A stretch of DNA of 64,000 nucleotides from Candidatus Woesearchaeota archaeon (GTDB lineage Archaea; Nanobdellota; Nanobdellia; Woesearchaeales; JBDRGA01). Made by a program: the position numbers and the translations under genes. The notes beneath the pieces were generated by a model. The model was not told where the DNA came from, did not search any database, and saw only the letters and a list, made by a program, of their open reading frames with translations. Location: the NCBI GenBank assembly GCA_043818175.1, contig JBDRGA010000016.1, positions 14,003 through 78,002 on the forward strand, read 5' to 3'. This document shows, piece after piece, positions 1-64,000 of this stretch; positions within the stretch are counted from its first letter, which is position 1; every line of letters begins with the position of its first letter.

Positions 1-935
1 AGCCCGGAAACAGGTGCATTTCCTGAGAATCCACCAAGGATTGTTGCGTGCCCCACCCAACCTTCCAAAAGTCTAGCAAACAACTGTATGTTGGCAATGA
101 GCGCAGCAACAAGAATAACAGGAATGTTGCTTGTGTAGAGGAAACTAAGAGGCCAACGAACACCGTGACCCCTTACTCTGCCAAAACTGAGAGGAATTTC
201 CACTTTCATTCCGTTCACGTAGACAACAAATGCGAATACTGCAAGCGTGCTTATTATACTCGCCAGACTCAGATAGACACCAGTAGGATCCGCGCCAGAT
301 GTGATTCCTCTAATTAATTCAGGAACTGCCCCGGCAAATGCTTCGGGATTGTTCGAGGGATGCAGCCAGCTGAACATTCCGACAAAGATTGTCTGAGATA
401 CACCTGCAGCGATGAATAGGGAAATACCTGAACCAAATCCCCACTTACTGACGACTTCATCCATGAACATTATAAGTACACCACCAAGGAACAGCTGGAA
501 TATCAGTACAAACGAACTGAATCCTGCAGCAGGTGATAGACCACCCATTTGGACATAAACTATCGCTTCGAATATGACGAAGAACACGCTCAAAAGCTTC
601 TGAATTCCTGTGAAACGTGCCTTTCCCTCGTGACTTGTAAGGTCAAACTTCACCAAACCAGAGCCTTGCAGAAGTTGAAGCACGATTGAAGCAGTAACTA
701 TGGGTCCAATACCTAAGGAGATTATGCTTCCGAAGCTTGCTCCGAGAATTATACTCAGAAATTCGAATTGTTGCAACGCGTTCGCACCTAGACCATACAA
801 AGGTATCAATCCTAGAATAAAGAATGCAACAAGCATCAATATTGTCCACTTAAGCTTCGTCTTGAAACCAAGACGCCTTTGGCTCGGACCCTGTACTTCA
901 GGGAGATTCGTCAGGATCGTGTCAAGAAATCCCAT
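1..935 (-). CDS. secY: Preprotein translocase SecY, 5' part of the gene (C-terminus lies beyond the window start)
   Basis: Reverse-complement translation from the ATG at 935 gives MGFLDTILTNLPEVQGP...RLGFKTKLKWTILMLVAFFILGLIPLYGLG with many TM segments, a typical archaeal SecY N-terminus. It sits directly downstream of L15, as in the conserved archaeal operon. The frame is open to position 1. Confidence 0.88.
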   Translation of the reverse strand, partial: MGFLDTILTNLPEVQGPSQRRLGFKTKLKWTILMLVAFFILGLIPLYGLGANALQQFEFLSIILGASFGSIISLGIGPIVTASIVLQLLQGSGLVKFDLTSHEGKARFTGIQKLLSVFFVIFEAIVYVQMGGLSPAAGFSSFVLIFQLFLGGVLIMFMDEVVSKWGFGSGISLFIAAGVSQTIFVGMFSWLHPSNNPEAFAGAVPELIRGITSGADPTGVYLSLASIISTLAVFAFVVYVNGMKVEIPLSFGRVRGHGVRWPLSFLYTSNIPVILVAALIANIQLFARLLEGWVGHATILGGFSGNAPVSG

Positions 936-937
936 GA

Positions 938-1387
938 CTATTCGCCTTCTGGCTTGTTCTTTAAGGTTACGGTTCCACCCGCCTTCTTGACCTTTTCAAT
1001 GGCAAGTGGAGTTGCTGAATCTACAGTTATATCGTATGCCTTCGTAACTGCACCCTTACTCAGAAGCTTATCATAACCTAATTTCTTAAGGTCTATTACA
1101 ATGGACTTACCAGTCATCGACGCCTTTCCAGACTTGATGAGGGATTCTGCACTGGACTCTATCCAGAACAAATTTATTGAAAACACAGAAACGGCATTCT
1201 GGCGTTTGAAACCTCGCTTTCCTACTGGCTCCTTCCAGAAGCTCGGCTTCTTGGCGTCTCCTTTCTTACCCGAGCCTGCTCTGCCCCTTCCACCTCTGTT
1301 TCCTGCGCCCCTGCGCTTCTTCATCGCGCCGCCACCGTGGGTCTTACTTCCTCTGTACTTCGTGACTTTTTTTCGTTTGAAAGCCAT
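938..1387 (-). CDS. rpl15: 50S ribosomal protein uL15
   Basis: 149 aa; KYRGSKTHGGG...GAGNRGGRGRAG glycine/arginine-rich L15 signature; position between L30 and SecY. Confidence 0.9.
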   Translation of the reverse strand: MAFKRKKVTKYRGSKTHGGGAMKKRRGAGNRGGRGRAGSGKKGDAKKPSFWKEPVGKRGFKRQNAVSVFSINLFWIESSAESLIKSGKASMTGKSIVIDLKKLGYDKLLSKGAVTKAYDITVDSATPLAIEKVKKAGGTVTLKNKPEGE

Positions 1388-1734
1388 CAGAGCATCCTCC
1401 CAATCAGTTCATTCATCTTGTCTCTTCTGTTACCAAGGGCACCACCAGAGGAATATGGCTTCTTAATTCCCTTTCTCTCGAATCCCTTTCGTGGGGGTGG
1501 CATTCCGTAATAATTTTCTTTTTTGAATTTACTCTTGTCCAATGCGTCCTTTGTTTCCTGGCTTATCTCGCCATAAGTGATATAATCCTTCACAATCTGG
1601 AGCATTCCCCTGACTTCGGGAGTATCTGATAGAACAACCAATGTGTGTTTTCTCCTGAGACGTAGAAGGTGAAGTGTCCTCTTTATGCCTACTTCTATAT
1701 TTATTGGGCCGCGCACAAGGAGTGCTGCTATCAT
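1387..1734 (-). CDS. rpl30: 50S ribosomal protein uL30
   Basis: MIAALLVRGPINIEVGIKRTLHLLRLRRKHTLVV... is an L30/L7 ferredoxin-like fold. The track ORF starts at 1767 and would overlap S5, so I took the internal Met at about 1734 as the start. Confidence 0.82.
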   Translation of the reverse strand: MIAALLVRGPINIEVGIKRTLHLLRLRRKHTLVVLSDTPEVRGMLQIVKDYITYGEISQETKDALDKSKFKKENYYGMPPPRKGFERKGIKKPYSSGGALGNRRDKMNELIGRML

Positions 1735-1741
1735 TGTTCCA

Positions 1742-2524
1742 TTACTGGGCTTCTTCGGTGCTGCCATGGTTTTCCTTCCTGCTTCCCTCTAGGACACTTA
1801 AGCGCTCAATATGTTCGGGCTTGAGCTTTGTTGTGCTGAGCTTCTTTAGTGCATCCACTAGAGCATATATCATGTTAATCCTGTTCTTGGTCTGGCCATA
1901 ACTCTTGCTCCAGACATTTTCAATGCCTGCAAGTTTTAGGACCTTTGCGCAGTCCTTTTCTGCAACGAGCCCCTTTCCTTTGGGAGCAGGCATTAGGACT
2001 ATGCGTACCGAACCACACTTACCTTCCACTTTGAATGGAATTGTGTGCGCGTCTGTCGTGTTATCATCCCACGCACCATTTCCCCTTCTGATCTTGATTA
2101 TGTTCAGCTTTGCACGGCGCATTGCCTTCTCGCGGGCAGGCACTGTTTCCTTTGCCTTTCCTACACCAACACCAACGTGACCATTCTTGTCTCCAACAAC
2201 GGCCATGGTGCTAAACTTGGGCTTGTTGCCTTCCATTGTTTTCTTCTGCGTCTGCTTGAATATTCTTCTCTGGCCGCCTCCAAACTTACCTCTACTTTGA
2301 CCTATAAGCAGCAAATCGGATTCCAGCTGAAGAAGCTCATCGACCATCTCCGGCTCGAGAATCGTGAGTCCTCTATCCAGAATTTCGTCAATGTCAGTTA
2401 TGAGTTTTGCCTTGACTTTCTTTCCCAATTCAGTCTTAGGCTTCCACTCTGGAGCTGGCTCTGTAGCCCTGGGTTGCCGGGGTTGCCTGTCCTGTCTTGA
2501 TTTTTCTCTTGCCATAATATTCAC
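1742..2524 (-). CDS. rps5: 30S ribosomal protein uS5
   Basis: 260 aa; S5 dsRBD and C-terminal domain (GKFGGGQRR..., VGVGVGKAKE, GKCGSVRIVLMPAPKG). Confidence 0.9.
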   Translation of the reverse strand: MNIMAREKSRQDRQPRQPRATEPAPEWKPKTELGKKVKAKLITDIDEILDRGLTILEPEMVDELLQLESDLLLIGQSRGKFGGGQRRIFKQTQKKTMEGNKPKFSTMAVVGDKNGHVGVGVGKAKETVPAREKAMRRAKLNIIKIRRGNGAWDDNTTDAHTIPFKVEGKCGSVRIVLMPAPKGKGLVAEKDCAKVLKLAGIENVWSKSYGQTKNRINMIYALVDALKKLSTTKLKPEHIERLSVLEGSRKENHGSTEEAQ

Positions 2525-3072
2525 CGTGCGAGCGCGCTCTTGATGCGCGACACTTCCTTTTCGATTTCTGAAGGATCCGCCTTTAATTTCGCGTAACCTG
2601 TGAAAGGGTCCTTGTTCTTGATGAAATGTGCCGAAATGTGTTTTCCGTTTATCCTTTCATCGGGTGGCACAATAGTATTGTCTACTCTAACTGTGAAGTG
2701 CTCTCCCGCACCCTTTGCAACAGCATATAGTTTACTGCCTTTGATTGGTACTTGGAGTCCAAGGTCAAGAATGACATCGTTTACTTTTCCCTTTGCCTTT
2801 GCTCCCAAAGCATACCCTACAAGATACGCAGCAGGAGTGTTCTTGCAGGAATACTTCCAACCGTGCTTCTTCAGTAGCATGCTGTTTGCGGCAGCGATGA
2901 CTTTGTCTCCATCCGGAAGGTACTGAACAATCTGTACTATTATCTGTTGATTTGTCTTACGAATTACCATTCTGGGCAGTCCGCTTTTGAGAAGAGCCAA
3001 TCTCTTCTTGTAATTCGTCTTGCCTTCTCTCTTTCTTCGATATGGTACAACGTGAGTAGTGTGACTAGCCAT
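2521..3072 (-). CDS. rpl18: 50S ribosomal protein uL18
   Basis: 183 aa; the N-terminus RRKREGKTNYKKRLALLKSGLPRMVIRKTN is a canonical L18/L5e start. Confidence 0.9.
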   Translation of the reverse strand: MASHTTHVVPYRRKREGKTNYKKRLALLKSGLPRMVIRKTNQQIIVQIVQYLPDGDKVIAAANSMLLKKHGWKYSCKNTPAAYLVGYALGAKAKGKVNDVILDLGLQVPIKGSKLYAVAKGAGEHFTVRVDNTIVPPDERINGKHISAHFIKNKDPFTGYAKLKADPSEIEKEVSRIKSALAR

Positions 3073-3610
3073 CCTTTTTCACCTCTTCCTTGAATTTACT
3101 TGTTTTCTTTTTGACAGGAACGGCCTGTGTTTTCTTCGCGACAGGAGACTTGCTCACTCCTTGCTTGATTAGTATGTTGTTCTCTTCAACGTAAAGCTTG
3201 AGGTGTCTTCTGCTACGGAAGAAGCCCCCTTTGGCGCGATTAAGCAACAGTCTGGCATTCTGCCTTGAAACATGTCCATTGTCCCTTAATGCGCGTATGA
3301 ATGCTCTCTGAAGCCTCAACCTGTTTATCCAAGTGTCCTTCCTGTTTGTGCGGGCATTATCAGTTCCCTTTCTGCTTCCCCTTGATTTTTGAAGACCTTT
3401 TGCCTTCTGCCTCTTCGTCTTCCTGGCGCGTGACCTGCTCACACCCTTGACAGGCAGCGCAGTTACTGCTTTCTCCCCAATCAAACCTCTTAAGTCAGTC
3501 TTGGTTATCGCTTCCTTAACATCATTCAATCGAGACTGGTCAAACCTGACACGCTTCTCACTCACACCAAGCAATGTAGCTGCAAGCCTTCTTTGAACGG
3601 TGAGTTTCAT
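3065..3610 (-). CDS. rpl19e: 50S ribosomal protein eL19
   Basis: 181 aa; MKLTVQRRLAATLLGVSEKRVRFD...IRALRDNGH is an L19e signature. This is an archaea/eukaryote-specific r-protein. Confidence 0.9.
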   Translation of the reverse strand: MKLTVQRRLAATLLGVSEKRVRFDQSRLNDVKEAITKTDLRGLIGEKAVTALPVKGVSRSRARKTKRQKAKGLQKSRGSRKGTDNARTNRKDTWINRLRLQRAFIRALRDNGHVSRQNARLLLNRAKGGFFRSRRHLKLYVEENNILIKQGVSKSPVAKKTQAVPVKKKTSKFKEEVKKDG

Positions 3611-4218
3611 TGTGACCTCTTTGTTAGCAGTTTATCCTTCTCTGCTTTCTCGAGTTTCTTCTTCTCGTCGGGATCCTCTTCCACGGGCTTCTCAGATTCC
3701 TTCTTCTGCGAAGTCTTCTTTTCTGCTTCCTTCTTCTCTGCCTCTTTCTTCTCTGTCTCTTTCTCCCGCTTTGCCTTGTCTACTTTCTTTGCCTTCCTGG
3801 CTTTCTGCCTTTCTTGAACTAGCTTGAACTTCTCATCGAGTCCTTGTGCATTCAGCAGCGTAATACCAAGCTTCAAAGCAGCATCCCTTATTGCTATCTT
3901 GTTCTTGATGCTGACACATCCAGCTATGATGACGACCTGCATTTTGGCATCAATTACCTGCAGGTCTTTGAGTGTACTGACGTGCTTCACAACTTTTCCA
4001 TCCTGAGTCATTCCCCTTATTGCGGAGGGACTGCCCCAGCCATCCTTGACTACCCTGCGATATCCTCTCTTCTCAAGCCGCATCTTATTATGCAGACCTC
4101 TTGGTTCTCTCCACTTCTTGGCGAGTTTCACCTTCTTGTGTCCATCTGCACGCAGGAACGAAGGCTTTCTCTTCTTTACCTTCTTCCGTTCTTCCAAGAG
4201 TTGTTTGGTGGTTGTCAT
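3607..4218 (-). CDS. rpl32e: 50S ribosomal protein eL32 with a long Lys/Glu-rich C-terminal extension
   Basis: 203 aa; L32e core (KRKPSFLRADGHKKVKLAKKWREPRGLHNKMR) followed by a ~70-aa tail carrying EKKEAEKKEAEKK repeats. Confidence 0.85.
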   Translation of the reverse strand: MTTTKQLLEERKKVKKRKPSFLRADGHKKVKLAKKWREPRGLHNKMRLEKRGYRRVVKDGWGSPSAIRGMTQDGKVVKHVSTLKDLQVIDAKMQVVIIAGCVSIKNKIAIRDAALKLGITLLNAQGLDEKFKLVQERQKARKAKKVDKAKREKETEKKEAEKKEAEKKTSQKKESEKPVEEDPDEKKKLEKAEKDKLLTKRSQ

Positions 4219-4772
4219 TGTGCTATTGTCTTGCCGTCCTTCTCTGTGATGTATATTCCGTCCTGAAATATTCTTGCGTCAAAATTTGGTCTTCTCGTGA
4301 GTTGCTCTATCCTTGCTGCAGCATCACCGACCTTTTCTTTGTCTATTCCTTCTGCAATAATCATATCTCCTTCAATCTTGACGCTAACTCCTTCAGGTAT
4401 TGTTGTGGTTCTGGGAACCTTTTCTCCGATGAAATTCTTAATCTCCAAATTCTGACCTTTGATTGTCACGCTCATCGGGAAGTGTCCTGAGCATATCTTG
4501 AGCTTGTACAAATGACCTTCTGTTACTCCCTTTGCCATGTTGCGAAGGTGCGCCGCATAAGTTCTGATTAACTTCTTTTCTCTCTGGGTCTGTTTCTTGG
4601 GCTTCAGGTGCACGACACTGCCCGCAACACTTATCAACACAGAGGGATTAGATAGGTTCCTCGTTACCGTTCCTTTGGGACCTTTGAAAGTCATGACTCC
4701 TACAGAAACGCCCACTTCCACAGCAGGTGGGAACGTTATGTCAAGGTCCATGCGCTTCTTTCTCTCTTCCAT
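4215..4772 (-). CDS. rpl6: 50S ribosomal protein uL6
   Basis: Two L6 alpha/beta repeats (VTFKGPKGTVTR..., VSVTIKGQNLEIKNFIGEK). The track start at 4790 overlaps S8, so I preferred the internal Met at about 4772. Confidence 0.88.
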   Translation of the reverse strand: MEERKKRMDLDITFPPAVEVGVSVGVMTFKGPKGTVTRNLSNPSVLISVAGSVVHLKPKKQTQREKKLIRTYAAHLRNMAKGVTEGHLYKLKICSGHFPMSVTIKGQNLEIKNFIGEKVPRTTTIPEGVSVKIEGDMIIAEGIDKEKVGDAAARIEQLTRRPNFDARIFQDGIYITEKDGKTIAQ

Positions 4773-4773
4773 T

Positions 4774-5166
4774 TTAGTAGCAGTAGGCAATCAACCTACC
4801 TCCAAGATTCTGTTCTTTCGCCTTTTCATGAGTTAATAGTCCCTTACTTGTTGATACTAATATTATTCCAAAACCCTTCGCGGGAAGGTAACGTTTCTCG
4901 AACTTCACGAATTCATCAGACTTCACACTATACCTCGGCTTAATAACACCACACTGGTTAACACCACCAAGCAGATTTATCGTGATTGTTTTGCCTCCAG
5001 GTACTGCAGTTTCTTCATGACTGCCCAAGTATCCGTGTTCCTGCAGCAAAGCGAGAACTTGCTTGATCAACTTGCCTGTGCTTCGTGTGGTAACTGACTG
5101 TTTGCCTTCATGCTCCGCATTGTTGATGTGCGAAAGCACGTTTGCGAGTGGATCATTCAGTGTCAT
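4774..5166 (-). CDS. rps8: 30S ribosomal protein uS8
   Basis: 130 aa; MTLNDPLANVLSHINNAEHEGK... and the C-terminal GGRLIAYCY are typical S8. Confidence 0.9.
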   Translation of the reverse strand: MTLNDPLANVLSHINNAEHEGKQSVTTRSTGKLIKQVLALLQEHGYLGSHEETAVPGGKTITINLLGGVNQCGVIKPRYSVKSDEFVKFEKRYLPAKGFGIILVSTSKGLLTHEKAKEQNLGGRLIAYCY

Positions 5167-5177
5167 TTTGTTTACCC

Positions 5178-5408
5178 TCAGCTATATTTCTTGAATCCTA
5201 TCTGGCTTGCCACTTCCCTAAAGCACTGTCTGCATATCTTCAAACCGTACTTCTGGATGTGGGCCGCAGTTCTGCCGCAGCGCAGGCATTCGTGAGCTTT
5301 CCTTCCAAATGCACGTTCTTTGGGAACGTTGTACTTCTTGTGACGCAGCACCTTGCTCGGCTTGTGGCCAATCTGCTTCATTACTTTATCATGCCTTGAG
5401 TATGTCAT
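5178..5408 (-). CDS. rps14: 30S ribosomal protein uS14 (zinc-binding type)
   Basis: Small basic protein with CLRCGR...CRQCFRE, the two CxxC pairs of archaeal S14; located between L5 and S8. Confidence 0.85.
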
Positions 5409-5923
5409 TCTGCGTCACCCACTGTTATTTTGTAATGTTTCTTGAAGTAATCAATTGCATTTTCTCTTGTTATCTGGTGTTTCCTGCTGATTCTTGTTTT
5501 CTTAATCTTGCGTCTCTTGATTCTGAAGCCTGGCCTTTCCAAAGTTACGGAGACCTGGAGTCCCAAAATTCCAAGCTTGGGATCGTACTTCACACCTGGA
5601 ATGTCTATGTACTCTTTAATTCCGAAGCTTACATTTCCGAAATCATCAAAGCAAGGAGTGTCAAGGATGTTCTCTCTTGCCTGAACTAGGCGAGTCAGCA
5701 TTTCGTGCGCTGGTGGGCCTCTAAGCGTAATCTTGCATCCGATGGGCAGTCCAGGTCTAAGGCCCCATGCGGCCAACCTTTTTTGGGTTACTGTCTTGAT
5801 AGGTGGAATGCCAGTTATGAGTTTAAGTAATTCTACTCCCTTGTTAAGAAGGGCCTGGTCCTTACCCGCACCGAAGTTAAGGGTGACCTTCGCTATCCTT
5901 ATTTCACGCATATTGTTTTCCAT
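5405..5923 (-). CDS. rpl5: 50S ribosomal protein uL5
   Basis: 172 aa; L5 motifs (NFGAGKDQ..., [16 protein letters not shown]). Confidence 0.9.
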
Positions 5924-5925
5924 CT

Positions 5926-6618
5926 TTATTCGAGCTTGACGCTCGTCTTACCTGCCTTACCCACTACATGGGCAAAGGAAGTCGCTGTTTCGTATTCGTC
6001 GTTGCCGTGTTTGAACCGTATCATTTCTTCTTCTATCTTGACAATTGTGCCTATCCGGCCCGCGTACCTTCCAGCAGTCAGCAGAATCGCTGCGTTCTGT
6101 TCGAAAGGAAGCACCTCTTGCACTTTCTGGTCTGGAACTGTAATTAGCATCGTGTCACCAACTTTGACAGTTTCTTTGCCAAGCAAAAGAGTTCTGCCAT
6201 CTGATAAGCCCACTTGAATCTTTTTACCTCTGAGCATCACTTTTGATTTTACTCTAAGAGGCTTCAGGTTTGCTTCCTTTGTTGATATTTCCAATAAGTC
6301 AAGCTTCGCCCTTGCATTGAGTATTAACCTATACTGTTTGTTCAGAGCGGGGAAGCTCAGTACATCCATGAGTCCTACTTGTGCCTTTTCATCATACATC
6401 GGCTTTCCATCCTTGTGAACTTGCTTGTTGTGAAGCATGAACTTGACTTCCTTAGTTGTCCTGGCAAGCCCCAGAACTTCCTTAAGTGCTGTATTAACAC
6501 TCATGGCCGTGTCAAAGGAGTGTCCTCCTGGAAGTGGCCTCGATATGAATTTTGATATCTTTCTTCGTACGTCCCACGTCCTGGGGGTGCTTATTCTTTT
6601 GAGGTGTGATTTTACCAT
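5926..6618 (-). CDS. rps4e: 30S ribosomal protein eS4
   Basis: 230 aa; S4e N-terminus (HLKRISTPRTWDVRRK) and KOW-like region; archaea/eukaryote-specific. Confidence 0.9.
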   Translation of the reverse strand: MVKSHLKRISTPRTWDVRRKISKFISRPLPGGHSFDTAMSVNTALKEVLGLARTTKEVKFMLHNKQVHKDGKPMYDEKAQVGLMDVLSFPALNKQYRLILNARAKLDLLEISTKEANLKPLRVKSKVMLRGKKIQVGLSDGRTLLLGKETVKVGDTMLITVPDQKVQEVLPFEQNAAILLTAGRYAGRIGTIVKIEEEMIRFKHGNDEYETATSFAHVVGKAGKTSVKLE

Positions 6619-6620
6619 GA

Positions 6621-7013
6621 TTATGCCTCTCTGGCGAGCTTCGCCTTCCTCTTCTTGTCGTCAAGGTTCAATTCTGTAATCATCATGTTGCTTGGATGGA
6701 TTCCCACTTGCACCTTTGAGCCGTCTCTCTTTGTCTGCTGTGCCTTGCCGAGGAACACTCGGGTCTCCTTTATGTCTACTCGCTCGACCTTCGCTTCTAT
6801 TCCTTTGAATGCACCACGAAGCACTTTCACCTTGTCACCTGTGCGAACCCTTATGTTTCGCATCTTATGCTTCTCACGGAGGAGTTTGCTAAGGTGGACT
6901 GACAGAAGATGCCCTTTAGTGTGGAGTGGCGCGTTGGCTGTGTACTTGCGCTGCTTCCTAGGTTGACTGCTTGCCTTCCATGCCGTGCTGAATTTTGCTT
7001 TCATCTCATACAA
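6621..7013 (-). CDS. rpl24: 50S ribosomal protein uL24
   Basis: 130 aa; KOW motif (RTGDKVKVLRGAFKGIEAKV). Confidence 0.88.
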   Translation of the reverse strand: MYEMKAKFSTAWKASSQPRKQRKYTANAPLHTKGHLLSVHLSKLLREKHKMRNIRVRTGDKVKVLRGAFKGIEAKVERVDIKETRVFLGKAQQTKRDGSKVQVGIHPSNMMITELNLDDKKRKAKLAREA

Positions 7014-7407
7014 TCGTACTCGCGACCTTTGCTATTGCAGGCCAGCGTGAGCACGCCTCCTTTGCTATTGGACCCTTGAAAATGGTCCCTTTGGGATTGC
7101 CCTTGTCATCCTTTAGGACAACAACAGCATTATCTTCGAATTTGATTCTGGTACCGTCTGCGCGCCTATACTCCTTCCTCTGGCGTACGATGATTGCGTG
7201 CACAACCTGCTTACGCATGTCCGGTCTGCCTTTCTTTACTGCCACCATCACCAGGTCGCCTACTCCTCCTGCGGGAATTCTTCCCTTTCTCGTATTATGA
7301 CCAACCACGCTAAATACCTTGACGACTTTCGCGCCAGAGTTATCACAGACATCAACCTGCGCCCCAACAGGTATTCCTCTTGTTACGCTCGCGCTTATGG
7401 CCTTCAT
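7006..7407 (-). CDS. rpl14: 50S ribosomal protein uL14
   Basis: 133 aa; L14 signature (VCDNSGAKVVKV..., GDLVMVAVKKGRPDMRK). Confidence 0.9.
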   Translation of the reverse strand: MKAISASVTRGIPVGAQVDVCDNSGAKVVKVFSVVGHNTRKGRIPAGGVGDLVMVAVKKGRPDMRKQVVHAIIVRQRKEYRRADGTRIKFEDNAVVVLKDDKGNPKGTIFKGPIAKEACSRWPAIAKVASTIV

Positions 7408-7685
7408 ACCTTTTCCACCTTGTTCACTATTTCTGTAACGATAAAGTGTTTTGTCTTGCTTATTGGTCTAGTTTCACATACTATGACCTTATCTCCTACT
7501 TTCGCATTGATTGACTCGGGATTGTGTGCTTTGATTCTGCTTCTGCGTTTCTCGAAACGTTCGAACTTGCTGATGTATTTGCGTCGCTCCCATTCTACTG
7601 TTACTGTGCGCGCCATCCTGTCTGCTATTACAGTACCTACTAGGGTCTTCCCGCGAGGGATTATGTTTTTCTTGGTTGGTGTCAT
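7404..7685 (-). CDS. rps17: 30S ribosomal protein uS17
   Basis: 93 aa; OB-fold S17 (GKTLVGTVIADRMARTVTVEWERRKYISKFERF). Confidence 0.88.
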   Translation of the reverse strand: MTPTKKNIIPRGKTLVGTVIADRMARTVTVEWERRKYISKFERFEKRRSRIKAHNPESINAKVGDKVIVCETRPISKTKHFIVTEIVNKVEKV

Positions 7686-7963
7686 ATTCTCTTGATCCTT
7701 TCTTCCGGACGATGCCGGATGTCATCACCCATTACTGTCGAAGTTCCTATGCGAAACACACCTCCCTTCTTCGGGAAGTGAATTTCACCCTCTTCAGTCC
7801 TGACGATGAACGTCTCCTTTGTTTCGTCGATGACTATGCCTTTGCTGCCCGCCAACTTTTGTGTTGGCGAGTCAATAACCTCAATCTGCAACCCAATGAA
7901 TGGGCGCTTGAGGTCACCTGACTTCGATTGTTTCCGGGGCGAATCCCAGTTTGACGAGCTCAT
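7682..7963 (-). CDS. rnp1: RNase P protein component 1 (Rpp29/Pop4 homolog)
   Basis: 93 aa; IGLQIEVIDSPTQKLAGSKGIVIDETKETFIVRT...HFPKKGGVF matches archaeal Rpp29 Sm-like barrels. It sits in the conserved position between L29/SUI1 and S17. Confidence 0.75.
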   Translation of the reverse strand: MSSSNWDSPRKQSKSGDLKRPFIGLQIEVIDSPTQKLAGSKGIVIDETKETFIVRTEEGEIHFPKKGGVFRIGTSTVMGDDIRHRPEERIKRI

Positions 7964-8222
7964 CTTTTATTTTGTTCCTGTGGTCTCCTTGTAATTCGAT
8001 GATTCCGCCCTTTGACGTTCCACCACATGCAAAGGTACCTTTCAGCTTCTTGGCGACATCCTTGATGTCGACTTCGTGCTTATTGATACCTTCAACAATC
8101 GTGTACGGCTTGCCAAACTTACGCTTGACGAGCTTTGCCTTGATTGTCTGGCCCTCTTTTGCGATTTGATCCCACGCGCCAAGGACCTTGGGCAAGCCTG
8201 TGATTGGGTCGATTTCCGTCAT
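7914..8222 (-). CDS. sui1: Translation initiation factor SUI1 (aIF1/eIF1 family)
   Basis: 102 aa; KAKLVKRKFGKPYTIVEGINKHEVDIKDVAKKLKGTFACGGT...IELQGDHRNKI is the SUI1 fold signature. Its 3' end overlaps the Rpp29 ORF by ~50 nt. Confidence 0.85.
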   Translation of the reverse strand: MTEIDPITGLPKVLGAWDQIAKEGQTIKAKLVKRKFGKPYTIVEGINKHEVDIKDVAKKLKGTFACGGTSKGGIIELQGDHRNKIKDELVKLGFAPETIEVR

Positions 8223-8425
8223 GCTTGTTCGCCCGTCACCTCCTTGTTTTTCTGTGCTGTTCTTATCTGCGCTATTGTGCGCTTGATTAACTTAATCTGG
8301 TTTGGATTCTTTGGAGGAGTTCCTGTGCTGGACTGTGCCTGTAGTTTCATCAAATCCATCTTCAGTTCCTGCTCTTTCTTGACGAGCGCTTCATCATTCA
8401 TCCTCGAAATATCCTGGAACTTCAT
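8219..8425 (-). CDS. rpl29: 50S ribosomal protein uL29
   Basis: 68 aa helical protein, L29-like (ALVKKEQELKMDLMKLQAQ); between S3 and SUI1. Confidence 0.82.
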   Translation of the reverse strand: MKFQDISRMNDEALVKKEQELKMDLMKLQAQSSTGTPPKNPNQIKLIKRTIAQIRTAQKNKEVTGEQA

Positions 8426-9216
8426 GAGCCCTCCGTGGCGTCTTCATTTTTCACGGATTTCTTTGTTGATTTCTTAGCGGCCTTCTTTGCTGATTTTTTT
8501 GCTTCTTTCTTTTCTGGTTTTTCTTTGACAGCGACTTCTGGTGCTTCCGTTGAACCGCTGTCTTCAGCTACTAATGCAGCTACTTTCTGAACTGGTTCCT
8601 CCAGCTCTGCTATGACCGCTTCAACGTTAACATGTATTCTGTCTGGAAGTATTGTGCCTGGAGGCATTATACTTACTTTAACGCCAACGGTTCCTGCCTT
8701 GAGTTTTGCTGTGGCGTATGCTCTGTTGACTCCTGTAAGAGCAACGTCTCCTGCCTTCTTGAGGTATCCCTTGGCAAATCTCCAGGACTTTGCTCTTGCA
8801 CCTGGAATCTTTCCTTTTATTATGATTTCAACACCTTGCGCTCCCGCATTCATGACTTCTGAAAGGTACTTGTGACCAACACCTTTGAACCTGTTCGTGC
8901 CAAAGCGTTCAAGACTCGATGCGATGAGTTCTGCAATTATGTTTGCGTCCAAACCCACGTTCTGAACTTCCTCTATCTCTATCTGTGGGTTTTCCAGCTT
9001 GAATTCTTCTTTTAGTTGTCTTGTCAGCCTGCTTATGTTGCTTCCTGCCCTTCCAACAACCAGACCAGGCCTGCTTGCCGAGATTACTATCTTCTCACCC
9101 AAGGGCGTTTTCTGGAGCTTGACTGTGCTCAGCCCTACCCTGCCCAAACTGGCTTTCACGAATTCTGTAATTCTAAACTCATTCAAGTTGTCCTGTATGA
9201 ATTTGCGCTCGATCAT
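8422..9216 (-). CDS. rps3: 30S ribosomal protein uS3 with a Lys-rich C-terminal tail
   Basis: 264 aa; KH domain and S3 C-terminal domain, ending in a KKEAKKSAKKAAKKSTKKSVK tail. Confidence 0.9.
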   Translation of the reverse strand: MIERKFIQDNLNEFRITEFVKASLGRVGLSTVKLQKTPLGEKIVISASRPGLVVGRAGSNISRLTRQLKEEFKLENPQIEIEEVQNVGLDANIIAELIASSLERFGTNRFKGVGHKYLSEVMNAGAQGVEIIIKGKIPGARAKSWRFAKGYLKKAGDVALTGVNRAYATAKLKAGTVGVKVSIMPPGTILPDRIHVNVEAVIAELEEPVQKVAALVAEDSGSTEAPEVAVKEKPEKKEAKKSAKKAAKKSTKKSVKNEDATEGS

Positions 9217-9719
9217 TTCTTGGTCTCCGTCTGCACTTTTTGTTCAATTGATTTCTTTGGTGCTTCTTTCTTTTCCTTCTTGGGCTTGGCTTCACCCAAC
9301 GCAATCTCAATATGTGTTCTCTTTGAAATCCTTCTTGAATGTCTACCGAACTTCATGCTCCTGGTGCCGTGTTGAGCTCTGGCATGAATTATGACTAGGT
9401 TTTTTCCAAGCCCCTTAACTTGGGCGTTTGCTTCCGCGCTTGACAAGATCTTCAGTATTGCTGTTGCCGCTTTAACTGGATATCTTCCCATTCCAATGCC
9501 TGGCTTGTGAGATGCGCCCTCACTGAATCGATTGTACCTTATTGGTGCGTCCTGTGTCATCGCGCCTTCCAACATCTTCTTTGCACGGGCAACTGGTTTC
9601 TTCCTTATGGCATCACATATCTCGATACTATCTTTCGTGCTTATTCCCATATCTACACCCAGCGCTTTGGCAAGGGGTACGTCGGGTTTCTCGTTCAAGC
9701 TGTATCCATATTTTGCCAT
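9213..9719 (-). CDS. rpl22: 50S ribosomal protein uL22
   Basis: 168 aa; L22 fold (AKYGYSLNEKPD..., KNLVIIHARAQHG) with a Lys-rich C-terminus. Confidence 0.88.
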   Translation of the reverse strand: MAKYGYSLNEKPDVPLAKALGVDMGISTKDSIEICDAIRKKPVARAKKMLEGAMTQDAPIRYNRFSEGASHKPGIGMGRYPVKAATAILKILSSAEANAQVKGLGKNLVIIHARAQHGTRSMKFGRHSRRISKRTHIEIALGEAKPKKEKKEAPKKSIEQKVQTETKK

Positions 9720-9721
9720 TA

Positions 9722-10102
9722 TTACCTCACGCTGAGTGCGGCGCTGCTCTTGGTTGCGCCCACTCCTGGTGCGTTATGTCTAACATGACTTCTCGTCAAG
9801 ACGAGTTCTCCAAAGTACAAGCCGAGCATGTCTTCAGTAATTGTAACGGGAACGAATATCTTGCCATTGTGAATGCTGACTGTCTTGCCAACCATGGACG
9901 GGAATACCAACATATCCCTGCGATGGGTTTTCGCTGAACCTTTCTGCTCTATTTTTGCCAGGAGCTTCTTGTGTTCAGCGGATAGGCCTCTTGCAATCTT
10001 CCTGCGTTGCCTTGAAGGATATAATTCTGCCAACTCTTTCATTGAGAGTGCCTGCAGCTCCTCGAGCGTCTTTCCTCTGTACGTGAATATTTTCTTTGCC
10101 AT
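9722..10102 (-). CDS. rps19: 30S ribosomal protein uS19
   Basis: 126 aa; S19 signature (GKTVSIHNGKIFVPVTITEDMLGLYFGEL). Confidence 0.9.
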   Translation of the reverse strand: MAKKIFTYRGKTLEELQALSMKELAELYPSRQRRKIARGLSAEHKKLLAKIEQKGSAKTHRRDMLVFPSMVGKTVSIHNGKIFVPVTITEDMLGLYFGELVLTRSHVRHNAPGVGATKSSAALSVR

Positions 10103-10104
10103 GG

Positions 10105-10806
10105 TTACTTCTTCCTTCCTGTTCTTCTAGGTCTAATCATACCAACATTGCGTCCTGGTGGTGCGTTCTTTGGCGCAGGTCTTGCCTTGCTCTTACGTGA
10201 GCTTCTCTTGTTACCCATTGGGTGAGCAACTGCATTCATCGCGCCTCCCGAAACGATTGGCCAGTACGTGTGCCTTGCTTTCATTCTGTGGAACTTGAAT
10301 CCTGCTTTGAGAAATGGTTTCTCTGTTCTGCCGCCTCCTGCCGCATCTCCAATCATTGCTTTGCAGTCTGGATTGAATGATTTCTGTTTCTTGCTCGGAA
10401 GCTTTACTACAACCTTGTCAGGACCTCGCAATACAATAGTCGCGGACATTCCCGATGCACGAACCAATTTTCCTCCGTCTCCCGGACTGACCTCGATGTT
10501 AAAAATAGAAGTGCCTTCCGGAATTTCCTTCAATGGAATGGAATTTCCTATCTTTAGAGGTGCGCCGCTGCCCACCTCAAATGTCTGACCTACTGTGGTG
10601 CCTGTAGTTGCGAGCACTGTTCCTATTGTTTTATCATCGTAAACTACTACTGCCAAAGGCGCTGTATGCGATGTTGACCTGATGAATCCATTTATTGTGT
10701 ATGACTTTGCTGATTTCAGGAATACCTTCTGCTTGGATGTAGACCTGGGTCTCTTGAACACACTTGAGCCCTTGCCTCTCCTTTGCTGAATAAGGTTCTT
10801 TCCCAT
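10105..10806 (-). CDS. rpl2: 50S ribosomal protein uL2
   Basis: 233 aa; L2 signature (GAMNAVAHPMGNKRSSRKSK, GGGRTEKP). Confidence 0.9.
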   Translation of the reverse strand: MGKNLIQQRRGKGSSVFKRPRSTSKQKVFLKSAKSYTINGFIRSTSHTAPLAVVVYDDKTIGTVLATTGTTVGQTFEVGSGAPLKIGNSIPLKEIPEGTSIFNIEVSPGDGGKLVRASGMSATIVLRGPDKVVVKLPSKKQKSFNPDCKAMIGDAAGGGRTEKPFLKAGFKFHRMKARHTYWPIVSGGAMNAVAHPMGNKRSSRKSKARPAPKNAPPGRNVGMIRPRRTGRKK

Positions 10807-10808
10807 TG

Positions 10809-11054
10809 TTACATCATCCCCAGCCTGCTCGCGATATCAATGGCTGGTGTTTCTGGACTGAATTTGACTATTGCCTTCTTCTGGCCCTTCCTGTCTATGA
10901 GTGTGTTTACTGAAATCACTTTGGCATCAAACATTTCTTCGACAACCTTTCTGATCTCTGGTTTCTTCGCTTTAAGGTCAACTACGAAAACTATCTTGTT
11001 CTCTGCTTCCATCAATCTTATTGCCTTTTCCGTGCTCACTGGATGCTTGATCAT
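10809..11054 (-). CDS. rpl23: 50S ribosomal protein uL23
   Basis: 81 aa; L23 fold (KIVFVVDLKAKKPEIRKVVEEMFDAKV). Confidence 0.85.
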   Translation of the reverse strand: MIKHPVSTEKAIRLMEAENKIVFVVDLKAKKPEIRKVVEEMFDAKVISVNTLIDRKGQKKAIVKFSPETPAIDIASRLGMM

Positions 11055-11992
11055 TTGCTAACCTTCTTCGTGGGTTTCTTAACTGCTTTCTTAACTGTTT
11101 TCTTAACTGGTGCTTTCTTCGTTCTTGATGCTGCTTTCCTCTTGGGTTCTGCAATCTTCTCTGTCCTTTGCTTTGCAGGCGGCACATTTAGGAATAGACC
11201 TTCCTCAATCAGCCTCTTGATTGCTGTTTCGGTGAATAATGTTATTCTTCCATGGTGTGTTCCTGGTGCGAGGAGTTCCGCATTCAAAGCATGCACGGCA
11301 ACACAGTCAACTCCTGGAATGTTATTCAATGCCTTCATGACTGGAGCTTCCTGTGCCGTTACAATCAGGATACTCTTGCCTATCTTATGCTGTCTTCCTC
11401 TTGTTCTAGCGCGTCCTGTTCTTCTCGTTGGCTTTTCGGTTCTTGCAAGCTCATCTGCAAACCCCAGGGCATCCAGCGTTTTCCACGCTTCTGCGGTCTT
11501 CTGAATGTTTTCAAATCCAGATTCGATTATGAATGGATATTCCTTTGGGGGTATGTGTCCCCTTGCTTTAACAACTTCAGGAATCAAAGTGGCACTCATT
11601 GCGCTTCTTATGGCAAGACGGTTCTCCTTCTTGTTGACTTTCTTATCCCAAATCTTTTCTGCCTTGGGAGGATGTGCTCTCCTTCCACCGACTGTTCCGG
11701 GAGCGAGGGCTCCAACCCAATTCATTCTTGTTCCTCTCCTTGACATGATTTTTCTAGGAACACGACTTATACCTATGCCGTACGCCCCTCTATAGTCTCT
11801 TCTTCTTCTTGAGAGCTTTGCGCTGACCTGTTGGCCCGCTTCCTTAAACGAACCATATGGTTGTCGTGCTCCTGCCTGAAGAGCCAAAACTGCTTTCTTG
11901 ATTATGTCCTCTCTGAGCGGCTCGCTGAACTGTATGGGCATCTCCTGTTGCCCTTTTGACGTGTTCTGCATTGACCGTATTGTGAGTTTCAT
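11051..11992 (-). CDS. rpl4: 50S ribosomal protein uL4 with a Lys-rich C-terminal tail
   Basis: 313 aa; archaeal L4/L1e core followed by a KKAPVKKTVKKAVKKPTKKVSK tail. Confidence 0.88.
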   Translation of the reverse strand: MKLTIRSMQNTSKGQQEMPIQFSEPLREDIIKKAVLALQAGARQPYGSFKEAGQQVSAKLSRRRRDYRGAYGIGISRVPRKIMSRRGTRMNWVGALAPGTVGGRRAHPPKAEKIWDKKVNKKENRLAIRSAMSATLIPEVVKARGHIPPKEYPFIIESGFENIQKTAEAWKTLDALGFADELARTEKPTRRTGRARTRGRQHKIGKSILIVTAQEAPVMKALNNIPGVDCVAVHALNAELLAPGTHHGRITLFTETAIKRLIEEGLFLNVPPAKQRTEKIAEPKRKAASRTKKAPVKKTVKKAVKKPTKKVSK

Positions 11993-12936
11993 CCTTGCTT
12001 GCTCCTCGTGCTTATTGAGTCAATGGTGTATTGTTCTGGTGCTTCAGTTGGTCTAAGGGCTTGCGCCATTATTACCATGCGTTTCTTTGGTCCTGGTATT
12101 GAGCCCTTGATGAGAACATAGGGGTTCTTTACCACACCATATCTTATGAAACCGCCCTTGGGCGTTACTTCTTCGCCTTTTGTACCAATTTTGAGAATGA
12201 GGTTGTTGTATTGTGTTCTTTGATGGTAACCCATCTGGCCTGCATGCGCTACCCTGTACATCATGTGGGCCTGGCCATACCAAGCACCCAAGCTTCCGGG
12301 CCCTCTCTTGGTTTTCTCGCTCTTGTGGTGTCTGATGCTTACTCCAAATCTTTTTACCGGACCTTGGAATCCCCTTCCTGTTGTTATTGCATGGAAGTCA
12401 ACAAGTGAACTTTCCTTAAGAGCATCCTGAACTGTTATTTCCTGATGCTCCTGGGCGTACTTAATCTTCTCTTCCATGCTTCCACCCATCGGAATTTCGA
12501 AGAGCTCCGGCTTCTTCTTGATGCCAGCAAGAGCAGGTTGAGTATGAATTATTAGAACAACATCCTCGTATTCAGCAGCATTAACCTTTGAAAGGTCTCC
12601 TTTCTGCTTAAGATTTACTTTTCTTAGAACGTCTTTGGATGGTTTGAAATGAATGTCGAGAGAAGGAATGGAATTTTTGTAGAAACGGACGCCCGCGACC
12701 TTGAGCGGCGGACATTCAATGACCGTCACAGGGATTGCGAGCGTTTCGCCCTTCATTGGACTATTTTTTCTTCCATCGGTTGCCATGACATGGGTCATGC
12801 CTGCCTTATAGCCAGGAAAACCAGCAGGGCCTGGATTCTTTGTGTTCCATGTTCTGACGCGAGCATAGCTTCTCCTGGCACGTACTCGAGGCCATACTTG
12901 CATGCTTCCGTGTCTTGGTTGTGCTGGTTTCGGCAT
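11989..12936 (-). CDS. rpl3: 50S ribosomal protein uL3 (first gene of the r-protein operon)
   Basis: 315 aa; archaeal L3 N-terminus (PRHGSMQVWPRVRARR...) and conserved core. Confidence 0.9.
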   Translation of the reverse strand: MPKPAQPRHGSMQVWPRVRARRSYARVRTWNTKNPGPAGFPGYKAGMTHVMATDGRKNSPMKGETLAIPVTVIECPPLKVAGVRFYKNSIPSLDIHFKPSKDVLRKVNLKQKGDLSKVNAAEYEDVVLIIHTQPALAGIKKKPELFEIPMGGSMEEKIKYAQEHQEITVQDALKESSLVDFHAITTGRGFQGPVKRFGVSIRHHKSEKTKRGPGSLGAWYGQAHMMYRVAHAGQMGYHQRTQYNNLILKIGTKGEEVTPKGGFIRYGVVKNPYVLIKGSIPGPKKRMVIMAQALRPTEAPEQYTIDSISTRSKQG

Positions 12937-13056
12937 CTTCTTGAAAGCCAGGGGAACTCGACAGAAAGGTCTCTCTTGAGAGTGACCAGCAACCGTCTCG
13001 CGCCGGGCTCGGGTTCAACTTTGCGTAAGTTGAGTGTTCCCGGAATTCACGAGGGC

Positions 13057-13064
13057 TTTATAAA
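13057..13064 (-). promoter_or_regulatory. Candidate TATA-like element (TTTATAAA) about 120 bp upstream of rpl3
   Basis: The only strong A/T-box in the 230-bp gap upstream of the operon's first gene. Its distance from the start codon implies a long leader, so this is uncertain. Confidence 0.25.
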
Positions 13065-13215
13065 GATTTGGGAATGGGTGTGGGTGACCGCACGAGTAAT
13101 AGAAAAGGGTAGGTAGCCCCGCTCGGACACTGAGGGTGGTTTGGTCTGAAGAGGACTCTATGTTGTTTTGCGCTATTATCCCTTATTTAAATTAGTTTGT
13201 ATTCTAACACAAACG

Positions 13216-13225
13216 TTTATAAATA
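13216..13225 (+). promoter_or_regulatory. TATA box (TTTATAAATA) for the downstream ATPase gene; leaderless-type spacing
   Basis: A canonical archaeal TATA lies ~22-30 bp upstream of the ATG at 13246. Purines precede it, consistent with a BRE. Confidence 0.45.
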
Positions 13226-13245
13226 GTAATGGCTTCTGCTCATTC

Positions 13246-14367
13246 ATGAGGGAAGAAATCGAAGCAGTAGCTCAAACAAAGTTTGCGAATGTGGGTGTGT
13301 TCCGTAAGAAGTACATCTCGAAGATTGAGGTGTGGTTGGAGAGACCTGAAATTATCATAGTCAAGGGGGTGCGTCGCGCAGGCAAGTCTACTATTCTAAG
13401 GCAGGTTGCTTCTAAGTTGGAAGGAAAGGCTGTTTATGTGAATTTTGATGATTATCGCTTGTTGCCTCATCTAGGATTGGAACTTCTTGAAACGGTAGTC
13501 GAGAAATTTCCCAATGCACAATATTATTTCTTTGATGAGATTCAGAAGGTTCCTGGTTTTGAAAGTTGGCTGCGAACATATTATGACATTAAAGTTCACA
13601 AGAAGTTCATTATCAGTGGTTCAAATATTTCGCTGCTTTCTCCAAAGCTTGGTACTGTTCTTACAGGTAGGAACATTACTTTTGAGATATTTCCTTTGGA
13701 TTATGCCGAGTTTCAAGCATTTGGCAAAGGATCGTTTGATGATTATCTTGAGTTTGGAGGGTTCCCAGAAGTTGTTCTCGAATCCGATGAAGGAAAGAAG
13801 AGACAGTTGTTGAGTCAGTACTTCAACGATATTCTGCTTAGAGATATCTTAGAAAAACAAGGTATTGCACCCACGCAACAATTCAAGGCGGTTGCACAAT
13901 ATGTAATATCTAATACGGGGTTGAAGGTTAGTGCTAACAAGCTCGCCAAGGAGTTGGGGGTAAACAGCAGGACGGCCGAGGCCTACTTGTCTCACATGGT
14001 GGATGCCTACTTGATTTTTGAAGTGCCTTTCTTTTCTTATTCCACGAAAACAAAGTATGTTGCAGGAAGGTCTTCAAAATACTATGCTATTGATAACGGT
14101 CTTACTACGGCGCTTTCTTCGAAGAAGAACAGAGGACATTTGTTCGAGGCGCTTGTTGCCCAGGCTTTGCGGAGGAAAGGACCTGATTTGTATCATTGGA
14201 TTGGAAAGAAGGAAGTGGACTTTATACAAAAGAACATAGCTTACCAGGTTTCTTTTGCAAAAGTCGAAGAAGACACGTTTGTTGAGCTAAAAAAGGAATT
14301 CAAGCACATAGAAACAACCAAGACAATTACCCCCGGAAACTTTGAAGAAGAATTAAAAGAACATTAG
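13246..14367 (+). CDS. AAA-type ATPase of the archaeal COG1373 / DUF4143-containing family
   Basis: Walker A GVRRAGKST and Walker B-like YYFFDEIQ motifs, followed by a C-terminal DUF4143-like region. The track ORF starts at 13168; I used the ATG at 13246, which has a TATA box upstream. Confidence 0.7.
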   Translation: MREEIEAVAQTKFANVGVFRKKYISKIEVWLERPEIIIVKGVRRAGKSTILRQVASKLEGKAVYVNFDDYRLLPHLGLELLETVVEKFPNAQYYFFDEIQKVPGFESWLRTYYDIKVHKKFIISGSNISLLSPKLGTVLTGRNITFEIFPLDYAEFQAFGKGSFDDYLEFGGFPEVVLESDEGKKRQLLSQYFNDILLRDILEKQGIAPTQQFKAVAQYVISNTGLKVSANKLAKELGVNSRTAEAYLSHMVDAYLIFEVPFFSYSTKTKYVAGRSSKYYAIDNGLTTALSSKKNRGHLFEALVAQALRRKGPDLYHWIGKKEVDFIQKNIAYQVSFAKVEEDTFVELKKEFKHIETTKTITPGNFEEELKEH

Positions 14368-14446
14368 GCAAGTATGGTTGGGTGCTCAATTGGTTTGGTA
14401 TGGAAATGATTTCAAGTACCTTGAATTGGGTGTAGCCCCACCCAAA

Positions 14447-15301
14447 CTACACAGGCTCACAATAGAACGCTTCGAACGTTTTGAAGCTCGCGCCCCTGTC
14501 GTCCATCGCGGTCATCGTGAACCTGTATGCTATTGTGTTCTCCCGCTCAGGCAGGTAGTTCCACGCGTAGAAAGTGTGCGTTCCCCTTGTGCAGTTTATC
14601 GCAAGAAGGTTCCTGCAGGTTGGCACGTCCTGGCAGGTTATGCTCTTCCAATCTGCCCAAGTAGCATAATCAAGAATCTTAAGTTTGGCGTCTTCTTTCC
14701 TGGAATTTACCAGACTAAGATAATAGTCGGGCATCTCATAAACGTTGCTTCTCAGATTGTTCACAGTATACTCAATACTGCCATCGAAGTATTGATTACG
14801 TAAGAGCCAGAACGGGTCTTCGATTGGGTTGTTTGGATTTCCTTCACGCCAGTAATATCCAACTTTTCCTTGGGTGTATAGTACCTTGCGATATGTTACT
14901 CCTCTGAACGCGGGATTAACCACAGCCATTGCCTGCACAATTTCTGTTTGGGTCCATCCTGTTATGTCAACATAAATCGGGTCTTCTGTTGGTATTGGCT
15001 CCTCTGGTGGTTTTTCTGCTGGCCTTGAAGGAACGTCTGGCATTGTTGTTGTATTATTGTCTGTGCTGTTCCTTCTCTGCGGGCAATCTGCCAATTTGAG
15101 AACCTTCGTTCCATCAGGACAAACATACTCAGTGGGAGGAACTACTTCTGCAGTAGTATTATTCGGGGTGAACATGGCAAAAACTCTGCCTTTGAATACG
15201 ACGAATAGAACAACGAGGATTAACACACCTAGAAATGTAAATAGAACTTTCTTATTGAGTATCGGCTTGAGAAGAACCTTTAGGATTGCGCCCAGTATCA
15301 T
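14447..15301 (-). CDS. Hypothetical membrane-anchored/secreted protein (N-terminal TM, Cys- and Trp/Tyr-rich ectodomain)
   Basis: 284 aa; N-terminal hydrophobic helix followed by a Pro/Thr-rich linker; I recognise no domain. Confidence 0.45.
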   Translation of the reverse strand: MILGAILKVLLKPILNKKVLFTFLGVLILVVLFVVFKGRVFAMFTPNNTTAEVVPPTEYVCPDGTKVLKLADCPQRRNSTDNNTTTMPDVPSRPAEKPPEEPIPTEDPIYVDITGWTQTEIVQAMAVVNPAFRGVTYRKVLYTQGKVGYYWREGNPNNPIEDPFWLLRNQYFDGSIEYTVNNLRSNVYEMPDYYLSLVNSRKEDAKLKILDYATWADWKSITCQDVPTCRNLLAINCTRGTHTFYAWNYLPERENTIAYRFTMTAMDDRGASFKTFEAFYCEPV

Positions 15302-16637
15302 GCTTCTTAACCTTGATTGGTGCTTTTAAAGGTTTCTGGGTGTTCAGGTATCTCGCTCTTCTTTTTGCGTACTGCAGTGGGTTCTTCACTCCTTTATGTC
15401 CTGGAGCGTCCTTACAATGTTGCATCGCGCCATAATACAATTGGTTGTCGCAGTTTGGAGGTAGTACTTTCTCCTTCCTTGCAAGATGATACCTTAGGTG
15501 GCCTGTAAGAATAGTTTCTCGCAATGGTTCTGGATTGCGCTTGTTCCATGCTCTTAATTCCTCTTCAATTCTATCGTTGGGCCAATTACAACATTTGAGG
15601 AAATTTATCAGAACGAACAGTGCTCTTTTCTTACCATCTTCCATTCCTTCCAGCATCGTCTTTATGCAGTCGGGAAAGCAGTGTACTGGAATCATTTCTG
15701 TAAAGTCCTCGTGAAAGACCTGTTTTGTCTCGAACTCTTCTTTTGGAAGTTCGGGCGCGAAATCATATGATTGCATTACGAGCAAAGATGCTTCTCCTTT
15801 CGTAACGTTCCTTGATAAGAAATCCGCATTGAATTTTACTTTGTCTGGTTCGGCCATTGCACGTTCGAACTTTAATACGTCTTCTGGATTTATCGGGACT
15901 GAAATCAGCTCGGACTTCTCGTGAAAGCTGTAAGGCATTCTGTAAAGATGTCTGCTCGATAGAAGAATTGTGTCTATGTCGAGGAAGGCTTCTGCATTAA
16001 GCTTGGGAACTTTTCTGCCATTTGAGTCAACGTATCTCGTTATTGCTTGGGCACTCATGTTGACGCGTTCCTTAACGGCATCGAAGCTTTCCCCTTCCAA
16101 TTTGAGAATTGCGTCGCTCACCGGCTCCTTTATCATGTGTTTTATGTACGTCGCGATTCTCTTGGGCGCTTCAGGAAACGATTCATTTGTGGGTTGACCA
16201 TTGATTGTTTCGGGAAACGATTCAAAAGGAACGCCTATGTGAAAACCTTTATTGCCGGAGAACTTGCAACTTATTCCTTTGATGCCATGGTGCTTTAGTG
16301 CTTCAATTGTGTAATGCGCAGCTATTCTTGAGTACTCAAAAAGATGACAATCAATATCCAGAACTAAATCCCAGCCTGCACGTAGTTCATCCAATTGAGA
16401 ACGGGACATCCCTGGAGTAATCTGCATTGGGTTAGTCCATATCTCTTCGCTGGCGTGAAAGCTTGTTGCTTTGTTCTTTGCGTGCTCAAGAACATCGTTT
16501 GGGTACATTAATACGTCCGGCCTCTTTCCAAAACTGTCTCCAAAACGAACACCAACCTCTTTACTCCTGGCTTGCACAACCATCGCCTGCTGTACTTCCG
16601 GCTTCTTGTACCATGAAAGGGTTTTTGCTATGAACAT
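15252..16637 (-). CDS. priS: Single-chain DNA primase: PriS catalytic domain fused to a PriL-CTD-like Fe-S domain
   Basis: PriS catalytic motifs are LVLDIDCHL (DxD), KFSGNKGFHIGVPF and YRMPYSFHEKSELISVPI. The C-terminal ~170 aa carries FPDCIKTMLEGMEDGKKRALFVLINFL..W, which matches the PPCMxxL...RxxxxLFL motif of the PriL C-terminal domain, and has multiple Cys. Confidence 0.7.
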   Translation of the reverse strand: MFIAKTLSWYKKPEVQQAMVVQARSKEVGVRFGDSFGKRPDVLMYPNDVLEHAKNKATSFHASEEIWTNPMQITPGMSRSQLDELRAGWDLVLDIDCHLFEYSRIAAHYTIEALKHHGIKGISCKFSGNKGFHIGVPFESFPETINGQPTNESFPEAPKRIATYIKHMIKEPVSDAILKLEGESFDAVKERVNMSAQAITRYVDSNGRKVPKLNAEAFLDIDTILLSSRHLYRMPYSFHEKSELISVPINPEDVLKFERAMAEPDKVKFNADFLSRNVTKGEASLLVMQSYDFAPELPKEEFETKQVFHEDFTEMIPVHCFPDCIKTMLEGMEDGKKRALFVLINFLKCCNWPNDRIEEELRAWNKRNPEPLRETILTGHLRYHLARKEKVLPPNCDNQLYYGAMQHCKDAPGHKGVKNPLQYAKRRARYLNTQKPLKAPIKVKKHDTGRNPKGSSQADTQ

Positions 16638-16712
16638 ACAATTGAAGACTTCTTCAGATTATATAATCGTTATGGCGAAAATTGTAAAAACACAGCACGA
16701 TTCCCCTTAGAA

Positions 16713-17075
16713 ATGGAACGCGCACCCGTGACGGACCTCACCCTTGCTCTTCTTAGTCAAGGATACAACTGGTACCTTCCTGAAGGCACGCAAGGTCAAC
16801 CCGCAATACTATCGAAATCCACAAATAAACGTGGAGTGTACCTCATGATGAGCCCAAATGATGGCACGTCAATCATGCAAATCGGATTTTGGGATGCTGA
16901 ACCAAAAACAGATGTTATTCAATTTGGTAATATGCTTCTTGTGCACGTACCTGTGCACGGCACGGACGGGACGTACAGCGGATTGGCGGCGGCAGTTGCC
17001 GAAGCGGATACCATTTGCACTGACAAATCAGACGCCGATGCTCTGACAACAGCCCTGCGTGCATTCAAAATATAA
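16713..17075 (+). CDS. Hypothetical small protein
   Basis: 120-aa ORF in an otherwise empty intergenic slot; no recognisable motifs. Confidence 0.3.
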   Translation: MERAPVTDLTLALLSQGYNWYLPEGTQGQPAILSKSTNKRGVYLMMSPNDGTSIMQIGFWDAEPKTDVIQFGNMLLVHVPVHGTDGTYSGLAAAVAEADTICTDKSDADALTTALRAFKI

Positions 17076-17984
17076 CTACATACCTTCCAATCGCTTGATT
17101 CTCTCGTCTATTGGCGGGTGTGTGCTGAACAAACCAGACATGAATGCCTTTGAGTTTCTCAACGGGTTTTCGATGTAGAGGTGCGCGGTTGCTCTGTTTG
17201 CAGTATCAACAACTTTATCGTGGTCGTCACGAATCTTCTTTAAAGCGCTGGAAAGACCCGCAGGATAACGAGTCAATTGTGCTCCTGTAGCATCTGCCAA
17301 GTACTCTCGTTTTCTCGAGACTGCCAGCTTGATCATTTGCGCGAAAATGGGTGCGAGTATCGCCAACGCGATTGCAACAAGAATCAGAACGATACCAAGG
17401 CCGCCAGAATCCTTTCCTCCGCTTCTTCTGCCCCCTCCAAAAAGAAAGCTTCTCAACATTATATCAGCAAGGATAACAACACTGCCTGCGAGTATTGCTG
17501 CCAGCATCATGACTCGTATGTCATAATTCTTAACATGACTTAGTTCGTGCGCAATTACCCCCTCAAATTCTTGCCTGTTCAATCTTTTTCTGCAACCAGA
17601 AGTAACGCAAACAACTGCGTGCTTGGGGTCTCTTCCTGAAGCAAAAGCATTGATGCTTTCTTCTTGAATCATGTATAGTTTGGGCATGGGAAGTCCTGCA
17701 GCAATGCACAATCCTTCAACAGTATTGTAGTAGAAAATGTCATCTTTCTTTTCTATTGGCTTGGCACCATTCAAAGATAAAACAGCATTCTGACCTGAAT
17801 AGAATCCTATCAGACTCATAATTACAGCCACTGCAAACGCAATTATTATACCAAATATTGGAGCTCCAAAAATATATCCAAGAAAATAACCCATTACTAA
17901 TAGGAGGGCGCTGAACATGACCAAGAGCATGAAGCTCCTGGTCTTGTTGCTCGACACTTCTTTGTAGAAGTTTGTCGTGGCCAT
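17076..17984 (-). CDS. htpX: Zinc metalloprotease HtpX (M48 family)
   Basis: HELSHV HExxH motif, N-terminal TM helices and a conserved C-terminal ENPL...THPP region. Confidence 0.85.
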   Translation of the reverse strand: MATTNFYKEVSSNKTRSFMLLVMFSALLLVMGYFLGYIFGAPIFGIIIAFAVAVIMSLIGFYSGQNAVLSLNGAKPIEKKDDIFYYNTVEGLCIAAGLPMPKLYMIQEESINAFASGRDPKHAVVCVTSGCRKRLNRQEFEGVIAHELSHVKNYDIRVMMLAAILAGSVVILADIMLRSFLFGGGRRSGGKDSGGLGIVLILVAIALAILAPIFAQMIKLAVSRKREYLADATGAQLTRYPAGLSSALKKIRDDHDKVVDTANRATAHLYIENPLRNSKAFMSGLFSTHPPIDERIKRLEGM

Positions 17985-17986
17985 GC

Positions 17987-18541
17987 CTAGAATTCTACTT
18001 TCACGTTCTTCCTTTCAGATTCCTCTGTTTTGAAGAACTCCATTTGGACGAAGTGGAACATTCCCGCTATTATGTTTGAGGGGAATGATTCTACCAGCGT
18101 GTTCATGACAAGCACGGAATCGTTGTAAAATTGTCTTGCGTATGCTATCTTGCTTTCTGTGCCTGACAATTCTTCCTGTAGCTGCATGAAGTTCTCATTT
18201 GCTTTTAGTTGAGGATAGTTCTCAGATACGGCAAACAAGGATTTCAGCGCTCCTGATAACATGTTGTCTCCCTTTGCCATTGCTGCTGGCGTTTTCGCGG
18301 ACATTATAGCTGCACGTGCATTCGTGACTTCAGTCAACACACCTTTTTCGTGCTTCATGTATCCCTTTACTGCATTTACCAGGTTGGGAATAAGGTCGTT
18401 TCTTCTCTTAAGCTGGACGTCAATTTGACTCCAGGCATTCTTTGCTCTGTTCTTCGTGACGATAAATTTGTTGTATGCTGCAATCAACCATATCACTATA
18501 ATTGCCAAAACTATTATTACAATCCAAAGTATGATGCTCAT
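17987..18541 (-). CDS. lemA: LemA family protein
   Basis: 184 aa with an N-terminal TM; LemA motifs (YNKFIVTKNRAKNAWSQIDVQLKRRNDLIPNLV). Its pairing with HtpX is a well-known gene couple. Confidence 0.8.
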   Translation of the reverse strand: MSIILWIVIIVLAIIVIWLIAAYNKFIVTKNRAKNAWSQIDVQLKRRNDLIPNLVNAVKGYMKHEKGVLTEVTNARAAIMSAKTPAAMAKGDNMLSGALKSLFAVSENYPQLKANENFMQLQEELSGTESKIAYARQFYNDSVLVMNTLVESFPSNIIAGMFHFVQMEFFKTEESERKNVKVEF

Positions 18542-18593
18542 TTTTTAGGTCACCCCATCTTGATATGAAGTTTCGATTTATATGCGTGTTGGT

Positions 18594-18989
18594 TCATGCG
18601 AGCGTGCCAATCTCAAAGCCATTGAGTGTACGTTCTGGCTTTCCCTGGCCGCCATGCTGAGCCAAAAATGCTTGCGTTGCGTCCTTTCCACACATGTTTA
18701 TTATGTTCTGCGAGCCCCCTGGATGCTGTTTAATCCAAGGAGTGAGGTCATAAACGACACCAGTTACTGCGCTCCAACATGCATCTGAAGTTCCGTGTGT
18801 CTGCACGTCTTGTAATGTGTACGTATCTTCTTGGGTTGTTGTGCTTGTTGGGTTTTCCGTCGCGGGCATTGTGCCGGTGGCTTGCTGCCCACTCTCTGTG
18901 GTTGTGATGTCAGTCTGTGATTTTGGCGTGCATGCTGTGATCACTAGCGCCACAAACAATAGTAATCCTAGTATTGTGTATATTTTCAT
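18594..18989 (-). CDS. Secreted lipoprotein with a cytochrome b5-like heme-binding domain
   Basis: Signal peptide plus lipobox (LLLFVALVITAC), a Thr-rich linker, then a HPGG motif typical of cyt-b5-like domains. The track ORF extends to 19115; I used the internal Met at 18989. Confidence 0.55.
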   Translation of the reverse strand: MKIYTILGLLLFVALVITACTPKSQTDITTTESGQQATGTMPATENPTSTTTQEDTYTLQDVQTHGTSDACWSAVTGVVYDLTPWIKQHPGGSQNIINMCGKDATQAFLAQHGGQGKPERTLNGFEIGTLA

Positions 18990-19059
18990 TGTTTTTGAAT
19001 ACCTCGGAAGTGAAAGAGTCAGTTCTGTAGATTTATAATACTTATGCACAATAAATACA

Positions 19060-21246
19060 TCAGTCAGAATACTCTGTATCAAGCACTTCGCGAATCCTTG
19101 CTGCTTTCTTTTCACCTATTAAGTCAACTTTCTGCAATTTTTCTTCAGATGCGGAAAGTAACTTCTTGGGCGTTTTGAACTTCTTGAGTAATGGTTTTGC
19201 AAGGGCAGGTCCAATACCAGGGAGTGAAGATATAAGATATTCCTGCTGTTCCTTCAGCGTTAATGGCTTTGCAGAATGCATTGTGAACTCCTTCTTCTTG
19301 TCTTCCTGAAATCGCTTTGCAATAACCCCAAATAATGCGGCAGTCTCTGCAGGACCAGAAGTTCTTAGCACAGGAATCTGAAAACTCAAAGCTAAAGTTG
19401 CAAGCATGCCCTGAATTGCAGAAGGATGCATATTCCTCTGCGCATACATATCTTCATCACCCTCAATGAGTATCAGTGGTTTCTGGTAAGCACGCAATCC
19501 TTTTGCCTGTGTAAGAAGCCGTCCATCAACAATACTATCAACAAAATCACGCACAGTCTTGAACTCAACACAAACATCCTCAGATAAAAGGTAATCTCCT
19601 ACTTCGAGTTGGGAGAGGTTAATAGTAAAGCCCTGTTCCGACAGGAGTTTTACTGTCTTTGATGCTTTCTCCCTGTGATCAACATAAATAGTCAATTTGT
19701 TGTCTGAGTAGTCCATAAGACTCCTTGTGCTCTTTTGGGGTGAGAAAGTTCTTTTCATCTCTTTCAATTCGCGATACATTCTAATCTCTTTATGGTGTGC
19801 GCTCCACCTGTGCGCTTCATCTCTTGTTCCCTTTGTTACTAGAACAACAACACGCCCTTTCTCCTGTCTCCCCGTTCTTCCTCTGCGTTGCACTGTTCTT
19901 ATTGCTGAAGGTACAGGTTCGTAGAATATCACCATATCCACTGCTGGAATGTCCAACCCTTCTTCTGCTACAGAAGTGGCCACTAAAACATTAAAACCTC
20001 CTTCCCTGAACGATTGCAATGTTGCCTGTTGTTTTTTCTGCGACATACCCGTATCTGCTTTCATCTGTTGGCCTACAAATATCTTGCAAGGTATCTTCTC
20101 TGTTTCGAGAGCGCGCACAAGCACAGATGCCTGGTCTCTGTATTGATTAAACAATATTATCTTAACCTCTTTATTGATGACATATTCATTCCTGATAAGC
20201 CGCACGGCTTCGCCGAGTTTCGGATGCTCAACTCCTTCCTCGAGAAGACGCGACGCCAAAAGGTGTGCCGCCTTAACATCTAGATGCTGCATCAGGTTCT
20301 TCACTGCTTTCACATTGGTGCTTCTAGACTGTTCGGAAAGTTTGTCAAGGTAGGCAACAACCGAAGCCACACCTTGTGTTTCCGCTAATTCTATGGCGTG
20401 CTGAACTTTCGTTGCCTGCGCAATAAGAGATAATGCTTTCATGGCAGTAAAATCTCTGTCGCGAGATACTGACGCACCAAGCGCGCGTTGAAGATGAAGC
20501 AAGTCCACTTTGTTCATCTGTGAACTATTATTTGGGGCGTGGCCCGTGGCAGCAAGCTGAGTCATTGCGTCGTCGTATGCTTTTTTCAAGTAATCTCTCA
20601 GCGCCAAAATCTTTGGGTGTGGTGTTAAGGTAACCCAATCCACGTTGATTTCCTGCACGTACTGTTTTACGTCGGGGTCTTCTTCTGTTCTTACTTCTAT
20701 ATCTTCAATATGAAGATTCTGCATTACTTCTTGAATGTCTTCTTTCCTGCTTCCCGGGCTTGCAGTTAGTGCGAGAAGTCTGGCGTGTGATGCTGACGCA
20801 AAATACCTCTTTGCAATAAAGACATAACCATAATCACCCACTGCTCTGTGCGCTTCATCCACTACGAGAAGCGAGACTGAGTCGAGTTTTATCCGTTTCG
20901 TGAGTATGTCGTTTTCAAGTCCTTGTGGTGTTGATATTACAACGCGCGCATCCTTCCACAATTCCTCTCGTGTTTCTGGTTTTACGTGGCCTGTGAACAA
21001 AACTATACGTTCCTCTGGAATGTCAAGATGATTTCGAAAACTGGCGGCGTGCTGCTCACATAAAGGTCTTGTGGGAGCCAACACCAACACTTTCGATCCA
21101 GAATAATGCTCTAGGCGGTGTGCGGCAAGCATCACGGCCACCATCGTTTTTCCCAGCCCCGTGGGCAAAACAACTAAAGTGTCGTGCTTTACTGCAGTGG
21201 CTAGAATTGTCTGCTGATATAGCCTTGGCTCGAACCCTTTAATCAT
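19060..21246 (-). CDS. hef: Hef: helicase-associated endonuclease for fork-structured DNA (SF2 helicase + ERCC4/XPF nuclease + HhH2)
   Basis: LPTGLGKT Walker A, VVDEAH DEAH box, a helicase C domain, an ERCC4 nuclease motif (IYVDHREKAS...) and C-terminal helix-hairpin-helix repeats. At ~728 aa from the internal Met (MIKGFEPRLYQQ), the size matches Pyrococcus Hef. Confidence 0.8.
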   Translation of the reverse strand: MIKGFEPRLYQQTILATAVKHDTLVVLPTGLGKTMVAVMLAAHRLEHYSGSKVLVLAPTRPLCEQHAASFRNHLDIPEERIVLFTGHVKPETREELWKDARVVISTPQGLENDILTKRIKLDSVSLLVVDEAHRAVGDYGYVFIAKRYFASASHARLLALTASPGSRKEDIQEVMQNLHIEDIEVRTEEDPDVKQYVQEINVDWVTLTPHPKILALRDYLKKAYDDAMTQLAATGHAPNNSSQMNKVDLLHLQRALGASVSRDRDFTAMKALSLIAQATKVQHAIELAETQGVASVVAYLDKLSEQSRSTNVKAVKNLMQHLDVKAAHLLASRLLEEGVEHPKLGEAVRLIRNEYVINKEVKIILFNQYRDQASVLVRALETEKIPCKIFVGQQMKADTGMSQKKQQATLQSFREGGFNVLVATSVAEEGLDIPAVDMVIFYEPVPSAIRTVQRRGRTGRQEKGRVVVLVTKGTRDEAHRWSAHHKEIRMYRELKEMKRTFSPQKSTRSLMDYSDNKLTIYVDHREKASKTVKLLSEQGFTINLSQLEVGDYLLSEDVCVEFKTVRDFVDSIVDGRLLTQAKGLRAYQKPLILIEGDEDMYAQRNMHPSAIQGMLATLALSFQIPVLRTSGPAETAALFGVIAKRFQEDKKKEFTMHSAKPLTLKEQQEYLISSLPGIGPALAKPLLKKFKTPKKLLSASEEKLQKVDLIGEKKAARIREVLDTEYSD

Positions 21247-21307
21247 AATGAAACAGAAAAGGAAGAATCGTTTAATTGCTTTTCCTCCGAAAAAAAGAGG
21301 AAAAAAT

Positions 21308-21562
21308 TTATCGCTTCTTGACAGTGCGTTTCCTGCCACGCGCCATCTTTGCGCGGCTGATGTCGCCCTGACTGTCTACGAAGTACAGGTATCCTGACTC
21401 CTTCTTGACGCCTGCCTTGGCTACCTTCTCGCGTTTGGCTTTTCCTTTCTTCTTGCCACCACCGCGGGCCATCTGTGCGCGGGAGATGTCTCCCTGCTTG
21501 TCGACGAAGTACAGGTAACCGTACTGTTTCTTAACTCCTACTTTTGCAACCTTTTGTGCCAT
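21308..21562 (-). CDS. Small basic protein built from two tandem ~36-aa repeats (VAKxGVKKxxGYLYFVDxQGDISRAxMARG)
   Basis: Directly visible internal duplication; Lys/Arg-rich with no Cys; possibly nucleic-acid binding. Function unknown. Confidence 0.45.
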   Translation of the reverse strand: MAQKVAKVGVKKQYGYLYFVDKQGDISRAQMARGGGKKKGKAKREKVAKAGVKKESGYLYFVDSQGDISRAKMARGRKRTVKKR

Positions 21563-21683
21563 GGTTTGTTATCCCTCCACTATACTGGATTATCGTCTTC
21601 CCGAGGAATTGCATATATAAAGGTTTTGGTTTTCTCGACGGTGCGGCCTCCATATTTATATTTCAACAGGAATTCCTAAAGGA

Positions 21684-21959
21684 ATGGCAGACTTGTTTGT
21701 CTCGGCTCTTGGCATTATGGACGTGCTATCCGGGCTTGGTGCAGTGCTCATAGGCCTTGATATTTTTGGATTGAGGGCGGGCGTGGGAATTGCCATGTAT
21801 CTAGTGCTTAAGGCAATAGTATTCAGATTCGAGATTCTTTCCACTATTGACGCGCTTGCTGGCCTTGTGGTGCTTATTGGCTCTCTGCTCCCTTTAGGAA
21901 TAGTTTTCTGGGTTGGAGCAGGTTACCTCATCGGAAAGGGTGCTTATTCTCTCCTTTAA
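21684..21959 (+). CDS. Small membrane protein (about 3 TM helices)
   Basis: 91-aa hydrophobic ORF. A TATTTATAT element lies ~25 bp upstream of the ATG. Confidence 0.45.
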   Translation: MADLFVSALGIMDVLSGLGAVLIGLDIFGLRAGVGIAMYLVLKAIVFRFEILSTIDALAGLVVLIGSLLPLGIVFWVGAGYLIGKGAYSLL

Positions 21960-22693
21960 GACTTCTCAAATGCTCTTGTGTATAACCAGGTGGCAAGAGC
22001 GGCCAGAACTACGGCCAGAATTACACCCCCAACACCACCTATGAGTGCGAGAAAACCATAGAAGAACACGAACGTGAAAACAAACGCCCAACCCATTCTT
22101 GAAGTCTTGAACAAATCAAGCCCTTGGTTCCACGGAAGGGGCAGAAGCATACCCACACCCAACCACCACGAGAGAAGTAGCAGGTCTCTCGCCAGTTCGG
22201 CACCAGATGCATAATATATTAGTTTGAAGAGTAAAACTCCAAGCACGGATACTAACGCGCCACCCGCAACTATTTTGGCAAGGTCTCCGTGGTTCCTCCA
22301 GTATCTAAACTGCCCGAGGCGCAGCCGTTCATGATGGTGCGCGTAGAACGTGCCAATGAATAGCCAGGGCGTTATTATTGTAGGAACAAGAGGTTCGAGC
22401 ATGTACGCAAGATACAAACCAATCCCTAGCAAGATTATGCTCATTCTGAATTCAAGACGATAACCCATGGAAAGTGCGAGAACCTTCTGAAATCCCAAGA
22501 TTGCGTACAGAAGAATAAGAACAACAATAAGATATAATATGAACACACTTATCCAAGTTATCAACGAATATTCTCTCTCAAAAAATCTAGGTATTGAGAA
22601 TGTTATCGCAAGTACAATTGCAGTAACAACATAATTTCTGAATTCCTCATCAGACCAAGAATAGTGTGCCCTTGCCCTTGCGAAGATTCCCAC
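21956..22693 (-). CDS. Polytopic membrane protein, unknown function (downstream partner of TraB)
   Basis: 245 aa with 6-7 predicted TM segments, directly downstream of the TraB-family gene on the same strand. Confidence 0.5.
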   Translation of the reverse strand: MGIFARARAHYSWSDEEFRNYVVTAIVLAITFSIPRFFEREYSLITWISVFILYLIVVLILLYAILGFQKVLALSMGYRLEFRMSIILLGIGLYLAYMLEPLVPTIITPWLFIGTFYAHHHERLRLGQFRYWRNHGDLAKIVAGGALVSVLGVLLFKLIYYASGAELARDLLLLSWWLGVGMLLPLPWNQGLDLFKTSRMGWAFVFTFVFFYGFLALIGGVGGVILAVVLAALATWLYTRAFEKS

Positions 22694-22716
22694 GTCAGTG
22701 CCGCTGGGAAAGTCGT

Positions 22717-23358
22717 TTATATTGCTTTTGCTTTGGTTAGTGCTTCAAGTATTCCCGGCACGTGGCCTGCACCCACAACAGCCAGAACGTCTTTAGAAGC
22801 TAATGCTGCGAGATTGCGCGCCATATACTCATCTCTTTCAGAAACAAGAACTGCATAGAGTGAAGGATACGATTTTTTGAACATTTGCATCACTTCAAGT
22901 ATTAGTTTGTCTTCTGGCACTTTTCTTATGTCCAGACTAAACTTCTGCCTTCTTGGAATTATCATATCTCTAAAAAGTCGCAATTTCTCTCTGAACGTGA
23001 ACTTCTTGGAGAACCTTTTCATCGTTATTACTAGTGGACGGTCTATTAATGCTACAGGAACATTATTTTCAGAAGCAAGCTTGACTGCATGAAGCATCTC
23101 ACTTCCGGGATTCATACCTACAAATCTACCAAACTTGCCTTGAATCCAGCTTCCTATTAAAACAAACAAATAACCAGCAAGACCTATCTGTCTTATCAGG
23201 TTGGGACTTCTGGAAGACTTAATGTTGTTTTGAAGAGCATACAAACGTTGAGAATCAAGTTCGACAGCCACGATTTCAGGAATCCTTTCCTTGAACGCCG
23301 CATTTATTGAATTAATAGAGTCCTTGGATACATGGGACGTGCCTAAAATACGAATCAT
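22717..23358 (-). CDS. TraB/PrgY/GumN family protein
   Basis: N-terminal ILGTSHVS (the GTxHxS hallmark), and the C-terminal AVVGAGHVPGI motif. Confidence 0.75.
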   Translation of the reverse strand: MIRILGTSHVSKDSINSINAAFKERIPEIVAVELDSQRLYALQNNIKSSRSPNLIRQIGLAGYLFVLIGSWIQGKFGRFVGMNPGSEMLHAVKLASENNVPVALIDRPLVITMKRFSKKFTFREKLRLFRDMIIPRRQKFSLDIRKVPEDKLILEVMQMFKKSYPSLYAVLVSERDEYMARNLAALASKDVLAVVGAGHVPGILEALTKAKAI

Positions 23359-23400
23359 GAACTTAAGATTAAGATAATGAATTAAAAGATTGCGAAATGA

Positions 23401-24213
23401 TTACGAAGTTGCCTTCATATTGTCCCAAGTGGTCTCAAACATGGACTTCAGGGCCTGGCCAAAGGACGGTGTCGTTGCCCAGATTCCAGCATCATATGAT
23501 GGATGTACGTTTTCATCGTGCAAAAACATGAACGCCACTTGTTTGTCGTCAACAATGCAGAATCTCGCCTTCTGATCTTTTTGAGTTCGAACTTCGGCCA
23601 CGGCCTTCAAAGACTCGATTGCTCTCTTTGTCTTTGCTGTTAGGGGGGCAGATATTCTTATTGATACGCCCCTGTCCTTTGCTTTCTTGAAGGACAGCAT
23701 CAACTGCTCGCTCTTCTTTACTATACCTTCTTCGCTCGTTACAAGAATTATTGAATGCTTTGCTTCGTTGATCATATACTCCAAATGGTCTGTGAGGCTG
23801 TCCCTTCCTTTTATGGATCCTGCCATATCTGAAGGATTAATCATTTCAATGCCTTGAGAATGAAGAATGGAAAGTTCAGTAAGGACTTCAGAACCTTTTA
23901 TTTCATCCATCATTTGGATATGTGTTTCTGAATCCTCTTTTATGCGCTTCTTGACACGTTCAAGAACCTCGTTTGGTTGAATGGCAAGGTACTTTATGGG
24001 TTTTCCAACCTTCATCATGATGAAGCCCTTCTTTTCGAGGGACTCAAGAACATCGTAGCTTCTGCTTCTGGGAACATTTGCTATGTCGCTTAGCTCGCCA
24101 GCAGTGCTTACGCCACGGCTGAGCAAAGCTGCCCAGATCTTTGCTTCGTAGCTGTTAAGCCCGAAATCCTTCAGTTTCTTGAGGAATCTTTCATTCACGA
24201 CCATTATCGTCAC
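23401..24213 (-). CDS. TrmB family transcriptional regulator
   Basis: N-terminal wHTH (LGLNSYEAKIWAALLSRGVSTAGELSDIANVPRSRSYDVLESLEKKGF), a coiled-coil and a C-terminal effector domain. Confidence 0.8.
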   Translation of the reverse strand: MTIMVVNERFLKKLKDFGLNSYEAKIWAALLSRGVSTAGELSDIANVPRSRSYDVLESLEKKGFIMMKVGKPIKYLAIQPNEVLERVKKRIKEDSETHIQMMDEIKGSEVLTELSILHSQGIEMINPSDMAGSIKGRDSLTDHLEYMINEAKHSIILVTSEEGIVKKSEQLMLSFKKAKDRGVSIRISAPLTAKTKRAIESLKAVAEVRTQKDQKARFCIVDDKQVAFMFLHDENVHPSYDAGIWATTPSFGQALKSMFETTWDNMKATS

Positions 24214-24565
24214 CTGTTAATGGGAATGTTTGTTGTATATATAAGCGTTTCGACATTTGACTATTGAGTAGTGATTACAAATTGTGGATGTTATGTGACC
24301 CTCCTGTTGCACTTGGAAACGCGAAAATCAAAATAAACGAACTTTTTCGAATGATGTTTATATATAATATATAATATATTTCAATATTGAAAAATAATAA
24401 TAAGAGTTCTCATTTCTGATATTAAACAAGAAAACAGTCGCAAGCCATATAAGAAAGTTCCATAGGAAATGAAGGGGTGTCTCTTCATCACTCGAAACCA
24501 ACAATTCCCTTACTTATATTCTCGTAGCGCAATCCTTAAATAGGGGTGTGTTTCGAGTGCAACGT
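24214..24565. other. Putative replication origin (oriC): ORB element, AT-rich unwinding region and inverted repeats upstream of orc1/cdc6
   Basis: A full ORB-like box GTTCCATAGGAAATGAAGGGGTG lies at ~24457-24479. A ~70-bp >85% AT stretch at 24355-24420 contains the palindrome TTTCAATATTGAAA. Inverted repeats GTTGCACTTGGAAAC (24306-24320) and GTTTCGAGTGCAAC (24550-24563) flank it. The layout matches the Pyrococcus cdc6-polD origin. Confidence 0.55.
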
Positions 24566-25771
24566 ATGGGGAATTTGAAGAATTATTTCGAGGCATACCT
24601 GAACACAACAAGCATTTTTAGTGATAAACATGTGCTTCAGAGCAACTACTTTCCAACCGAAGTAAATCATCGGAACGAACAGATAACTCAAGTGGCTAAA
24701 ATACTCGCTCCAGCACTTCGCGGCGAGAAACCGAGCAACCTATTTATTTATGGAAAAACAGGAACCGGAAAGACACTTTGCGTGAAACACACAACAAGTC
24801 AGATGTCCAAGGTGGCATCTGAGAAAGGAATTGCATTAAAAGTGTGTTATTTGAACTGCAAACTCAAGAAGATTGCAGATACAGAATACAGGCTTATTGC
24901 ACAGCTCGCGAGAGAATTTGGCAAGGCGATTCCACCAACAGGACTACCAACGGACGAAGTTTACAACACTTTCTTTTCTGCTCTAGATGCCGAGAAACAA
25001 ATAGTATTGTTGGTTCTGGACGAAATTGACCAATTGGTTAAGAAAGCAGGGGATGAAATAATATACAATCTCACAAGAATAAATTCAGACCTTAAGAACT
25101 CACAAGTGAGCATTATAGGAATAAGTAATGATTTAATGTTCAGTAACAATCTAGACCCACGCGTCAAGTCGAGTTTGAGTGAAGAGGAGCTTCTCTTTCC
25201 ACCATACAACGCGCTTCAGATCCAGGAAATACTAAAAGAAAGAGCAGACATCGCATTCAAAGAAGGAGCACTCCAGGAAGGAGTAATACAAAAATGTGCA
25301 GCATATGCTGCAAGGGAACACGGTGATGCGAGAAGAGCACTAGAACTGTTAAGAGTTGCAGGAGAACTGGCAGAAAGAAGCCAACAGGAACAAGTAACAA
25401 CAGAACAGATAGACAGCGCAGAGGATAAGATAGAGCACGACAGAGTGTATGAATTGGTAAAAACACAACCAAAACAACACCAACTCGTACTTTTCAGCAT
25501 TTTAAACATAAAACCAGAGAACTCACAAACCCAAATTTATACAGGAGAAGTTTACGATTATTACAAAGGGCTCTGCGACCAGGTTAGCCAAAGACCATTG
25601 ACGCAAAGAAGAGTCAGTGATGTAATACAGGAAATGGACATGTTGGGCATAATAAATGCAAACGTGATAAGCAAAGGCCGTTTTGGCCGGACAAGAGAAA
25701 TAAGTCTTGCGATACATCATTCCCTGAAGACAAAAATAATGACCACGTTGAAAGATGAAGTATTCTCCTGA
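24566..25771 (+). CDS. cdc6: Orc1/Cdc6 replication initiator
   Basis: AAA+ Walker A GKTGTGKT, Walker B LVLDEID, sensor motifs and a C-terminal winged helix. The track ORF starts at a GTG at 24548; I used the ATG at 24566. Confidence 0.88.
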   Translation: MGNLKNYFEAYLNTTSIFSDKHVLQSNYFPTEVNHRNEQITQVAKILAPALRGEKPSNLFIYGKTGTGKTLCVKHTTSQMSKVASEKGIALKVCYLNCKLKKIADTEYRLIAQLAREFGKAIPPTGLPTDEVYNTFFSALDAEKQIVLLVLDEIDQLVKKAGDEIIYNLTRINSDLKNSQVSIIGISNDLMFSNNLDPRVKSSLSEEELLFPPYNALQIQEILKERADIAFKEGALQEGVIQKCAAYAAREHGDARRALELLRVAGELAERSQQEQVTTEQIDSAEDKIEHDRVYELVKTQPKQHQLVLFSILNIKPENSQTQIYTGEVYDYYKGLCDQVSQRPLTQRRVSDVIQEMDMLGIINANVISKGRFGRTREISLAIHHSLKTKIMTTLKDEVFS

Positions 25772-27204
25772 TGGACCCCGAACTCATCAAACGGCTTCTT
25801 GAGAAGAACATTCTGGTGTCGCCAGACACCACAGATGAAGAAGCCAGAAGGCTACTTGGCGATGCACCAGAAACCAAATTAGTTATCAATCCAAACGAAG
25901 CACCGGAATTGAATATAGTTTATGATTTCAACGAACCGCCAAAGAAACGCACAGTTCAGGACTTTGTAGGGTTATTTAATGCGAGATTCCGCGAGCTTGA
26001 AGGAATACTGAGGAATCGTGTTGAACTACAGAACCTTACCAGCATTTCGAGAGCCAAGAAAATGCAGGCCAGAGAAAGAACAGCAATTATTGGAATGGTT
26101 CTGGACAAGCGCGAAACAAAAAATCACAACATAATACTTGTCATGGAAGACCAGACCGGAAGCATAACAACAATATTCACTCAGAAAAACAAAGAAACGT
26201 TTGAAATGGTCAAAGACATAATGCTGGATGAAGTAATAGGCATAACAGGCCAGACCGCAGGAGATGCAATCTTTGCTGATAAAATAATTTTGCCAGATGT
26301 GCCAGTAACAAAAGAACTCAGAAAAGCACAAGAGGATGAATATTTGGTCGTGCTTGGAGACCCACACATAGGAAGCAAACGATTTCTAAGACACAGCTTC
26401 GGAAAGTTTCTCCAATGGATAAATGCAGAGGCGGGCACACCAGAACAAAGAGATAATGCGAAAAAAGTAAAACACATAATTGTTACTGGTGATTTGGTTG
26501 AGGGAGTCGGAATTTATCCAAACCAGGAAAGGGACTTGGAAATTCCAGACATACGTGCACAGTACGAAGCCCTAACGAGTATAATCAGTCAGATTCCACA
26601 ACGAATACGGATAACGATGTTCACAGGCAACCACGATTCTGGCAGGATGGCAGAACCCCAACCCGCCCTGGGAGACTATTATTCAGAAACGTTGCACAAA
26701 TTACCAAACGTGACGTTCGTAAGCAATCCAAGCGTAGTCAACATAGGCAGAACAGACAAGTTTGAAGGATTTGATTTGCTTCTTTACCATGGATATAGTT
26801 TAGGATACTACGGGACAAATATACCAAGCGTCAGAGCGGCAGGAGGCATGACGCGCGCGGACCTAATCATGAAATACTTTCTTCAGAGAAGACACCTTGC
26901 GCCATCTCACAAGAGCACACTGTATGTTCCCACACCTCAGAAAGACCCGCTAGTAATATCCACAATTCCCGACTTCTTCATAACCGGGCACACCCACTGT
27001 GTTACTGTAACCAATTACAGAAATATTACTTTAATTAATGGCAGTTGCTGGGCGGGAATGAGTGAAGACCAGGAAAAGAGAGGAATAACACCAGCTCCAG
27101 CAAGAATAATTCTGGTGAACTTGAAGACAAGAGCAGTAAAGATAATGAATTTCATGGACAAGACAGACATAGAAGAAGGAAGGAGCCTGGAGCTGGTTGC
27201 ATGA
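25771..27204 (+). CDS. polB: DNA polymerase D small subunit (DP1; Mre11-like phosphoesterase)
   Basis: 477 aa; OB domain plus calcineurin-like phosphoesterase motifs (VVLGDPHIG, GDLVEGVG, GNHD, GHTH). Confidence 0.85.
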   Translation: MDPELIKRLLEKNILVSPDTTDEEARRLLGDAPETKLVINPNEAPELNIVYDFNEPPKKRTVQDFVGLFNARFRELEGILRNRVELQNLTSISRAKKMQARERTAIIGMVLDKRETKNHNIILVMEDQTGSITTIFTQKNKETFEMVKDIMLDEVIGITGQTAGDAIFADKIILPDVPVTKELRKAQEDEYLVVLGDPHIGSKRFLRHSFGKFLQWINAEAGTPEQRDNAKKVKHIIVTGDLVEGVGIYPNQERDLEIPDIRAQYEALTSIISQIPQRIRITMFTGNHDSGRMAEPQPALGDYYSETLHKLPNVTFVSNPSVVNIGRTDKFEGFDLLLYHGYSLGYYGTNIPSVRAAGGMTRADLIMKYFLQRRHLAPSHKSTLYVPTPQKDPLVISTIPDFFITGHTHCVTVTNYRNITLINGSCWAGMSEDQEKRGITPAPARIILVNLKTRAVKIMNFMDKTDIEEGRSLELVA

Positions 27205-30200
27205 ACGCAAGCAAACAGATGCAGCAGTACTTCAAGGAACTAGAGAAACAGTGCTTCAAAGAGCTTGCTGTTGCCGAGTCCTGTAGGAAAAAGTCATACG
27301 ACCCGACAAAAGAAGTGGAGACAGCTCTCGCGAAGAACATGGCAGAGCGAGTAATAGGAATAATTGCAGTTGTAGCACCCCAGATACGAGGAAAAGGAGC
27401 AGAAAAAAGAATACAGGAACTCGAGAAAGAGTATGGTGTTCTCGACTGGAGAGTTGCGCTGAAAATATCTGAAGAGATTGCAAGGCAGAAATTCTGCACG
27501 TTCAAAGATGAACGGGAAGCAATGGAAGTGGGTATTCGTGCAGGATTCACATATGTTACAGTTGGTGTTGTCAGCAGTCCCTTAGAAGGATTCACAAGCC
27601 TGGAACTGAAAGACAGAATGGATGGAACGGGGAAGTATTTCTGTCTGAATTATTCTGGCCCAATTAGGAATGCAGGTGGAACAGCGGCGGCGGTAAGTGT
27701 CATAATAGGAGATTATGTTCGAGTAAAGTTCGGCTATAAAGAATACGATCCAACAGAAAAAGAAGTAAAGCGTTGTTTTGCAGAAATGATGGATTATCAT
27801 GAATGGATTGCGAATTTGCAATATGTTCCTTCGGAAGCAGAAACGGAATTCTTGTTGCAGAGAATACCTGTAGAAGTAAGTGGCGACCCAAGCGAGAAGT
27901 ACGAAGTAAGCAACATAAATTTGAAAGACCTTCCAAGAGTGCAACATAATAGATTAAGGTCGGGCTACTGTCTGATTCATTCAAGCTGCATACCTTTGAA
28001 AGCACCAAAGCTGTGGAAGCAATTGTCTGTTTGGGGAGAAGAATTCTCGATGGGACACTGGAAGTTCCTTGAAGAATTTCTCGTGCTGCAGAAGAAGATG
28101 AAAGCACAGGGAAAGAAAGCAGCAAGTGACAAGCTTGCTCCGGATTATACATTCATTCATGATCTTGTTGCTGGCAGGCCGGTATTTGGACATCCATCAA
28201 GACAAGGAGGGTTCAGGTTAAGATATGGTAGGAGCAGAACATCAGGATTCAGCGGTCAAAGTTTGCATCCAGCAACAATGGTAGTGATGAACGAATACAT
28301 TGCTACTGCAACGCAACTCAAAGTCGAAAGACCCGGAAAAGCAGCAGCGTTTACGGTTTGTGATACAATAGAAGGTCCCGTAGTAAAGTTAGAGTCGGGA
28401 GACGTGGTGTGTTTGAACAACGAAAGGGAAGCACGAAAAATACGACCACAGATAAAAGAGATAATATACGCAGGAGACATCCTGATAAACTGGGGTGATT
28501 TCCTCAACAGAGCTCACGTCTTGGCGCCGGCAGGGTATTGTGAGGAATACTGGATACAGGAAGTTGAGGAGAGAATAGTGCACTTGTTCGGTACTCTGGA
28601 CTTCGAAAAGGCAGGATACTTACTGGATGAAGAAGAAGGCAAACTTCGAAGTATGTTCTCAAATCCTTTAGGGACGAATGTAAATGCGAGCACTTCAATT
28701 AAAATGAGCACGCGGCTGGGCTGTCCATTACATCCAGCACATACATTCAAATGGCGCGCATTGTCTGCGAAGCAACTCAAGGAACTTGTCGTGTGGCTAA
28801 AGAAAGGAAAAACAATAGAGGAAAGTGAGTATAAACTCATTCTTCCATTGGATTCAGCGAAGAGATATCTCGAGCTAATTGCATGTCCCCACAAACACAT
28901 CCAGAATGAACATTCAGTCATACAGCACGAAGCATTGCTGGCGCTGAAGACACAACTGGACTTCGAAAACATAAAAGAAGAAGACCTGTCTGAAGAGGGG
29001 AACGCGCTTAATGTTATAATATCACTCGCGGCCTATCCAATCAGAGATAAATTGGGCATTTCAATAGGTGCGAGGATGGGTCGTCCCGAAAAAGCAAAGA
29101 TGAGGAAGCTCACTGGAAGCCCGCATGCACTTTTCCCAATAGGCGAACAAGGGGGAAAACTGAGAAGCTTCCAGGAAGCACTGGTGGCTGGCAATGTTGA
29201 AGCAGATTTTGGAGTTTATTGGTGTGGCAAGTGTAAGAAAGAACAAGTATTGCCAATATGTATAACTTGTGAAAAGCCAACAGAGAAGAAGAAATTCTGC
29301 ACGACCTGTGGTGTAGTTGATGAATGTCCTCACGAACCAAAACCATTCAAGCGCAGCACAATACCAATACGAGAATACTTCAATTATGCACTAAAAAAAG
29401 GAGGCACAAGCATATATCCAGACCTGATTAAAGGGGTGAGGGGCACAGTTGGCACTGAACACATACCCGAGCACCCGTTGAAGGGAATATTGCGTGCAAA
29501 ACACAGCATCTGTGTAAACAAAGACGGCACAACCCGGTATGACATTAGTGAGGTCACAATGACCCACTTCAAACCAAAAGAAGTTGGCACATCTGTGGAA
29601 AAATTAAGGGAATTGGGATATACTAGTGACGTTTATGGTAAACCATTGGACCACGAAGACCAGGTTCTCGAATTAAAAGTGCAGGATGTCGCGCTTCCCA
29701 GCTGTCCAGATAGCCCCGACCTTCCGTGTGATGAAATACTATATAGAACTGCGAACTTCATGGACGAGCTGCTCGTGAGTCTTTACGGTCAAAAACCATT
29801 CTACAATCTCCAGAACAGAGCAGACTTGGTGGGTCATCTAGTGATTGGGTTGGCTCCGCATACTTCTGCAGGCATCCTTGGGAGAATCGTTGGCTTCACA
29901 AAAACACAAGGATTCTTCGCCCACCCTCTCTATCATGCAGCAATGCGCAGAGACTGCGATGGTGATGAGAGTTGTGTTGTGTTGCTTCTTGATTGTCTTG
30001 TCAACTTCTCCAAATCTTTCTTACCCAGCAGCAGAGGAAGCACGATGGACGCACCAATAGTACTGACATACATCTTAACACCATCAGAAGTGGACGATAT
30101 GGCATTTGATGTTGATAGGGTTTGGAAGTACCCTCTGAAACTGTACAGGGCTGCAGAACAATACAAAATGCCCTGGGACGTCCCACTTGATAAAATAGGG

Positions 30201-30704
30201 AACCACCTCGGAAAGCCAGGCGAGTACGAAGGCATGGGTTTTACGCACGACACAGACAACATCAATGCAGGTGTTCTTTGCAGCGCGTACAAGCTCTTGC
30301 CAAGCATGCAGGAGAAACTCATGAGTCAAATGGACCTAGCCGAGAAACTCAGAGCAACAACAGCTTCAGAAGTGGCAGCTTTGGTGATTGAGAAACACTT
30401 CATTAGAGATATTAAGGGAAATCTTCGTAAGTTTTCGCAGCAGGAATTCAGGTGTGTTAACTGTAATGCTAAATACAGACGACCACCCTTGAAGGGAAAT
30501 TGCACTACCTGTAATGGAAAGATAATATTCACAATAGCAGAAGGAAGTGTCATTAAGTACTTGGGCCCTTCAATCAGTCTAGCAAAGAAATATGGAGTTA
30601 GCACTTATCTTCAACAGACATTGGAACTTACACAGCAGCGTATTGACGAGCTTTTTGGCAAGGACAAGGAGAAGCAGTTAGGACTTGGTGCGTGGTTTGG
30701 GTAA
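27201..30704 (+). CDS. polC: DNA polymerase D large subunit (DP2), intein-free
   Basis: 1167 aa collinear with archaeal DP2. Zn-finger cysteine clusters (CGKCKKE..CITC, CTTCG, CVNCNAKY..CTTCNG). Its start overlaps the DP1 stop by 4 nt. Confidence 0.85.
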   Translation: MNASKQMQQYFKELEKQCFKELAVAESCRKKSYDPTKEVETALAKNMAERVIGIIAVVAPQIRGKGAEKRIQELEKEYGVLDWRVALKISEEIARQKFCTFKDEREAMEVGIRAGFTYVTVGVVSSPLEGFTSLELKDRMDGTGKYFCLNYSGPIRNAGGTAAAVSVIIGDYVRVKFGYKEYDPTEKEVKRCFAEMMDYHEWIANLQYVPSEAETEFLLQRIPVEVSGDPSEKYEVSNINLKDLPRVQHNRLRSGYCLIHSSCIPLKAPKLWKQLSVWGEEFSMGHWKFLEEFLVLQKKMKAQGKKAASDKLAPDYTFIHDLVAGRPVFGHPSRQGGFRLRYGRSRTSGFSGQSLHPATMVVMNEYIATATQLKVERPGKAAAFTVCDTIEGPVVKLESGDVVCLNNEREARKIRPQIKEIIYAGDILINWGDFLNRAHVLAPAGYCEEYWIQEVEERIVHLFGTLDFEKAGYLLDEEEGKLRSMFSNPLGTNVNASTSIKMSTRLGCPLHPAHTFKWRALSAKQLKELVVWLKKGKTIEESEYKLILPLDSAKRYLELIACPHKHIQNEHSVIQHEALLALKTQLDFENIKEEDLSEEGNALNVIISLAAYPIRDKLGISIGARMGRPEKAKMRKLTGSPHALFPIGEQGGKLRSFQEALVAGNVEADFGVYWCGKCKKEQVLPICITCEKPTEKKKFCTTCGVVDECPHEPKPFKRSTIPIREYFNYALKKGGTSIYPDLIKGVRGTVGTEHIPEHPLKGILRAKHSICVNKDGTTRYDISEVTMTHFKPKEVGTSVEKLRELGYTSDVYGKPLDHEDQVLELKVQDVALPSCPDSPDLPCDEILYRTANFMDELLVSLYGQKPFYNLQNRADLVGHLVIGLAPHTSAGILGRIVGFTKTQGFFAHPLYHAAMRRDCDGDESCVVLLLDCLVNFSKSFLPSSRGSTMDAPIVLTYILTPSEVDDMAFDVDRVWKYPLKLYRAAEQYKMPWDVPLDKIGNHLGKPGEYEGMGFTHDTDNINAGVLCSAYKLLPSMQEKLMSQMDLAEKLRATTASEVAALVIEKHFIRDIKGNLRKFSQQEFRCVNCNAKYRRPPLKGNCTTCNGKIIFTIAEGSVIKYLGPSISLAKKYGVSTYLQQTLELTQQRIDELFGKDKEKQLGLGAWFG

Positions 30705-31127
30705 TTGTGTATAGTAATCGGCAATCATTCTTTCGAGTACTGTAAAAAGATCCGGGTCTGTTGTTTTGTGTATTGTTGTGTATTCTGCAATGTCTTTCTT
30801 TCCTATGGCGTATGCTTCCTTTCCATTGTGCATTACAGGACTCAGATCGAGAAAGGGCATGCCCCTGCCTGTTAGCTTTGCATCAGGAATTCCCGAATTT
30901 CTGTCTATTCTGAAAAGCATTTTTACAGGAAGAAATGGCTTTCTTCCATTTTCAACGTCGACGAGAATTTTGTATTTTGGCACGGAGAATGCATAGTAAA
31001 TTATTTGCTGTTCTTTGTCATAAATAACAATTCGTTCTTCTATTTCGCCGAGTCTTGAAGCAATATCTTCGAGGTATTCTCTTCCGTTAAATGAGTTGGC
31101 AATGTCAGCAAAAGGAACCCTTTTCAT
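30678..31127 (-). CDS. Hypothetical protein
   Basis: 149-aa ORF convergent with DP2; no recognisable motifs. Confidence 0.35.
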   Translation of the reverse strand: MKRVPFADIANSFNGREYLEDIASRLGEIEERIVIYDKEQQIIYYAFSVPKYKILVDVENGRKPFLPVKMLFRIDRNSGIPDAKLTGRGMPFLDLSPVMHNGKEAYAIGKKDIAEYTTIHKTTDPDLFTVLERMIADYYTQLPKPRTKS

Positions 31128-31221
31128 TCAACAAGGTAATCTTTCTGCGCTATTATGTCTGTCCCCTTTGTTTTCGAAAACCTTCCAAAGCATTAAAAAG
31201 AAAGAGCGTGATAATTTCGAC

Positions 31222-31875
31222 ATGCATCGCTGGCACGGAATCGCGTTGTTTTTCATGACTGTAGTTATTCTGGGGTTTGTGTTCTATTCGATGGGTGCAG
31301 GCCTTGACGCATTCCAAATAGTGCAGGGCACGCACAGCGAGAAGACTGTGTCTGTTATTGTGTTGTTCTTATTACAGACCGCTGAAAGCGTTGTTCCGGT
31401 GTTTCCTGGGGTTGTTCTTGCTGCCGTTGCAGGTTACACATTTGGCACGTTTGTGGGTGCAATAATTAGTTTGTTGGCCAATCTCGCTGGTGCGTCCATC
31501 GTTTATTATCTCGCACGAAAAATACCAATTGATATTATAATAGGAAAGCATGAAATGTTAAGGTACGAAAGTTATGTTAAAAGGCATGGCACTCTGGCAG
31601 TGCTCGTTGGAAGAATGGCAATAGTTTTTCCCAATGCGGCAATAAGTGCAGGCGCCAGTTTGGGAAGAATGCATTACTTGAGGTTTATTATCTTAAGTGC
31701 AATTGGTTCTCTTCCTGTGCTTGTTTTGTTCAGCTATTTTGGAAGTGCGTTGACAGGCCTGCATAATTTGCCTGTGATGCCTGCATTCCTTGCTGTACTG
31801 GTTGTTCTTGGTGCGTTTTATGCTCGAAGAATTATCCACGCACAGAGTATTTTGCGCCGCAGGCCTGGCATCTGA
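31222..31875 (+). CDS. DedA / SNARE-associated (VTT domain) membrane protein
   Basis: Multi-TM protein with a VTT-like core (...ESVVPVFPGVVLAAVAGYTFG...). The internal Met at 31222 gives the typical ~217 aa. Confidence 0.65.
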   Translation: MHRWHGIALFFMTVVILGFVFYSMGAGLDAFQIVQGTHSEKTVSVIVLFLLQTAESVVPVFPGVVLAAVAGYTFGTFVGAIISLLANLAGASIVYYLARKIPIDIIIGKHEMLRYESYVKRHGTLAVLVGRMAIVFPNAAISAGASLGRMHYLRFIILSAIGSLPVLVLFSYFGSALTGLHNLPVMPAFLAVLVVLGAFYARRIIHAQSILRRRPGI

Positions 31876-32239
31876 CGAACAAGAAACCCTGTTCCTTTAG
31901 AAGTTTTGAATCTGGTTTTCCACATTCCTTACAGAAGACGTACAAATCTGCATATTTCTGGATTTTCTCGTTGATTTTAGAAGCGGGTATTTTTGCGTTG
32001 AAAATCGCTGCCTGCTTTCTCATTTCACCTTTAGTTGCCAGCTCTTTCAGAATGAATTTCATGAAATGCTGTGCTGGCCTGTTCAACGTTTGAGTTATCT
32101 GCTCAAAATTCGTGATTAAGGTCTTATTACCCTCAATCTGGCCTCTAACCTTCGGAATCTCAAATCTTTCTCCCGAGTCCTTCTGCTCGGGAAGTTCCTT
32201 CTTTCCCTTGTCCAATAACTCTTCGTAGGTTGGGGTCAT
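31832..32239 (-). CDS. eif2b: Translation initiation factor 2 beta subunit (aIF2-beta)
   Basis: 135 aa with a C-terminal zinc ribbon (CKECGKPDSKLL...LFVRCQACGA) and an eIF2-beta core. Confidence 0.85.
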   Translation of the reverse strand: MTPTYEELLDKGKKELPEQKDSGERFEIPKVRGQIEGNKTLITNFEQITQTLNRPAQHFMKFILKELATKGEMRKQAAIFNAKIPASKINEKIQKYADLYVFCKECGKPDSKLLKEQGFLFVRCQACGAKYSVRG

Positions 32240-32278
32240 TGTATTCGAGACTGTCGGGCGTTTTAAAACCTTTGTGAT

Positions 32279-33034
32279 TCAGGTTCGCTTATTCCTGATG
32301 CTTCCTTTCAGTTCTTTGAAAGCAGAATATTCCTTGTTGACTGCAAACTCGGCAAGTGTGTCAAGGCAACGCACGTCGCCACTATAATATAGTTTGTCTG
32401 TAGCGTCGAGTGCAGCAAGATAGATATCTCGTTCAGTCCTATCAACTTTAAATGGGAGGAGACCTCCACCTGCCAAAATGGCATTTTGTAGTATCCTTGC
32501 TGTTCTACCATTTCCGTCTTCTAGAGGGTGAATTCGTGTGATGCCGTAGTGGCTAAGCAAAGCTCTTTCGAATCTCGAATCTCGATTGCGAACATCTGTG
32601 CTAAGTGTAAGAAGCTCATCTAGCAATCTGTGTGGTGCGGGTGGTTGGTGAGTCGCTCCACTTATCTTAACGTCTCCTTCCCTAAATCCGTTTCCAGGAT
32701 GGAACTGTTGATTTGGGGCTATGTAGAGACCAATCTGCATTATTTCTCTCGTGCCGTATGTGCCCTCAGGAGCAACCTTTTCCAAGGCATATGCCCAGGC
32801 ACGCATGTGTCTTGCAACTGCTTCTTTCCTTACTGTTTGAGAGACGTGCTGAGGTCTGAAGAACGGGTAGTGTGTTCGTAATTCCAAATCCACACTGTGT
32901 CTTCCCGCAGCATCTGCTATGTGTCTTCTTATTGTTTTTTCTCGCTTCAAATCTGCTTCGTGCTTGTTTGCATCGACGAAACTAAGTATTTCTTGCTCTA
33001 GTTCCACAACAGATGAAGGCAGTTTTATTTTCAT
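32279..33034 (-). CDS. Fic/Doc family protein (putative AMPylase)
   Basis: The canonical Fic motif HPLEDGNGRTARIL (HxFx[DE]GNGRxxR) is present. Confidence 0.8.
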   Translation of the reverse strand: MKIKLPSSVVELEQEILSFVDANKHEADLKREKTIRRHIADAAGRHSVDLELRTHYPFFRPQHVSQTVRKEAVARHMRAWAYALEKVAPEGTYGTREIMQIGLYIAPNQQFHPGNGFREGDVKISGATHQPPAPHRLLDELLTLSTDVRNRDSRFERALLSHYGITRIHPLEDGNGRTARILQNAILAGGGLLPFKVDRTERDIYLAALDATDKLYYSGDVRCLDTLAEFAVNKEYSAFKELKGSIRNKRT

Positions 33035-33121
33035 GTTACTACTGTGGCGTGGTGTTTGTAGTTTATATAGTTTTCGGTTGTTTGGGGTTCTCGAGGTAAA
33101 CTTTATAAATACTCTTTAAGC

Positions 33122-33982
33122 ATGGGTCGCATGGTCCTCGAGTCCCTAACCTCGCCTTTCTCTGCAGAGAAAACGCCGTGGAAGATGTTCTTCTTCGGGA
33201 TTGTGTATGCTTCTGCTGGTGCGTTCCTGGCGATGTGGATATTCAAGGAGTACAGTTCCTTGATTATGGTATTCTTAACCACGATGGCCGCAATTCCACT
33301 GATTTACAATACAATCAGAATGGAAGAGAAGAAAGATCTCGAAGAACTCTCGGAAAGAAGGCTCTTAAAAGAGCACGGTAAAGCATTGAGTTATTTCATG
33401 TGGTTGTTCTTTGGAATGGTCGTTGCTGGCGTTTTCTGGTTTGCAGTCTTGCCTTCAAACACAGTAAGCACACTCTTCGAATCACAACTCGCAACAATTC
33501 AAACATTAGCACCAACAACAGGAAACGCAATACAAGCTTCTGCAAGCACTTTCAACTTCATATTCCTCAACAACGTACAAGTCTTAATCTTCTGTATTTT
33601 GTTTAGTTTCTTGTATGGTGCGGGCGCGATATTCATTCTCACTTGGAACGCTTCAGTAATTGCTGCAGCAATAGGAAACTTCATCAGAGGTGGACTTTCA
33701 GTAGCAAGCACCGCCATCGGCGCGGACAAGATGGGGCAGTACTTCAGCACGGTTGCCATAGGTTTGTTGAAATATACAATTCACGGCATTCCGGAGATTC
33801 TGGCATACTTCACTGCTGGTTTGGCTGGAGGAATAATATCTGTTGCAGTAATACGGCATGATTTTGGGACGAGAAGCTTCGAACACATATTGCTTGATTC
33901 GGCGGACTTGATACTGTTATCTTTGCTCTTGCTCTTTGTTGCGGCGATACTTGAAGTGTTTGTAACGCCGATAGTGTTTTGA
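33122..33982 (+). CDS. DUF95 / SpoIIM-like membrane protein
   Basis: 286 aa polytopic; IHGIPEILAYFTAGLAGG is a motif typical of the stage II sporulation protein M family. Confidence 0.6.
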   Translation: MGRMVLESLTSPFSAEKTPWKMFFFGIVYASAGAFLAMWIFKEYSSLIMVFLTTMAAIPLIYNTIRMEEKKDLEELSERRLLKEHGKALSYFMWLFFGMVVAGVFWFAVLPSNTVSTLFESQLATIQTLAPTTGNAIQASASTFNFIFLNNVQVLIFCILFSFLYGAGAIFILTWNASVIAAAIGNFIRGGLSVASTAIGADKMGQYFSTVAIGLLKYTIHGIPEILAYFTAGLAGGIISVAVIRHDFGTRSFEHILLDSADLILLSLLLLFVAAILEVFVTPIVF

Positions 33983-34014
33983 ACAAAGAAGTACTTGAAG
34001 TGTTCAGTAATAGT

Positions 34015-34533
34015 TCAGTCAATATCAACGAATGAAGGTTCGAGAGTAATCATCTTGACAAGATCTTTAAGAGTTCTTCCTCTTGATGTTGTATGCCTGA
34101 TTGCAGGCGAGAAGGAAGAGCAACGTCCAAGGTATCCTTCGTCTATGTTGTGCGCGTCATCACAAAACAGTATGACGTCAGCAACGTTTCTTGCCGGCTC
34201 CATGTTGTAATGTTCGCAGGCGGGGCACGTTCCGTTAGTAGTTGAACCCCACGATTCCAACGCTTTGTTCAACAGCGAGAAATCAAACTCGACATCTCCA
34301 AGAAGGCCTAGGTTCGTGTTGTTCACTCGTTCCAGACGCACCACAGGAACACTGGACGTTACGACCTCGAGTAGGTCCTCAAAAGATTGCAGGGGCATTC
34401 CTCTTGAATTCCATATGAGGTGCATTCTCGAGCAGGAATCATACACAATTCTAAGGTCCCTGAGAACGGTCATCACGTCCTCCTCTTTGGAGAACCGGTC
34501 GTTGCAGACGTACTGTATTCGGTAGTTCGCCAT
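34015..34533 (-). CDS. Hypothetical protein with a C-terminal Cys cluster
   Basis: 172 aa from the internal Met (MANYRIQYVCNDRF...); contains CPACEH...C. No confident family. Confidence 0.35.
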   Translation of the reverse strand: MANYRIQYVCNDRFSKEEDVMTVLRDLRIVYDSCSRMHLIWNSRGMPLQSFEDLLEVVTSSVPVVRLERVNNTNLGLLGDVEFDFSLLNKALESWGSTTNGTCPACEHYNMEPARNVADVILFCDDAHNIDEGYLGRCSSFSPAIRHTTSRGRTLKDLVKMITLEPSFVDID

Positions 34534-34643
34534 GCTTTGAACCTCCCTACTCGACTTAGTGTTGTAGTAAATAAGATGGTTTGCTGTATATTTATTGCAA
34601 CGCTGTCGCAAAATATATGAACTTGAAAGCAAATTGAAGATTA

Positions 34644-35468
34644 ATGACTCTTAACGAAGAATCAAGAAAGAAGCTTTTGGAATTCGTAAGGCCAGAACCG
34701 AGAACAATGCAGGACGTGGCAAATGTTCTTGGCGTTTCATGGCATACAGCAGAATCGTATGTTTCAACTCTAGGAAAACAGACCGGTCTTGTCGACGTTA
34801 AAGTGTTCAGACCAGGAACCAAAGCAGCCTTGAAAATTGTGTATTGGAACTACTCTGAGCGAAATTCTCCCGATGAAGTGCGAGAAGGGCTCGTTAACCA
34901 ACTCATGCTGGGAAGAAAGAAAGGTGATTTTGATGTTTTGGATATGTTTGAGTTGGTTCCTGATGAGAGAAAAAGAGCAGTAACAGAACCACCAAAAGTC
35001 AAGACGGCAAGAATAAGGAATTTTATCGAGGCAACGAAATCTGAACTATCCTCTTTCTCAGGGAACATCTCCTGGATGCGTCTTCCCGACGTAGCCGAAG
35101 CTCTTGAAAAGGCATTAAAACGAGGGGTTCACGTAACGATTCTTTCGCGAATTGATTACGGGACCATCGAGAATTATCGTGCCTTGAATGAACTCATGAA
35201 GAGATACCCTGGTAGTATTGAGATAAGGCACGCATTTCAGCCATTGAGGGGTTTCATCCGTGACGGAGAGCTCGTTCAGTTGAAGGATGAGAAAGAATAT
35301 GGAGAATATAGGTCTGGAGAGATGCGCGCAGATAGCATTAGGATAGTGTATGAGATAACAGACAAGGAATGGGTTGATTGGATTCAACACGTGTTCTGGA
35401 CGATGTTCAGACGCGCTTCACAGGCAGAAAGCAGGATACGAGAGCTGAACAGATTACAGACTGTTTAA
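34644..35468 (+). CDS. Putative winged-helix transcriptional regulator (TrmB-like N-terminus, uncharacterised C-terminal domain)
   Basis: N-terminal wHTH-like segment (RTMQDVANVLGVSWHTAESYVSTLGKQTGLVDVKV) plus a ~190-aa C-terminal domain. Confidence 0.45.
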   Translation: MTLNEESRKKLLEFVRPEPRTMQDVANVLGVSWHTAESYVSTLGKQTGLVDVKVFRPGTKAALKIVYWNYSERNSPDEVREGLVNQLMLGRKKGDFDVLDMFELVPDERKRAVTEPPKVKTARIRNFIEATKSELSSFSGNISWMRLPDVAEALEKALKRGVHVTILSRIDYGTIENYRALNELMKRYPGSIEIRHAFQPLRGFIRDGELVQLKDEKEYGEYRSGEMRADSIRIVYEITDKEWVDWIQHVFWTMFRRASQAESRIRELNRLQTV

Positions 35469-36059
35469 TTATTCAAGAACCCTAACCTTTCCCTTGACTT
35501 CATAAACATCGCCTTCCTTCATCAGCGTGTCCAGTATTTCATCGAAGTTCGGAAGATTGACTTCGTTTTCCAATGCAACAATATCAACACCTTGGCCTTT
35601 GTCTAACGTTCTTATTGCTTCAACAACAAGATTATTAGGACTTTTTATGAGCTCGGCTTCCTGAACGGGCGCTATGTGTTGCTTTACTGTCTGCGTCGGA
35701 CGTCTGTTTTCCAGTTCTTTTCGTCTGATAAGAACCCAAGTCATATCTTGCTTTTTTATAATTTCAGAAGCGAGGAAAATTCCTCCGGAGCTCCTTGGTC
35801 TGCCTATAACAAGCACGATGTCTCCGACATCTTCGTTTATCGTGCCATCAAAATTCCTGACTGTTATTTGGCCGGAGCCGTCGTCAACGAGAACTTCGGA
35901 AGTGGAATCTTTCTGCACGACAACCCCGATTAAGTTAACACGAGAAACATCACCAAAGCGCGTCTGCAAGACACTTGGCTCCATTCCTTCCCTCTGCACG
36001 TAACTCCCTTCAACAATATCCTTCGCGGAAAGCTTGACTGCGGTTAGGTGGGGTCGCAT
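35469..36059 (-). CDS. OB-fold plus C-terminal winged-helix protein, RPA32/Rpa2-like
   Basis: Central OB-fold pattern (VNLIGVVVQKDSTSEVLVDDGSGQITVRNFDG) and a C-terminal wH-like segment; lies downstream of MCM on the same strand. Assignment is tentative. Confidence 0.35.
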   Translation of the reverse strand: MRPHLTAVKLSAKDIVEGSYVQREGMEPSVLQTRFGDVSRVNLIGVVVQKDSTSEVLVDDGSGQITVRNFDGTINEDVGDIVLVIGRPRSSGGIFLASEIIKKQDMTWVLIRRKELENRRPTQTVKQHIAPVQEAELIKSPNNLVVEAIRTLDKGQGVDIVALENEVNLPNFDEILDTLMKEGDVYEVKGKVRVLE

Positions 36060-36167
36060 GGCGTTGGTAAATTTGAAGAAGTATTAGAGCGTTTCGCAAA
36101 TGTATGATGAGAGCACAATTGCCTTTCCATTAATGTGTATGTAATTTAAGCAGTGAACTCAGACAGT

Positions 36168-36569
36168 TCAAGGGTACAAGTCATATCTGCAGGTGTAGAT
36201 GTTGCCGTTTGTGTCGAGTGCTTCATCTAGACGGAAAAGCATCCAAACACCGCTTATTTCTGTTCCGTCAGTCAATACGATATCTAGGTCTCTTCTGAAT
36301 AAGTTTCTATCCAACGCTTCGGAATATGTCATATCTTCTGGAAGCTTATCTTCGACCCACATCGTACCGTTCTGGTTGTTGTACGTGTTGCCTTCCTTGA
36401 GTATTGTGAATGCTTGTTCGTCATTTTGGACGGGCGCACCAACGGCGCCGGACAATTCATAGATACCAGGGCACGATATATATTGCGCACTCGAAGAAGA
36501 TTTACATCCTGTCAGCGCACCAGTCAACAAAATGAGAATGCATAAAGCGAGAATGCTTTTCGATGTCAT
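36168..36569 (-). CDS. Small secreted lipoprotein
   Basis: Signal peptide with lipobox LTGALTGC; 133 aa. Confidence 0.5.
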   Translation of the reverse strand: MTSKSILALCILILLTGALTGCKSSSSAQYISCPGIYELSGAVGAPVQNDEQAFTILKEGNTYNNQNGTMWVEDKLPEDMTYSEALDRNLFRRDLDIVLTDGTEISGVWMLFRLDEALDTNGNIYTCRYDLYP

Positions 36570-36659
36570 AAACGCATAAAACGTTTTTCAGTTTATAAAT
36601 CTCACGAAAAATGCCATCCTACTTTGTCCTTCTTTCAAAGGCAGCAACACATTTCTAAC

Positions 36660-39600
36660 TCACATCTTACTAATCTTTCCAGGCTTGGGATGATAGATAT
36701 CTCCCTTCCTGGTTAGCTTTTCTAAGATTTCTTCTGCCTTGTCCTGGTTGATGCTCTGGTTCAGGGCTTCCTGGATAACGTCTTCCGTCTCAATTACCTT
36801 GCCGTACGTTTCAGTCAGTTGATTAATAATCTCCTTGATTTGGTGAATCTGATTACGTTCAGAAGCAGGAATACCTCCAGTGAAACGGTCAATGTCAATC
36901 TTTCCCGTTTGAGGGTCCATTCCAATCTGTTGCAAGCAGTAATGAACCAGTTCAATCGCTCTTCGGGAGTCCTTCCTTCTAATTACAGTGTCCAATCTTG
37001 TTTTAGCTGAAGCTTCACTCAAACGAACAAGCGCTTCCAACTGACGAGCAGAAATCGGTACTGCTTTAACACCACCCTCGCCTCCACCAGAAGCACGCAT
37101 TTCAACGAAGTATCTTTGGATCTCTTCCTTGGCTTCATCGCTTAGAATGGGCTTGCAGCGTATCCTAGCATAACTCACGTACTTCTTGTAGAATTCAGTC
37201 TTCAGTTCAACCGTGTCAAGAGCGTGCTCATCCTGATGCAGGTCTAGGATGAAACTAGCCATCTGCTCGTCCTTGAACTTATCGGGCATGTCTTTCACTG
37301 CAAAGATTAGGTCAAAGCGATTAATCAACGTAGAAGGCAGTTCAATCTGTTTTCCAACCATCTCGTAGGGGTCAAAACGCCCGAATTTTGGGTTTGCAGC
37401 TGCGAGAACAGTTGTTTCAGCCCTCAATGTTGCCTGAATGTTCGCTTTAGAAATAGAAATAGTCTGCTGTTCCAAAGCTTCGTGCAAAGCACTAGTATCT
37501 TCTTTAGTCATCTTATCTAGTTCGTCAATACAACAGATGCCTTTGTTCGTTAAAGGCAAGGCTCCAGCTTCCAAAGCCCAACCACGAAGGAAATCATCTT
37601 TCACAACCGAAGCAGTATTGTGAACCAAAACACCGTCAACGATGAAATTATGCGAATCCTCCACAGTTAAGTCATACACAAAGTCAAACTTTGACTTCTT
37701 CAATTCAACAGATTTCACCTTTTCCCAGAACACATCGCTGTTTGCCAGCGCGAGAAGCTCGACGTCTTCTATTTGATTCTCAAGTACAATTCTCTGCAAC
37801 GCTTCTTTGCTCAGATTGGGATGCCATCCTGCCTTTTTGAGTGGAATCTTTCTAGATTGGAGAATCTCCTTCAACCGCTCAGAAACGCCAGGAACAACAT
37901 CAATGTTTGTATTGTGCTTGGTTTTTGAAATTAATGCCAGTTTTGCCTTCTTTTTGGGGTGGCGTAATGGAATCTCTTTTGCAAATGTCTCGATGTCCTT
38001 ACCTCTTATTGATAGAACCCATTTGTCCAGTTTTCCCTGAATCTTCGAATTAACACTCGGGCTTCTGGGTCTTAATCGTGCATGCACGCCATATCTTAGG
38101 AATGCAAGCTGAAGCTGCCGTGCGAGTTTCTCTGAACAAGTCGTGAACTCGATGCACGAGCTATTATGTCCTTTACTGACGTAAACAGATCCATCTGCGT
38201 CATATAGTCCTGCGATGTATGAAGCAAGAAGTTTATTTGAAAGGTGAAGGAGTGTATTGGACATAAATATTGAAGACGATTTGGGGCTTAGTGAAATTCC
38301 GAGAGACATAAGAATCTCTCCAACAATCTTTGATGCAACTCTGCTTGCCTGTGGTCTGGTATCTGATTCTGGTTGAGTATCACATGAAAGTTGGAATTCC
38401 TTCTCAAACAAGTTTCTGAATGTGTCAAGAATGGTTGGTTCGCCGTTTGACAACCTAATGGCTATTGAATCTCCTGGAGTTTTTCTCATGTCGCCGTCGC
38501 CTGCGATGAGCCCTGCAACATGGAGAAATTCTTTTGAGAGATTGATGGGCACTTTGTGCTTCTTCCCGTTCCAGAGACTCACTGTCTGTACTCTGTGTTT
38601 CCAAGGAATCCTCGCAGCTTCAGCAAGGAGTCTCAGGTCATTAAGCTTGATGGTCCCTCTGGTTTCTGGATTCACCCAATGATGATATAGTTGGTTCTCG
38701 TTTATGCAAAGCGCGTTGGCTGCCTTTCTCACAGAACCGTATATTTCTTTCAGAATCTCAACAGATTCCTTGACCAAATCCTCAACGCCGCGCACAACAG
38801 GATTGCTCGCAATAAGGTCAACTGGGCTTTGCTCATTGACTGTGCCTCCAATTAGTTTTCTGGGTGTTCCGACAAAAGTGCCAGTTGTTATCTCAGAACT
38901 CTTAGTCCAAGACGGCTTACCACCATTTAGTACGAAGAGTTTCGTATTTGCAGTAAGTTGAACCCGTTTTCCGCTATCAAGCGTTACCTCATACATGAAT
39001 TCAGGAGCCTCAAGACGCCATATTGCAGAGGGATGCTTAGAATGTAACTTCATGTCTTTAGATAAAGACTGTATTTTGACATCTGTCACGTTATCTCTTT
39101 TCCACACACCTGATCTGAACTCAAGAGGAAATTCCATTCTTGATTCAACAACCTCTTGGATTGTTTCACATCCTCCTGGATTTGTAAGAACCATGCTTTC
39201 AGGGCTCACGCACAATCCAGCACCGGACGCACCTTTACCAGAAACAAACCTTGATTTAGGCGCAACTTTAGCAATTCTCCTCAACAATTGTGATTTTCCC
39301 GAACCAGGGTCTCCAATGAGCAGAATATGTATGTCTCCTCTCCTAACTACACCATCGGTCATGCTCTTTCTCACACCACCAAACAATTGCAATAACAGCG
39401 CTTCCTTGATTTTATCGTGACCGTAAATGCTTGGAGCTAAACTACCAATCAATGATTCGTAAACATCAGGCCTTTTGGCGAAATCCTCTATTCCAGCCAG
39501 TTCTTCAGGAGAAATAGCCATCTCAGAGAAATCTTCAAGCACTGGTTCTACAAAATTTGCTTCGCACATCAAATCAAAGCGAGTGCTCTGTCCGCCTTGT

Positions 39601-40295
39601 TGCAAGGTAATTGGAACCTCTTTTACGATTCCAACAACCTTTATCTTTGCACCAGGATTGGTTCTTTTCTCTGTTATTGGAGAGACAAGATCGTTCTTCA
39701 GGAAGATGTTGAACCTTTTAGGTTGCTCTCCGCCTTCTAATTCGTCAGGAGACTCTTCTAAAGTAATCTTCTGCGCATCGACCAGTTCCTTACCAATCAA
39801 ACGGAACTTACCTTTTCTACCACAACCACATCTTGTTGGCTCCTTGAATTTAGTATCGAGCTGTAGCACCGCAATAATATTGCCACAGGAAGGGCATTCA
39901 AAACGAGCAGCCGTTACTTGAGGCCGGACATCTGTCTTCTGCTTTACGATACCCTGCATCTCGAGAAATTTGCCAATATGTCTGGAACGAATATCTCTGA
40001 TCATAATCTGCTGACTTTCAGGAAGGTCCTTGAATCGTATCTGGAAGTTCTTTACTTCTCCAGCAAGATCAAACCGGTCAACGGCAGCAGAAGCAGCAGC
40101 CAGTACTTCTTCAGGGTCTTCGAGCAGCAGGTCAGCTAGTTCAGGATTGAACTTCGCGAGCTCTCCAAGCTCCACAACGAGAAACTTATGCCCCTTCGAG
40201 GCCTGTTTTACCAGGTCTGCGTAATGATGTTCCTCGAGGAACTTGTGGAAAAGCTCAATCTGCTTGGCTGCATCGATTGTTTGAGCTTCCTGCAT
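36660..40295 (-). CDS. mcm: MCM replicative helicase interrupted by one large intein
   Basis: N-terminal Zn motif CPSCGN...CGCG, Walker A GDPGSGKSQ, Walker B CCIDELDKM, sensor and arginine-finger regions, and a C-terminal wH. It is 1211 aa, of which ~679 aa is extein. Confidence 0.88.
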   Translation of the reverse strand: MQEAQTIDAAKQIELFHKFLEEHHYADLVKQASKGHKFLVVELGELAKFNPELADLLLEDPEEVLAAASAAVDRFDLAGEVKNFQIRFKDLPESQQIMIRDIRSRHIGKFLEMQGIVKQKTDVRPQVTAARFECPSCGNIIAVLQLDTKFKEPTRCGCGRKGKFRLIGKELVDAQKITLEESPDELEGGEQPKRFNIFLKNDLVSPITEKRTNPGAKIKVVGIVKEVPITLQQGGQSTRFDLMCEANFVEPVLEDFSEMAISPEELAGIEDFAKRPDVYESLIGSLAPSIYGHDKIKEALLLQLFGGVRKSMTDGVVRRGDIHILLIGDPGSGKSQLLRRIAKVAPKSRFVSGKGASGAGLCVSPESMVLTNPGGCETIQEVVESRMEFPLEFRSGVWKRDNVTDVKIQSLSKDMKLHSKHPSAIWRLEAPEFMYEVTLDSGKRVQLTANTKLFVLNGGKPSWTKSSEITTGTFVGTPRKLIGGTVNEQSPVDLIASNPVVRGVEDLVKESVEILKEIYGSVRKAANALCINENQLYHHWVNPETRGTIKLNDLRLLAEAARIPWKHRVQTVSLWNGKKHKVPINLSKEFLHVAGLIAGDGDMRKTPGDSIAIRLSNGEPTILDTFRNLFEKEFQLSCDTQPESDTRPQASRVASKIVGEILMSLGISLSPKSSSIFMSNTLLHLSNKLLASYIAGLYDADGSVYVSKGHNSSCIEFTTCSEKLARQLQLAFLRYGVHARLRPRSPSVNSKIQGKLDKWVLSIRGKDIETFAKEIPLRHPKKKAKLALISKTKHNTNIDVVPGVSERLKEILQSRKIPLKKAGWHPNLSKEALQRIVLENQIEDVELLALANSDVFWEKVKSVELKKSKFDFVYDLTVEDSHNFIVDGVLVHNTASVVKDDFLRGWALEAGALPLTNKGICCIDELDKMTKEDTSALHEALEQQTISISKANIQATLRAETTVLAAANPKFGRFDPYEMVGKQIELPSTLINRFDLIFAVKDMPDKFKDEQMASFILDLHQDEHALDTVELKTEFYKKYVSYARIRCKPILSDEAKEEIQRYFVEMRASGGGEGGVKAVPISARQLEALVRLSEASAKTRLDTVIRRKDSRRAIELVHYCLQQIGMDPQTGKIDIDRFTGGIPASERNQIHQIKEIINQLTETYGKVIETEDVIQEALNQSINQDKAEEILEKLTRKGDIYHPKPGKISKM
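37617..39212 (-). mobile_element. MCM intein (~532 aa) with a LAGLIDADG homing-endonuclease domain
   Basis: Inserted after SGKGASGAGL. It begins CVSPESMVL and ends GVLVHN, with T as the +1 extein residue. Two LAGLIDADG blocks are present (VAGLIAGDGDM and LASYIAGLYDADGSV). Coordinates are derived by residue counting, +/- a few nt. Confidence 0.8.
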
Positions 40296-40921
40296 TAGCG
40301 TACATTCTTGACGTTCTCGATGAGCATGGCAAGCGCTTTATGCACCTGTTCTTCGCTCTTAGTACCTGTGCAAACAACCTTTCCGTTGCTGAACAGGAGG
40401 AACGTGGCTTTTGCTTCCCTTAGCTTGTATACAAGTCCTGGGAACTGTTCTGGCTCGTATTCTGTGTTTTCGAGCTTCATAGCCAATGTGTTAAGGTTAA
40501 GGTCCATGCCTATGCTTCCTGAAGCAACGATGTTCTGGATTATTATCTTAGGTGTTATTGTTATCTTTATACCTATTTTCTTCAAAGATTCGATAATCTT
40601 CTGGATTGACTCCTCAACTTTCTCCATGCTTCTCGCGCCAGTGCAGACCACTTTGCCAGAGCTGAATATCAAAGCTGAAGTTTTGGGTTCACGAATCCTA
40701 ATTACCAAACCAGGGAACTGCTCAGGATTGTATTCTGTGTTGGACAAAGTTGCAGCCATCTTTTCCAGAGGAATATCGTGCTCAAGGCTAGTGCTAACTA
40801 CCATATTAACAACTTCAACTTGAACTTCGCGTTTAATTCCTTTATCGGTCTTAATTGCTTTGTCGGTTGATGTTTTCTGTACGGCCTTTTTTGCTGCTTT
40901 GTGTGCGGCTTTCTTTGGCAT
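40295..40921 (-). CDS. tbp: TATA-box binding protein with a Lys-rich N-terminal extension
   Basis: Two TBP repeats (NTEYNPEQFPGLVIRIREPKTSALIFSSGKVVCTGARS and NTEYEPEQFPGLVYKLREAKATFLLFSNGKVVCTGTKS). The track ORF runs to 41029 through a TTG; I used the Met at 40921 (MPKKAAHKAAKK...). Confidence 0.85.
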   Translation of the reverse strand: MPKKAAHKAAKKAVQKTSTDKAIKTDKGIKREVQVEVVNMVVSTSLEHDIPLEKMAATLSNTEYNPEQFPGLVIRIREPKTSALIFSSGKVVCTGARSMEKVEESIQKIIESLKKIGIKITITPKIIIQNIVASGSIGMDLNLNTLAMKLENTEYEPEQFPGLVYKLREAKATFLLFSNGKVVCTGTKSEEQVHKALAMLIENVKNVR

Positions 40922-40928
40922 AATACAA

Positions 40929-41150
40929 ACCCCCTGTTTCGGGTTCTTTCTTAAACCCTTTATAAGGGGAATTGCTTTCTTATTTATAAAGGCTTTCGTT
41001 CCCTGACCAGTATGTTGCTTATACACCAATTCCAGAATCTAAGACCCCTTGATTTCCACTGGAACTTTGGCTGTAGAGGCTCTGTAAGGCCAGTATTTGG
41101 TGTTCTTTATGTTTTGGTGACGAAATAGACCCCCTTGTTTCCGATGGAAC
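40929..41150 (-). promoter_or_regulatory. Cluster of ORB-like elements (two full boxes plus a mini-ORB) and a TATA element upstream of tbp-mcm
   Basis: On the minus strand the full boxes are GTTCCATCGGAAACAAGGGGGTC (~41128-41150) and GTTCCAGTGGAAATCAAGGGGTC (~41044-41065). A mini-ORB CCCGAAACAGGGGGT (~40929-40943) lies 8 bp before the TBP ATG, and CCCCTTATAAAGGG sits at ~40956-40969. Confidence 0.5.
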
Positions 41151-41164
41151 TCATTTATAAACAA

Positions 41165-41956
41165 TCAACGTTTTCTTGATGCTCTTTCAATGATGTTCTT
41201 AGTGATTATTCTATTCTCGCTGCATATCTGCAAGAGTTCTCCTGTTGGTCTGCGAGGAAAACTGCAGTAGACCACTTTCTTGTGGAACTGGTTGATTGCG
41301 GCCTTGATTGCAGGGGAGAAGTCGGCATCGTTGCTGAACAACAGCGCCAAGTCGAAGGAATCCTGTGCGGCATCAAGCAGGAGAACTGTTGCCAGTTGAA
41401 CATCCACTCCCTTCTCAATGCTCTTCTGGATGTCCTTTGTGCGTATTAGGTTTCCACAGTCCGGACACGAGAGAGTCTTTACGTTCCGGCAACCGCACGA
41501 AGGACACGCCGCCATGATGTGTCCAAGAGGTCTGTTCGCGAGCTTTCCGAAATGAAGGTCGATTCTTCCAGTCTCTTTCAAGCGCGCAAGAAATGTGTGG
41601 TGTTTCTCTTGAGTATTCTGGTTGAGTTGACCGTTTCCTGAAGTCGTAAAGTACTTGATTCTCGACAGAGTCTCATCACCAAGGAGCATTCGTTCCGCAA
41701 CTCGGACGAGGTCAACTCTGTGAATCCCGAAAGCTCGTTTGCATGAATGATAGAAATTGCTTCCGTCTACGTATGCATTCACTCTCGCTCGATAAGCATT
41801 CTTGTTTGAGTTAGAAACGTGCCCACCATTACTAGACCTTTCAGTCAAGCAAGGATGGGGAGGTAATTGATTATCGGAAGACTCCTTATTATATAATCCT
41901 TTGCTCGAGAAATCCGGAAATCTTTCAGACTCAATGATGCATTCAGAAGACGTCAT
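41165..41956 (-). CDS. NYN (LabA-like) domain protein with an inserted/C-terminal zinc ribbon
   Basis: The NYN N-terminal signature VNAYVDGSNFYHS and the catalytic-core D residues are present, plus a CPSCGC...CPDCG zinc ribbon. Confidence 0.6.
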   Translation of the reverse strand: MTSSECIIESERFPDFSSKGLYNKESSDNQLPPHPCLTERSSNGGHVSNSNKNAYRARVNAYVDGSNFYHSCKRAFGIHRVDLVRVAERMLLGDETLSRIKYFTTSGNGQLNQNTQEKHHTFLARLKETGRIDLHFGKLANRPLGHIMAACPSCGCRNVKTLSCPDCGNLIRTKDIQKSIEKGVDVQLATVLLLDAAQDSFDLALLFSNDADFSPAIKAAINQFHKKVVYCSFPRRPTGELLQICSENRIITKNIIERASRKR

Positions 41957-42029
41957 TAACCTGTGATTCTTTCATTCAATAAATCCGTTGCCCACGAAAA
42001 CATAGAAATCCTTCGAGAGTACTGATTTA

Positions 42030-42043
42030 TTTCAATATTGAAA
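42030..42043. promoter_or_regulatory. Perfect 14-bp palindrome TTTCAATATTGAAA (copy 2 of 3)
   Basis: An exact self-complementary 14-mer in the NYN / small-ORF divergent intergenic region. The AT-rich flanks are conserved with the other copies. Confidence 0.5.
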
Positions 42044-42102
42044 ATAAATGTGGCCTTTGTCAACTTGCAAATCTTATTAACTAAAACAAGAACCCCATCT
42101 AA

Positions 42103-42459
42103 ATGCATGAAACACCATACGATTCATTATATGAAGTAATAGTCGCAGCTAAAGACAGACATCTCCCCGAGCTGAGGGATGCTTTGGCAGACGAAGACCC
42201 CGTAAGAAGAAATGAACGACTTCAAACTCAATGGATGTACGTCACGAACACGCTTGATATATACGCCACATTTCTACAAAATGGACCTGAGTTACCTGAC
42301 ACGGCACGTATTCGAATTTCCTGTCTTCATGAATCGCTACGCGGTATTTCCACCGAACTTGGAGAGAGAAGAGACAACATAGAGGGTCTTCTTGCTATTG
42401 CTGAAGGTGCGGCCAACGACGCGGTGTTCATGGTAGAACCGTTGGCAGGAAAAAAATAA
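42103..42459 (+). CDS. Hypothetical small acidic protein
   Basis: 118 aa, helical and acidic, with GC content visibly above the window average; no known motif. Confidence 0.4.
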   Translation: MHETPYDSLYEVIVAAKDRHLPELRDALADEDPVRRNERLQTQWMYVTNTLDIYATFLQNGPELPDTARIRISCLHESLRGISTELGERRDNIEGLLAIAEGAANDAVFMVEPLAGKK

Positions 42460-42549
42460 GAAAAATAATTCTAAGCCCATTGGCTGTTATCCGTGCTCGA
42501 GTTAAAGTTAAAGGAAAAATAGATAAAATCGGCAGAACCACAAAAATGC

Positions 42550-42879
42550 ATGCCGTGCCTTACGCGCGAAGACTACGAGGGAACTGCTCGAGTTTTAAGA
42601 CAAATAAGAGATGACGCGTTTCCGACCATTGAGAGAGGAGACTACGGGAGTGCTGCAATGATGTTGGGAACAATGCTCCCTGTGCTACGAATGTTCGGAA
42701 GAGAATATTACGTCAGAGGAGTCCCAGGAGTGAGACTGCTAACGATAACGTCTAGGCTGCCATTGCTAGAACGAGCACTACTCGAGTCAAACGAGAGGTA
42801 TATCCTGCAGAACAGAGACGCAATAGATGCGGCCATATCCATTGTTCTTTTTGATTTGGAAGGAAATGAAGAAGAATAA
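42550..42879 (+). CDS. Hypothetical small acidic protein
   Basis: 109 aa; same orientation and composition as the preceding ORF; no known motif. Confidence 0.4.
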   Translation: MPCLTREDYEGTARVLRQIRDDAFPTIERGDYGSAAMMLGTMLPVLRMFGREYYVRGVPGVRLLTITSRLPLLERALLESNERYILQNRDAIDAAISIVLFDLEGNEEE

Positions 42880-42889
42880 AGAAAAGAAA

Positions 42890-43222
42890 TTAAGCTCCTT
42901 GGCTGTAACCCGTTCTCCACAAATCGAAGTTGAAGAACGTCAGGAATTGTGCCTGTAATTCAGGACGCGTGCCTAACCAATCATGCAACCTTTGGGTATA
43001 GCAATAAGGACAGACACCCATAGGGTCATGACACTTAATGCACTTCGTATTGCCATTCGTGGACTGCATCTCACTTGACACGTCCAGAAACGTGGGCAAT
43101 AGCCCTGGCGCTTCCCACTGGAGCCACTCATGCACGGCTTCCTGCAAACAAACCGTGCATAATGGTGTCGTTATTACTTCTTCGCACACATTGCACGGCA
43201 TGGGTCTCTCCTCCAGAGCCAC
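42890..43222 (-). CDS. Small double zinc-ribbon protein with an internal repeat
   Basis: CNVC...CTVCLQEAVHEWL and CIKC...CPYCYTQRLHDWL are two copies of a CxxC-x8-CxxC-x5-H[ED]WL module. Confidence 0.45.
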   Translation of the reverse strand: MALEERPMPCNVCEEVITTPLCTVCLQEAVHEWLQWEAPGLLPTFLDVSSEMQSTNGNTKCIKCHDPMGVCPYCYTQRLHDWLGTRPELQAQFLTFFNFDLWRTGYSQGA

Positions 43223-43497
43223 AGTTTCTCAGCAGTACGTTGTCTTAGATGACGCCGAACCACTGAGCCCTAACGGAGCCAGCAGTTCAGCAGCGCTTTG
43301 TAATCGTGTTGAACAGATAGCTCACACTAGTCGAATTCCAATTTTGGATTCCGGTAATGTGGCTCATGATTTCTTTCTGAACGTACTTGTATTTAATTAT
43401 TGTGTAAACGCAAATGCTAGTTTCCAAAATGATAGGTTGTGAAATCGCGAATAACATTCAACGAAAACATTATGAACGCACGCGGCATTAGCTATCC

Positions 43498-43965
43498 ATG
43501 CGCACAAACGCTCACTTCATCATAACTGCGATATTCGCGTACTTCGTGTTCCGAAACACGCCATTGTACACTCTTGATACTGTTCTCATAATGCTAGCAA
43601 CAACAATGCTGATAGACTTTGACCACTTGATCAACTATGTTGTGGGGAAGAGGAGTATGAACATCAAGCGCTTCGTGAAGTATCACTTCTTCACGTACAC
43701 GCACAAAAAACAATTGCTTTATCCGTTTCACACACTGGAGTTTCAGGCAGTTCTGTTTCTCTTGGGATTCCTAGACATACGATTCTTCATAGTATTTGTA
43801 GCGTGCATCTCGCACATAGTTGCGGACATAGTTCCGTACATGTGGCATCACGGCTCAATACTTTCAATAAGGCCTTGGCTGATGACGTGGCACATAAGAA
43901 ATCAATGGTGGAAACGTGCACATATCCATAGAAGCGGAAAACCGGACTACCTCTATACACTTTGA
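43498..43965 (+). CDS. Membrane-bound metal-dependent hydrolase-like protein (DUF457/YdjM-like)
   Basis: Polytopic membrane protein with His/Asp motifs in helices (LIDFDH, SHIVADIVPYMWHH), characteristic of the YdjM/DUF457 family. Confidence 0.5.
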   Translation: MRTNAHFIITAIFAYFVFRNTPLYTLDTVLIMLATTMLIDFDHLINYVVGKRSMNIKRFVKYHFFTYTHKKQLLYPFHTLEFQAVLFLLGFLDIRFFIVFVACISHIVADIVPYMWHHGSILSIRPWLMTWHIRNQWWKRAHIHRSGKPDYLYTL

Positions 43966-44110
43966 GGGCAGTGCAAAAGAGCTTTGCAAGAAGCTAGGGG
44001 TTAACGTAGAAACTGTGCTGGTAATACAGAACGGTACTTTAGTTGGAGATGATACTTTATTGAAAGATTCTGACAAGATTGAGTTGTTGAGCGTTGTTAG
44101 CGGGGGATAG
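43916..44110 (+). CDS. ThiS/MoaD/SAMP-like small ubiquitin-fold protein ending in Gly-Gly
   Basis: 64 aa; beta-grasp pattern (ISIEA..TSIHFEG..AKELCKKLGV..VLVIQNGTLV..DTLLKDSDKIELLSVVSGG) with a C-terminal GG; overlaps the upstream ORF by ~50 nt. Confidence 0.65.
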   Translation: MHISIEAENRTTSIHFEGSAKELCKKLGVNVETVLVIQNGTLVGDDTLLKDSDKIELLSVVSGG

Positions 44111-44114
44111 AGAT

Positions 44115-44948
44115 TCAAAGCGTCCTGAGCACTTCTGGATATCGTTCTCTCAAGATTAGATGATTCGCGTACATCATCCTTCCAAATGGAGTTCCTGCAC
44201 GCACTTCTGCAATCACTTCTTGTGGGGTGTATTGTTTTATGGTTTTTCTGGACTTTAATGTCAAGAAACCAGATTCCTTAGAAACCAACCTGATGATTTC
44301 GTCCAGAAGTTCGGGTTTCAGAACGTCTCTCTTCACAATTAGAAGTTCTCCGTGTTCGCCTTCTTGCACCCAGGGATTAATAGGGGCTGCGCTGTAGATG
44401 CTGAAGCCAAGCCTTTCGAAGGATCTGGGAGTGTGGTGTTTTGGAGATGACCAAACGCCTCCAAAATATCCATCTGCTCTTCTGGCAGGGTCCTCAGAAT
44501 GTTCGATTTCTTGTTCCCACGCTCTTCTTAGCGCGTGTGCAAGGCCTTGACTCTTGTAAGCTTCACGTACATTCAGATGAATCTCAGGTAAGCCTTTTGG
44601 CATTTTCGGAGAATGTTTTATGAGTGCGGGCATGGTTTCTATGAACTTGCGCATGTCTGCTGACTCATCCCCAGCATACACTCCTGTTGCACCATAAATC
44701 AGCATTTTAGCAACGTCACCAAGAAGGCTGAAAGTCATTGGCTTTGTATGCGCTCCAAGAAGATATCCCTGCACTTCTCCGTTTTCAACCCCAACAAAAC
44801 CCCATCCTGCTTTCAAATGCTGATGTAATACAGAATGAACAAATGGCTCCGCAAACTCTTCAGGAATGGGTCTGCCACCTGCGAAGGTTTCCTGGCATAT
44901 CTTTTCGATGCCTGGTTTGTGTTCTGGCTTGTATGGTACTACTTGCAT
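44115..44948 (-). CDS. GNAT-family N-acetyltransferase with a C-terminal extension
   Basis: GNAT motif A-like IHLNVREAYKSQGLAHALRRAWEQ and motif B-like SFERLGFSI. Confidence 0.5.
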   Translation of the reverse strand: MQVVPYKPEHKPGIEKICQETFAGGRPIPEEFAEPFVHSVLHQHLKAGWGFVGVENGEVQGYLLGAHTKPMTFSLLGDVAKMLIYGATGVYAGDESADMRKFIETMPALIKHSPKMPKGLPEIHLNVREAYKSQGLAHALRRAWEQEIEHSEDPARRADGYFGGVWSSPKHHTPRSFERLGFSIYSAAPINPWVQEGEHGELLIVKRDVLKPELLDEIIRLVSKESGFLTLKSRKTIKQYTPQEVIAEVRAGTPFGRMMYANHLILRERYPEVLRTL

Positions 44949-45069
44949 TTTCTAGGGAAAGGAAACGCACTTATAAGCATTTTCTTTTTGTTGTCTCTCT
45001 ATAGTGATACTTTTGTGTTGGGTGTGTTGTTCGCAGCACATATAAGAACAGGCGAGAACTCTCAAAGTT

Positions 45070-45936
45070 ATGCAATGCTGCGTGTGTAACAACAATGCAA
45101 TCATCACGAAGCCAGAGCCGCGCTGTTCTGATCACTTCAAGGAATACTTTGAAGCGACTGTTAAGGACACGATTAAACGCTTCTCGTTGATTTCGCCAGG
45201 TGAGAAGATTGTTGTTGCAGCTTCCGGAGGAAAGGACAGTATGACCTTGTTATATTTGTTGCATTCTTTCGGGTATCACGTTCACGCGCTGGCCGTAGAC
45301 GAGGGCATCAAAGGATACCGAGACGAAACTCTTGAGCACCTTAGAGCATTCTGCACGCCAAGAAGCATACCTTTGAAGATTGTTTCGTTCAAGGAAACAA
45401 CGGGAAAGACGTTGGACGAGATGAAGCCAGAACACCCATGTAGTACTTGTGGCGTACTAAGAAGAAAGGCTCTGAACGATAATGCAGAAGGATACGATAA
45501 GATTGCATTAGGACATAACTTAGATGATGAAGCCCAAAGCATTCTTATGAACCTGTTCAGGAACCAGATACCTTTGCTCTTTCGCTTGGGACCAATGAGC
45601 AAAACACAAGAAGGCATGACTCCAAGGATAAAACCTTCGTATTTTCTTTCTGAAAAGGAAGTCGCAACGTACGCACACCTGATGAAACTAAGTCCAGCAT
45701 GGAGCGAATGCCCGAATGCAATTGATGGTTACCGTTCAGACGTGAGAAACTGGCTGAACAAACAGGAAGAAGAACATTCTGGCTCTAAGAGAAACATAAT
45801 CAACTGGTTCCTTAAGATAAAAGAAGAAAAGATTCTGGAAGAAAAAGAAGCAAAGAAATGCGCTAAGTGCGGGGCGCCGAGCTCTGCAGAACTATGTCGC
45901 GCGTGTCAACTTCAAGTTAAACCTACTCGAGTTTAA
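45070..45936 (+). CDS. ncsA: tRNA 2-thiolation PP-loop ATPase (TtuA/NcsA/Ncs6 family)
   Basis: PP-loop SGGKDS, an N-terminal CxxC...C zinc finger (CCVCNN..C), a central CSTCG and a C-terminal CAKCG...CRAC zinc finger. Confidence 0.8.
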   Translation: MQCCVCNNNAIITKPEPRCSDHFKEYFEATVKDTIKRFSLISPGEKIVVAASGGKDSMTLLYLLHSFGYHVHALAVDEGIKGYRDETLEHLRAFCTPRSIPLKIVSFKETTGKTLDEMKPEHPCSTCGVLRRKALNDNAEGYDKIALGHNLDDEAQSILMNLFRNQIPLLFRLGPMSKTQEGMTPRIKPSYFLSEKEVATYAHLMKLSPAWSECPNAIDGYRSDVRNWLNKQEEEHSGSKRNIINWFLKIKEEKILEEKEAKKCAKCGAPSSAELCRACQLQVKPTRV

Positions 45937-46177
45937 TCTTGATCTTTTTGCCTTTGAGTTTTGCCTCAATTGCGGGAGCGACAGTTTGGCCTTGGAAAGT
46001 TGTCACGTCAAATTCTTTCATGAATTTCTTGGTAACACTTTCAGAACCAGTCACGATATAGATGCCATTCTCCAGAAGAATAGCGACTCCATTATTTGCT
46101 GCGTTAGTGACACTGCTAACTTTTGATTCCATTTCTTTTCCCATATGATCACCTTTACTTTGTTGTTTCCAAATCAA
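45923..46177 (-). CDS. Hypothetical small protein
   Basis: 84-aa ORF immediately downstream of two paralogous small membrane proteins; no motif. Confidence 0.35.
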   Translation of the reverse strand: MIWKQQSKGDHMGKEMESKVSSVTNAANNGVAILLENGIYIVTGSESVTKKFMKEFDVTTFQGQTVAPAIEAKLKGKKIKIKLE

Positions 46178-46451
46178 TTTTTATTCCGACAACCCATTTG
46201 GCGAATACATTGTAGAGCCACGCGCCTATTATTCCGGAGACGAAGCCCATTATTCCGTATAGTATGATGTACAGGATGCCCGCTATCAAAACACCAAGCG
46301 CAATCCAATAACCATAATTCTGGCCCGCAAAGCCAAGCGTCAAACCAAGCAAAATGATTGCGATGAATGCAACGACCAGAATGCTCATCATACCCAACGC
46401 GCAAAGCAATCCAGTCTTCAAAACGTCAATTCGTTTGAGCTCCTGTTTCAT
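46155..46451 (-). CDS. Small membrane protein, paralog A of a tandem pair
   Basis: 98 aa with 3 TM helices; shares YxIMGFxSxxIxGxLYNxxAK with the next ORF. Confidence 0.5.
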   Translation of the reverse strand: MKQELKRIDVLKTGLLCALGMMSILVVAFIAIILLGLTLGFAGQNYGYWIALGVLIAGILYIILYGIMGFVSGIIGAWLYNVFAKWVVGIKIDLETTK

Positions 46452-46765
46452 TCTTTCACCAGTTCAACACCAATACCACCTATCTTCTTTGCCCAGAAGT
46501 TGTAAAGGCCACCAGCAATAAATGCCGAAATAAAACCCATTATTGCATAAAAAATGGGGAAGATGATTATCGCCAGGGCGCCAAGCCCTAACATCCAGGC
46601 ATTCACAGGATCGACGGTTGCTGCAGTGTCAACGGGCACGCTGCTCATGGCCCACGAGAATAACGCGAAGAATATACCAACGATAATGCCAAGGACGGCA
46701 TACGTCAGGGTCATTATTTTTGCTAGAGACATTACATCAAGATGCTTTACAACGTTTCTTGTCAT
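46448..46765 (-). CDS. Small membrane protein, paralog B of a tandem pair
   Basis: 105 aa; clear sequence similarity to paralog A; overlaps it by 4 nt. Confidence 0.5.
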   Translation of the reverse strand: MTRNVVKHLDVMSLAKIMTLTYAVLGIIVGIFFALFSWAMSSVPVDTAATVDPVNAWMLGLGALAIIIFPIFYAIMGFISAFIAGGLYNFWAKKIGGIGVELVKE

Positions 46766-46811
46766 GAGACCACCAATAACGGTCTGGACGTGCTAATATA
46801 TAAGAATATCG

Positions 46812-48284
46812 TCACAACGGTTCAACAGATTGAGGGAGGGTCTTCACGAAATTCAGGCGCTCTTCTCTGTTTATCTTGTCGCTCTTGAACATATAACGGC
46901 TCCTGCAATACCTGCAGCACGGTTCATTGTTCATTTTGAAGAATTTTGGGGGTATGTCCTCTTCCACAACACGAGAAATGCAGTTCTGGTTCTGGCACAG
47001 AAGATAGACAAACTTCTTCGTGATTGTTCCTTTGTTGATGTAATTTATTGTTGTCTCGGGCGATATCAAGGCCGCCCGTTTCAAGTCACGATCAGTCAAC
47101 GATGGAAGGTCCGTCTTCAATATGTTTGTGCTCTTTTGGGGAATGTGTGCAAATATGGCCAGCTTCCCTCGCTCCTTGAGCTTCAGTTGCATTCCGATTT
47201 CTAGTTCAAGTCCCTTTGCTATGTGGTCAATTACAACACCATCTTTTATGTCATTTATTATCCCTGGTTCTCTGTTCTTTGAACCATGTCTGAGCAGAAT
47301 GTTGTTTCCATTTTCCAACAAAGGATTCAGGATGCCTGAGAATTGAACAATTTCGGCGTCTTTGAACATACTGTAAAGAAGCGCTTTCCTCAGAAATATG
47401 CCATTCTCCGCCTGCTTGAAGAATCCCTGTGCATCGCTGAAGTAAACAGCATGGTCAATTTCTGCCAGTTCGCTGTTGACAGGCAAAGGATGCAAAACCT
47501 TTCCCTTGAATTCACGAACCCGTTCAAGTGTGATCCTGTACTTGTCCATTAAATCATGGACTTGAGAGGCAGAACTACCCATTCTCTCCAATTGAGGTCG
47601 GGTCATGTAGAAAACATCAACGTTCTTCATAACATCAACAACTTCAGCATGTCGAACGACTTTTACGCCTTTCTTAGCAAGGTGCTCTGTAAGTGAAGTG
47701 GGCATTCCAAGAAAATCCTCAGCACACCAATGAATCTCAACGTTATCATAATTGGCTAAAGCTAATGTCTGGGAATGTATAGTTCTTCCATGCGCTAGAT
47801 CACCTCCATAACCCACTTTTATTCCATCGAGCTTTTCTCTCAAAGTGCTCATCGTGAAAAGGTCAAGCAATGCCTGCGTGGGGTGCTCGTTCTTTCCATC
47901 GCCCCCATTAATAACAGGAATCTCAGAAACGTCAGCAGCCCACTGAACACTTCCATCTTTAGGATGTCGCATCACGATAGCGTCAGCATGATTGGCCTCA
48001 AACATCTTTATCGTATCTCTTATGCTTTCCTTCTTCGTTACGGACGTGCCCTCAATACCGCTGAAACCACCTGCTCTTCCACCAAGCTCTACAATTGCAG
48101 TTATGAAACTCTGCCTTGTCCTTGTGCTTGGCTCGTAGAAAAGGTTTGCAAGCCGGAAAGTGCGAGGAAGCTGTAGTGAATACCTCTTGCCAGATTCCTC
48201 AATTTGCTTCATCTTCCCGGCCAACGCGAGAAGCTTGTTGATTTCGTCCTTCGAGAAGTCCTGAATGGAAATTACATCCCCCAT
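46812..48284 (-). CDS. pyrBI: Aspartate carbamoyltransferase with fused catalytic (PyrB) and regulatory (PyrI) chains
   Basis: N-terminal ~310 aa carry STRTR, HPTQ and HPLP ATCase motifs. The C-terminal ~150 aa match PyrI (GVVIDHI..., zinc site CQNQNC...CCRYC). Confidence 0.8.
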   Translation of the reverse strand: MGDVISIQDFSKDEINKLLALAGKMKQIEESGKRYSLQLPRTFRLANLFYEPSTRTRQSFITAIVELGGRAGGFSGIEGTSVTKKESIRDTIKMFEANHADAIVMRHPKDGSVQWAADVSEIPVINGGDGKNEHPTQALLDLFTMSTLREKLDGIKVGYGGDLAHGRTIHSQTLALANYDNVEIHWCAEDFLGMPTSLTEHLAKKGVKVVRHAEVVDVMKNVDVFYMTRPQLERMGSSASQVHDLMDKYRITLERVREFKGKVLHPLPVNSELAEIDHAVYFSDAQGFFKQAENGIFLRKALLYSMFKDAEIVQFSGILNPLLENGNNILLRHGSKNREPGIINDIKDGVVIDHIAKGLELEIGMQLKLKERGKLAIFAHIPQKSTNILKTDLPSLTDRDLKRAALISPETTINYINKGTITKKFVYLLCQNQNCISRVVEEDIPPKFFKMNNEPCCRYCRSRYMFKSDKINREERLNFVKTLPQSVEPL

Positions 48285-48325
48285 TCTATTGCTTGGAATG
48301 ATGAGTATTTAGAGTTTGTTGTGGT

Positions 48326-48628
48326 TCATAATCTCTTTCCCACACTAATTGCTGAGATTATTGATAATATGATTCCAGCAATTGCAGTCAACGTGCCAGG
48401 GAACGGGATTAGTGTTACGAACGCAAGAACAACAGCCGCGATTGAATTACCCTTTACTTCGTTGAGCAGTATTGAAAAAATCAAGTTCATAACTGCCAGG
48501 GGAATAACCCACCATGCAGCAATAAGATAAACAAAAGGAATCAGCCCAATCATGAATCCTCCACCTACTAGAATGATCGATGCGAACAGAATTACTCGCA
48601 TCACCTTCTTGTCTGATGAAGAAACCAT
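48326..48628 (-). CDS. Small membrane protein
   Basis: 100-aa hydrophobic ORF with 3 TM helices. Confidence 0.4.
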   Translation of the reverse strand: MVSSSDKKVMRVILFASIILVGGGFMIGLIPFVYLIAAWWVIPLAVMNLIFSILLNEVKGNSIAAVVLAFVTLIPFPGTLTAIAGIILSIISAISVGKRL

Positions 48629-48644
48629 AAAAAAGAATTAGCCC

Positions 48645-49091
48645 TTATTTCTTGGCTGCAGGTTTTGCTGCCACTGGTGCTGCTTTCTGTTCCTTCCACG
48701 CCAGGAATCCCAATACAATCCACTGTGCAATTGGAACAACCATTAATATTCCCAAAGGTCCTGGATAGTTTCTCCTTTCCGAGATCTTCCACCACCACCA
48801 GATTGTTGCTGCAATCACAACTACAATTCCAAGGAACGGTATGAACGAAGCCACCACAACTATTAAGGCAGTCCACCACGGAACCTGGGCAATCATCGGC
48901 AACAGGAATAGATTCGCTATCGGAATCCACGCCAGCCAGGGATATTTTGTCTTTGTCTTCTGGGCTATTACCATCGTAGCCCACGCCTGGTAGATGTACG
49001 CAGCAATGAATAGTATCACGAAGAACACCATCATTCCAGCGAACGCACCCAACAGCGCACCCATACCATAAGCATCAAGCATGTTTGCCAT
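48645..49091 (-). CDS. Membrane protein with a Trp-rich motif and an Ala/Lys-rich tail
   Basis: 148 aa with 4 TM helices; WWWWK motif; C-terminal AAPVAAKPAAKK. Confidence 0.4.
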   Translation of the reverse strand: MANMLDAYGMGALLGAFAGMMVFFVILFIAAYIYQAWATMVIAQKTKTKYPWLAWIPIANLFLLPMIAQVPWWTALIVVVASFIPFLGIVVVIAATIWWWWKISERRNYPGPLGILMVVPIAQWIVLGFLAWKEQKAAPVAAKPAAKK

Positions 49092-49127
49092 TACGCATCA
49101 CCAATGAGAACACGGTCTGAATGATAT

Positions 49128-50408
49128 TTAAACGTTTGCCTCGGCTGGCTTTCCTCTAAGGTCGAGAGGAGTAGCATTCTCGACTTGTACAATGATTGCT
49201 GAGCCAAGCGGCACCTTGCTTGCGAGTATCACAGGCCGGTACGAATCAGTCCTTCCAACAAACGTACCGTTCTTGCCCGTTTCATTTACTGTTACCTTTC
49301 CGTTCAAACCAATCCACTTCTTGTTGTTCTTTTCAGCCATCGCGAAGAACTCATTTCTGAGTCGTATGCTTCTCTCCTTTACAGCATTGCTCGGTACTTG
49401 CTTCATCTTCGCAGCCAAAGTATCGGGTCTTGGCCAGAACCGTGACATATTCAAGACTTCTGGCTGAACGTCATGCAATAGTCTCATAGTCAACTCGAAA
49501 TCCTCGTCAGTCTCGGAAGGAAATCCAACTATAATATCTGTTGCGATGGTAATGCCGGGAATTGCCTTTCTCGCTTTCTCAACTATAGTGCGGAAATTTG
49601 CGATAGAATATGGTCTTAACATCTTCTTCAACACGGCGTCAGAACCAGATTGTACTGGTACATGAAGGAACTTGAACATCCTTTCATTTTTCATCACTTC
49701 AAGCAATTCATCAATGTATTCAAGTAAATGGTCTGGATTTCCCATACCCAACCTAACTTTGAATCCGCCTCTTTCCATAAGAACAGCACGAAGAAGTTCG
49801 GGAAGTTGCTTGCCAATGTCCTTGCCCCATGTTGCAGTATCTGGAGAAGTAAGCCAGATTTCTTTAGCACCATTATTGACTGCGTTTTTGACTCTCGCAA
49901 CTATGTCTTCAACAGAATAACTTGTCGTGTTGCCTCTTGCTTTTTTGGTATGGCAAAAAGAGCACGCGCTCATACATCCTTCGTTGATGGGTATTATTGC
50001 GATAAGATTGTTGGTTCGAATAGTTGGTAAAGAAATTCTCTCTTGACTGTGCTTTTCGCCGATGAATGAAACAACCTTTCTTTCATTTGCCGCATTAACA
50101 GCCGCGCCTATCTTATCAATTGTGTTCGTACCAACACAAGAGTACTTTTCGTACAACTTTTGGCCGTACTTTGTTTGGGAAAGGCATCCGGCAAGAACCA
50201 CTTTCTTTTCTTGTGATTCCAACTCTCGCAACTCCTTGCGTATCTTGGCTTCGGTTGGGCCTTTTACGGTGCACGTGTTAATCACCACGATGTCTGCTGT
50301 ATCTTTGGACAGTACAATATCATGTCCTTCTTTAGCAAGCACGCCCGCAATTGATTCTGAATCTGATTGGTTTAAAGCACAGCCGTATGTGCTGATGTAA
50401 ACTTTCAT
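49128..50408 (-). CDS. mtaB: Radical-SAM methylthiotransferase, MiaB/MtaB (CDKAL1-like) family
   Basis: An N-terminal MTTase domain (YISTYGCALNQ...NTCTV), the radical SAM CMSACSFC motif and a C-terminal TRAM domain. I used the internal Met (MKVYISTYGC). Confidence 0.8.
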   Translation of the reverse strand: MKVYISTYGCALNQSDSESIAGVLAKEGHDIVLSKDTADIVVINTCTVKGPTEAKIRKELRELESQEKKVVLAGCLSQTKYGQKLYEKYSCVGTNTIDKIGAAVNAANERKVVSFIGEKHSQERISLPTIRTNNLIAIIPINEGCMSACSFCHTKKARGNTTSYSVEDIVARVKNAVNNGAKEIWLTSPDTATWGKDIGKQLPELLRAVLMERGGFKVRLGMGNPDHLLEYIDELLEVMKNERMFKFLHVPVQSGSDAVLKKMLRPYSIANFRTIVEKARKAIPGITIATDIIVGFPSETDEDFELTMRLLHDVQPEVLNMSRFWPRPDTLAAKMKQVPSNAVKERSIRLRNEFFAMAEKNNKKWIGLNGKVTVNETGKNGTFVGRTDSYRPVILASKVPLGSAIIVQVENATPLDLRGKPAEANV

Positions 50409-50439
50409 CAACGAAGTAAATTCGTTAACGTTTAAAGCG

Positions 50440-51504
50440 TTACGGATACTTCGTCTTCCCAGTATTAACAATGAGAACTTTCGCGTCCTTTGGAACAAGC
50501 CCCTGAAGCTGTAAAAGCATACCAAGACCTGCGATGCCAGAGGGCTCACAAGTGATACCTTGTGCTTCAGCAATCTCCATCGCTTTCAATAGGTATTGTT
50601 CTTCCAATGGAATCACGTCTGAATGAGAACCACAGAAACCAAGATACTTGTAAAGCCGCATGGCCTGTTCGTCATAATGCTTGAATGGTGAGTGTGGTGA
50701 GTAAAGCTTTTCTGCCTTGCTCTTGGCATTGTTGGTGGTAACGCCGATAAAGTTGCATTCGCGTAGCAAAGCAACGTTCCCGTTGAACCTCGGATCATGT
50801 GACTCGGTGGCGAGCTCGTGCTTAGTAACGTTGAGTATGTTCTCAAAAAGGTTTCCAGTGCCAAAAGGAACGAAACAATACACAGGAGAAGAATTTATGA
50901 TCTCGTAGCTCAACCAATCGTAAAAATTCGTCGTGGGGTCCAAAGCATCTGCGCTCGTAATGTCGAAACCCTCCCAATTGTTTGTTAAGGAAAGAATTTC
51001 TTTCCATGTTAATGGTTTCTTGCTTAAATCCGTCTCGAAAAGCTCACAACCTACACGTTTTAGACTGGCCTTCACTGAAGGTTTCATCTTATAGTCAACA
51101 AGAACGTGGAGATTTGGAAGTCCATATTTCATAAGCATGGTTTGGATTGCAACTGCAGCACTACCTGAACTTATTATACTCATATTCGGCAAGCGACCCG
51201 AAATCTGCCCTCTTTTCTTTGCAAGAAGCATGCTTCTATACGTGACGACAATCTCCCAAGCCATCCTATCCTTGTGCGTTCCTGTGGGATTTTTGCTTTC
51301 GTCTTTCAACCAGACATTTGTGAAGCCAGGCACTTCAATCTGGTATGTTGGGGTAGCGGGAAATTTCGGGGCATGTGGAGGAAACTCGGGATGTTCAGGG
51401 TCGTTCTCACTTGCAACAACGATTTGTTTTAGAATCAAGGCTTCGCGGGCATTAAGCATCATGAACATCCAGTTTATTTCAGTACATAAAAACGTTTGCA
51501 ACAC
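50440..51504 (-). CDS. PLP-dependent fold-type II enzyme, threonine-synthase-like
   Basis: Lysine motif KDESKNPTGTHKDR (compare threonine synthase NPTGSFKDR) and a Gly-rich PLP phosphate loop (SSGSAAVA). Confidence 0.6.
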   Translation of the reverse strand: MLQTFLCTEINWMFMMLNAREALILKQIVVASENDPEHPEFPPHAPKFPATPTYQIEVPGFTNVWLKDESKNPTGTHKDRMAWEIVVTYRSMLLAKKRGQISGRLPNMSIISSGSAAVAIQTMLMKYGLPNLHVLVDYKMKPSVKASLKRVGCELFETDLSKKPLTWKEILSLTNNWEGFDITSADALDPTTNFYDWLSYEIINSSPVYCFVPFGTGNLFENILNVTKHELATESHDPRFNGNVALLRECNFIGVTTNNAKSKAEKLYSPHSPFKHYDEQAMRLYKYLGFCGSHSDVIPLEEQYLLKAMEIAEAQGITCEPSGIAGLGMLLQLQGLVPKDAKVLIVNTGKTKYP

Positions 51505-51569
51505 TTACTGCGCAAATAAGTTACTACCAAATAGTAACACTTATAAAGGGGCGCGGGTTGCTTTAGGTT

Positions 51570-52652
51570 ATGAACATTCTCGAGACGCTAGAAAACGAAC
51601 TTCGGGAATGGGAGCACGGGGGAACTTATCCTGCGGTAGTTCATCCAAATGGCGTTTTTTCATCCAAATACACGCCCGAGGTAGATTTTCTTAATACGAA
51701 GCTTAATGAAATGCAACGTGGAACAATTCTGCCCCAACTTCGCAGCGCAGTGAAGAAACTTGAGAAGGTTAGGATATCCCAAGGTCCTCTGGCGTTCGAA
51801 GAAGCGCTGAAATACGCTGACGGTATACGGGTAAGAACTGGCACGACTGAGAACGGTGAAACTGCCACCGGACTCGGGTTCTGGGTAAAGACAGACTCAG
51901 GATACCATGAAGAACAACCCCCTGAATGGTTATGGCCAGTCTGCAGAGCAATGGGCAATCTCCTGGAGTCCAGACTGGAATGTGCCAGGTTTCTTGCTTG
52001 TCCGCCAAGCTTCGCATTCGAGTCAGGAGAATTCTCAACGAGGGGCCTTGTAAATTTGGTAAATGATACGAATTTCACATATGATGCCCACCGTCATAAT
52101 CTCAGGTCTAGCGTGGTGCTTCCTTCAAACTTTCCAGGGAGAAAGCTTAAGGTGCAGCTGATGCTGGGCGAATCCTCGAGCAGAATGATATTCGACGTGA
52201 AGTACATGGCCTTCGGTCTAGAAAGGGATGGGAAGCAGGACAAGTTCGACGTGGTTGTTGAACTCGACGCGGCAGGGAATCCTTCTGATATCCCACATTA
52301 TGAGAAAGCCCTGCCCGTGGCCAAGCAGATATACATGGTCCGCGCAAAGCACGACCTGGCAGACTGCCTACAGGGTTATCAGGAAGCAATGGCATACAAG
52401 CGAATTGGAGTCAGTGGCAGGTACAGATTCGAACTGGATGGCATGGATGGAGTAAAACAAGTATTCGAGACTGACAAGCTGAACATGGTGCGTAATTTGG
52501 AAATAGTTCTGAATGACCCAAGACTGCTTGGTGGACTCCCCCTGCAAAGGGCAATAACCCATGTTCGTGCGTATGCTAATGAATTGAGAAACATGTACTT
52601 CAAATTCAGAGCAGGTAAAATGGACTTTCCGCGCAGGGAGCAGTACGCTTAA
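51570..52652 (+). CDS. Hypothetical protein (360 aa)
   Basis: Long ORF with elevated GC; no recognisable motifs. Confidence 0.4.
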   Translation: MNILETLENELREWEHGGTYPAVVHPNGVFSSKYTPEVDFLNTKLNEMQRGTILPQLRSAVKKLEKVRISQGPLAFEEALKYADGIRVRTGTTENGETATGLGFWVKTDSGYHEEQPPEWLWPVCRAMGNLLESRLECARFLACPPSFAFESGEFSTRGLVNLVNDTNFTYDAHRHNLRSSVVLPSNFPGRKLKVQLMLGESSSRMIFDVKYMAFGLERDGKQDKFDVVVELDAAGNPSDIPHYEKALPVAKQIYMVRAKHDLADCLQGYQEAMAYKRIGVSGRYRFELDGMDGVKQVFETDKLNMVRNLEIVLNDPRLLGGLPLQRAITHVRAYANELRNMYFKFRAGKMDFPRREQYA

Positions 52653-52676
52653 ATAAGCAGGAAAAACAACATTACT

Positions 52677-52901
52677 ATGCCAAGAGTCAGGTACGAAAGA
52701 GAGAAATGCATAGGCTGTGCTGCCTGTGCAGCCGTAGCTCCTGATTATTGGGATATGCATGGCGAGAAAAGCGTTCTGAAAGGAAGCATAGAGATTAAGC
52801 CCGACATATTTGTGAGGGACATAAAGGACTCAGAAAGAGACATTAATCAAGACGCGGCAGATTCCTGTCCTGTGGAATGCATACATTTAGAGAAAGATTA
52901 A
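52677..52901 (+). CDS. fdx: Small single-cluster ferredoxin
   Basis: CIGCAACAAVAP...CPVECI is the CxxCxxC...CP iron-sulfur binding pattern. Confidence 0.65.
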   Translation: MPRVRYEREKCIGCAACAAVAPDYWDMHGEKSVLKGSIEIKPDIFVRDIKDSERDINQDAADSCPVECIHLEKD

Positions 52902-52939
52902 ACCTGCAAAGCTTAAATACTTGATTAGATTCACCACTC

Positions 52940-54190
52940 TTGAGGACTATCAAAATGGCCAAAATAATCGAAACTGAAAGATCCATAGTACCTGCGTGGA
53001 ACGTCAAAACATCAAGATTTAGAAAAGTCTTGCAGGGAACTGCAAACGTTGAGGGTATTGGCGCGTACATGATAGGCGCGGTTCCAATACTTGAGCATGG
53101 CCTTCCGGAAGCAGTTGAGCGTGCCCGTGAAGTAAGACAAGGAGTGCCCTTGCTCTACAACCACGGAGGGCTAGGAAGTGACTTTGAGCAATTACAGTCT
53201 CCAGTATTTCAGGAAATCAAGAGAGCAGGAGTAGAAGCAGTAGTTCTGACTGGATTGGCAGGGCCAAGTGTTCTTTCAAGCTGGATACGTGCTGCCCAGA
53301 CAGCAGGTCTTGAAGTCGTGTTGGAACAAATGCAGCCACACTCAGGATTCTTAAGTCAGAATCCAATGGATACATCAGATGTTTTGTCTGGTTATCTGCT
53401 CCCTAAGGCAATCATTGATGCGCACAAGTTAGCAGTCTCGCAAGGTGTGAGAATGTTCATCCTTCCTGGCGAATCAGCATACTTGCCCGATTTTGTCGAG
53501 CAAATGAAGGGAAAAATTAAGGCGACTTTCAAGGACAGAGACTGTACTGTCCACTATAGAAGCACGGAAACTGGTAAATTGGAACGGAGTCCTTATCACG
53601 AAATCAACGGTGTTGACGTGATGGAACACGGCCTCGGCGGCGTGCTTTTCGAGTTGGCGCAGCACAATGACAAATCTGCAATAATAGATTGGCAGAGTTT
53701 AGGTACGTACACACCCAACAGGGCAGCAGAACTTGTCGGTGCTGTACTAAAAGCGCCGATGAAGTCAAGCGTACGTGCCATAAGAGTTCTGCCGCTTTCT
53801 GGTTCGTCCACTCTGGATGCGATTAGCGAGGCAGCAGGAACAAGAGTGAAGCTTCTAGTGGAAGCACATCGTGGAAACGAAGACTACACAAAGTCAAATG
53901 GAGGTTTCCTAACAACTGAAACACCCGAGTTCATCTTGTCAGAAGCAAACGCAAAGGGAACAGGAATAATGTTCCCATCGAACAGAGAACGCGAGCTCAA
54001 AGCGTTCATGGAAACGCATCCAAATGCTGAGTTCTTCATTGGAGGGTCTAGTGGGAGTAACAGAATTCCAACGGACAGATTATTACCTAGGTCATATCAT
54101 AGGGTTATTGGAAGCGCACTAGTATTGAACTCAGATTCAGGCGCGATTGAAAGACTGGCAGATAGTTACGTCCAGAAGCTACGTTCCTGA
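52940..54190 (+). CDS. Hypothetical protein (416 aa), possibly an alpha/beta-barrel enzyme
   Basis: No confident motif; Gly-rich segments. Confidence 0.35.
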   Translation: MRTIKMAKIIETERSIVPAWNVKTSRFRKVLQGTANVEGIGAYMIGAVPILEHGLPEAVERAREVRQGVPLLYNHGGLGSDFEQLQSPVFQEIKRAGVEAVVLTGLAGPSVLSSWIRAAQTAGLEVVLEQMQPHSGFLSQNPMDTSDVLSGYLLPKAIIDAHKLAVSQGVRMFILPGESAYLPDFVEQMKGKIKATFKDRDCTVHYRSTETGKLERSPYHEINGVDVMEHGLGGVLFELAQHNDKSAIIDWQSLGTYTPNRAAELVGAVLKAPMKSSVRAIRVLPLSGSSTLDAISEAAGTRVKLLVEAHRGNEDYTKSNGGFLTTETPEFILSEANAKGTGIMFPSNRERELKAFMETHPNAEFFIGGSSGSNRIPTDRLLPRSYHRVIGSALVLNSDSGAIERLADSYVQKLRS

Positions 54191-54227
54191 GCGACAGTTT
54201 TTTATAGCCGTTTCTTGGTAGTGTAGT

Positions 54228-55127
54228 ATGATTGTCAAGAAGATAATTCCTTTGTTTCTGGTCTTAGTTTTGACTACTTTTGCAAATGCAGCAACCCTCT
54301 CAGACTTTCCCTCAATCTTTGTGGAGAAAGGCTGGGAATTACAGGCTAACTTCGTTGTTGGGGAAAGGGCTTCCAGCAGCGATGTACTTCTTGGTGTTGA
54401 TCTGGCAACAAGGCTTTCACAATGGGTAAGTCAGGAAAATGAAAACAGACCTCTTGACAACCAGATGGAATATGACCGCAAGGGAATAAGCAAGACTGCG
54501 GACATGGACGACCTTGGTGATAATTATTTTGCAATCGGACTTCCATGTAAGAACAAGATTGTTTCTAAGTTGTTGAATACCACCAGTTGTTCAGCATTCA
54601 AAACAGGAGATGGTTATCTCGCACTGTTCATTTCAAACGAAACCAAGATTATTGTGATAACCGGAGGGGATTATGCTGGAATGGAAAAGGCGAAGAATGT
54701 GCTTTACAATTTTGAAGAATATAACTTGAACAGCGAAAATATTTTGATACGAGAATCAAACCCGTATGTGCTAATTGACATGAAATTCAAGTCTACAAAT
54801 GAAACAGAAGACATAGTTCTTAATGAAACAGACGAGACAAGCGTAAGCGAGGATTCACAAATAAAGAAAGAGGGATGCTCTGGCTGTCTTGTTTCAGGTG
54901 TTTGTTATTCGATTGGAAGCATATCAAACGGTACGTACTGCAGTTCTGCAGGTGACTTTGAACCGCAGATTGGTGAAGGTGAAGCGTGCGGTTCGAGTTA
55001 TCAATGTACCATTCCTTTAATGTGCATACAGAATGTATGTGAGAAACCTGAAGCGCCGGAAATGAAGAGCGAAGGTTTCTTCCAAGCAATTGCGAACTTC
55101 TTCAAGCGATTATTTGGGAAGAGTTAA
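54228..55127 (+). CDS. Secreted protein with a Cys-rich C-terminal module
   Basis: Signal peptide (IIPLFLVLVLTTFANA); C-terminal CSGCLVSGVCYS...CSS...CGSSYQC...CIQNVC. Confidence 0.5.
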   Translation: MIVKKIIPLFLVLVLTTFANAATLSDFPSIFVEKGWELQANFVVGERASSSDVLLGVDLATRLSQWVSQENENRPLDNQMEYDRKGISKTADMDDLGDNYFAIGLPCKNKIVSKLLNTTSCSAFKTGDGYLALFISNETKIIVITGGDYAGMEKAKNVLYNFEEYNLNSENILIRESNPYVLIDMKFKSTNETEDIVLNETDETSVSEDSQIKKEGCSGCLVSGVCYSIGSISNGTYCSSAGDFEPQIGEGEACGSSYQCTIPLMCIQNVCEKPEAPEMKSEGFFQAIANFFKRLFGKS

Positions 55128-55154
55128 ATACACGAAGCCTTGCGAAGATAAAGC

Positions 55155-55556
55155 ATGCAAGTCCTTTCTGCTGGAGCGGGCAACCGTGCAAGAGAATACT
55201 TGGCAAAGAGTGCTGGACTTGAGCAGAATGATTGTATAAAGCCATACGGTGCCATTTTAGCAGATATTCTTCAAGGTGATTGGCGTGAAGTTGCGAGACA
55301 GGCATCAGGCAATCATTGCAAAGATTGTGACGCCAGCGAAGCTTATTGTGCACATCCTGGACTCAGAATAACAGAAAAAGTAAGGCCTAGCGAATTAGAA
55401 GGAAGAACATTATTTGTCAGCGGCATGTCGGAAGAGCACATCCACTGCGGATTATGTAACACTGCTTTCTTGAGGCAGGGTCTGCATTCAGTTATCCTGC
55501 GCGTTGACGGGGAACCCGTCGAGTTTACTAGAACAGACATGGAACGTCAGACATAA
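55155..55556 (+). CDS. Small CxxC...CxxC protein, possibly Rpp21/Rnp4-like
   Basis: CKDCDA...HIHCGLCNTAF resembles the Rpp21 zinc-ribbon arrangement, and the gene is adjacent to Rpp30. This is weak evidence and the ORF may be spurious. Confidence 0.2.
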   Translation: MQVLSAGAGNRAREYLAKSAGLEQNDCIKPYGAILADILQGDWREVARQASGNHCKDCDASEAYCAHPGLRITEKVRPSELEGRTLFVSGMSEEHIHCGLCNTAFLRQGLHSVILRVDGEPVEFTRTDMERQT

Positions 55557-55581
55557 ATAGTTGTATTGGGTTTCTGTGTGA

Positions 55582-56145
55582 ATGTTCATAGACATATGCT
55601 TTCCATCTGGGAATGAAGAAGAGTTCTTGAAAACAGCGAAAGCTTTGGGCACTGGGAAGTTGTTGTTTGTCTACAAAGAAATGCCTTCCCATTCAAAAGG
55701 AATCAAAGCAGCACTCTTCAACACGAAAGCAGCAAGACAGAAACCTTCGCTTGTTTTGGCTTCTGGAGCTAGGAACGTGTTCGAGCATCCTTCAGTTAAT
55801 CTTGTTTACGGACAGGAGAAATTAGGAGTTAAAGATACGGTGAGGCAACCAGACTCAGGAATGAATGAAGTGCTTGCTCGAATTTTAGCCAGGAAAGATA
55901 AAGCATATGGAATTGCTATTAGTGATTTGATTGAGAATCCTGCATTGATAAGAAGGTTCAAACAGAACATCATTATTTGTCAAAAAGCAAAAACACCAAT
56001 TGTGCTGGCGAGTTTTGCCAAGAAGCCAGAACAAATGAGAAAAGCAAGCGATCTGGAAGCTCTTGGTTCGTACATTGGAATCGCACAGCCGAAGAAAGCG
56101 ACAGAAGCACTTTCTAACTTTCTTCTAAAACACGGCTCTGAATAA
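55582..56145 (+). CDS. rnp3: RNase P protein component 3 (Rpp30 homolog)
   Basis: 187 aa collinear with archaeal Rpp30 TIM-barrels; the C-terminal RFKQNIIICQKAKTPIVLASFAKKPEQMRKASDLEALGSYIGI resembles the Rpp30 C-terminus. Confidence 0.5.
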   Translation: MFIDICFPSGNEEEFLKTAKALGTGKLLFVYKEMPSHSKGIKAALFNTKAARQKPSLVLASGARNVFEHPSVNLVYGQEKLGVKDTVRQPDSGMNEVLARILARKDKAYGIAISDLIENPALIRRFKQNIIICQKAKTPIVLASFAKKPEQMRKASDLEALGSYIGIAQPKKATEALSNFLLKHGSE

Positions 56146-56719
56146 TCCTTAGAGGCATGAACGTTGGAATTTCAACATAGCTGAGGTTCCACGTCTTCAA
56201 GTAATCTTTTACCTCTTGAAGATTTTCTTTTCCCACACCCAGAACTTGGTCTGCAACCTTGATTAGTTTGAATCGTTGTACCATTCCCTTGTCTGTTTTT
56301 GTTCTGCCATTCAAACTGTAGTAAAAGCGTACTCTATTGGATTTTGAAAGACCTTCCAACGAGTACTTGAACAGTATTATTTCCTGGAAACCAAGTCCTT
56401 CTGCAATTCCTCCCTTCCTAATTAATGAGTAGCCTTCAAGGAACGCTTCCCTTGCGATGAAACTGGGCTCGAACAACGAGAAATATGTTCTTGAGGTTAC
56501 TTCAACATTCCAGTCTGACATTGTTTTCTTTAATTCGTAATTCAAGTTTAAGTCGTCCTGGTCTTTGTAGATTACTAGAATATCAACGTCTTTAGGTGAT
56601 TCTTTTCCCTTTAGGATTGAGCCGAATAACAATATGTCTACAATTCTGCTGTAGTGCTCTCTGTAGAACTTATTTACCTTCGAGAGGAATACTGTATTCT
56701 TGTACAAGGGCACTGACAC
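56114..56719 (-). CDS. Minimal nucleotidyltransferase (MNT-type) with a C-terminal extension
   Basis: LLFGSILKGKESPKDVDILVIY matches the GSx9-13Dx[DE] NTase signature. Confidence 0.65.
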   Translation of the reverse strand: MSVPLYKNTVFLSKVNKFYREHYSRIVDILLFGSILKGKESPKDVDILVIYKDQDDLNLNYELKKTMSDWNVEVTSRTYFSLFEPSFIAREAFLEGYSLIRKGGIAEGLGFQEIILFKYSLEGLSKSNRVRFYYSLNGRTKTDKGMVQRFKLIKVADQVLGVGKENLQEVKDYLKTWNLSYVEIPTFMPLRIIQSRVLEES

Positions 56720-57014
56720 TCTTTCTCACCTCGTCGGTTGTTTCTTTGCTGATTTCTGTTGTGTACGTAGTCCTGTACGTGGGGAAGAGTTTGTCGAGGA
56801 TTCTGTAAAGGTTTGGGTACTTCTTCTCGCAGATTCTGAAACGGTCGCCATGGTCATGTGGGATTCTTCCTTCGTTCTGCAGTATTACATAATCAATCGC
56901 CATGAACAACGCCTTGAAATAAAGAATTGCTGCAGACGTGTAATCCTTCATCGCGTAAACAGCTTTCGCTGAATCAAGAATGCGTTTCATGTTCTTCGCG
57001 AGGGCACGTTCCAT
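56670..57014 (-). CDS. HEPN-domain protein (partner of the downstream nucleotidyltransferase)
   Basis: A 114-aa helical protein with an Rx4H (RIPHDH) motif. It overlaps the NTase gene by 50 nt in the classic HEPN/MNT arrangement. Confidence 0.5.
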   Translation of the reverse strand: MERALAKNMKRILDSAKAVYAMKDYTSAAILYFKALFMAIDYVILQNEGRIPHDHGDRFRICEKKYPNLYRILDKLFPTYRTTYTTEISKETTDEVRKSVSALVQEYSIPLEGK

Positions 57015-57142
57015 GTTATGTTTGCTAATGGAACTCGTGGTTTATATGGTTTTTGTTGGTTGAGCTAACTTGTTGGTTGGGATAATGTGGGTGGTTTATT
57101 TGGTCTATCTGGTTATTCGTGCTAACTGGAGGTTTATGTTGT

Positions 57143-57156
57143 TTTCAATATTGAAA
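57143..57156. promoter_or_regulatory. Perfect 14-bp palindrome TTTCAATATTGAAA (copy 3 of 3)
   Basis: Lies ~90 bp upstream of the giant surface-protein gene. It is preceded by a 100-bp stretch of degenerate GGTT(T/G)AT / GCTAAC direct repeats. Confidence 0.5.
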
Positions 57157-57246
57157 TCTATTATTGTGTTCGAATCAACGCAGGTCGACAAAAACGCGGA
57201 CTCCATAACAAACTATTTAAACACATAATCGGCGAAGCAGTCTATA

Positions 57247-60200
57247 ATGCGGGTCGGAGTCATCATTCCAGTACTGTTCTTGCTTCTTGTGGTTGTCTCA
57301 AGCGAGACACTTGCTGTTACTCCACCAGTTACGGCAGGAACGCCAAGTTATCCGTATGGGGCAGATGCGTGGAATGTCGCAACCCGTGGCGACAAGACAT
57401 CCAATCCAACAATATATTACGCTGGCGAAACCGTGAACGTTGGCAGTTTTCCGTTCAGCCGTTTGAGTGGTAGCGCAGATCAGTACTCGAGTATTCTTAC
57501 TAAAATAAACGATTATTCTACCATTGCAGGGGCGTGCTCACACAATTCAGAAAATGCAGAACAGTCAACAGACAGTAATGAGGGTGACTGTGCCAGAACA
57601 GGAGATAAATACCGCGAATTCTTTTGGCAAACTGAGGTATTCATCCCAGCACATGTAAAAAAAATTCGCCTCGTTGCGTGGGTTGACAATGATGCTGCAG
57701 TGTACATTGCACCATACACGCGGACAGGAAACACGTACAACTTTGACTTGTTGGACTTCAAACCTACAAGTAGTAAATCCATATTTTATTCTCCTGGAAA
57801 CGGGGGGAACATCGATGTTTCAAATTCAAAATATGGGAAAGGGCTTATACTTTGGGGTGGGTCATCGTGTCGGAGTGTAGCGTTTGGTTACGCTTTTTTT
57901 TGTAAGCCCGACACACCAACACATGCAGATTTAGTTCAGGGAGCCGACTTTCAACCAGGATGGAATGTGCTTGGAATTTGGTACAGGGACCATGAAGGGG
58001 GTGACCACCTAACAATCAAGATGCTTGACCCAGATAAGCCGGAGCCGGAAACAAGCGACATGCTCCTTGAAGGAATAAAGCTCAGAACAGACATGCCACT
58101 CATCTCATACCGAAGTGTATTCTCGGCAATAAGTACAAATTCCCTCGCGGACACAGTACCAGCCAAACACCAGAATGATGGTCGCTCGGTCAATTATATT
58201 TCACTCAGGCAGGCTATGGGTACTCGTGAAGGAGATATTTCTGGTGGGTGCTGGGACGGTATTGACAACGATGGAAACTGGATGGCTCCTAAAGACTTGA
58301 TAGATTCAGAAGGCAGAAATTATCCTGACGGAATAATTCAAGCAGCAGAACTGAAGGATCCAGTTACTGGAAGTTATTTGAATGATGATCATAAATTGCA
58401 GACGACAGAGTACACATACAATGGAACAATAATAAACAGACCACCAGTATATTACGACACAGAATACAAGACGCCGTCCGAAGGCAACTTACAGCCAAAC
58501 ATCGGAGAATACGGCGTTGACTGTTTGGACAAGAGTTGTGATGGTAAACCAGGACCGGGTGGCGTAACATGCAATTGGGCTGACCAGTCTTTATCTTATC
58601 CGACAGAATCAGATTGCACTGACGGCGAAGACAATGACTTCGATGGCAAAATAGACCTTCTCGACGAGGACTGCTTGAACGCGCAGTGTGGTATCCCTCC
58701 AGGCACAACAATCTCTCAAATAATTGACTCTTTGAATTCAGCAGAAGACACGTATGATGCTGGAGCATTAGATGGAAGTGACGCCTGCTGTGGGGATGAT
58801 TTGCCTGAGCTTGGATGTGCTTCTCCTGAGGGTCAGTGTTCTGGCACACTGAATGATTGTAGAGGAACACCTGTGGATGATTTTTCGAGGGTGTGTGCTT
58901 CTAAGAACGGGCCAGACTGTAATGCAGACTACAGGTGTGCTTGGGATGGTGACTATTGCTGGGAAGCGGGATGTTCCGACTTGTCTGTGGACGCGTGTAA
59001 AAAACTAGACGGGTGTTCTTTGAAAACGTGCAGTGATTATAATCATTCGACGTGTCTTAGTCCACAATGCTCATGGGAAGAAACATGTCCTGCAGGCACA
59101 CCTCAAACGTATACGACGCTTGGTGACCTCGGCTACATCACCCCCGACGGAAGGTACTTCTGTGGAAAGGACAGCAAAGATGGTGCCATAACATATGACG
59201 GCACTGGCTCTTGGAAATGGTGGGACGCGCAAGCTATGGGTTCTCCCTTCACGATACACGAAGTGAAACCAGAAACAGACGTAGCGAGCAATGGAGAAGC
59301 GTGGTATTATTGCACTGCGCCAGAGTTTGCCACAGACACAGAGCAAAAGGTTGAGAAATGGGCCATCTTGCCAGAACCAAGTTTTGTAACTGGAATTGTA
59401 TTTGGCCAGTATCAGCAGTGGCCCGATAGGTGCACAATCAACGAAACAACAAAGAAGTGCATACTAAACAGCGAACCCGATGGGTTTGCCGACTGTGATA
59501 TAAACAAGAACACCCAAATCGATCCAGGCGAGGACTGGAGATCGTTTGCGAGCGTATATGCTGGTGTTTATCCTCCTATTACCACAGGGTCATTGTATTG
59601 TTCTGATGGCATCGAGGGTTTTATGACTTTGTGCGACGCAATCAATCCAGAAAAGGGCAACTACCCTTGGCTTGCAAACATAGAGAAATGGAAGGATGCA
59701 GCACTCGAATGTGATAAAACTGAAACGTCAGTACAAAAATGTCCAGATGCCGGAACAAGCGACGCAACAGTTCCAAAACGAGGATGGCGTCCAGATTTCA
59801 ATCCAGGATGCACGCCGGAAAACACAGTATTCGCAGATGGAACTTCAGGTTGTGCAGACGGAATAGATAATGACTTTGATAATCTTGTAGACTGCAATGA
59901 CCGTCTGTGTGATGGGCTGCTGGGTCCAGATGGGCAGATCTGTGAGTTCCAAGGTGAGCTTAATTGTCAGGACAAACAGGATGATGACGGGGACACATTA
60001 ATAGACTGTTCAGACCCTGACTGTATATTCGAAGCGAGTTGCAGGTATGAATCACCAAAAGTAGCGCCACATTACCAGGCATTGCTTTGCTTGCAAGGCA
60101 ACAATCCAGAATATCCACAATTCCAGGAATGCTGTGGTGCGTCTGCTTGCTCAAATACAGACGCAATTCTTCTTGGAGCCGCAAAATTGTACGGACCTGG

Positions 60201-61740
60201 TACGACCGCTGAAGTGGCAATGGACTTTAACGAACTCGTAAACAGCGCGATTTTGGATAAAATTCGACCGATACGAACTACAAACAGCATTCCAATTCAG
60301 AGAATTGTCAGTGCAGGCGACACACTTGAATTTGACTACATAACAAACAATCCCGCGGGAAGCATCACGCTCACAGGAACAGCAAGCGGGACATATTCTC
60401 TCTGGGAAAATACCGTAAACAAACCAGCCAATTTCGGAATCATCACAGGATATTGGTGGCATGTGCGAATACCAATGGATACTTCTGGTGAGATATTGAG
60501 TGTCAAGTTCACAGCTCCGGCATACGTTGACAACATACAAATCGTTCCTGGTGATGCAGAAGGCGAACAAAGATATTGCTCGTACGGTGGTTCGTGGAAC
60601 ACAAGTCTTGTTGACCCAGCAACCTGCAACAGTGTTGTTGCTCTGGGATACGGAAGTTATGGTTGGACGGGAACAATGTGTTGTGGTGACAATACAAATG
60701 AAGAGTACTACAAAGACAGTAACGCAGGATGCTTTGCCCGAAACACAATATATGCAGGCCAGAGAGTTGGAGATGTCTTACACAACACGTCTTTGAATAA
60801 CCTGCTTTATTATGATGGAAAGTTCTGGGCGTGCGTTGAAAATGTCTCTGGTTTAAGCAGGGCCGTTGTGGGTGCAATAACCACTACTGAATCAAGGAAA
60901 ACTCCAAGCTTCACAATAAAATCCCAGTGGTACTGCGATCCGGACCACACTTGGAAAGTGCTGAAGGACCTGAAAGTTGAGAATGTCCTTGCAGGAAAAC
61001 TGGCAGACATGGGTGACGAGTCAGGAAAGTCATACACGCTCTTCTGTGACGATGAGCAAAGAAGCATTAACAACGTCGAATCAGTTAATCCCAGCACGCA
61101 AGGAGCATTCTGTGTGCTCACCGGACCCGAGACAGAAAATCAGAAAGAAGTGTTTGTTGGCTTCGTGCTTGACCGAAAAGCAGGCGCGAACATAAACGAT
61201 TACCTTACCTCTTTACAGGAGAACTATGTTCCAGAGTGGCAGGATGATGAATCTGAAATGATACCTGCAGATTACTGTGATGATGTAACAAATCCAAACG
61301 TAAACGAATTCTTCGAAGCATGCACGAATGGCGGAGTGAAGAACTACAAGGTCTACTATAACAAGGCATTTGGCATAGTCATAATTGGAAGAGAACCAGC
61401 ATCAACTAATTGGGCTGATTCCATGTGGCGAGCCGTCAGAAATTTCTTCAGGAATATATTCGGGTACGTTCCACCATCACTGGGACGCCCCGTGCTGCCC
61501 AGCGAGATACCGTCTCAATTCGAAAAACTATACTTACACGTACAAGATGGCAAGAGCATAGTGGGTGCGTATTACAATAATGCATTCCTTGTTAACTATA
61601 CTAACTATGATGGCACGGCAGTCCGCAGACTTGCTTCAGCCAATGGACTCACATACGATCCATCAAGCAACACGATATACTCAAAGCCAGGGGACTTGAA
61701 AGCATGGCAACAAGTAACTTCCGCACTGAGGCCGCGCTGA
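57247..61740 (+). CDS. Giant secreted Cys/Asp-rich surface protein (1497 aa) with CxDGxDNDxDxxxDxxDxDC repeats
   Basis: Signal peptide (VIIPVLFLLLVVVSSETLA). At least four copies of an acidic Cys-bracketed module are present: GGCWDGIDNDGNWM, CTDGEDNDFDGKIDLLDEDC, CADGIDNDFDNLVDCNDRLC and CQDKQDDDGDTLIDCSDPDC. Many additional Cys are present. Confidence 0.7.
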   Translation: MRVGVIIPVLFLLLVVVSSETLAVTPPVTAGTPSYPYGADAWNVATRGDKTSNPTIYYAGETVNVGSFPFSRLSGSADQYSSILTKINDYSTIAGACSHNSENAEQSTDSNEGDCARTGDKYREFFWQTEVFIPAHVKKIRLVAWVDNDAAVYIAPYTRTGNTYNFDLLDFKPTSSKSIFYSPGNGGNIDVSNSKYGKGLILWGGSSCRSVAFGYAFFCKPDTPTHADLVQGADFQPGWNVLGIWYRDHEGGDHLTIKMLDPDKPEPETSDMLLEGIKLRTDMPLISYRSVFSAISTNSLADTVPAKHQNDGRSVNYISLRQAMGTREGDISGGCWDGIDNDGNWMAPKDLIDSEGRNYPDGIIQAAELKDPVTGSYLNDDHKLQTTEYTYNGTIINRPPVYYDTEYKTPSEGNLQPNIGEYGVDCLDKSCDGKPGPGGVTCNWADQSLSYPTESDCTDGEDNDFDGKIDLLDEDCLNAQCGIPPGTTISQIIDSLNSAEDTYDAGALDGSDACCGDDLPELGCASPEGQCSGTLNDCRGTPVDDFSRVCASKNGPDCNADYRCAWDGDYCWEAGCSDLSVDACKKLDGCSLKTCSDYNHSTCLSPQCSWEETCPAGTPQTYTTLGDLGYITPDGRYFCGKDSKDGAITYDGTGSWKWWDAQAMGSPFTIHEVKPETDVASNGEAWYYCTAPEFATDTEQKVEKWAILPEPSFVTGIVFGQYQQWPDRCTINETTKKCILNSEPDGFADCDINKNTQIDPGEDWRSFASVYAGVYPPITTGSLYCSDGIEGFMTLCDAINPEKGNYPWLANIEKWKDAALECDKTETSVQKCPDAGTSDATVPKRGWRPDFNPGCTPENTVFADGTSGCADGIDNDFDNLVDCNDRLCDGLLGPDGQICEFQGELNCQDKQDDDGDTLIDCSDPDCIFEASCRYESPKVAPHYQALLCLQGNNPEYPQFQECCGASACSNTDAILLGAAKLYGPGTTAEVAMDFNELVNSAILDKIRPIRTTNSIPIQRIVSAGDTLEFDYITNNPAGSITLTGTASGTYSLWENTVNKPANFGIITGYWWHVRIPMDTSGEILSVKFTAPAYVDNIQIVPGDAEGEQRYCSYGGSWNTSLVDPATCNSVVALGYGSYGWTGTMCCGDNTNEEYYKDSNAGCFARNTIYAGQRVGDVLHNTSLNNLLYYDGKFWACVENVSGLSRAVVGAITTTESRKTPSFTIKSQWYCDPDHTWKVLKDLKVENVLAGKLADMGDESGKSYTLFCDDEQRSINNVESVNPSTQGAFCVLTGPETENQKEVFVGFVLDRKAGANINDYLTSLQENYVPEWQDDESEMIPADYCDDVTNPNVNEFFEACTNGGVKNYKVYYNKAFGIVIIGREPASTNWADSMWRAVRNFFRNIFGYVPPSLGRPVLPSEIPSQFEKLYLHVQDGKSIVGAYYNNAFLVNYTNYDGTAVRRLASANGLTYDPSSNTIYSKPGDLKAWQQVTSALRPR

Positions 61741-61775
61741 AATCTTTAAATAATCAAGTATGGCATAGACTAATA

Positions 61776-64000
61776 ATGCAACGCCGCGCGCAACTAACAC
61801 TTTTGCTTCTCGTAGGAATCATGCTGGTTCTTGCCTTCGGCTTCGTTCTGTATCTTAGAGGAATAATCGTTGAAGAAAGAATCAATGCACAGGCAGACAA
61901 AGCAATTCAGGGGTACTTACAAGCAGCTTCGGCATCAACATATGTATCAAGCTGCGTGACAAGAATAAGCGATGAAGCAATATACATGCTGGGAAGACAA
62001 GGAGGAGTAATATACAAGTCCCAGAACGGAACCATAGACCAGCAGACAAGAACATATGTTCCATTCGATGAAGCGGGAAAGCAATGGAACGTTACATACT
62101 CCCTGAGCAGATACGTCAACGATAATTGCGCAGTAACAAACCCACCAGAGTATCCTTATCCTGAAACACCAGTGAACAGACTGCTGGTTCCATTCACCCA
62201 GAGATTGAACAGTGGCCAGTGTCCAATCCCGCCAGGACTGTCGTCAGGGCCGGTTGGAAATTATACACTGCAACCATTATGCGATCCACAAGGTAAGAAT
62301 GGTATTGGCGCATCCACGAGGAATACTTATTTATGTATCATATCCAGTTATGGGGAAGAAAGTATCCAACTGCAACTCGAGAAGTACATAGAAAACCAGC
62401 TACCCCTCTGCGTAAACTTCACCCTATTCCAAGATATCACAGGAAACACAATCAACGTCACAGGACTTCCAAACGTTTCGATAACCCTTGGCCAGGATGA
62501 TATGTTGATTCAATCAATCTACCCGTTCACAGTAAGCCTGCACGGAGGCGAACCAATAACTAGACTAGTAACATTCGATGTGTCAAGAGACATTCCATTA
62601 AAACGAATTCATGAAACACTGAGCTACCTTCTAACATTGGACGCCAAGAACCTACATTTCAGCCCGACCGCAAACGCTACCAGAATTGCAATCAGACCCT
62701 TGCCAGAAATTGAGAGGTATAGGGACGTATGCACTACTTGTGTTGCTGAAAGGCACGACGACATCCTGAACCTAACGGACACAACAAGCAAAGTAAAGGG
62801 AGAACCATTCACATTCCTTTCCGCAATACAAAACAGGGCGCCGGTACTTGATTATATACACTTCTCCGAAGGAAACCCAGTACCACAACATTATGACCTG
62901 GTAATCCTGGAAGGCCTCACAATAGAACTCAGCCCCGAGGGGTACGACCCTGATGAGGATAATGCAAACAACTCACAGTATCTCATGTCCAAGAATTATT
63001 CATACAAAGGATGGAAAGCAGAATACGAACAGGAAAACAGCATTCCTACAGAATGGATGTGGAATGGCGTGTGGCGTGGCGGCACAGTAATCGCGGCGGG
63101 AAGAAGTTTCAACATTTCTCTGCTGGCAGACCTGATACTTTTCCCGTACTCAAACATATCCTGCTATAAGGATGCCACTTACAATATTGGACCAACACCA
63201 CCCTGTTCTGATTTAAGAAACATATGGGAAAACAGCCAAAAATTCATGCTCACAAAAAGGGAAGCAACGTACACCACAGGACCACCAGACATTGGTCCAC
63301 ATGAGGTCAAAATAATAATAAGAGAGGACTCAGGCCTCCTTGACTACCAGTTGCTTCACATCCTTGTTGCAGATTTATGTGCCAACGGCAGACAGGTATA
63401 CACCGAATTTGCTGGAAAGGATGCAAGCGTTGAAGACCCATACCTGCTCGAAAGCTGCAGCGTAACTCCCATGCCTGGATGGGACTACCTTTGGAACAGC
63501 AGCAAGGAAGGAGAACTGGGAAGACTGCCAGTGCTTAACTTCGGCAAGGACATTATGAACCCCCTTGAAAGCCCTTTCACGAAAACAGGAATGCACACCA
63601 TAACCCTTTGGATAACAGCACAGGACGGCCAGGTAAGCAATACAAGCATTAACGTTGAAGTGAAGCAGTGCATTCCATTCAATAACGGGCCTGGAGGCAT
63701 TCCGTACCCATACTCCACAGAAAGCGACCCATTCTTAGCGGACCATGTTTGCTGTGAGAGCAATGGAAACTTGAGGAATAAAAACTTCGCTTGTTATTCT
63801 TTTGATGAGAACTGGTGTTATCCTTCAGACATAACGCTTTCAGAATTTCCACCTCTTGATGTTGCAGTTAAAGAAGACCCACTTATTGAAAAGAAGATTT
63901 TGGATGCCGCCTCATCAGACTATCGAGGAACAAGCAAGTTTGAAGATGACGGTATAGAATTAACTCCCGGAAGAGCACTGCAAAACGACATCTTCAACCG
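61776..64000 (+). CDS. Second large membrane-anchored/secreted surface protein, 3' truncated by the window end
   Basis: The ATG at 61776 is followed by a TM/signal segment (LTLLLLVGIMLVLAFGFVLYL). An open frame of >740 codons with no stop runs to position 64000; it is absent from the ORF track only because it has no in-window stop. Asn/Thr/Cys-rich ectodomain. Confidence 0.6.
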   Translation, partial: MQRRAQLTLLLLVGIMLVLAFGFVLYLRGIIVEERINAQADKAIQGYLQAASASTYVSSCVTRISDEAIYMLGRQGGVIYKSQNGTIDQQTRTYVPFDEAGKQWNVTYSLSRYVNDNCAVTNPPEYPYPETPVNRLLVPFTQRLNSGQCPIPPGLSSGPVGNYTLQPLCDPQGKNGIGASTRNTYLCIISSYGEESIQLQLEKYIENQLPLCVNFTLFQDITGNTINVTGLPNVSITLGQDDMLIQSIYPFTVSLHGGEPITRLVTFDVSRDIPLKRIHETLSYLLTLDAKNLHFSPTANATRIAIRPLPEIERYRDVCTTCVAERHDDILNLTDTTSKVKGEPFTFLSAIQNRAPVLDYIHFSEGNPVPQHYDLVILEGLTIELSPEGYDPDEDNANNSQYLMSKNYSYKGWKAEYEQENSIPTEWMWNGVWRGGTVIAAGRSFNISLLADLILFPYSNISCYKDATYNIGPTPPCSDLRNIWENSQKFMLTKREATYTTGPPDIGPHEVKIIIREDSGLLDYQLLHILVADLCANGRQVYTEFAGKDASVEDPYLLESCSVTPMPGWDYLWNSSKEGELGRLPVLNFGKDIMNPLESPFTKTGMHTITLWITAQDGQVSNTSINVEVKQCIPFNNGPGGIPYPYSTESDPFLADHVCCESNGNLRNKNFACYSFDENWCYPSDITLSEFPPLDVAVKEDPLIEKKILDAASSDYRGTSKFEDDGIELTPGRALQNDIFN

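Follow-up and report, generated by a model that had tools for sequence, protein, structure and literature searches.

A one-chain PriS-PriL fusion as the probable replicative DNA primase of a Woesearchaeota archaeon

The 64,000-nucleotide stretch of archaeal DNA analysed here (the window) carries a complete gene for a one-chain DNA primase, in which a PriS-type catalytic domain is joined to a PriL-type C-terminal domain (CTD). The gene very probably encodes the chromosomal replicative primase of Woesearchaeota (DPANN cluster 2), a member of the monomeric PriS-PriL fusion family of NEQ395 from Nanoarchaeum equitans. The open reading frame is real and the fusion seen in it is confirmed (Table 1). 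Its 461-residue product is 100% identical to ABIA93_02500, a protein of a Candidatus Woesearchaeota metagenome-assembled genome (MAG) at NCBI that was deposited as "hypothetical protein". An initial annotation had read the gene as a primase in a single polypeptide, and our analysis supports that interpretation. AF2 modelled the protein confidently as two domains separated by a disordered hinge (pLDDT 89.4). Across families and structures, the only matches at E < ~1e-4 were to AEP/PriS for residues 1-295 and to PriL for residues 296-435. A family profile matched PriS and PriL chains and nothing else in the PDB at E values up to 1; the profile was needed, as single-sequence phmmer against the PDB yielded a marginal PriL match (E 0.35).

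The same one-chain architecture is common to 3275 homologous proteins, and 397 representatives at 50% identity share it (E up to 1e-30). The top 120 of the 3275 matches have 48-64% identity to the window primase and cover at least 86% of it (mostly 92-100%), with E values down to 1e-196. These numbers bear on the trivial explanation for a fused gene, that adjacent priS and priL genes were joined by an assembly or frameshift error, which the origin of the sequence in a metagenome-assembled genome might suggest. The chance of this is negligible: thousands of independent assemblies contain the same uninterrupted architecture in proteins of 430-500 residues, the linker region is in frame and aligns across the family, and the C-terminal part corresponds to the PriL CTD and not to a whole PriL.

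Table 1. Features of the fused primase gene, in window coordinates. NEQ395 counterparts were assigned from published residue numbers and motif spacing, the sequences not being aligned directly.
Feature	Position	Strand	NEQ395 counterpart	Basis
Fused PriS-PriL(CTD) monomeric primase gene, complete	15252..16637	-		ATG-to-stop ORF, 461 aa; stop codon 15252-15254
PriS-type AEP catalytic domain, aa 1-295	15753..16637	-		PF01896; AF2 pLDDT mostly >90; Foldseek
His61 in SFHASEE motif	16455..16457	-	H58 (probable; by motif position only)	Invariant in family alignment
Motif I, D94-I-D96, metal-binding DxD in LVLDIDC	16350..16358	-	D87/D89	Invariant
Motif II, S127-G-N-K130-G-F-H133, SGxxGFH (sxH motif)	16239..16259	-	S119/K122/H125	Invariant or nearly so
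Motif III acidic residue D222, in LDIDT	15972..15974	-	D194	Invariant
R229-H230-L-Y-R233-M-P-Y-S-F-H-E-K241, nucleotide-binding H/R and PYSxHxK	15915..15953	-	H202 (H230), R205 (R233)	R229, H230, R233, E240, K241 invariant
Flexible inter-domain linker, ~aa 296-312, ~17 residues	15702..15752	-		AF2 pLDDT; poor family conservation
PriL C-terminal (Fe-S type) helical domain, aa 313-435	15333..15701	-		
Cys324 in FPDC, predicted cluster ligand 1 (PriL PPC motif)	15666..15668	-	C289	Cys in 118/120 relatives
K336-K337-R338-A-L-F341, basic patch and aromatic	15615..15632	-	R301 (K336), R303 (R338), F306 (F341)	
Cys396 in PPNC, predicted cluster ligand 2	15450..15452	-	C364	Cys in 118/120 relatives
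Cys408, predicted cluster ligand 3	15414..15416	-	C376	Cys in 110/120 relatives
His414 (codon CAT), ligand-4 position	15396..15398	-	C384	Column Cys in 109/120 relatives
Lys/Arg-rich C-terminal tail, aa 436-461	15255..15332	-		Poorly conserved; pLDDT <50 at aa 445-458

The N-terminal half contains all of the PriS catalytic motifs claimed for it in the initial annotation (DxD, SGxxGFH and PYSxHxK), in the contexts LVLD94ID96C, FS127GNKGFH133 and RMP235YSFHEK241. In an alignment of 72 family members, D94, D96, S127, G128, G131, F132, H133, D222, H230, R233 and K241 are invariant, as are P322, G335, K337, R338, W364 and N365 in the C-terminal half, while C324, F341, W352 and C396 recur in 90% or more of the sequences. 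Because the residues concerned are invariant or conserved to this degree, the motif matches are not due to chance. The spacing of the Ser, Lys and His residues in motif II is identical to that in NEQ395, and so are the distances from D222 to H230 (+8) and R233 (+11). In the comparison of the family profile with the PDB, the stretch from R229 to K241 aligned to residues 313-343 of human PriS, INHLLKSPFSVHPKTG.

Profile searches with the two halves assigned the N-terminal part to PriS and the C-terminal part to the PriL CTD, as anticipated, with Pfam scores for the primase itself that lie below gathering. PF01896 (DNA_primase_S) aligned to residues 103-250 with 24.7-26.2 bits (E 1e-5 to 3.5e-5), compared to a gathering score of 26.8 bits, and PF04104 reached 14.6-16.3 bits against 22.4. 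Close relatives do pass both gathering scores (P0121 reaches 38.3 bits with PF01896 and 37.1 with PF04104), and many of them carry a precomputed PF01896 assignment. Foldseek searches with the AF2 model returned AEP catalytic domains (E 1e-8 to 1e-5), among them Prim-PolC, LigD polymerase domains and the PriS subunits of P. abyssi, P. furiosus and human.

The best matches to the whole model in these searches were to Prim-PolC of M. smegmatis (E 1.9e-8, TM 0.53) and to LigD polymerase domains, slightly ahead of PriS, and Pfam LigD_Prim-Pol also gave a weak match (E 1.7e-4 to 3.9e-4). The protein could accordingly be imagined as an NHEJ-type AEP repair polymerase of the LigD or Prim-PolC kind instead of a primase. 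We regard this as extremely unlikely. The LigD match (PF21686) scores 20.5-21.7 bits against a threshold of 27.4 and is weaker than the PriS match; NHEJ polymerases have no counterpart to the fused PriL-type initiation domain with its conserved basic patch; and no Ku or ligase gene was present among the neighbouring open reading frames scanned. The restriction of the family profile to PriS and PriL chains of the PDB points the same way. The likeness to LigD and Prim-PolC structures arises because the catalytic half appears to be a minimal AEP core that lacks the extra subdomains of PriS.

The C-terminal half has the PriL-CTD motif that the initial annotation had noted, F321PDCIKTMLEGMEDGKKRALFVLINFL347, followed by W352 and W364, and the family profile matched PriL here. 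The domain combines the PriL-CTD fold with the ligand motifs FPPC ... PPNC ... C ... C. The NCBIfam PriL models matched from model position ~218 to the end only and scored 23-25 bits, where the cutoffs are 339 and 431. To judge from the sequence, the protein contains a PriL CTD but is not a full PriL subunit, the N-terminal part of PriL being absent. Structure prediction bore out the two-domain architecture and, through Foldseek, the AEP fold, but the CTD searched alone returned no significant structural match (all E >1). Within the basic patch, K337 and R338 are invariant and F341 nearly so in the family alignment, and the offsets of K336, R338 and F341 from ligand 1 (+12, +14 and +17) are identical to those in NEQ395. 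Mutation of the corresponding NEQ395 residues, R301, R303 and F306, which bind the initiating NTP or the 5' end of the primer, abolishes priming and leaves elongation intact (PMC10250227).

The two domains are connected by a stretch in which the AF2 pLDDT drops below 50 at residues 301-310 and is lowered across residues 291-320, and which is weakly conserved in the family consensus. The linker of NEQ395 acts as a protease-sensitive hinge whose length tunes primer length (PMC10250227). It was modelled there as a 30-residue helix, whereas the AF2 model of the window primase has a short helix at residues 284-293 and then a disordered stretch. The C-terminal tail (residues 436-461) has no consensus in the family alignment, and the last 50 nt of the gene overlap the start of the downstream open reading frame at 14447-15301.

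NEQ395 (AAR39242.1; Schneider, Bergsch & Lipps 2023, PMC10250227) is the closest characterised parallel. It is likewise a single chain in which an N-terminal AEP domain, a hinge and a PriL Fe-S-type CTD follow one another, and the two proteins belong to one clade of organisms and share a cellular primase role. NEQ395 acts as a primase in monomeric form and carries a [4Fe-4S] cluster; its H58A mutant and its D87/D89 double mutant are inactive, and its Cys-to-Ala mutants lose the cluster and keep full activity (PMC10250227). For all of the residues mutated in that work, the window primase has equivalents whose spacing matches. The window primase differs in being longer (461 versus 393 residues): the residue offsets imply that ~20 residues are added between motifs II and III, and its C-terminus extends further, with a helix at residues 420-434 and the basic tail. 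Its source organism is probably mesophilic, unlike the host of NEQ395, to judge from the MAG origin only. No protein with the published residue numbers of NEQ395 occurred among 269 retrieved proteins, and N. equitans was not among the best 80 genome loci.

Compared to canonical PriS-PriL (P. abyssi 9f26/9f28; human PRIM1/PRIM2), the window primase has the same catalytic motifs and AEP fold, the same PriL-CTD fold with FPPC...PPNC...C ligand motifs and the basic initiation patch. Canonical primase, however, consists of two polypeptides, and its PriL has the N-terminal domain that binds PriS, which the one-chain enzyme lacks. The PriS half here is apparently reduced to a minimal AEP core (Foldseek TM to PriS ~0.4-0.5), and identity to the canonical subunits is only ~13-16%.

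Sequence, fold and genomic context were computed here, and homology to these enzymes suggests the steps by which the window primase would act. The AEP domain would polymerise RNA by two-metal catalysis, with the metals on D94, D96 and D222. H133 lies in the conserved sxH motif and would serve in the active site, as its counterpart H125 is a listed active-site residue of NEQ395. H61, which is likely the equivalent of the elongating-nucleotide-binding H58, would hold the elongating NTP together with S127, K130, H230 and R233. The CTD, tethered by the flexible linker, would supply the initiation site, where the K336/K337/R338 patch and F341 are predicted to bind the initiating NTP and the primer's 5'-triphosphate end, leading to formation of the dinucleotide. 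The growing primer would then pull the tethered CTD away and so limit primer length (~9 nt in NEQ395), and the primer would pass to PolD, for which the window also has the genes.

The surroundings of the gene are those of a chromosomal replication locus. It lies between Hef and a ribosomal-protein operon, and Orc1/Cdc6, both PolD subunits (DP1 and DP2) and MCM are also encoded in the 64 kb window. A distant relative keeps the order DP2-DP1-Cdc6 ... Hef-primase-L3 operon on a 1.07 Mb contig. No second PriS-like or PriL-CTD-like open reading frame was found within the window. We found no tRNA genes in the window and nothing relevant in an Rfam scan of it; the neighbouring open reading frames are housekeeping genes, with no integrase or other mobile-element hallmark nearby.

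These observations weigh against a different origin for a one-chain AEP protein, namely that it is a primase-polymerase encoded by a plasmid, a virus or an integrated element, an independent fusion of PriS to a helix bundle of the PolpTN2, pRN1 ORF904 or RepB' type. Mobile elements often carry such fusions (PMC3973330; PMC10250227), the AEP core at residues 77-143 is matched by a PHROG viral primase family (E 5.7e-11), and a 2026 preprint (10.64898/2026.06.17.729505) makes the case that a mobile-element primase was the ancestor of the entire DPANN family. PolpTN2, a PriS-PriL-like fusion from plasmid pTN2 of Thermococcus nautilus, and the pRN1 and RepB' types with a helix-bundle domain do follow the same general logic, an AEP and a helical initiation domain in one chain. 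They are, however, extrachromosomal replication proteins of independent origin, and the PolpTN2/pRN1-type primases are reported to have no detectable sequence similarity to the primases of nanosized archaea (PMC3914693). The PHROG match spans only ~65 residues of the universal AEP core, relatives of the window primase occur in at least 579 GTDB species genomes, and an ancient mobile-element origin would leave the present function unchanged. Together with the conserved placement beside the ribosomal-protein operon, Hef, Orc1, PolD and MCM, this makes a mobile-element enzyme very unlikely.

The distribution of the family also speaks for a cellular replicative primase. In the best 80 of the at least 579 genome loci, the labels are mainly Woesearchaeota, Nanoarchaeota or Nanoarchaeia, and the others comprise roughly 24 entries named 'uncultured Methanosarcinales', a single Omnitrophica and a few called simply 'archaeon'. 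The named protein matches are nearly all from Woesearchaeota, Nanoarchaeota or unclassified archaeon MAGs. The PriS-PriL fusion has been described repeatedly (Iyer 2005; Raymann 2014, PMC3914693; Dombrowski 2020, PMC7414124; Schneider 2023, PMC10250227). It has been identified as a synapomorphy of DPANN cluster 2 and Undinarchaeota (Dombrowski 2020, PMC7414124), lineages that have no separate priS and priL (PMC7414124; PMC3914693; preprint 10.64898/2026.06.17.729505). The DPANN affinity put forward in the initial annotation therefore holds, and the identical Candidatus Woesearchaeota protein and the archaeal replication genes in the window place the host in DPANN cluster 2. The statement that a fused primase of this kind is known from Nanoarchaeum was likewise correct as regards NEQ395, but the arrangement is neither rare nor special to Nanoarchaeum and is the norm in the clade.

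The C-terminal half has six cysteines (C320, C324, C349, C350, C396 and C408), several of which had been suggested as ligands of a 4Fe-4S cluster. Three of them, C324, C396 and C408, occupy conserved ligand columns; the remaining three show no such conservation. C324 aligns to the FPPC motif and C396 to the PPNC motif of P. abyssi PriL, and C408 lies 12 residues after ligand 2, as in NEQ395. The full set of four cysteines is absent, since the fourth position is taken by His414, at +6 from ligand 3, where NEQ395 has C384 at +8. This substitution is the sole small oddity of the primase. We considered C320, C349 and C350 as alternative fourth ligands and rejected them, as Cys occupies their columns in no more than 6, 12 and 43 of 120 relatives, respectively. 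C320 does not track the His substitution either, because among the relatives with His at this position only P0001 and P0002 have it.

The ligand set varies within the family, so the missing fourth Cys is no bar to membership. Among 269 sampled members, 221 have four cysteines and 10, this primase and nine others, have three cysteines and His at ligand 4; in a rough NJ tree, the His sequences are spread over three or more separate branches. A further 27 (~10%) have no Cys at ligands 1 and 2 and still keep the DGRKR and KNP motifs. In these cluster-less relatives the cysteines are lost together and ligand 2 is replaced by Tyr or Phe.

His is a known Fe-S ligand, and His414 is a putative one here. 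The CTD would most likely hold a [4Fe-4S] cluster on C324, C396 and C408, with His414 in place of the usual fourth Cys. As the fourth ligand is not Cys, however, we are less sure of a bound cluster here than in NEQ395. The CTD might instead be a cluster-free, PriX-like helical bundle, in which His414 binds no iron and the three cysteines are relics. The absent fourth Cys and the loss of ligands 1 and 2 in 27 of the 269 sampled members would fit such a domain, as would the full activity of the cluster-less NEQ395 mutants (PMC10250227) and the precedent of PriX, a natural cluster-free homologue (PMC5700102). PriX of Sulfolobales (5of3_C, 4wyh), though, is a separate subunit without an Fe-S cluster, and it is closer to the ~10% of cluster-less relatives than to the window primase, which keeps three ligand cysteines and His. 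In addition, the change at ligand 4 in the 10 sampled sequences is specifically to His and not to random residues, and the joint Cys loss with Tyr or Phe at ligand 2 is not seen here. We therefore consider a cluster-free CTD rather unlikely, without dismissing it.

A more far-reaching and tentative reading, somewhat less likely than not, is that His414 is a genuine [4Fe-4S] ligand in a natural Cys3-His site, that the Cys-to-His swap arose several times in Woesearchaeota-type primases and that about a tenth of the sampled family is cluster-free. A narrow phrase search of the literature found no description of a His-ligated PriL-type cluster, a weak hint of novelty.

Published work already covers the fusion, what it means taxonomically and how it works biochemically, so the gene raises no new question. 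The initial annotation was right about the gene, yet the feature is ordinary, because earlier work already presents the fusion as the usual replicative primase in Nanoarchaeum and in most of the remaining DPANN archaea. Its suggestion of a compact one-chain model primase is sound but has already been realised with NEQ395 (PMC10250227). The value of the result for this gene is one of annotation: the 'hypothetical protein' should become a DNA primase of the fused PriS/PriL type, and the primase confirms a DPANN cluster 2 archaeon as the source of the contig. The recurrent His and the coordinated loss of cysteines in about one in ten sampled members are modest, putative side observations that offer natural variants to biochemists. 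If the tentative reading of His414 is true, Cys4, Cys3His and cluster-free enzymes would form a natural series within a simple monomeric primase, and this series could test the purpose of the debated primase Fe-S cluster, be it redox switch, structure or regulation.

The initial annotation had read this gene as a PriS core and a PriL C-terminal Fe-S-type domain in one chain, with DPANN affinity. Every motif that it named was found in the ORF. The primase contains motif I (LVLD94ID96C), motif II (FS127GNKGFH133), motif III (LDID222T), the nucleotide-binding/PYSxHxK stretch (R229H230LYR233MPYSFHEK241) and the PriL-type motif (F321PDC324IKTMLEGMEDGKKRALFVLINFL347), and its C-terminal part has cysteines at 320, 324, 349, 350, 396, and 408. 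The family consensus N-terminus agrees with the start codon. Cys97, directly after the catalytic DxD, is invariant in 120/120 close relatives; the mutations made in NEQ395, the monomeric primase of Nanoarchaeum equitans (AAR39242.1), did not include its counterpart. At its 3' end, 50 nt of the gene, encoding a basic tail that is not conserved, are shared with the predicted beginning of the same-strand downstream ORF, whose hydrophobic N-terminal stretch might serve as a membrane anchor.

HMM scans with the whole protein and with its halves gave an identical split: PF01896 (PriS) matched aa 103-250 (E 1.2e-5 to 3.5e-5) and PF04104 (PriL) aa 295-374 or 307-400 (E 0.006-0.02), both scoring just under the Pfam gathering scores. 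NCBIfam PriS models matched the N-terminal half, and the C-terminal third of the PriL equivalog models matched aa 299-428 (E 1.6e-5 to 5e-5). A 72-sequence family profile searched against the whole PDB retrieved solely PriL and PriS chains at E <=1, and a profile of the C-terminal domain matched P. abyssi PriL (9f26_B, E 3.2e-7) in an alignment that pairs the cluster-ligand stretches FPPC...G and PPNC...C...C...KNP. An AlphaFold2 model built from the family alignment was confident (mean pLDDT 89.4; 349 residues >=90), with two domains and a disordered hinge (pLDDT <50 at aa 301-310). Modelled separately, aa 311-440 (pLDDT 90.3) formed six helices and gave no significant Foldseek match. The whole model matched archaeo-eukaryotic primase (AEP) catalytic domains at E 1e-8 to 1e-5, namely Prim-PolC, LigD polymerase, and PriS of P. 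abyssi, P. furiosus, and human. It is nonetheless very unlikely that the gene encodes an NHEJ-type polymerase: the LigD match was under threshold, the likeness is limited to the structural core, and the window protein has a PriL initiation domain. Collectively, the HMM, profile, and structure-prediction results confirm the two-domain, one-chain architecture and support the interpretation placed on it.

The first account of the PriS-PriL fusion concerned N. equitans (Iyer 2005, as cited in PMC3914693). Raymann et al. 2014 (PMC3914693) added Nanohaloarchaea and Parvarchaeota, and Dombrowski et al. (PMC7414124) termed the fusion a synapomorphy of DPANN cluster 2 and Undinarchaeota, a conclusion shared by a 2026 preprint (10.64898/2026.06.17.729505). 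NEQ395 (393 aa) works as a monomer and is a highly active RNA primase; it is template-triplet specific and makes primers of ~9 nt, their length set by hinge length (Schneider et al. 2023, PMC10250227). The same study assigned catalysis to D87/D89, H125, and D194, NTP binding to H58, S119, K122, H202, and R205, initiation to the PriL-domain residues R301, R303, and F306, and [4Fe-4S] ligation to C289, C364, C376, and C384. From published residue numbers, spacing, and literature phylogeny, we infer that every listed residue has a counterpart in the window protein. S119/K122/H125 correspond to S127/K130/H133 and D194/H202/R205 to D222/H230/R233, with identical internal spacing; C289/R301/R303/F306 correspond to C324/K336/R338/F341 (+12, +14, and +17 from ligand 1) and C364/C376 to C396/C408 (+12). 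These counterparts are invariant or nearly so across the family. The window protein is 68 residues longer than NEQ395: residue offsets imply that motifs II and III are ~20 residues further apart, and the C-terminus carries one more helix (aa 420-434) as well as a basic tail. The model predicts a long helix and hairpin for aa 140-215. The linker is predicted to be largely disordered, whereas that of NEQ395 was modelled as a 30-residue helix.

The fourth ligand column (C384 in NEQ395) is Cys in 109/120 close relatives and His414 in the window protein. Among 269 sampled sequences, 221 have four Cys ligands and 10 have three Cys and a His at ligand 4, the latter being the window protein and nine relatives (P0002, P0018, P0034, P0056, P0073, P0092, P0098, P0148, and P0208). 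On a rough NJ tree, these His variants occupy at least three distinct positions. In two other homologues, P0074 and P0115, His occupies ligand position 3. C320, ahead of FPDC, was rejected as an alternative ligand, since it is Cys in only 6/120. In 27 of the 269, including P0054, P0079, P0162, P0184, P0202, and P0220, ligands 1 and 2 are lost together, replaced by Thr/Ser/Ala/Pro and Tyr/Phe, respectively, while the FPP, DGRKR, PPN, and KNP motifs are kept. Judged by sequence, their PriL-type domains appear to be naturally cluster-free, recalling PriX. The window domain most likely contains a putative Cys3-His [4Fe-4S] site; the main alternative, that it too is cluster-free, is possible but rather unlikely. 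Under either reading, the cluster should be dispensable for primer synthesis itself, given that NEQ395 Cys mutants lacking it were still active (PMC10250227).

The window primase matches "hypothetical protein ABIA93_02500" from a Candidatus Woesearchaeota MAG (103 kb contig) at 100% identity. Searches returned 3275 homologues at E <=1e-3; the lengths of the top 120 all lie within 411-503 aa and their identities within 48-64%, and many are assigned both PF01896 and PF04104. The named sources among these 120 are Woesearchaeota, Nanoarchaeota, Nanoarchaeia, or plain archaeon, with two exceptions, a "Bacteroidota bacterium" record and a "Euryarchaeota archaeon" record. There were 397 matches at E <=1e-30 among 1.84 billion representatives (50% identity), and a relative is present in at least 579 GTDB species genomes. 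An assembly artefact is hardly credible as the source of the fusion, as thousands of independent assemblies have the identical architecture. Many public MAGs with this DPANN-specific primase are labeled "uncultured Methanosarcinales archaeon" (loci L011, L015-L018, and others), one "Candidatus Omnitrophica bacterium" (L058), and one protein (P0062) "Bacteroidota bacterium"; the bins concerned were probably mislabelled or contaminated. Four relatives (883-1019 aa) have LAGLIDADG-type inteins within the primase, immediately ahead of SGNKGFH in P0124 and P0152, slightly upstream of that site (about profile position 92) in P0186, and at a second, different site further along in P0260. C-terminal extensions in P0121 (640 aa) and P0161 (769 aa), with a SAM methyltransferase or alpha/beta hydrolase domain, may be genuine fusions or result from read-through of the gene call.

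Overall, the window is ordinary archaeal chromosome. The gene order DP2-DP1-Cdc6 ... Hef-primase-L3 operon is conserved on the 1.07 Mb contig of a relative with 53% identity (window 938-30704; locus L001 1-21323). In that relative the primase directly adjoins L3, whereas in the window the downstream ORF and an ATPase separate them. The tRNA gene scan of the window found none, and there was no integrase- or element-like gene among the neighbouring ORFs scanned. With synteny conserved and relatives distributed near-universally, a mobile-element primase-polymerase is highly improbable. No second PriS-like or PriL-like ORF was found in the 64 kb. The MCM intein has a LAGLIDADG homing-endonuclease domain and is inserted inside the P-loop domain. 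With PyrB-PyrI, this small genome encodes a further fusion of subunits.

Features of the window and their coordinates
Feature	Position	Strand	Remarks
Ribosomal-protein operon	938-12936	-	L3, L4 confirmed
AAA_14/DUF4143 ATPase	13168-14367	+	
Downstream ORF	14447-15301	-	284 aa, no Pfam match
Fused primase ORF	15252-16637	-	ATG to stop, 461 aa
Overlap with downstream ORF	15252-15301	-	
His414 codon	15396-15398	-	CAT, two substitutions from Cys
Cys97 codon	16347-16349	-	
ORF	16713-17075		120 aa, no Pfam match
Hef	19060-21339		
ORF	21956-22693		245 aa, no Pfam match
Orc1/Cdc6	24548-25771		
PolD DP1	25771-27204		
PolD DP2	27201-30704		
MCM helicase with intein	36660-40295	-	1211 aa
PyrB-PyrI fusion	46812-48284	-	aspartate carbamoyltransferase catalytic and regulatory chains, one 490 aa protein
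ORF	51570-52652		360 aa, no Pfam match
ORF	52940-54190		416 aa, no Pfam match
ORF	57247-61740	+	1497 aa, no Pfam match at E <=1e-3

By homology, the AEP domain would carry out two-metal RNA synthesis, and the basic patch of the tethered PriL-type domain would grip the initiating NTP and the 5'-triphosphate end, making dinucleotide formation possible. The flexible hinge would let this domain retreat as the primer grows, limiting primer length, and PolD would then extend the primer. The window gene encodes a routine primase of the previously described monomeric DPANN family, and its "hypothetical protein" entry calls for re-annotation. What is mildly new is limited to the His at ligand position 4 and to the cluster's apparent repeated loss among relatives.

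Follow-up and report, generated by a model that had tools for sequence, protein, structure and literature searches.

The 84-residue basic protein encoded on the minus strand at 21308-21562 of the window (the whole 64,000-nucleotide stretch of DNA analysed) is the product of a real gene under very strong purifying selection, and would be the first member to be described of a two-module domain family within the small basic nucleic-acid binders. We give about an even chance to the reading that the protein is architectural and abundant, binding nucleic acid without sequence specificity, and is most likely a DNA binder of the nucleoid or chromatin type; its biochemical function, we infer, would most likely be to coat or bend DNA or RNA. 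Here we describe the gene and its relatives, the predicted structure of the repeated module, and the evidence for and against other functions.

The coding sequence begins with ATG and ends with a TAA stop at 21308-21310, and its product has the exact sequence of NCBI MFH1649398.1 (recorded as "hypothetical protein ABIA93_02530" of Candidatus Woesearchaeota archaeon, a MAG). With a mass of 9.4 kDa, a pI of 10.6 and a net charge of +20 (18 Lys and 8 Arg, compared with 4 Asp and 2 Glu), the protein is as small and strongly basic as is expected of a nucleoid-associated protein. An earlier note on this DNA had remarked on that composition, correctly, and had suggested nucleic-acid binding, which stands as a reasonable inference. 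Four segments can be distinguished along the minus strand: module 1 (residues 1-34, 21461-21562, MAQKVAKVGVKKQYGYLYFVDKQGDISRAQMARG; predicted strands at 3-6, 16-20 and 26-30), the Lys/Gly-rich linker GGKKKGKAK (residues 35-43, 21434-21460), module 2 (residues 44-76, 21335-21433, REKVAKAGVKKESGYLYFVDSQGDISRAKMARG; predicted strands at 45-48, 58-62 and 68-72), and the basic C-terminal tail RKRTVKKR (residues 77-84, 21311-21334). Most archaeal relatives stop 6-8 residues before the end of the window protein. The tandem internal duplication about a GGKKKGKAK spacer, as first proposed, was confirmed: the ORF sequence had been given exactly, and the two halves, aligned locally, score 135, compared with 24.5 +/- 4.8 (maximum 47) in 2,000 shuffles. 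The modules are indeed a near-identical pair, each of about 33-34 residues rather than the 36 originally assigned. At the nucleotide level they are 76% identical, with pS 0.67 and pN 0.12, values that indicate an old duplication kept by selection and not a recent repeat.

The earlier note had allowed that the frame might lack homologues, purifying selection among relatives, or a plausible promoter; all three were found. Homologues number in the thousands, forming 4,361 clusters at 90% identity (E <= 0.01) and 817 clusters at 50% identity, and at least 577 loci were confirmed on GTDB contigs, with one genome per species. Family members are mostly 73-78 residues long. Compared with 84 orthologues, the gene shows a median synonymous difference of 0.80, which is saturated, and a median non-synonymous difference of 0.19; omega lies between 0.06 and 0.2 wherever dS is finite, and the amino acid sequences remain 75-89% identical despite the saturation of synonymous sites.

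Signals for transcription and translation flank the gene on the same strand. A good promoter at 21614-21629 consists of a BRE-like element (CCAAAACC, 21622-21629) followed by a TATA box (TTTATATA, 21614-21621); it lies about 55 nt 5' of the ATG, with an implied 5' UTR of about 29 nt, and similar TTTATATA or TTTAAATA boxes occur 5' of orthologues. The Shine-Dalgarno sequence GGAGGG (21573-21578) ends 10 nt before the ATG, and a comparable motif is found within 20 nt of the start in 57 of 63 archaeal orthologues. Directly after the stop, the coding strand carries runs of six and seven T (21290-21306), a likely archaeal oligo-T terminator; because 61 of the 63 orthologues have at least five consecutive T in the 60 nt that follow the stop, these sequences point to a transcription unit separate from the downstream gene. 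On a codon-usage scale built from the window itself (ribosomal-protein genes versus other genes), the small gene scores +0.084 log-likelihood ratio per codon, a value based on only 84 codons, which falls inside the ribosomal-protein range (-0.004 to +0.09) and exceeds every one of the 13 other genes (-0.063 to +0.008). Taken together, the consensus TATA box, strong Shine-Dalgarno sequence and ribosomal-protein-like codons suggest that the gene is probably highly expressed. In many archaeal orthologues (L021, L020, L009, L028, L022 and L069 are examples), a stable hairpin and then an A-rich stretch directly precede the Shine-Dalgarno sequence, within the 65 nt before the start codon; the hairpin is conserved in position and not in sequence. 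This hairpin could be an autoregulatory leader; folding of the region across orthologues has a median z of -1.1, with z < -2 in 21%, and the window's own short 5' UTR is unremarkable (z -1.27).

By the searches made here the two-module family is undescribed, in keeping with the initial impression that the module was unrecognised and perhaps uncharacterised: Pfam-A 2025, NCBIfam 2026 and the PDB, the last by sequence or by fold, contain no match. For the whole protein, the best Pfam-A E-values were 0.058-0.074, with scores of 13-14 bits where the family cut-offs are 25-27 bits; NCBIfam and PDB sequence searches returned only noise, and a PHROGs search nothing significant, the weak match being to phrog_9154, which has no assigned function. 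The GenBank phage and PLSDB plasmid collections yielded no match to the family. The sensitive search with a single module that had been advised was carried out with a profile of 76 non-redundant modules (consensus EKVxxxGIxRExGYLYFxDxxGDVxR, with G13, Y16 and G22 invariant), and it matched PDB sequences only through an 11-residue hairpin motif repeated in designed PQQ-type propellers, non-significantly, with an i-Evalue above 700 for each occurrence. Interrogation of a set of 5.8 billion proteins with a 42-residue profile retrieved more two-module proteins only, and no new fusions. Precomputed Pfam assignments are empty for the approximately 240 relatives listed, save two faint matches to PF27482 (Beta-prop_YycP), and the source names of relatives are "hypothetical" apart from a few JGI labels ("YcgL", "20S proteasome subunit") that have no model match; the window protein itself gave no match to YcgL/UPF0745 in a Pfam scan at E <= 10. 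In the literature, full-text searches on the motif, PF27482 and chromatin proteins of DPANN archaea turned up no account of the family. Known classes of small DNA binder also failed to accommodate the protein: ARGRK and ARGGG are present, but the R-G-R-P core of an AT-hook is absent and the 84 residues include no Pro, and an all-beta model without a Pfam match argues against a histone fold, Alba or HU.

Prediction of the tandem unit's structure, another of the checks originally suggested, depended on the depth of the alignment. With 30 close homologues, a shallow alignment, AlphaFold2 reached a pLDDT of only 56, and with 55 diverse homologues a pLDDT of 85.6 and a pTM of 0.70, with 55 residues at pLDDT >=90. 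The latter model is all-beta, comprising two three-stranded units and no helices, with linker and tail of low confidence. Each module of about 33 residues is confidently predicted to fold into three antiparallel strands connected as a beta meander (beta1 KVAK, beta2 YLYFV, beta3 ISRA) with a tight D-K-x-G-D turn between the second and third strands. As modelled, the pair is without a recognisable counterpart among solved structures: a Foldseek comparison with 350,542 chains gave a best E of 1.1 and TM-scores below 0.3 for all matches listed, in a search whose power is limited by the small size of the protein. The two modules are equivalent. Across 131 two-module proteins, modules 1 and 2 share a position-by-position consensus, and their starts are spaced 39-42 residues apart in almost all; identity between the modules of one protein is 0.70, close to that between proteins for module 1 with module 1 (0.68) or module 1 with module 2 (0.66). 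A shared consensus at fixed spacing implies that both modules are under the same constraint, as would be expected if they contacted two equivalent sites on a repeating partner.

Comparison with known systems offers a functional analogy rather than a relationship. Sul7d (Sso7d/Sac7d) and Cren7 are abundant, monomeric, all-beta chromatin proteins of about 7-9 kDa, very basic, that bind DNA non-specifically through the aromatic, Met and Arg side chains of a three-stranded sheet. The window protein is similar in size, charge and expression signals, and in function would resemble them, though it belongs to none of the families tested: Sul7d and Cren7 are single SH3-like five-stranded barrels confined to Crenarchaeota, whereas the window protein has two three-stranded modules and a family spread over DPANN archaea and bacteria, and a profile-profile comparison (hhalign) with Sso7d was negative, with no Sul7d/Cren7 structural match. 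The WW domain is likewise a three-stranded antiparallel meander of about 35 residues, often in tandem, and its SGRVYYFNH loosely resembles SGYLYFVDK; WW domains are eukaryotic binders of proline peptides and are not basic, the window protein lacks the two signature Trp (it has no Trp at all) as well as Pro, and hhalign returned a probability of 11.4% over 13 columns. With blades of PQQ-like and YycP propellers the module shares a G-x-L-Y-x-x-D/N-x-x-G hairpin, but only 11 columns align, and two three-stranded modules differ from the four or more four-stranded blades of a ring. A beta-propeller identity was accordingly rejected: each stretch matching designed propellers has an i-Evalue above 700, and the PF27482 match of a three-module relative is faint. 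Finally, K/A/S/T-rich tails of 15-35 residues on some bacterial members (P0011, P0004, P0013 and P0010; for example GGKAKKKSSAKKTSKRKTSKKKTAKKKKR) are the same in character as those of chlamydial Hc1 and mycobacterial HU/Hlp, whose folded parts are unrelated; archaeal members, the window protein included, are short-tailed.

The family is dispersed across both prokaryotic domains, in hundreds of archaea and bacteria that are uncultured. Most loci come from Woesearchaeota or Nanoarchaeia, with at least one homologue listed from Anstonellales, and bacteria account for about a quarter of the best 80 of at least 577 loci, including Auribacterota, Omnitrophota, Elusimicrobiota/Endomicrobia, Myxococcota, Nitrospirae, Planctomycetia and Neomarinimicrobiota. 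The bacterial loci are flanked by ordinary bacterial genes (uvrA, panC, gmk-coaBC-priA, dnaE, Omp85), and one lies on a deltaproteobacterial contig of 2.79 Mb. Identity between archaeal and bacterial members is 65-85%, and the 73-residue proteins of Elusimicrobia are 70-85% identical to those of Woesearchaeota. Relatives of the module, at 39-60% identity, are also encoded on eight IMG/VR viral contigs (L088-L095) of up to 103 kb; some of these seem to consist of a single module, with matches of about 33-42 residues. The module also occurs in larger proteins. It follows zinc ribbons in P0135, P0145, P0167 and P0200, is fused to HIT in P0166 and to ASCH in P0264, and is present in six copies with acidic linkers between them in P0128 (354 residues). 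P0135 (468 residues) combines its zinc ribbons with four modules, a GAF domain and a prokaryotic RING finger, and in P0121 (886 residues) six modules or more accompany a transmembrane region. Other examples place the module in probably cytoplasmic parts of membrane proteins (DoxX, OmpA/MotB-like, P0149, and P0121 itself). A putative PD-(D/E)xK nuclease in the fusion P0236 was not confirmed and was set aside as evidence.

Genomic surroundings of the family are mostly variable, and clustering of neighbours identified no universal one among 86 loci. A DNA repair or replication gene lies within two genes of the family member in 25 of the 86, a raw count from loci that are not phylogenetically independent; such neighbours include HerA (9 loci), an Mre11-like phosphoesterase (5), a protein with OB and winged-helix domains (5) and Hef (3). 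UvrA is directly downstream in five bacterial loci of the 86, and in further bacterial loci dnaE is immediately upstream in one lineage and priA is 2.5 kb away in another. This recurrence may be taken as a weak pointer to DNA metabolism, and not to a partnership with Hef. The commonest neighbour of all is a protein of about 159 residues without a Pfam match, seen at 15 loci (L020 5288-5764 and 14 others), in 11 of which its gene is the adjacent upstream one in the same orientation; proteins of 228 and 195 residues, also without Pfam matches, recur upstream in 8-9 loci.

Our preferred reading, that of a nucleic-acid-binding architectural protein, draws on the charge, the Lys-rich linker and tails, the paired aromatic and basic surfaces predicted at a fixed spacing, the conservation between archaea and bacteria, the expression signals, the DNA-metabolism neighbours and the fusions to HIT, ASCH and zinc-ribbon domains. 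L17, F19, M31 and V5, with their module 2 equivalents, are invariant or nearly so, and strand alternation would place them on one face, where they may form a small hydrophobic core between the modules. The opposite face (Y16, Y18, R28, K4 and K30, all invariant or conserved) would then be exposed, as judged from the same alternation and not from coordinates, and the invariant R33-G34 and R75-G76 would join it to give two equivalent Tyr/Arg/Lys surfaces. These surfaces could engage two adjacent sites along a polyanion of repeating structure, to which the Lys-rich linker and the tail, long and H1-like in some bacteria, would contribute additional electrostatic affinity. Conservation across domains of life implies a universal partner; were that partner a universal polymer, the protein could work in both archaea and bacteria and stay 65-85% identical. 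Occurrence of the module in probably cytoplasmic parts of membrane proteins is not easily explained by a DNA-binding role, and the HIT and ASCH fusions fit the binding of RNA or nucleotides as well as of DNA.

A bolder form of this reading, which we advance only tentatively and regard as clearly less probable, is that the family is an unrecognised major chromatin or nucleoid protein of DPANN archaea and of several bacterial phyla, largely uncultured, having a new minimal DNA-binding fold, a pseudo-dimer of three-stranded modules. It would, on equally tentative grounds, be common to Woesearchaeota, Nanoarchaeota, Elusimicrobiota, Omnitrophota, Auribacterota, Marinimicrobia and others, with a conservation reminiscent of histones. 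Chromatin has gone almost without study in DPANN archaea and in many candidate bacterial phyla. If a nucleoid protein, this one would bring a new fold to the few chromatin proteins known from prokaryotes, and would be one more case of such proteins crossing the boundary between archaea and bacteria; should it bind nucleic acid, the protein, at 73-84 residues easily synthesised, would make a cheap and well-defined target.

Among competing functions, the one to be taken most seriously, though we think it unlikely, is that the two-module protein binds RNA or associates with the ribosome, at a conserved rRNA site or as an RNA chaperone, and is not a nucleoid protein of DNA. Its extreme conservation across archaea and bacteria, its ribosomal-protein-like codon usage and strong Shine-Dalgarno sequence would all be at home in such a protein, as would the fusions to ASCH and HIT domains. 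The hairpin and A-run upstream of several orthologues resemble the leaders of autoregulated ribosomal-protein genes, L34e and a KOW protein are encoded within 4 kb in some Woesearchaeota, and the aromatics presumed to be exposed on the beta strands are typical of proteins that bind RNA or single-stranded DNA. Yet no ribosomal-protein or RNA-binding family is matched, the gene was never inside a ribosomal-protein operon among the loci examined (in the window it is about 9 kb away), its recurrent neighbours are genes of DNA repair and replication rather than translation, and H1-like Lys-rich tails are better known from DNA-binding proteins. Should the protein bind RNA or the ribosome after all, it would be a new small factor of universal type, and on either outcome the two-module family deserves a family definition.

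Improbable, in our estimation, is the proposal that the module serves in general cytoplasmic interactions, with a protein, a ligand or an anionic lipid, and that the small protein is an adaptor. The variety of architectures speaks for it, extending as it does to the DoxX, OmpA-type, P0121 and P0149 membrane proteins and to the protein with GAF and RING domains; so does the GxLYxxDxxG motif held in common with PQQ-type blades, together with the faint Beta-prop_YycP match, from which the module might be proposed to be related, as a free-standing unit, to the hairpins of beta-propeller blades or to WW-like ones. These similarities are non-significant, however (i-Evalue above 700; hhalign probability 11%), and a charge of +20, a Lys-rich linker and tails, and near-identity across domains are hard to explain by a lineage-specific protein partner.

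The gene downstream on the same strand is of Hef type, with DEAD helicase, Helicase_C, ERCC4 nuclease and HhH domains, and we attach very little probability to the notion that the 84-residue protein is a dedicated Hef accessory subunit, co-transcribed with it and targeting it to forked DNA. As mechanically listed, the hef ORF extends over 19060-21339 on the minus strand, with a GTG start and an overlap of 32 nt with the small gene. Its start is more likely the ATG at 21246 (MIKGFEPRLYQQ) than the GTG at 21339, because the version so defined has its helicase domain starting at residue 6-10, and the small gene then lies 61 nt upstream of hef. The position of the small gene directly upstream of hef, to which the earlier note had drawn attention, therefore holds as a same-strand adjacency in the window, and the same arrangement recurs in three other loci of Woesearchaeota; a conserved link to Hef does not. 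When co-occurrence was checked across related loci, as that note had advised, Hef was directly downstream in only 3 of 86 (L013, L044 and L073) and missing from the neighbourhood in the other 83. Moreover, the family is frequent in bacteria, where Hef does not occur, and the interval between the two genes contains the six- and seven-T runs. In closely syntenic Woesearchaeota relatives a different gene sits downstream, encoding an OB-fold protein of about 200-230 residues (a weak Pfam match) with an apparent C-terminal winged helix. On this distribution the idea of a Hef partner was rejected and is effectively excluded. Synteny with other Woesearchaeota (L001-L004) instead extends upstream, over 21684-24213 of the window, in a block containing a divergent membrane protein of 90-91 residues, a membrane protein of 244-245 residues without a Pfam match, TraB/PrgY and a TrmB-family regulator. 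Least credible of all is a spurious ORF or low-complexity artefact, a suspicion invited by a short, lysine-rich sequence without annotation in family databases and effectively excluded by thousands of homologues with conserved length, start and stop positions, by amino acids conserved over saturated synonymous sites, by the presence of promoter, Shine-Dalgarno sequence and terminator, and by a confident fold prediction.

Several other features of the window were recorded. An AT-rich intergenic region at 24214-24563, just upstream of orc1/cdc6 (24548-25771) and then the PolD small subunit (25771-27204), is probably a replication origin; it contains the inverted repeats GTTGCACTTGGAA / TTTCGAGTGCAAC (24306-24318 / 24551-24563) and CACTCGAAAC / GTTTCGAGTG (24489-24498 / 24550-24559), and cumulative GC skew has a local minimum at 22-24 kb. 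The small basic gene is about 2.7 kb from this putative origin. Neither tRNA genes nor Rfam families (gathering threshold) were detected within the 64 kb. The main ribosomal-protein operon occupies 3-12019 on the minus strand, from L4, L2, L22, S3, S4e, L6, L32e, L19e and S5 to SecY; a frameshifted giant gene, entertained for this region on account of a strong coding-strand purine skew and tiled frames of 125-330 residues, was dismissed in favour of that ordinary operon. Downstream of hef, at 18594-19115 on the minus strand, a protein of 173 residues with an N-terminal hydrophobic segment and a Thr/Ser-rich linker carries a cytochrome b5-like haem-binding domain (Pfam E 7.6e-18), which is unusual for a DPANN archaeon.

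Follow-up and report, generated by a model that had tools for sequence, protein, structure and literature searches.

A predicted Orc1-1-dependent replication origin in the spacer between trmB and orc1/cdc6 of a woesearchaeal genome

The 64-kb window (the whole stretch of DNA that was analysed) carries an orc1/cdc6 initiator gene separated from a divergently transcribed TrmB-family regulator gene by a spacer of 361 bp (24205–24565, measured ATG to ATG). The GC content over positions 24214–24565 (352 nt) is 33%, versus 44.6% for the window as a whole. The trmB start was placed at the ATG at 24204 by comparison with relatives, and the in-frame ATG of orc1 is at 24566, not 24567. An earlier inspection of the DNA by itself (hereafter, the sequence-only reading) had described an intergenic region of about 350 bp between these two genes, with cdc6, DP1 and DP2 directly downstream in one operon, and both descriptions are borne out. 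Pfam matches identify the three products, and the overlaps of stop and start codons (TGATG at the orc1–DP1 junction, ATGA at the DP1–DP2 junction) fit a single orc1–DP1–DP2 operon. The gene 3' of DP2 has no Pfam match, and no radB homologue was identified by Pfam in the operon. To the left of the spacer, 28 of the 31 genes lie on the minus strand, the ribosomal-protein cluster included. Neither Rfam searches, run on the spacer and on the entire window, nor a tRNA scan returned any structured RNA or RNA gene, so that a structured-RNA explanation is unsupported. The features are collected in Table 1.

Table 1. Positions of the genes and sequence elements discussed in the text, numbered from the first letter of the window
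Feature	Position	Strand	Remarks
TrmB-family transcription regulator gene	23401..24204	-	Pfam TrmB 7e-22, Regulator_TrmB 9e-9
Weak inverted ORB-like element in first trmB codons	24162..24189	-	7.4 bits, 28-nt ORB matrix
trmB TATA box (putative) TTATATATA	24236..24244	-	~36 nt upstream of trmB ATG; inferred from sequence
Degenerate inverted ORB, left arm	24294..24321	-	5.2 bits; includes repeat GTTGCACTTGGAAAC (24306-24320) of the sequence-only reading
AT-rich duplex unwinding element (predicted)	24322..24430		AT-content and instability extremes of the window
Perfect 14-bp palindrome TTTCAATATTGAAA	24379..24392		Inside the unwinding element, at spacer midpoint
Strong ORB, right arm, core GTTCCATAGGAAAT	24455..24482	+	34.6 bits; G-string GGGGTG directed away from unwinding element
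Weak mini-ORB-like element TCATCACTCGAAAC	24485..24498	+	Core matrix 6.3 bits
orc1 TATA box (putative) TTAAATA	24536..24542	+	Centred 27 nt before ATG; inferred from sequence
Mini-ORB-like element GTTTCGAGTGCAAC	24550..24563	-	Core matrix 10.3 bits; second repeat of the sequence-only reading
orc1/cdc6 initiator gene	24566..25771	+	Pfam Cdc6_C, Cdc6_lid, AAA
PolD small subunit DP1	25771..27204	+	Pfam DNA_pol_E_B, Metallophos; start overlaps orc1 stop
PolD large subunit DP2	27201..30704	+	Pfam PolC_DP2_N, central and catalytic domains; ATGA overlap with DP1
Two strong direct ORBs (41040-41067 and 41125-41152)	41040..41152	-	29.4 and 22.3 bits; 85 bp apart

The closest relatives of the Orc1 protein are, by label, from Woesearchaeota, Nanoarchaeota or Pacearchaeota MAGs, save for one Bacillota-labelled record, and the TBP encoded in the window is 100% identical to that in an NCBI 'Candidatus Woesearchaeota archaeon' record. 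The labels of the Orc1 relatives agree with the DPANN-like genome proposed at the outset, but the low GC content proposed with it is merely relative at 44.6%. Among solved structures the top matches, each of a protein solved on ORB DNA, are to S. solfataricus Orc1-1 (2QBY_A, E = 2e-105) and to A. pernix ORC1 (2V1U, E = 1e-98). The initiator gene adjoining the spacer is of the Orc1-1 type, and its product is by sequence comparison an Orc1-1/ORC1 orthologue in which the winged-helix DNA-binding segment is conserved.

The spacer contains one strong origin recognition box (ORB). A 28-nt ORB matrix, made from relatives only, gives it 34.6 bits, whereas the maxima in 100 Markov-simulated windows have a mean of 12.3 and reach 22.7 bits at most, and these values uphold the near-consensus box of the sequence-only reading. 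The sequence GTTCCATAGGAAATGAAGGGGTG is present exactly at 24457–24479, and the pattern TCCANNNGAAAYNNRGGGG has three matches in the window versus 0.11 expected; ORB elements, comprising the TTCCA..GGAAA dyad and the G-string, are present beyond chance. The box matches P. furiosus ORB1 at 15 of the first 17 bases (P. furiosus oligonucleotide sequence from PMC1904270). Relatives keep a forward ORB at this position, about −70 to −115 from orc1.

The elements to the left of the AT-rich stretch score far lower. Two weak inverted matches are found there against about 0.16 expected per 700 bp (our own estimate, from 0.23 matches per kb), and only 15 positions in the whole window score at least 5 bits with the ORB matrix. 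The left-arm element at 24294–24321 reads TTTCCA-AGT-GCAAC-AGG-AGGGT with the correct ORB spacing, and the equivalent position in relatives is occupied by inverted ORBs of 13–36 bits. Overall, the right arm beside the unwinding element is a strong ORB and the left arm has only weak inverted elements (5.2 and 7.4 bits); relatives clearly have ORBs in inverted orientation on both sides. Core matches above 6 bits within the spacer amount to only four distinct sites, one of them strong (five when both strands of the palindromic ORB are counted), versus 0.46 expected. The rightmost of these, at 24550–24563, sits between the orc1 TATA box and the ATG, and a weak inverted ORB is found at the same place in seven related loci (L002, L003, L005, L032, L013, L009 and L018).

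Inverted repeats bracketing the AT stretch had also been proposed. Both arms are present (24306–24320 and 24550–24563), but their pairing is broken by one mismatch and a 1-nt indel, and besides the AT stretch they enclose the ORB together with the orc1 promoter. With weighting for composition, the highest-ranking inverted repeat of the spacer pairs 24489–24498 with 24550–24559 over a perfect 10 nt; it involves the element at 24485–24498 and is equalled in 4% of shuffles. Being marginal by this measure, the repeats are not treated here as a feature of their own. With ORBs occupying the corresponding positions in relatives, a reading as degenerate ORBs or mini-ORBs suits them better.

The predicted unwinding element contains the AT-richest windows of the 64 kb at lengths of 50, 70 and 100 nt. 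The 50 nt from 24354 are 94% AT and the 70 nt from 24357 are 88.6% AT, both maxima for the 64 kb, and the latter value accords with the stretch of about 70 bp and more than 85% AT that had been noted previously. Duplex stability, too, is at its lowest in the 64 kb here (z = 5.4–5.5), as befits an AT-rich duplex unwinding element. The palindrome TTTCAATATTGAAA within the element occurs exactly at three places in the window (24379, 42030 and 57143) versus 0.11 expected, and the dyad is found in the AT-rich stretch of the origin in 8 of 21 non-redundant related loci, again versus 0.11 expected. The unwinding element thus holds a conserved non-ORB motif that recurs elsewhere, in the manner of ucm/UBP. 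TrmB as the binder of this palindrome is unsupported, since related origins that have no trmB beside them (for example L004 and L009) carry the dyad as well.

About 30 relatives, nearly all of them Woesearchaeota or other DPANN MAGs, share the layout upstream of orc1, in the order inverted ORB, AT-rich stretch, forward ORB, TATA box and orc1. It recurs in relatives with GC contents from 27% to 65%, and the divergent trmB neighbour is also found in L002 and L005. This conservation, which was out of sight for the sequence-only reading, is the strongest support for the predicted origin. A block CTTTAAATA is conserved at equal distance from orc1 in L002, L003 and L005. The position of the putative TATA box, centred 27 nt before the orc1 ATG, implies a leaderless mRNA, and the promoter so defined would be located inside the origin. 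Given that a mini-ORB-like element separates this TATA box from the start codon, Orc1 probably also represses its own operon, PolD included.

Strand composition changes in the vicinity of the spacer. When cumulated, raw GC and AT skews dip to a local minimum near 24 kb; because raw skews track gene strand, they were replaced by skews at four-fold sites. The four-fold-site AT skew (plus-strand coordinates) flips sign for genes of both orientations, with the best change point at 21.96 kb, about 2.4 kb from the site (where the likelihood-ratio statistic is 89, compared with 70 at the origin boundary), and the observed statistic was reached in none of 2000 gene-order permutations. For minus-strand genes, the contrast in AT skew between left and right is no longer significant once the ribosomal cluster is excluded (p = 0.32). 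As to the cumulative GC-skew inversion that had been suggested as a check, GC skew at four-fold codon sites has no inversion within the 64-kb window; AT skew does flip nearby, as a local switch in a window too short to locate the global skew extremum. The suggested test is a weak one for archaea. GC skew fails as an origin indicator in Thermococcales (PMC4640148); the most robust predictor in that group is the presence of ORB clusters (PMC4640148).

The arrangement resembles that of known archaeal origins in several respects. The oriC of Pyrococcus (P. abyssi and P. furiosus) immediately precedes the only cdc6/orc1 gene, and dp1 falls within the same 5-kb region (PMC1904270, PMC4010727); the co-directional order of the Thermococcales cluster (origin, then cdc6, DP1 and DP2) is found here as well. 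Between the ORB cores there is almost no difference (GTTCCATAGGAAATGAA here and GTTCCAGTGGAAATGAA in P. furiosus ORB1), and ORBs flank AT-rich regions there as ORB and ORB-like elements do here. The Pyrococcus intergenic region, however, is about 800 bp with two 34-bp ORBs, many 13-bp mini-ORBs and a second ORB cluster inside dp1, compared with a 361-bp spacer here in which a single ORB is strong and three or four others are weak. The G-string here directly follows the core (GAAGGGG), whereas in Pyrococcus it follows ACTCT. No core match above 9 bits was found within dp1 (25771–27204), where a Pyrococcus-like cluster of ORBs or mini-ORBs is thus absent, and the spacer, with its four core matches, does not have the many (more than four) 13-bp mini-ORBs of the Thermococcales intergenic region. 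The likeness to Pyrococcus oriC asserted by the sequence-only reading holds for gene order and does not extend, by the counts of core matches, to the dp1 cluster and the many mini-ORBs.

A further likeness is to Sulfolobus oriC1 and Aeropyrum pernix ori1, the initiators of which are the closest solved relatives of this Orc1. They share the ORB type of 22–23 bp with a dyad core followed by GGGG, and in them inverted ORBs flank an AT-rich unwinding element beside orc1-1 (PMC12141716), as ORB and ORB-like elements appear to do here. In S. islandicus each of the two flanking ORBs is strong and is essential by itself, whereas the left ORB here is degenerate (5.2 bits) and those of relatives are strong. 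Sulfolobus also offers a parallel to TTTCAATATTGAAA in ucm, the motif bound by UBP, a short conserved non-ORB motif that lies in the unwinding element between the inverted ORBs and elsewhere in the genome (PMC12141716). The two are unrelated in sequence: ucm is ATTATACAAAC (deduced from wild-type and control oligonucleotides), and TTTCAATATTGAAA, in contrast, is a perfect palindrome.

Strong ORBs are also found outside the spacer. The direct pair at 41 kb lies upstream of an operon of tbp (40295–40921) and mcm (36660–40295), as an associated feature outside the origin, with a third core match nearby at 41275. The spacing of 84–85 bp recurs in L036, L041 and L042, making four lineages that conserve the pair, and more distant relatives keep tbp–mcm with the ORBs absent. 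The mcm product of the window carries an intein. A 679-aa gene beside a three-ORB cluster in L013 was considered as an MCM and rejected, as the intein was the one part of the MCM encoded in the window that BLASTP aligned to it; going by its motifs, it may be a DP2 fragment. A possible analogue of the pair is oriC2D of Haloarcula hispanica, a cluster of initiator boxes that is outside the origin proper and is itself no origin (PMC3936714), and which acts in initiator titration like E. coli datA. That cluster, however, packs 11 ORBs into the 722 bp that immediately follow cdc6. Since the pair here consists of only two ORBs at a fixed spacing of 85 bp, at a distance of 16.5 kb and in front of a promoter, a transcriptional operator seems to describe it better than a titration sink does.

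With a probability of roughly 75%, we consider the 361-bp trmB–orc1 spacer to be the chromosomal replication origin of this woesearchaeal genome, of the Orc1-1-dependent oriC1 type. The conserved layout, the strong ORB, the AT extreme, the adjoining Orc1-1-type initiator and the gene orientation to the left support the placement of the origin here that the sequence-only reading had made. By analogy with Sulfolobus, Aeropyrum and Pyrococcus, ATP-bound Orc1 from the adjacent gene would bind as monomers of fixed polarity on both sides of the AT-rich element, at the strong ORB to its right and at the weaker, inverted ORB-like elements to its left, with the dyad cores toward that element and the G-strings outward. 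In characterised origins the G-strings would, going by Orc1–ORB structures, likewise point away from the unwinding element. Bound Orc1 would then deform the DNA and recruit MCM onto the AT-rich element of about 110 bp, where the duplex would open. Firing would launch bidirectional replication, with the leftward fork co-directional with transcription of the ribosomal-protein cluster. In its layout the spacer is an ordinary further example of the well-known archaeal pattern in which ORBs flank an AT-rich region adjoining cdc6 (PMC4010727).

Several observations speak against an origin in the spacer: the left arm is weak in this genome, at only 5.2 and 7.4 bits, GC skew at four-fold sites does not invert, the AT-skew change point is offset by 2.4 kb and confounded by the ribosomal cluster, and two other strong ORBs lie in the window, at about 41.1 kb. 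In S. islandicus oriC1 and H. hispanica oriC1 each inverted ORB is individually required (PMC12141716, PMC3936714), and some predicted archaeal origins are dormant (PMC4595724). The spacer could conceivably be regulatory only, with Orc1 on the ORB controlling orc1–polD and perhaps trmB, and replication starting elsewhere or in the absence of a fixed origin, for instance by recombination. The degenerate left arm would suit such a role, as would the overlap of ORB-like elements with the putative orc1 promoter. The strong ORBs before tbp–mcm, where there is no AT-rich element, indicate that ORBs are used outside origins in this lineage. Some archaea, T. kodakarensis among them, replicate without their orc1-adjacent origin (PMC5663688), and origin-independent growth is documented in Thermococcus (PMC5663688, PMC11005403). 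A simple operator, however, has no need of a conserved unwinding element, and the AT and instability extreme of the 64 kb falls exactly between oppositely oriented ORB elements; with the full layout kept in relatives and the four-fold AT skew switching nearby, a purely regulatory spacer appears unlikely.

The ORB pair at 41040–41152 might itself be the real origin or a second one, as it comprises two strong boxes and a third core match, is conserved in four lineages and adjoins the helicase gene. Both boxes nevertheless face in the same direction with no inverted partner, and origins that have been characterised depend on ORBs in inverted orientation (PMC12141716, PMC3936714). The 41-kb pair neither encloses nor adjoins an AT-rich element, the closest stretch of unstable duplex falling within the tbp coding sequence, and no initiator gene is adjacent. 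The tbp–mcm genes of more distant relatives are without ORBs, and the orc1-adjacent layout is far more widespread, all of which makes initiation at 41 kb very improbable. AT-rich spacers are common in archaeal genomes and the inverted repeats of the sequence-only reading are marginal by themselves (p about 0.04), as would be expected if the motifs were chance matches in an AT-rich promoter spacer. On sequence statistics that explanation appears effectively refuted, given an ORB score 12 bits above the best of 100 simulated windows, the excess of ORB pattern matches and an architecture positionally conserved across dozens of divergent genomes.

To our knowledge, DPANN archaea are uncultured and their replication biology has been deduced from genomes only. 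The literature searched contained no experimental mapping of any DPANN origin and no paper linking DPANN with 'origin recognition box', the latter not being proof of novelty. The position of an origin provides a reference for growth-rate estimates from metagenomic read depth, and helps to orient and close MAGs and to study gene order relative to replication. Tentatively, and at somewhat less than even odds, we propose that Orc1 directly controls tbp–mcm through ORBs 84–85 bp apart (about eight helical turns), and that TTTCAATATTGAAA, which recurs at other promoters, is the predicted site of a second origin factor analogous to UBP/ucm and unrelated in sequence. If this is true, the MCM helicase and the general transcription factor TBP would be under direct Orc1 control. 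Recognition of the Sulfolobus/Aeropyrum type, by Orc1-1 on its ORB, appears from the sequences to be essentially unchanged in Woesearchaeota, and the tbp–mcm ORBs together with the conserved palindrome suggest lineage-specific layers of control.

The 361-bp spacer (24205-24565) between the divergent trmB gene and the orc1/cdc6-DP1-DP2 operon is, as far as sequence analysis allows, probably a replication origin (confidence about 0.75). Pfam identities for the genes at the locus and the overlaps of the orc1 stop with the DP1 start (TGATG) and of the DP1 stop with the DP2 start (ATGA), the usual mark of a translationally coupled operon, agree with the earlier proposal that cdc6, DP1 and DP2 lie downstream in one operon. 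Two initiators with crystal structures on ORB DNA match the encoded Orc1 over its full length: S. solfataricus Orc1-1 (2QBY_A, E=2e-105) and A. pernix ORC1 (2V1U, E=1e-98). Conservation of the winged-helix segment TQRRVSD…GRFGRTREI is consistent with a box of the same type being recognised. At 3 kb from the predicted origin there is a gene for a Hef-type helicase–ERCC4 nuclease; it groups with orc1, polD and mcm, all within 20 kb, in a neighbourhood of replication and repair genes.

Positions of genes and sequence elements in the window
Feature	Position	Strand	Remarks
Hef-type gene	19060-21339	minus	
trmB (TrmB-family regulator)	23401-24204	minus	Pfam
Further weak inverted ORB-like match	24162-24189		7.4 bits; within first trmB codons
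Left inverted ORB-like element	24294-24321	minus	TTTCCA-AGT-GCAAC-AGG-AGGGT; ORB spacing right; only 5.2 bits
Palindrome, copy 1	24379-24392		
Strong forward ORB	24455-24482		34.6 bits
Proximal ORB-like element	24550-24563		10.3 bits with 14-nt core matrix
orc1/cdc6	24566-25771	plus	Pfam; in-frame ATG at 24566; translation from 24567 meets many stops
PolD small subunit DP1	25771-27204	plus	Pfam
PolD large subunit DP2	27201-30704	plus	Pfam
mcm	36660-40295	minus	1211 aa including intein; follows tbp without gap
tbp (TBP gene)	40295-40921	minus	upstream ORB pair
ORB	41040-41067	minus	29.4 bits; 119 bp upstream of tbp
ORB	41125-41152	minus	22.3 bits; 204 bp upstream of tbp
Palindrome, copy 2	42030-42043		
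490-aa ORF	46812-48284	minus	OTCace_N, OTCace, PyrI
Palindrome, copy 3	57143-57156		
1497-aa ORF	57247-61740	plus	no Pfam match

The three motifs named in the sequence-only reading are present exactly, at 24457, 24306 and 24550. A 28-nt weight matrix was built from 30 ORB-like sites, all in relatives, and then used to scan the window. The near-consensus ORB claimed for the spacer is borne out by its score: over 100 windows simulated with a first-order Markov model, the maximum had a mean of 12.3 bits and a highest value of 22.7. Independently of the matrix, the pattern TCCANNNGAAAYNNRGGGG with one mismatch permitted matches three times in the window versus 0.11 expected. The first 17 bases of the ORB, GTTCCATAGGAAATGAA, show two differences from P. 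furiosus ORB1, as carried by a published oligonucleotide (reverse complement GTTCCAGTGGAAATGAA; PMC1904270). The AT-rich stretch reported in the spacer is an extreme of the 64 kb by two measures: 24324-24430 holds the most AT-rich 50-, 70- and 100-nt windows, and in a nearest-neighbour stability scan it is the least stable duplex (z=5.4-5.5, runners-up 3.3-3.8). GC content is 33% across 24214-24565 (352 nt) and 44.6% in the window.

A one-genome-per-species scan returned 17 loci with Orc1 relatives (55-68% identity), and a metagenome scan 18 more. Sixteen of the 17 carry Woesearchaeota, Nanoarchaeota, Pacearchaeota or Nanohaloarchaeota MAG labels, the exception (L012) being a Bacillota MAG, and a TBP 100% identical to that of the window is labelled 'Candidatus Woesearchaeota archaeon' at NCBI. 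The genome is thus DPANN-like, as had been supposed, but its 'low GC' is merely relative. When the regions upstream of orc1 in the relatives were read, aligned and scanned with the 28-nt matrix, one layout emerged in nearly all, at genome GC of 27-65%: an inverted ORB, an AT-rich stretch, a single or double forward ORB (the one nearer to orc1 at roughly -70 to -115 relative to the start of that gene), a TATA box some 27 nt ahead of the ATG (in the closest clade CTTTAAATA), and orc1. In the closest clade a third, weak inverted ORB lies between TATA box and ATG. The window conforms to this template, with the peculiarity that few of the forward ORBs seen match its own in strength and both elements in 'inverted' positions have diverged.

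Further ORBs were seen at the relatives' loci. One is conserved right beside a (GTCT)n microsatellite some 2 kb upstream of orc1 (L011 ~2045, L012 ~2013, L014 ~2216, L016 ~1952), followed in L011, L012 and L014 by repeated ATGTGTCGAA motifs; the related TTTCGACAT lies beside the trmB promoter of the window (24248-24256). In L013, three tandem ORBs (6944-7040) occupy the spacer after DP1, recalling the second ORB cluster of Thermococcales near dp1. Next to them, the opposite strand carries a 679-aa gene that was considered as MCM and rejected, its match to the window MCM covering the intein only; by its motifs it looks like an intein-containing DP2 fragment.

What most weakens the origin reading is the degeneracy of the left arm: in oriC1 of S. 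islandicus (PMC12141716) and of H. hispanica (PMC3936714), each of the two flanking ORBs is needed individually. The left and proximal elements are the 'inverted repeats' of the sequence-only reading. As plain repeats these are marginal, the best weighted inverted repeat of the spacer being equalled in 4% of shuffles; what gives them meaning is their ORB-like cores and conserved positions. Scores of at least 5 bits occur at only 15 positions of the entire window (an estimated 0.16 expected per 700 bp), and core matches are enriched in the spacer, with four distinct sites versus 0.46 expected, or five if the palindromic ORB is counted on both strands.

Raw skews track gene orientation, and skew was therefore taken only at four-fold degenerate third positions, in plus-strand coordinates. 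The GC-skew inversion anticipated at the site is absent, the four-fold GC skew being positive throughout the 64-kb window. Four-fold AT skew does switch sign, in both gene orientations, from -0.13 (minus-strand genes) and -0.17 (plus-strand genes) on the left to +0.05 and +0.16 on the right. The switch falls near 22 kb, with the best single change point at 21.96 kb (likelihood-ratio statistic 89, versus 70 at the origin boundary), a value that 2000 gene-order permutations never attained. A ribosomal-protein cluster dominates the left half; without it the contrast for minus-strand genes is not significant (p=0.32), and the switch lends the origin moderate support. The orientation of genes to its left, 28 of 31 on the minus strand, also accords with an origin at this site. 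In archaea, ORB clusters stay reliable where skew methods may fail (PMC4640148).

In Sulfolobus, Orc1-1 monomers bind ORBs with defined polarity, the ATP-bound form suffices for MCM recruitment, and replication starts at the edge of the unwinding element (PMC12141716). Here, binding of Orc1 would be strong at 24455-24482 and weak or cooperative at the left-arm elements, and MCM would be loaded onto 24322-24430. The orc1 promoter would lie within the origin, with a putative TATA box at 24536-24542 implying a leaderless mRNA, and the mini-ORB-like element between this box and the start codon suggests autorepression.

The two ORBs upstream of tbp are in direct orientation, exactly 85 bp apart. 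Among seven relatives with TBP loci (L036-L042), two direct ORBs at 84-85 bp spacing recur in three (L036, L041 and L042) and are absent upstream of tbp in the other four; tbp–mcm adjacency is seen in L041 and L042, and the L036 sequence breaks off shortly beyond tbp. Aligned, these loci are largely diverged, the ORBs and two TATA-like boxes standing out as islands of identity. A second origin is an unlikely reading of this pair: because it has no inverted partner, AT-rich element or adjoining initiator gene, it probably serves as an Orc1 operator or titration site. Its nearest precedents are the ORB clusters outside origins in H. hispanica oriC2D (PMC3936714) and Pyrococcus dp1 (PMC1904270). 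Upstream of tbp, in the window (40935-41000, minus strand) and in L036-L042, there are two or three near-perfect TATA-like boxes, CATTTATAAATAA and TTTATAAAGG; their conservation across Woesearchaeota is a hint that TBP may regulate its own gene. The MCM intein carries a LAGLIDADG homing-endonuclease domain; the same is seen in L040, and other relatives have intein-free MCMs of about 672 aa.

In the alignment of the closest relatives, the invariant columns of the AT-rich stretch spell TTTCnATATTGAAA. Of 21 non-redundant loci, 8 have the dyad in the AT-rich stretch of the origin, versus 0.11 expected from shuffles, and across all loci fetched it is almost confined to that stretch. The perfect 14-bp palindrome TTTCAATATTGAAA has three copies in the window versus 0.11 expected, all intergenic, that at 24379 lying exactly halfway along the trmB–orc1 spacer and that at 57143 ahead of the 1497-aa ORF. 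The palindrome is thus a candidate site for a DNA-binding protein that acts as a dimer, at the origin among other places. It most resembles, though not in sequence, the ucm motif to which UBP binds in Sulfolobus, a motif essential for oriC1 and present at hundreds of other sites (PMC12141716). Elsewhere in the window, the 490-aa ORF joins aspartate carbamoyltransferase catalytic domains to a PyrI regulatory-chain allosteric domain, an apparent PyrB–PyrI fusion.

No description of DPANN ORBs was found in the literature searched, which is weak evidence of novelty; the predicted origin belongs to a well-known kind that standard ORB-based prediction would pick up. The parts worth pursuing are the palindrome of the unwinding element and the ORB pair upstream of tbp–mcm.
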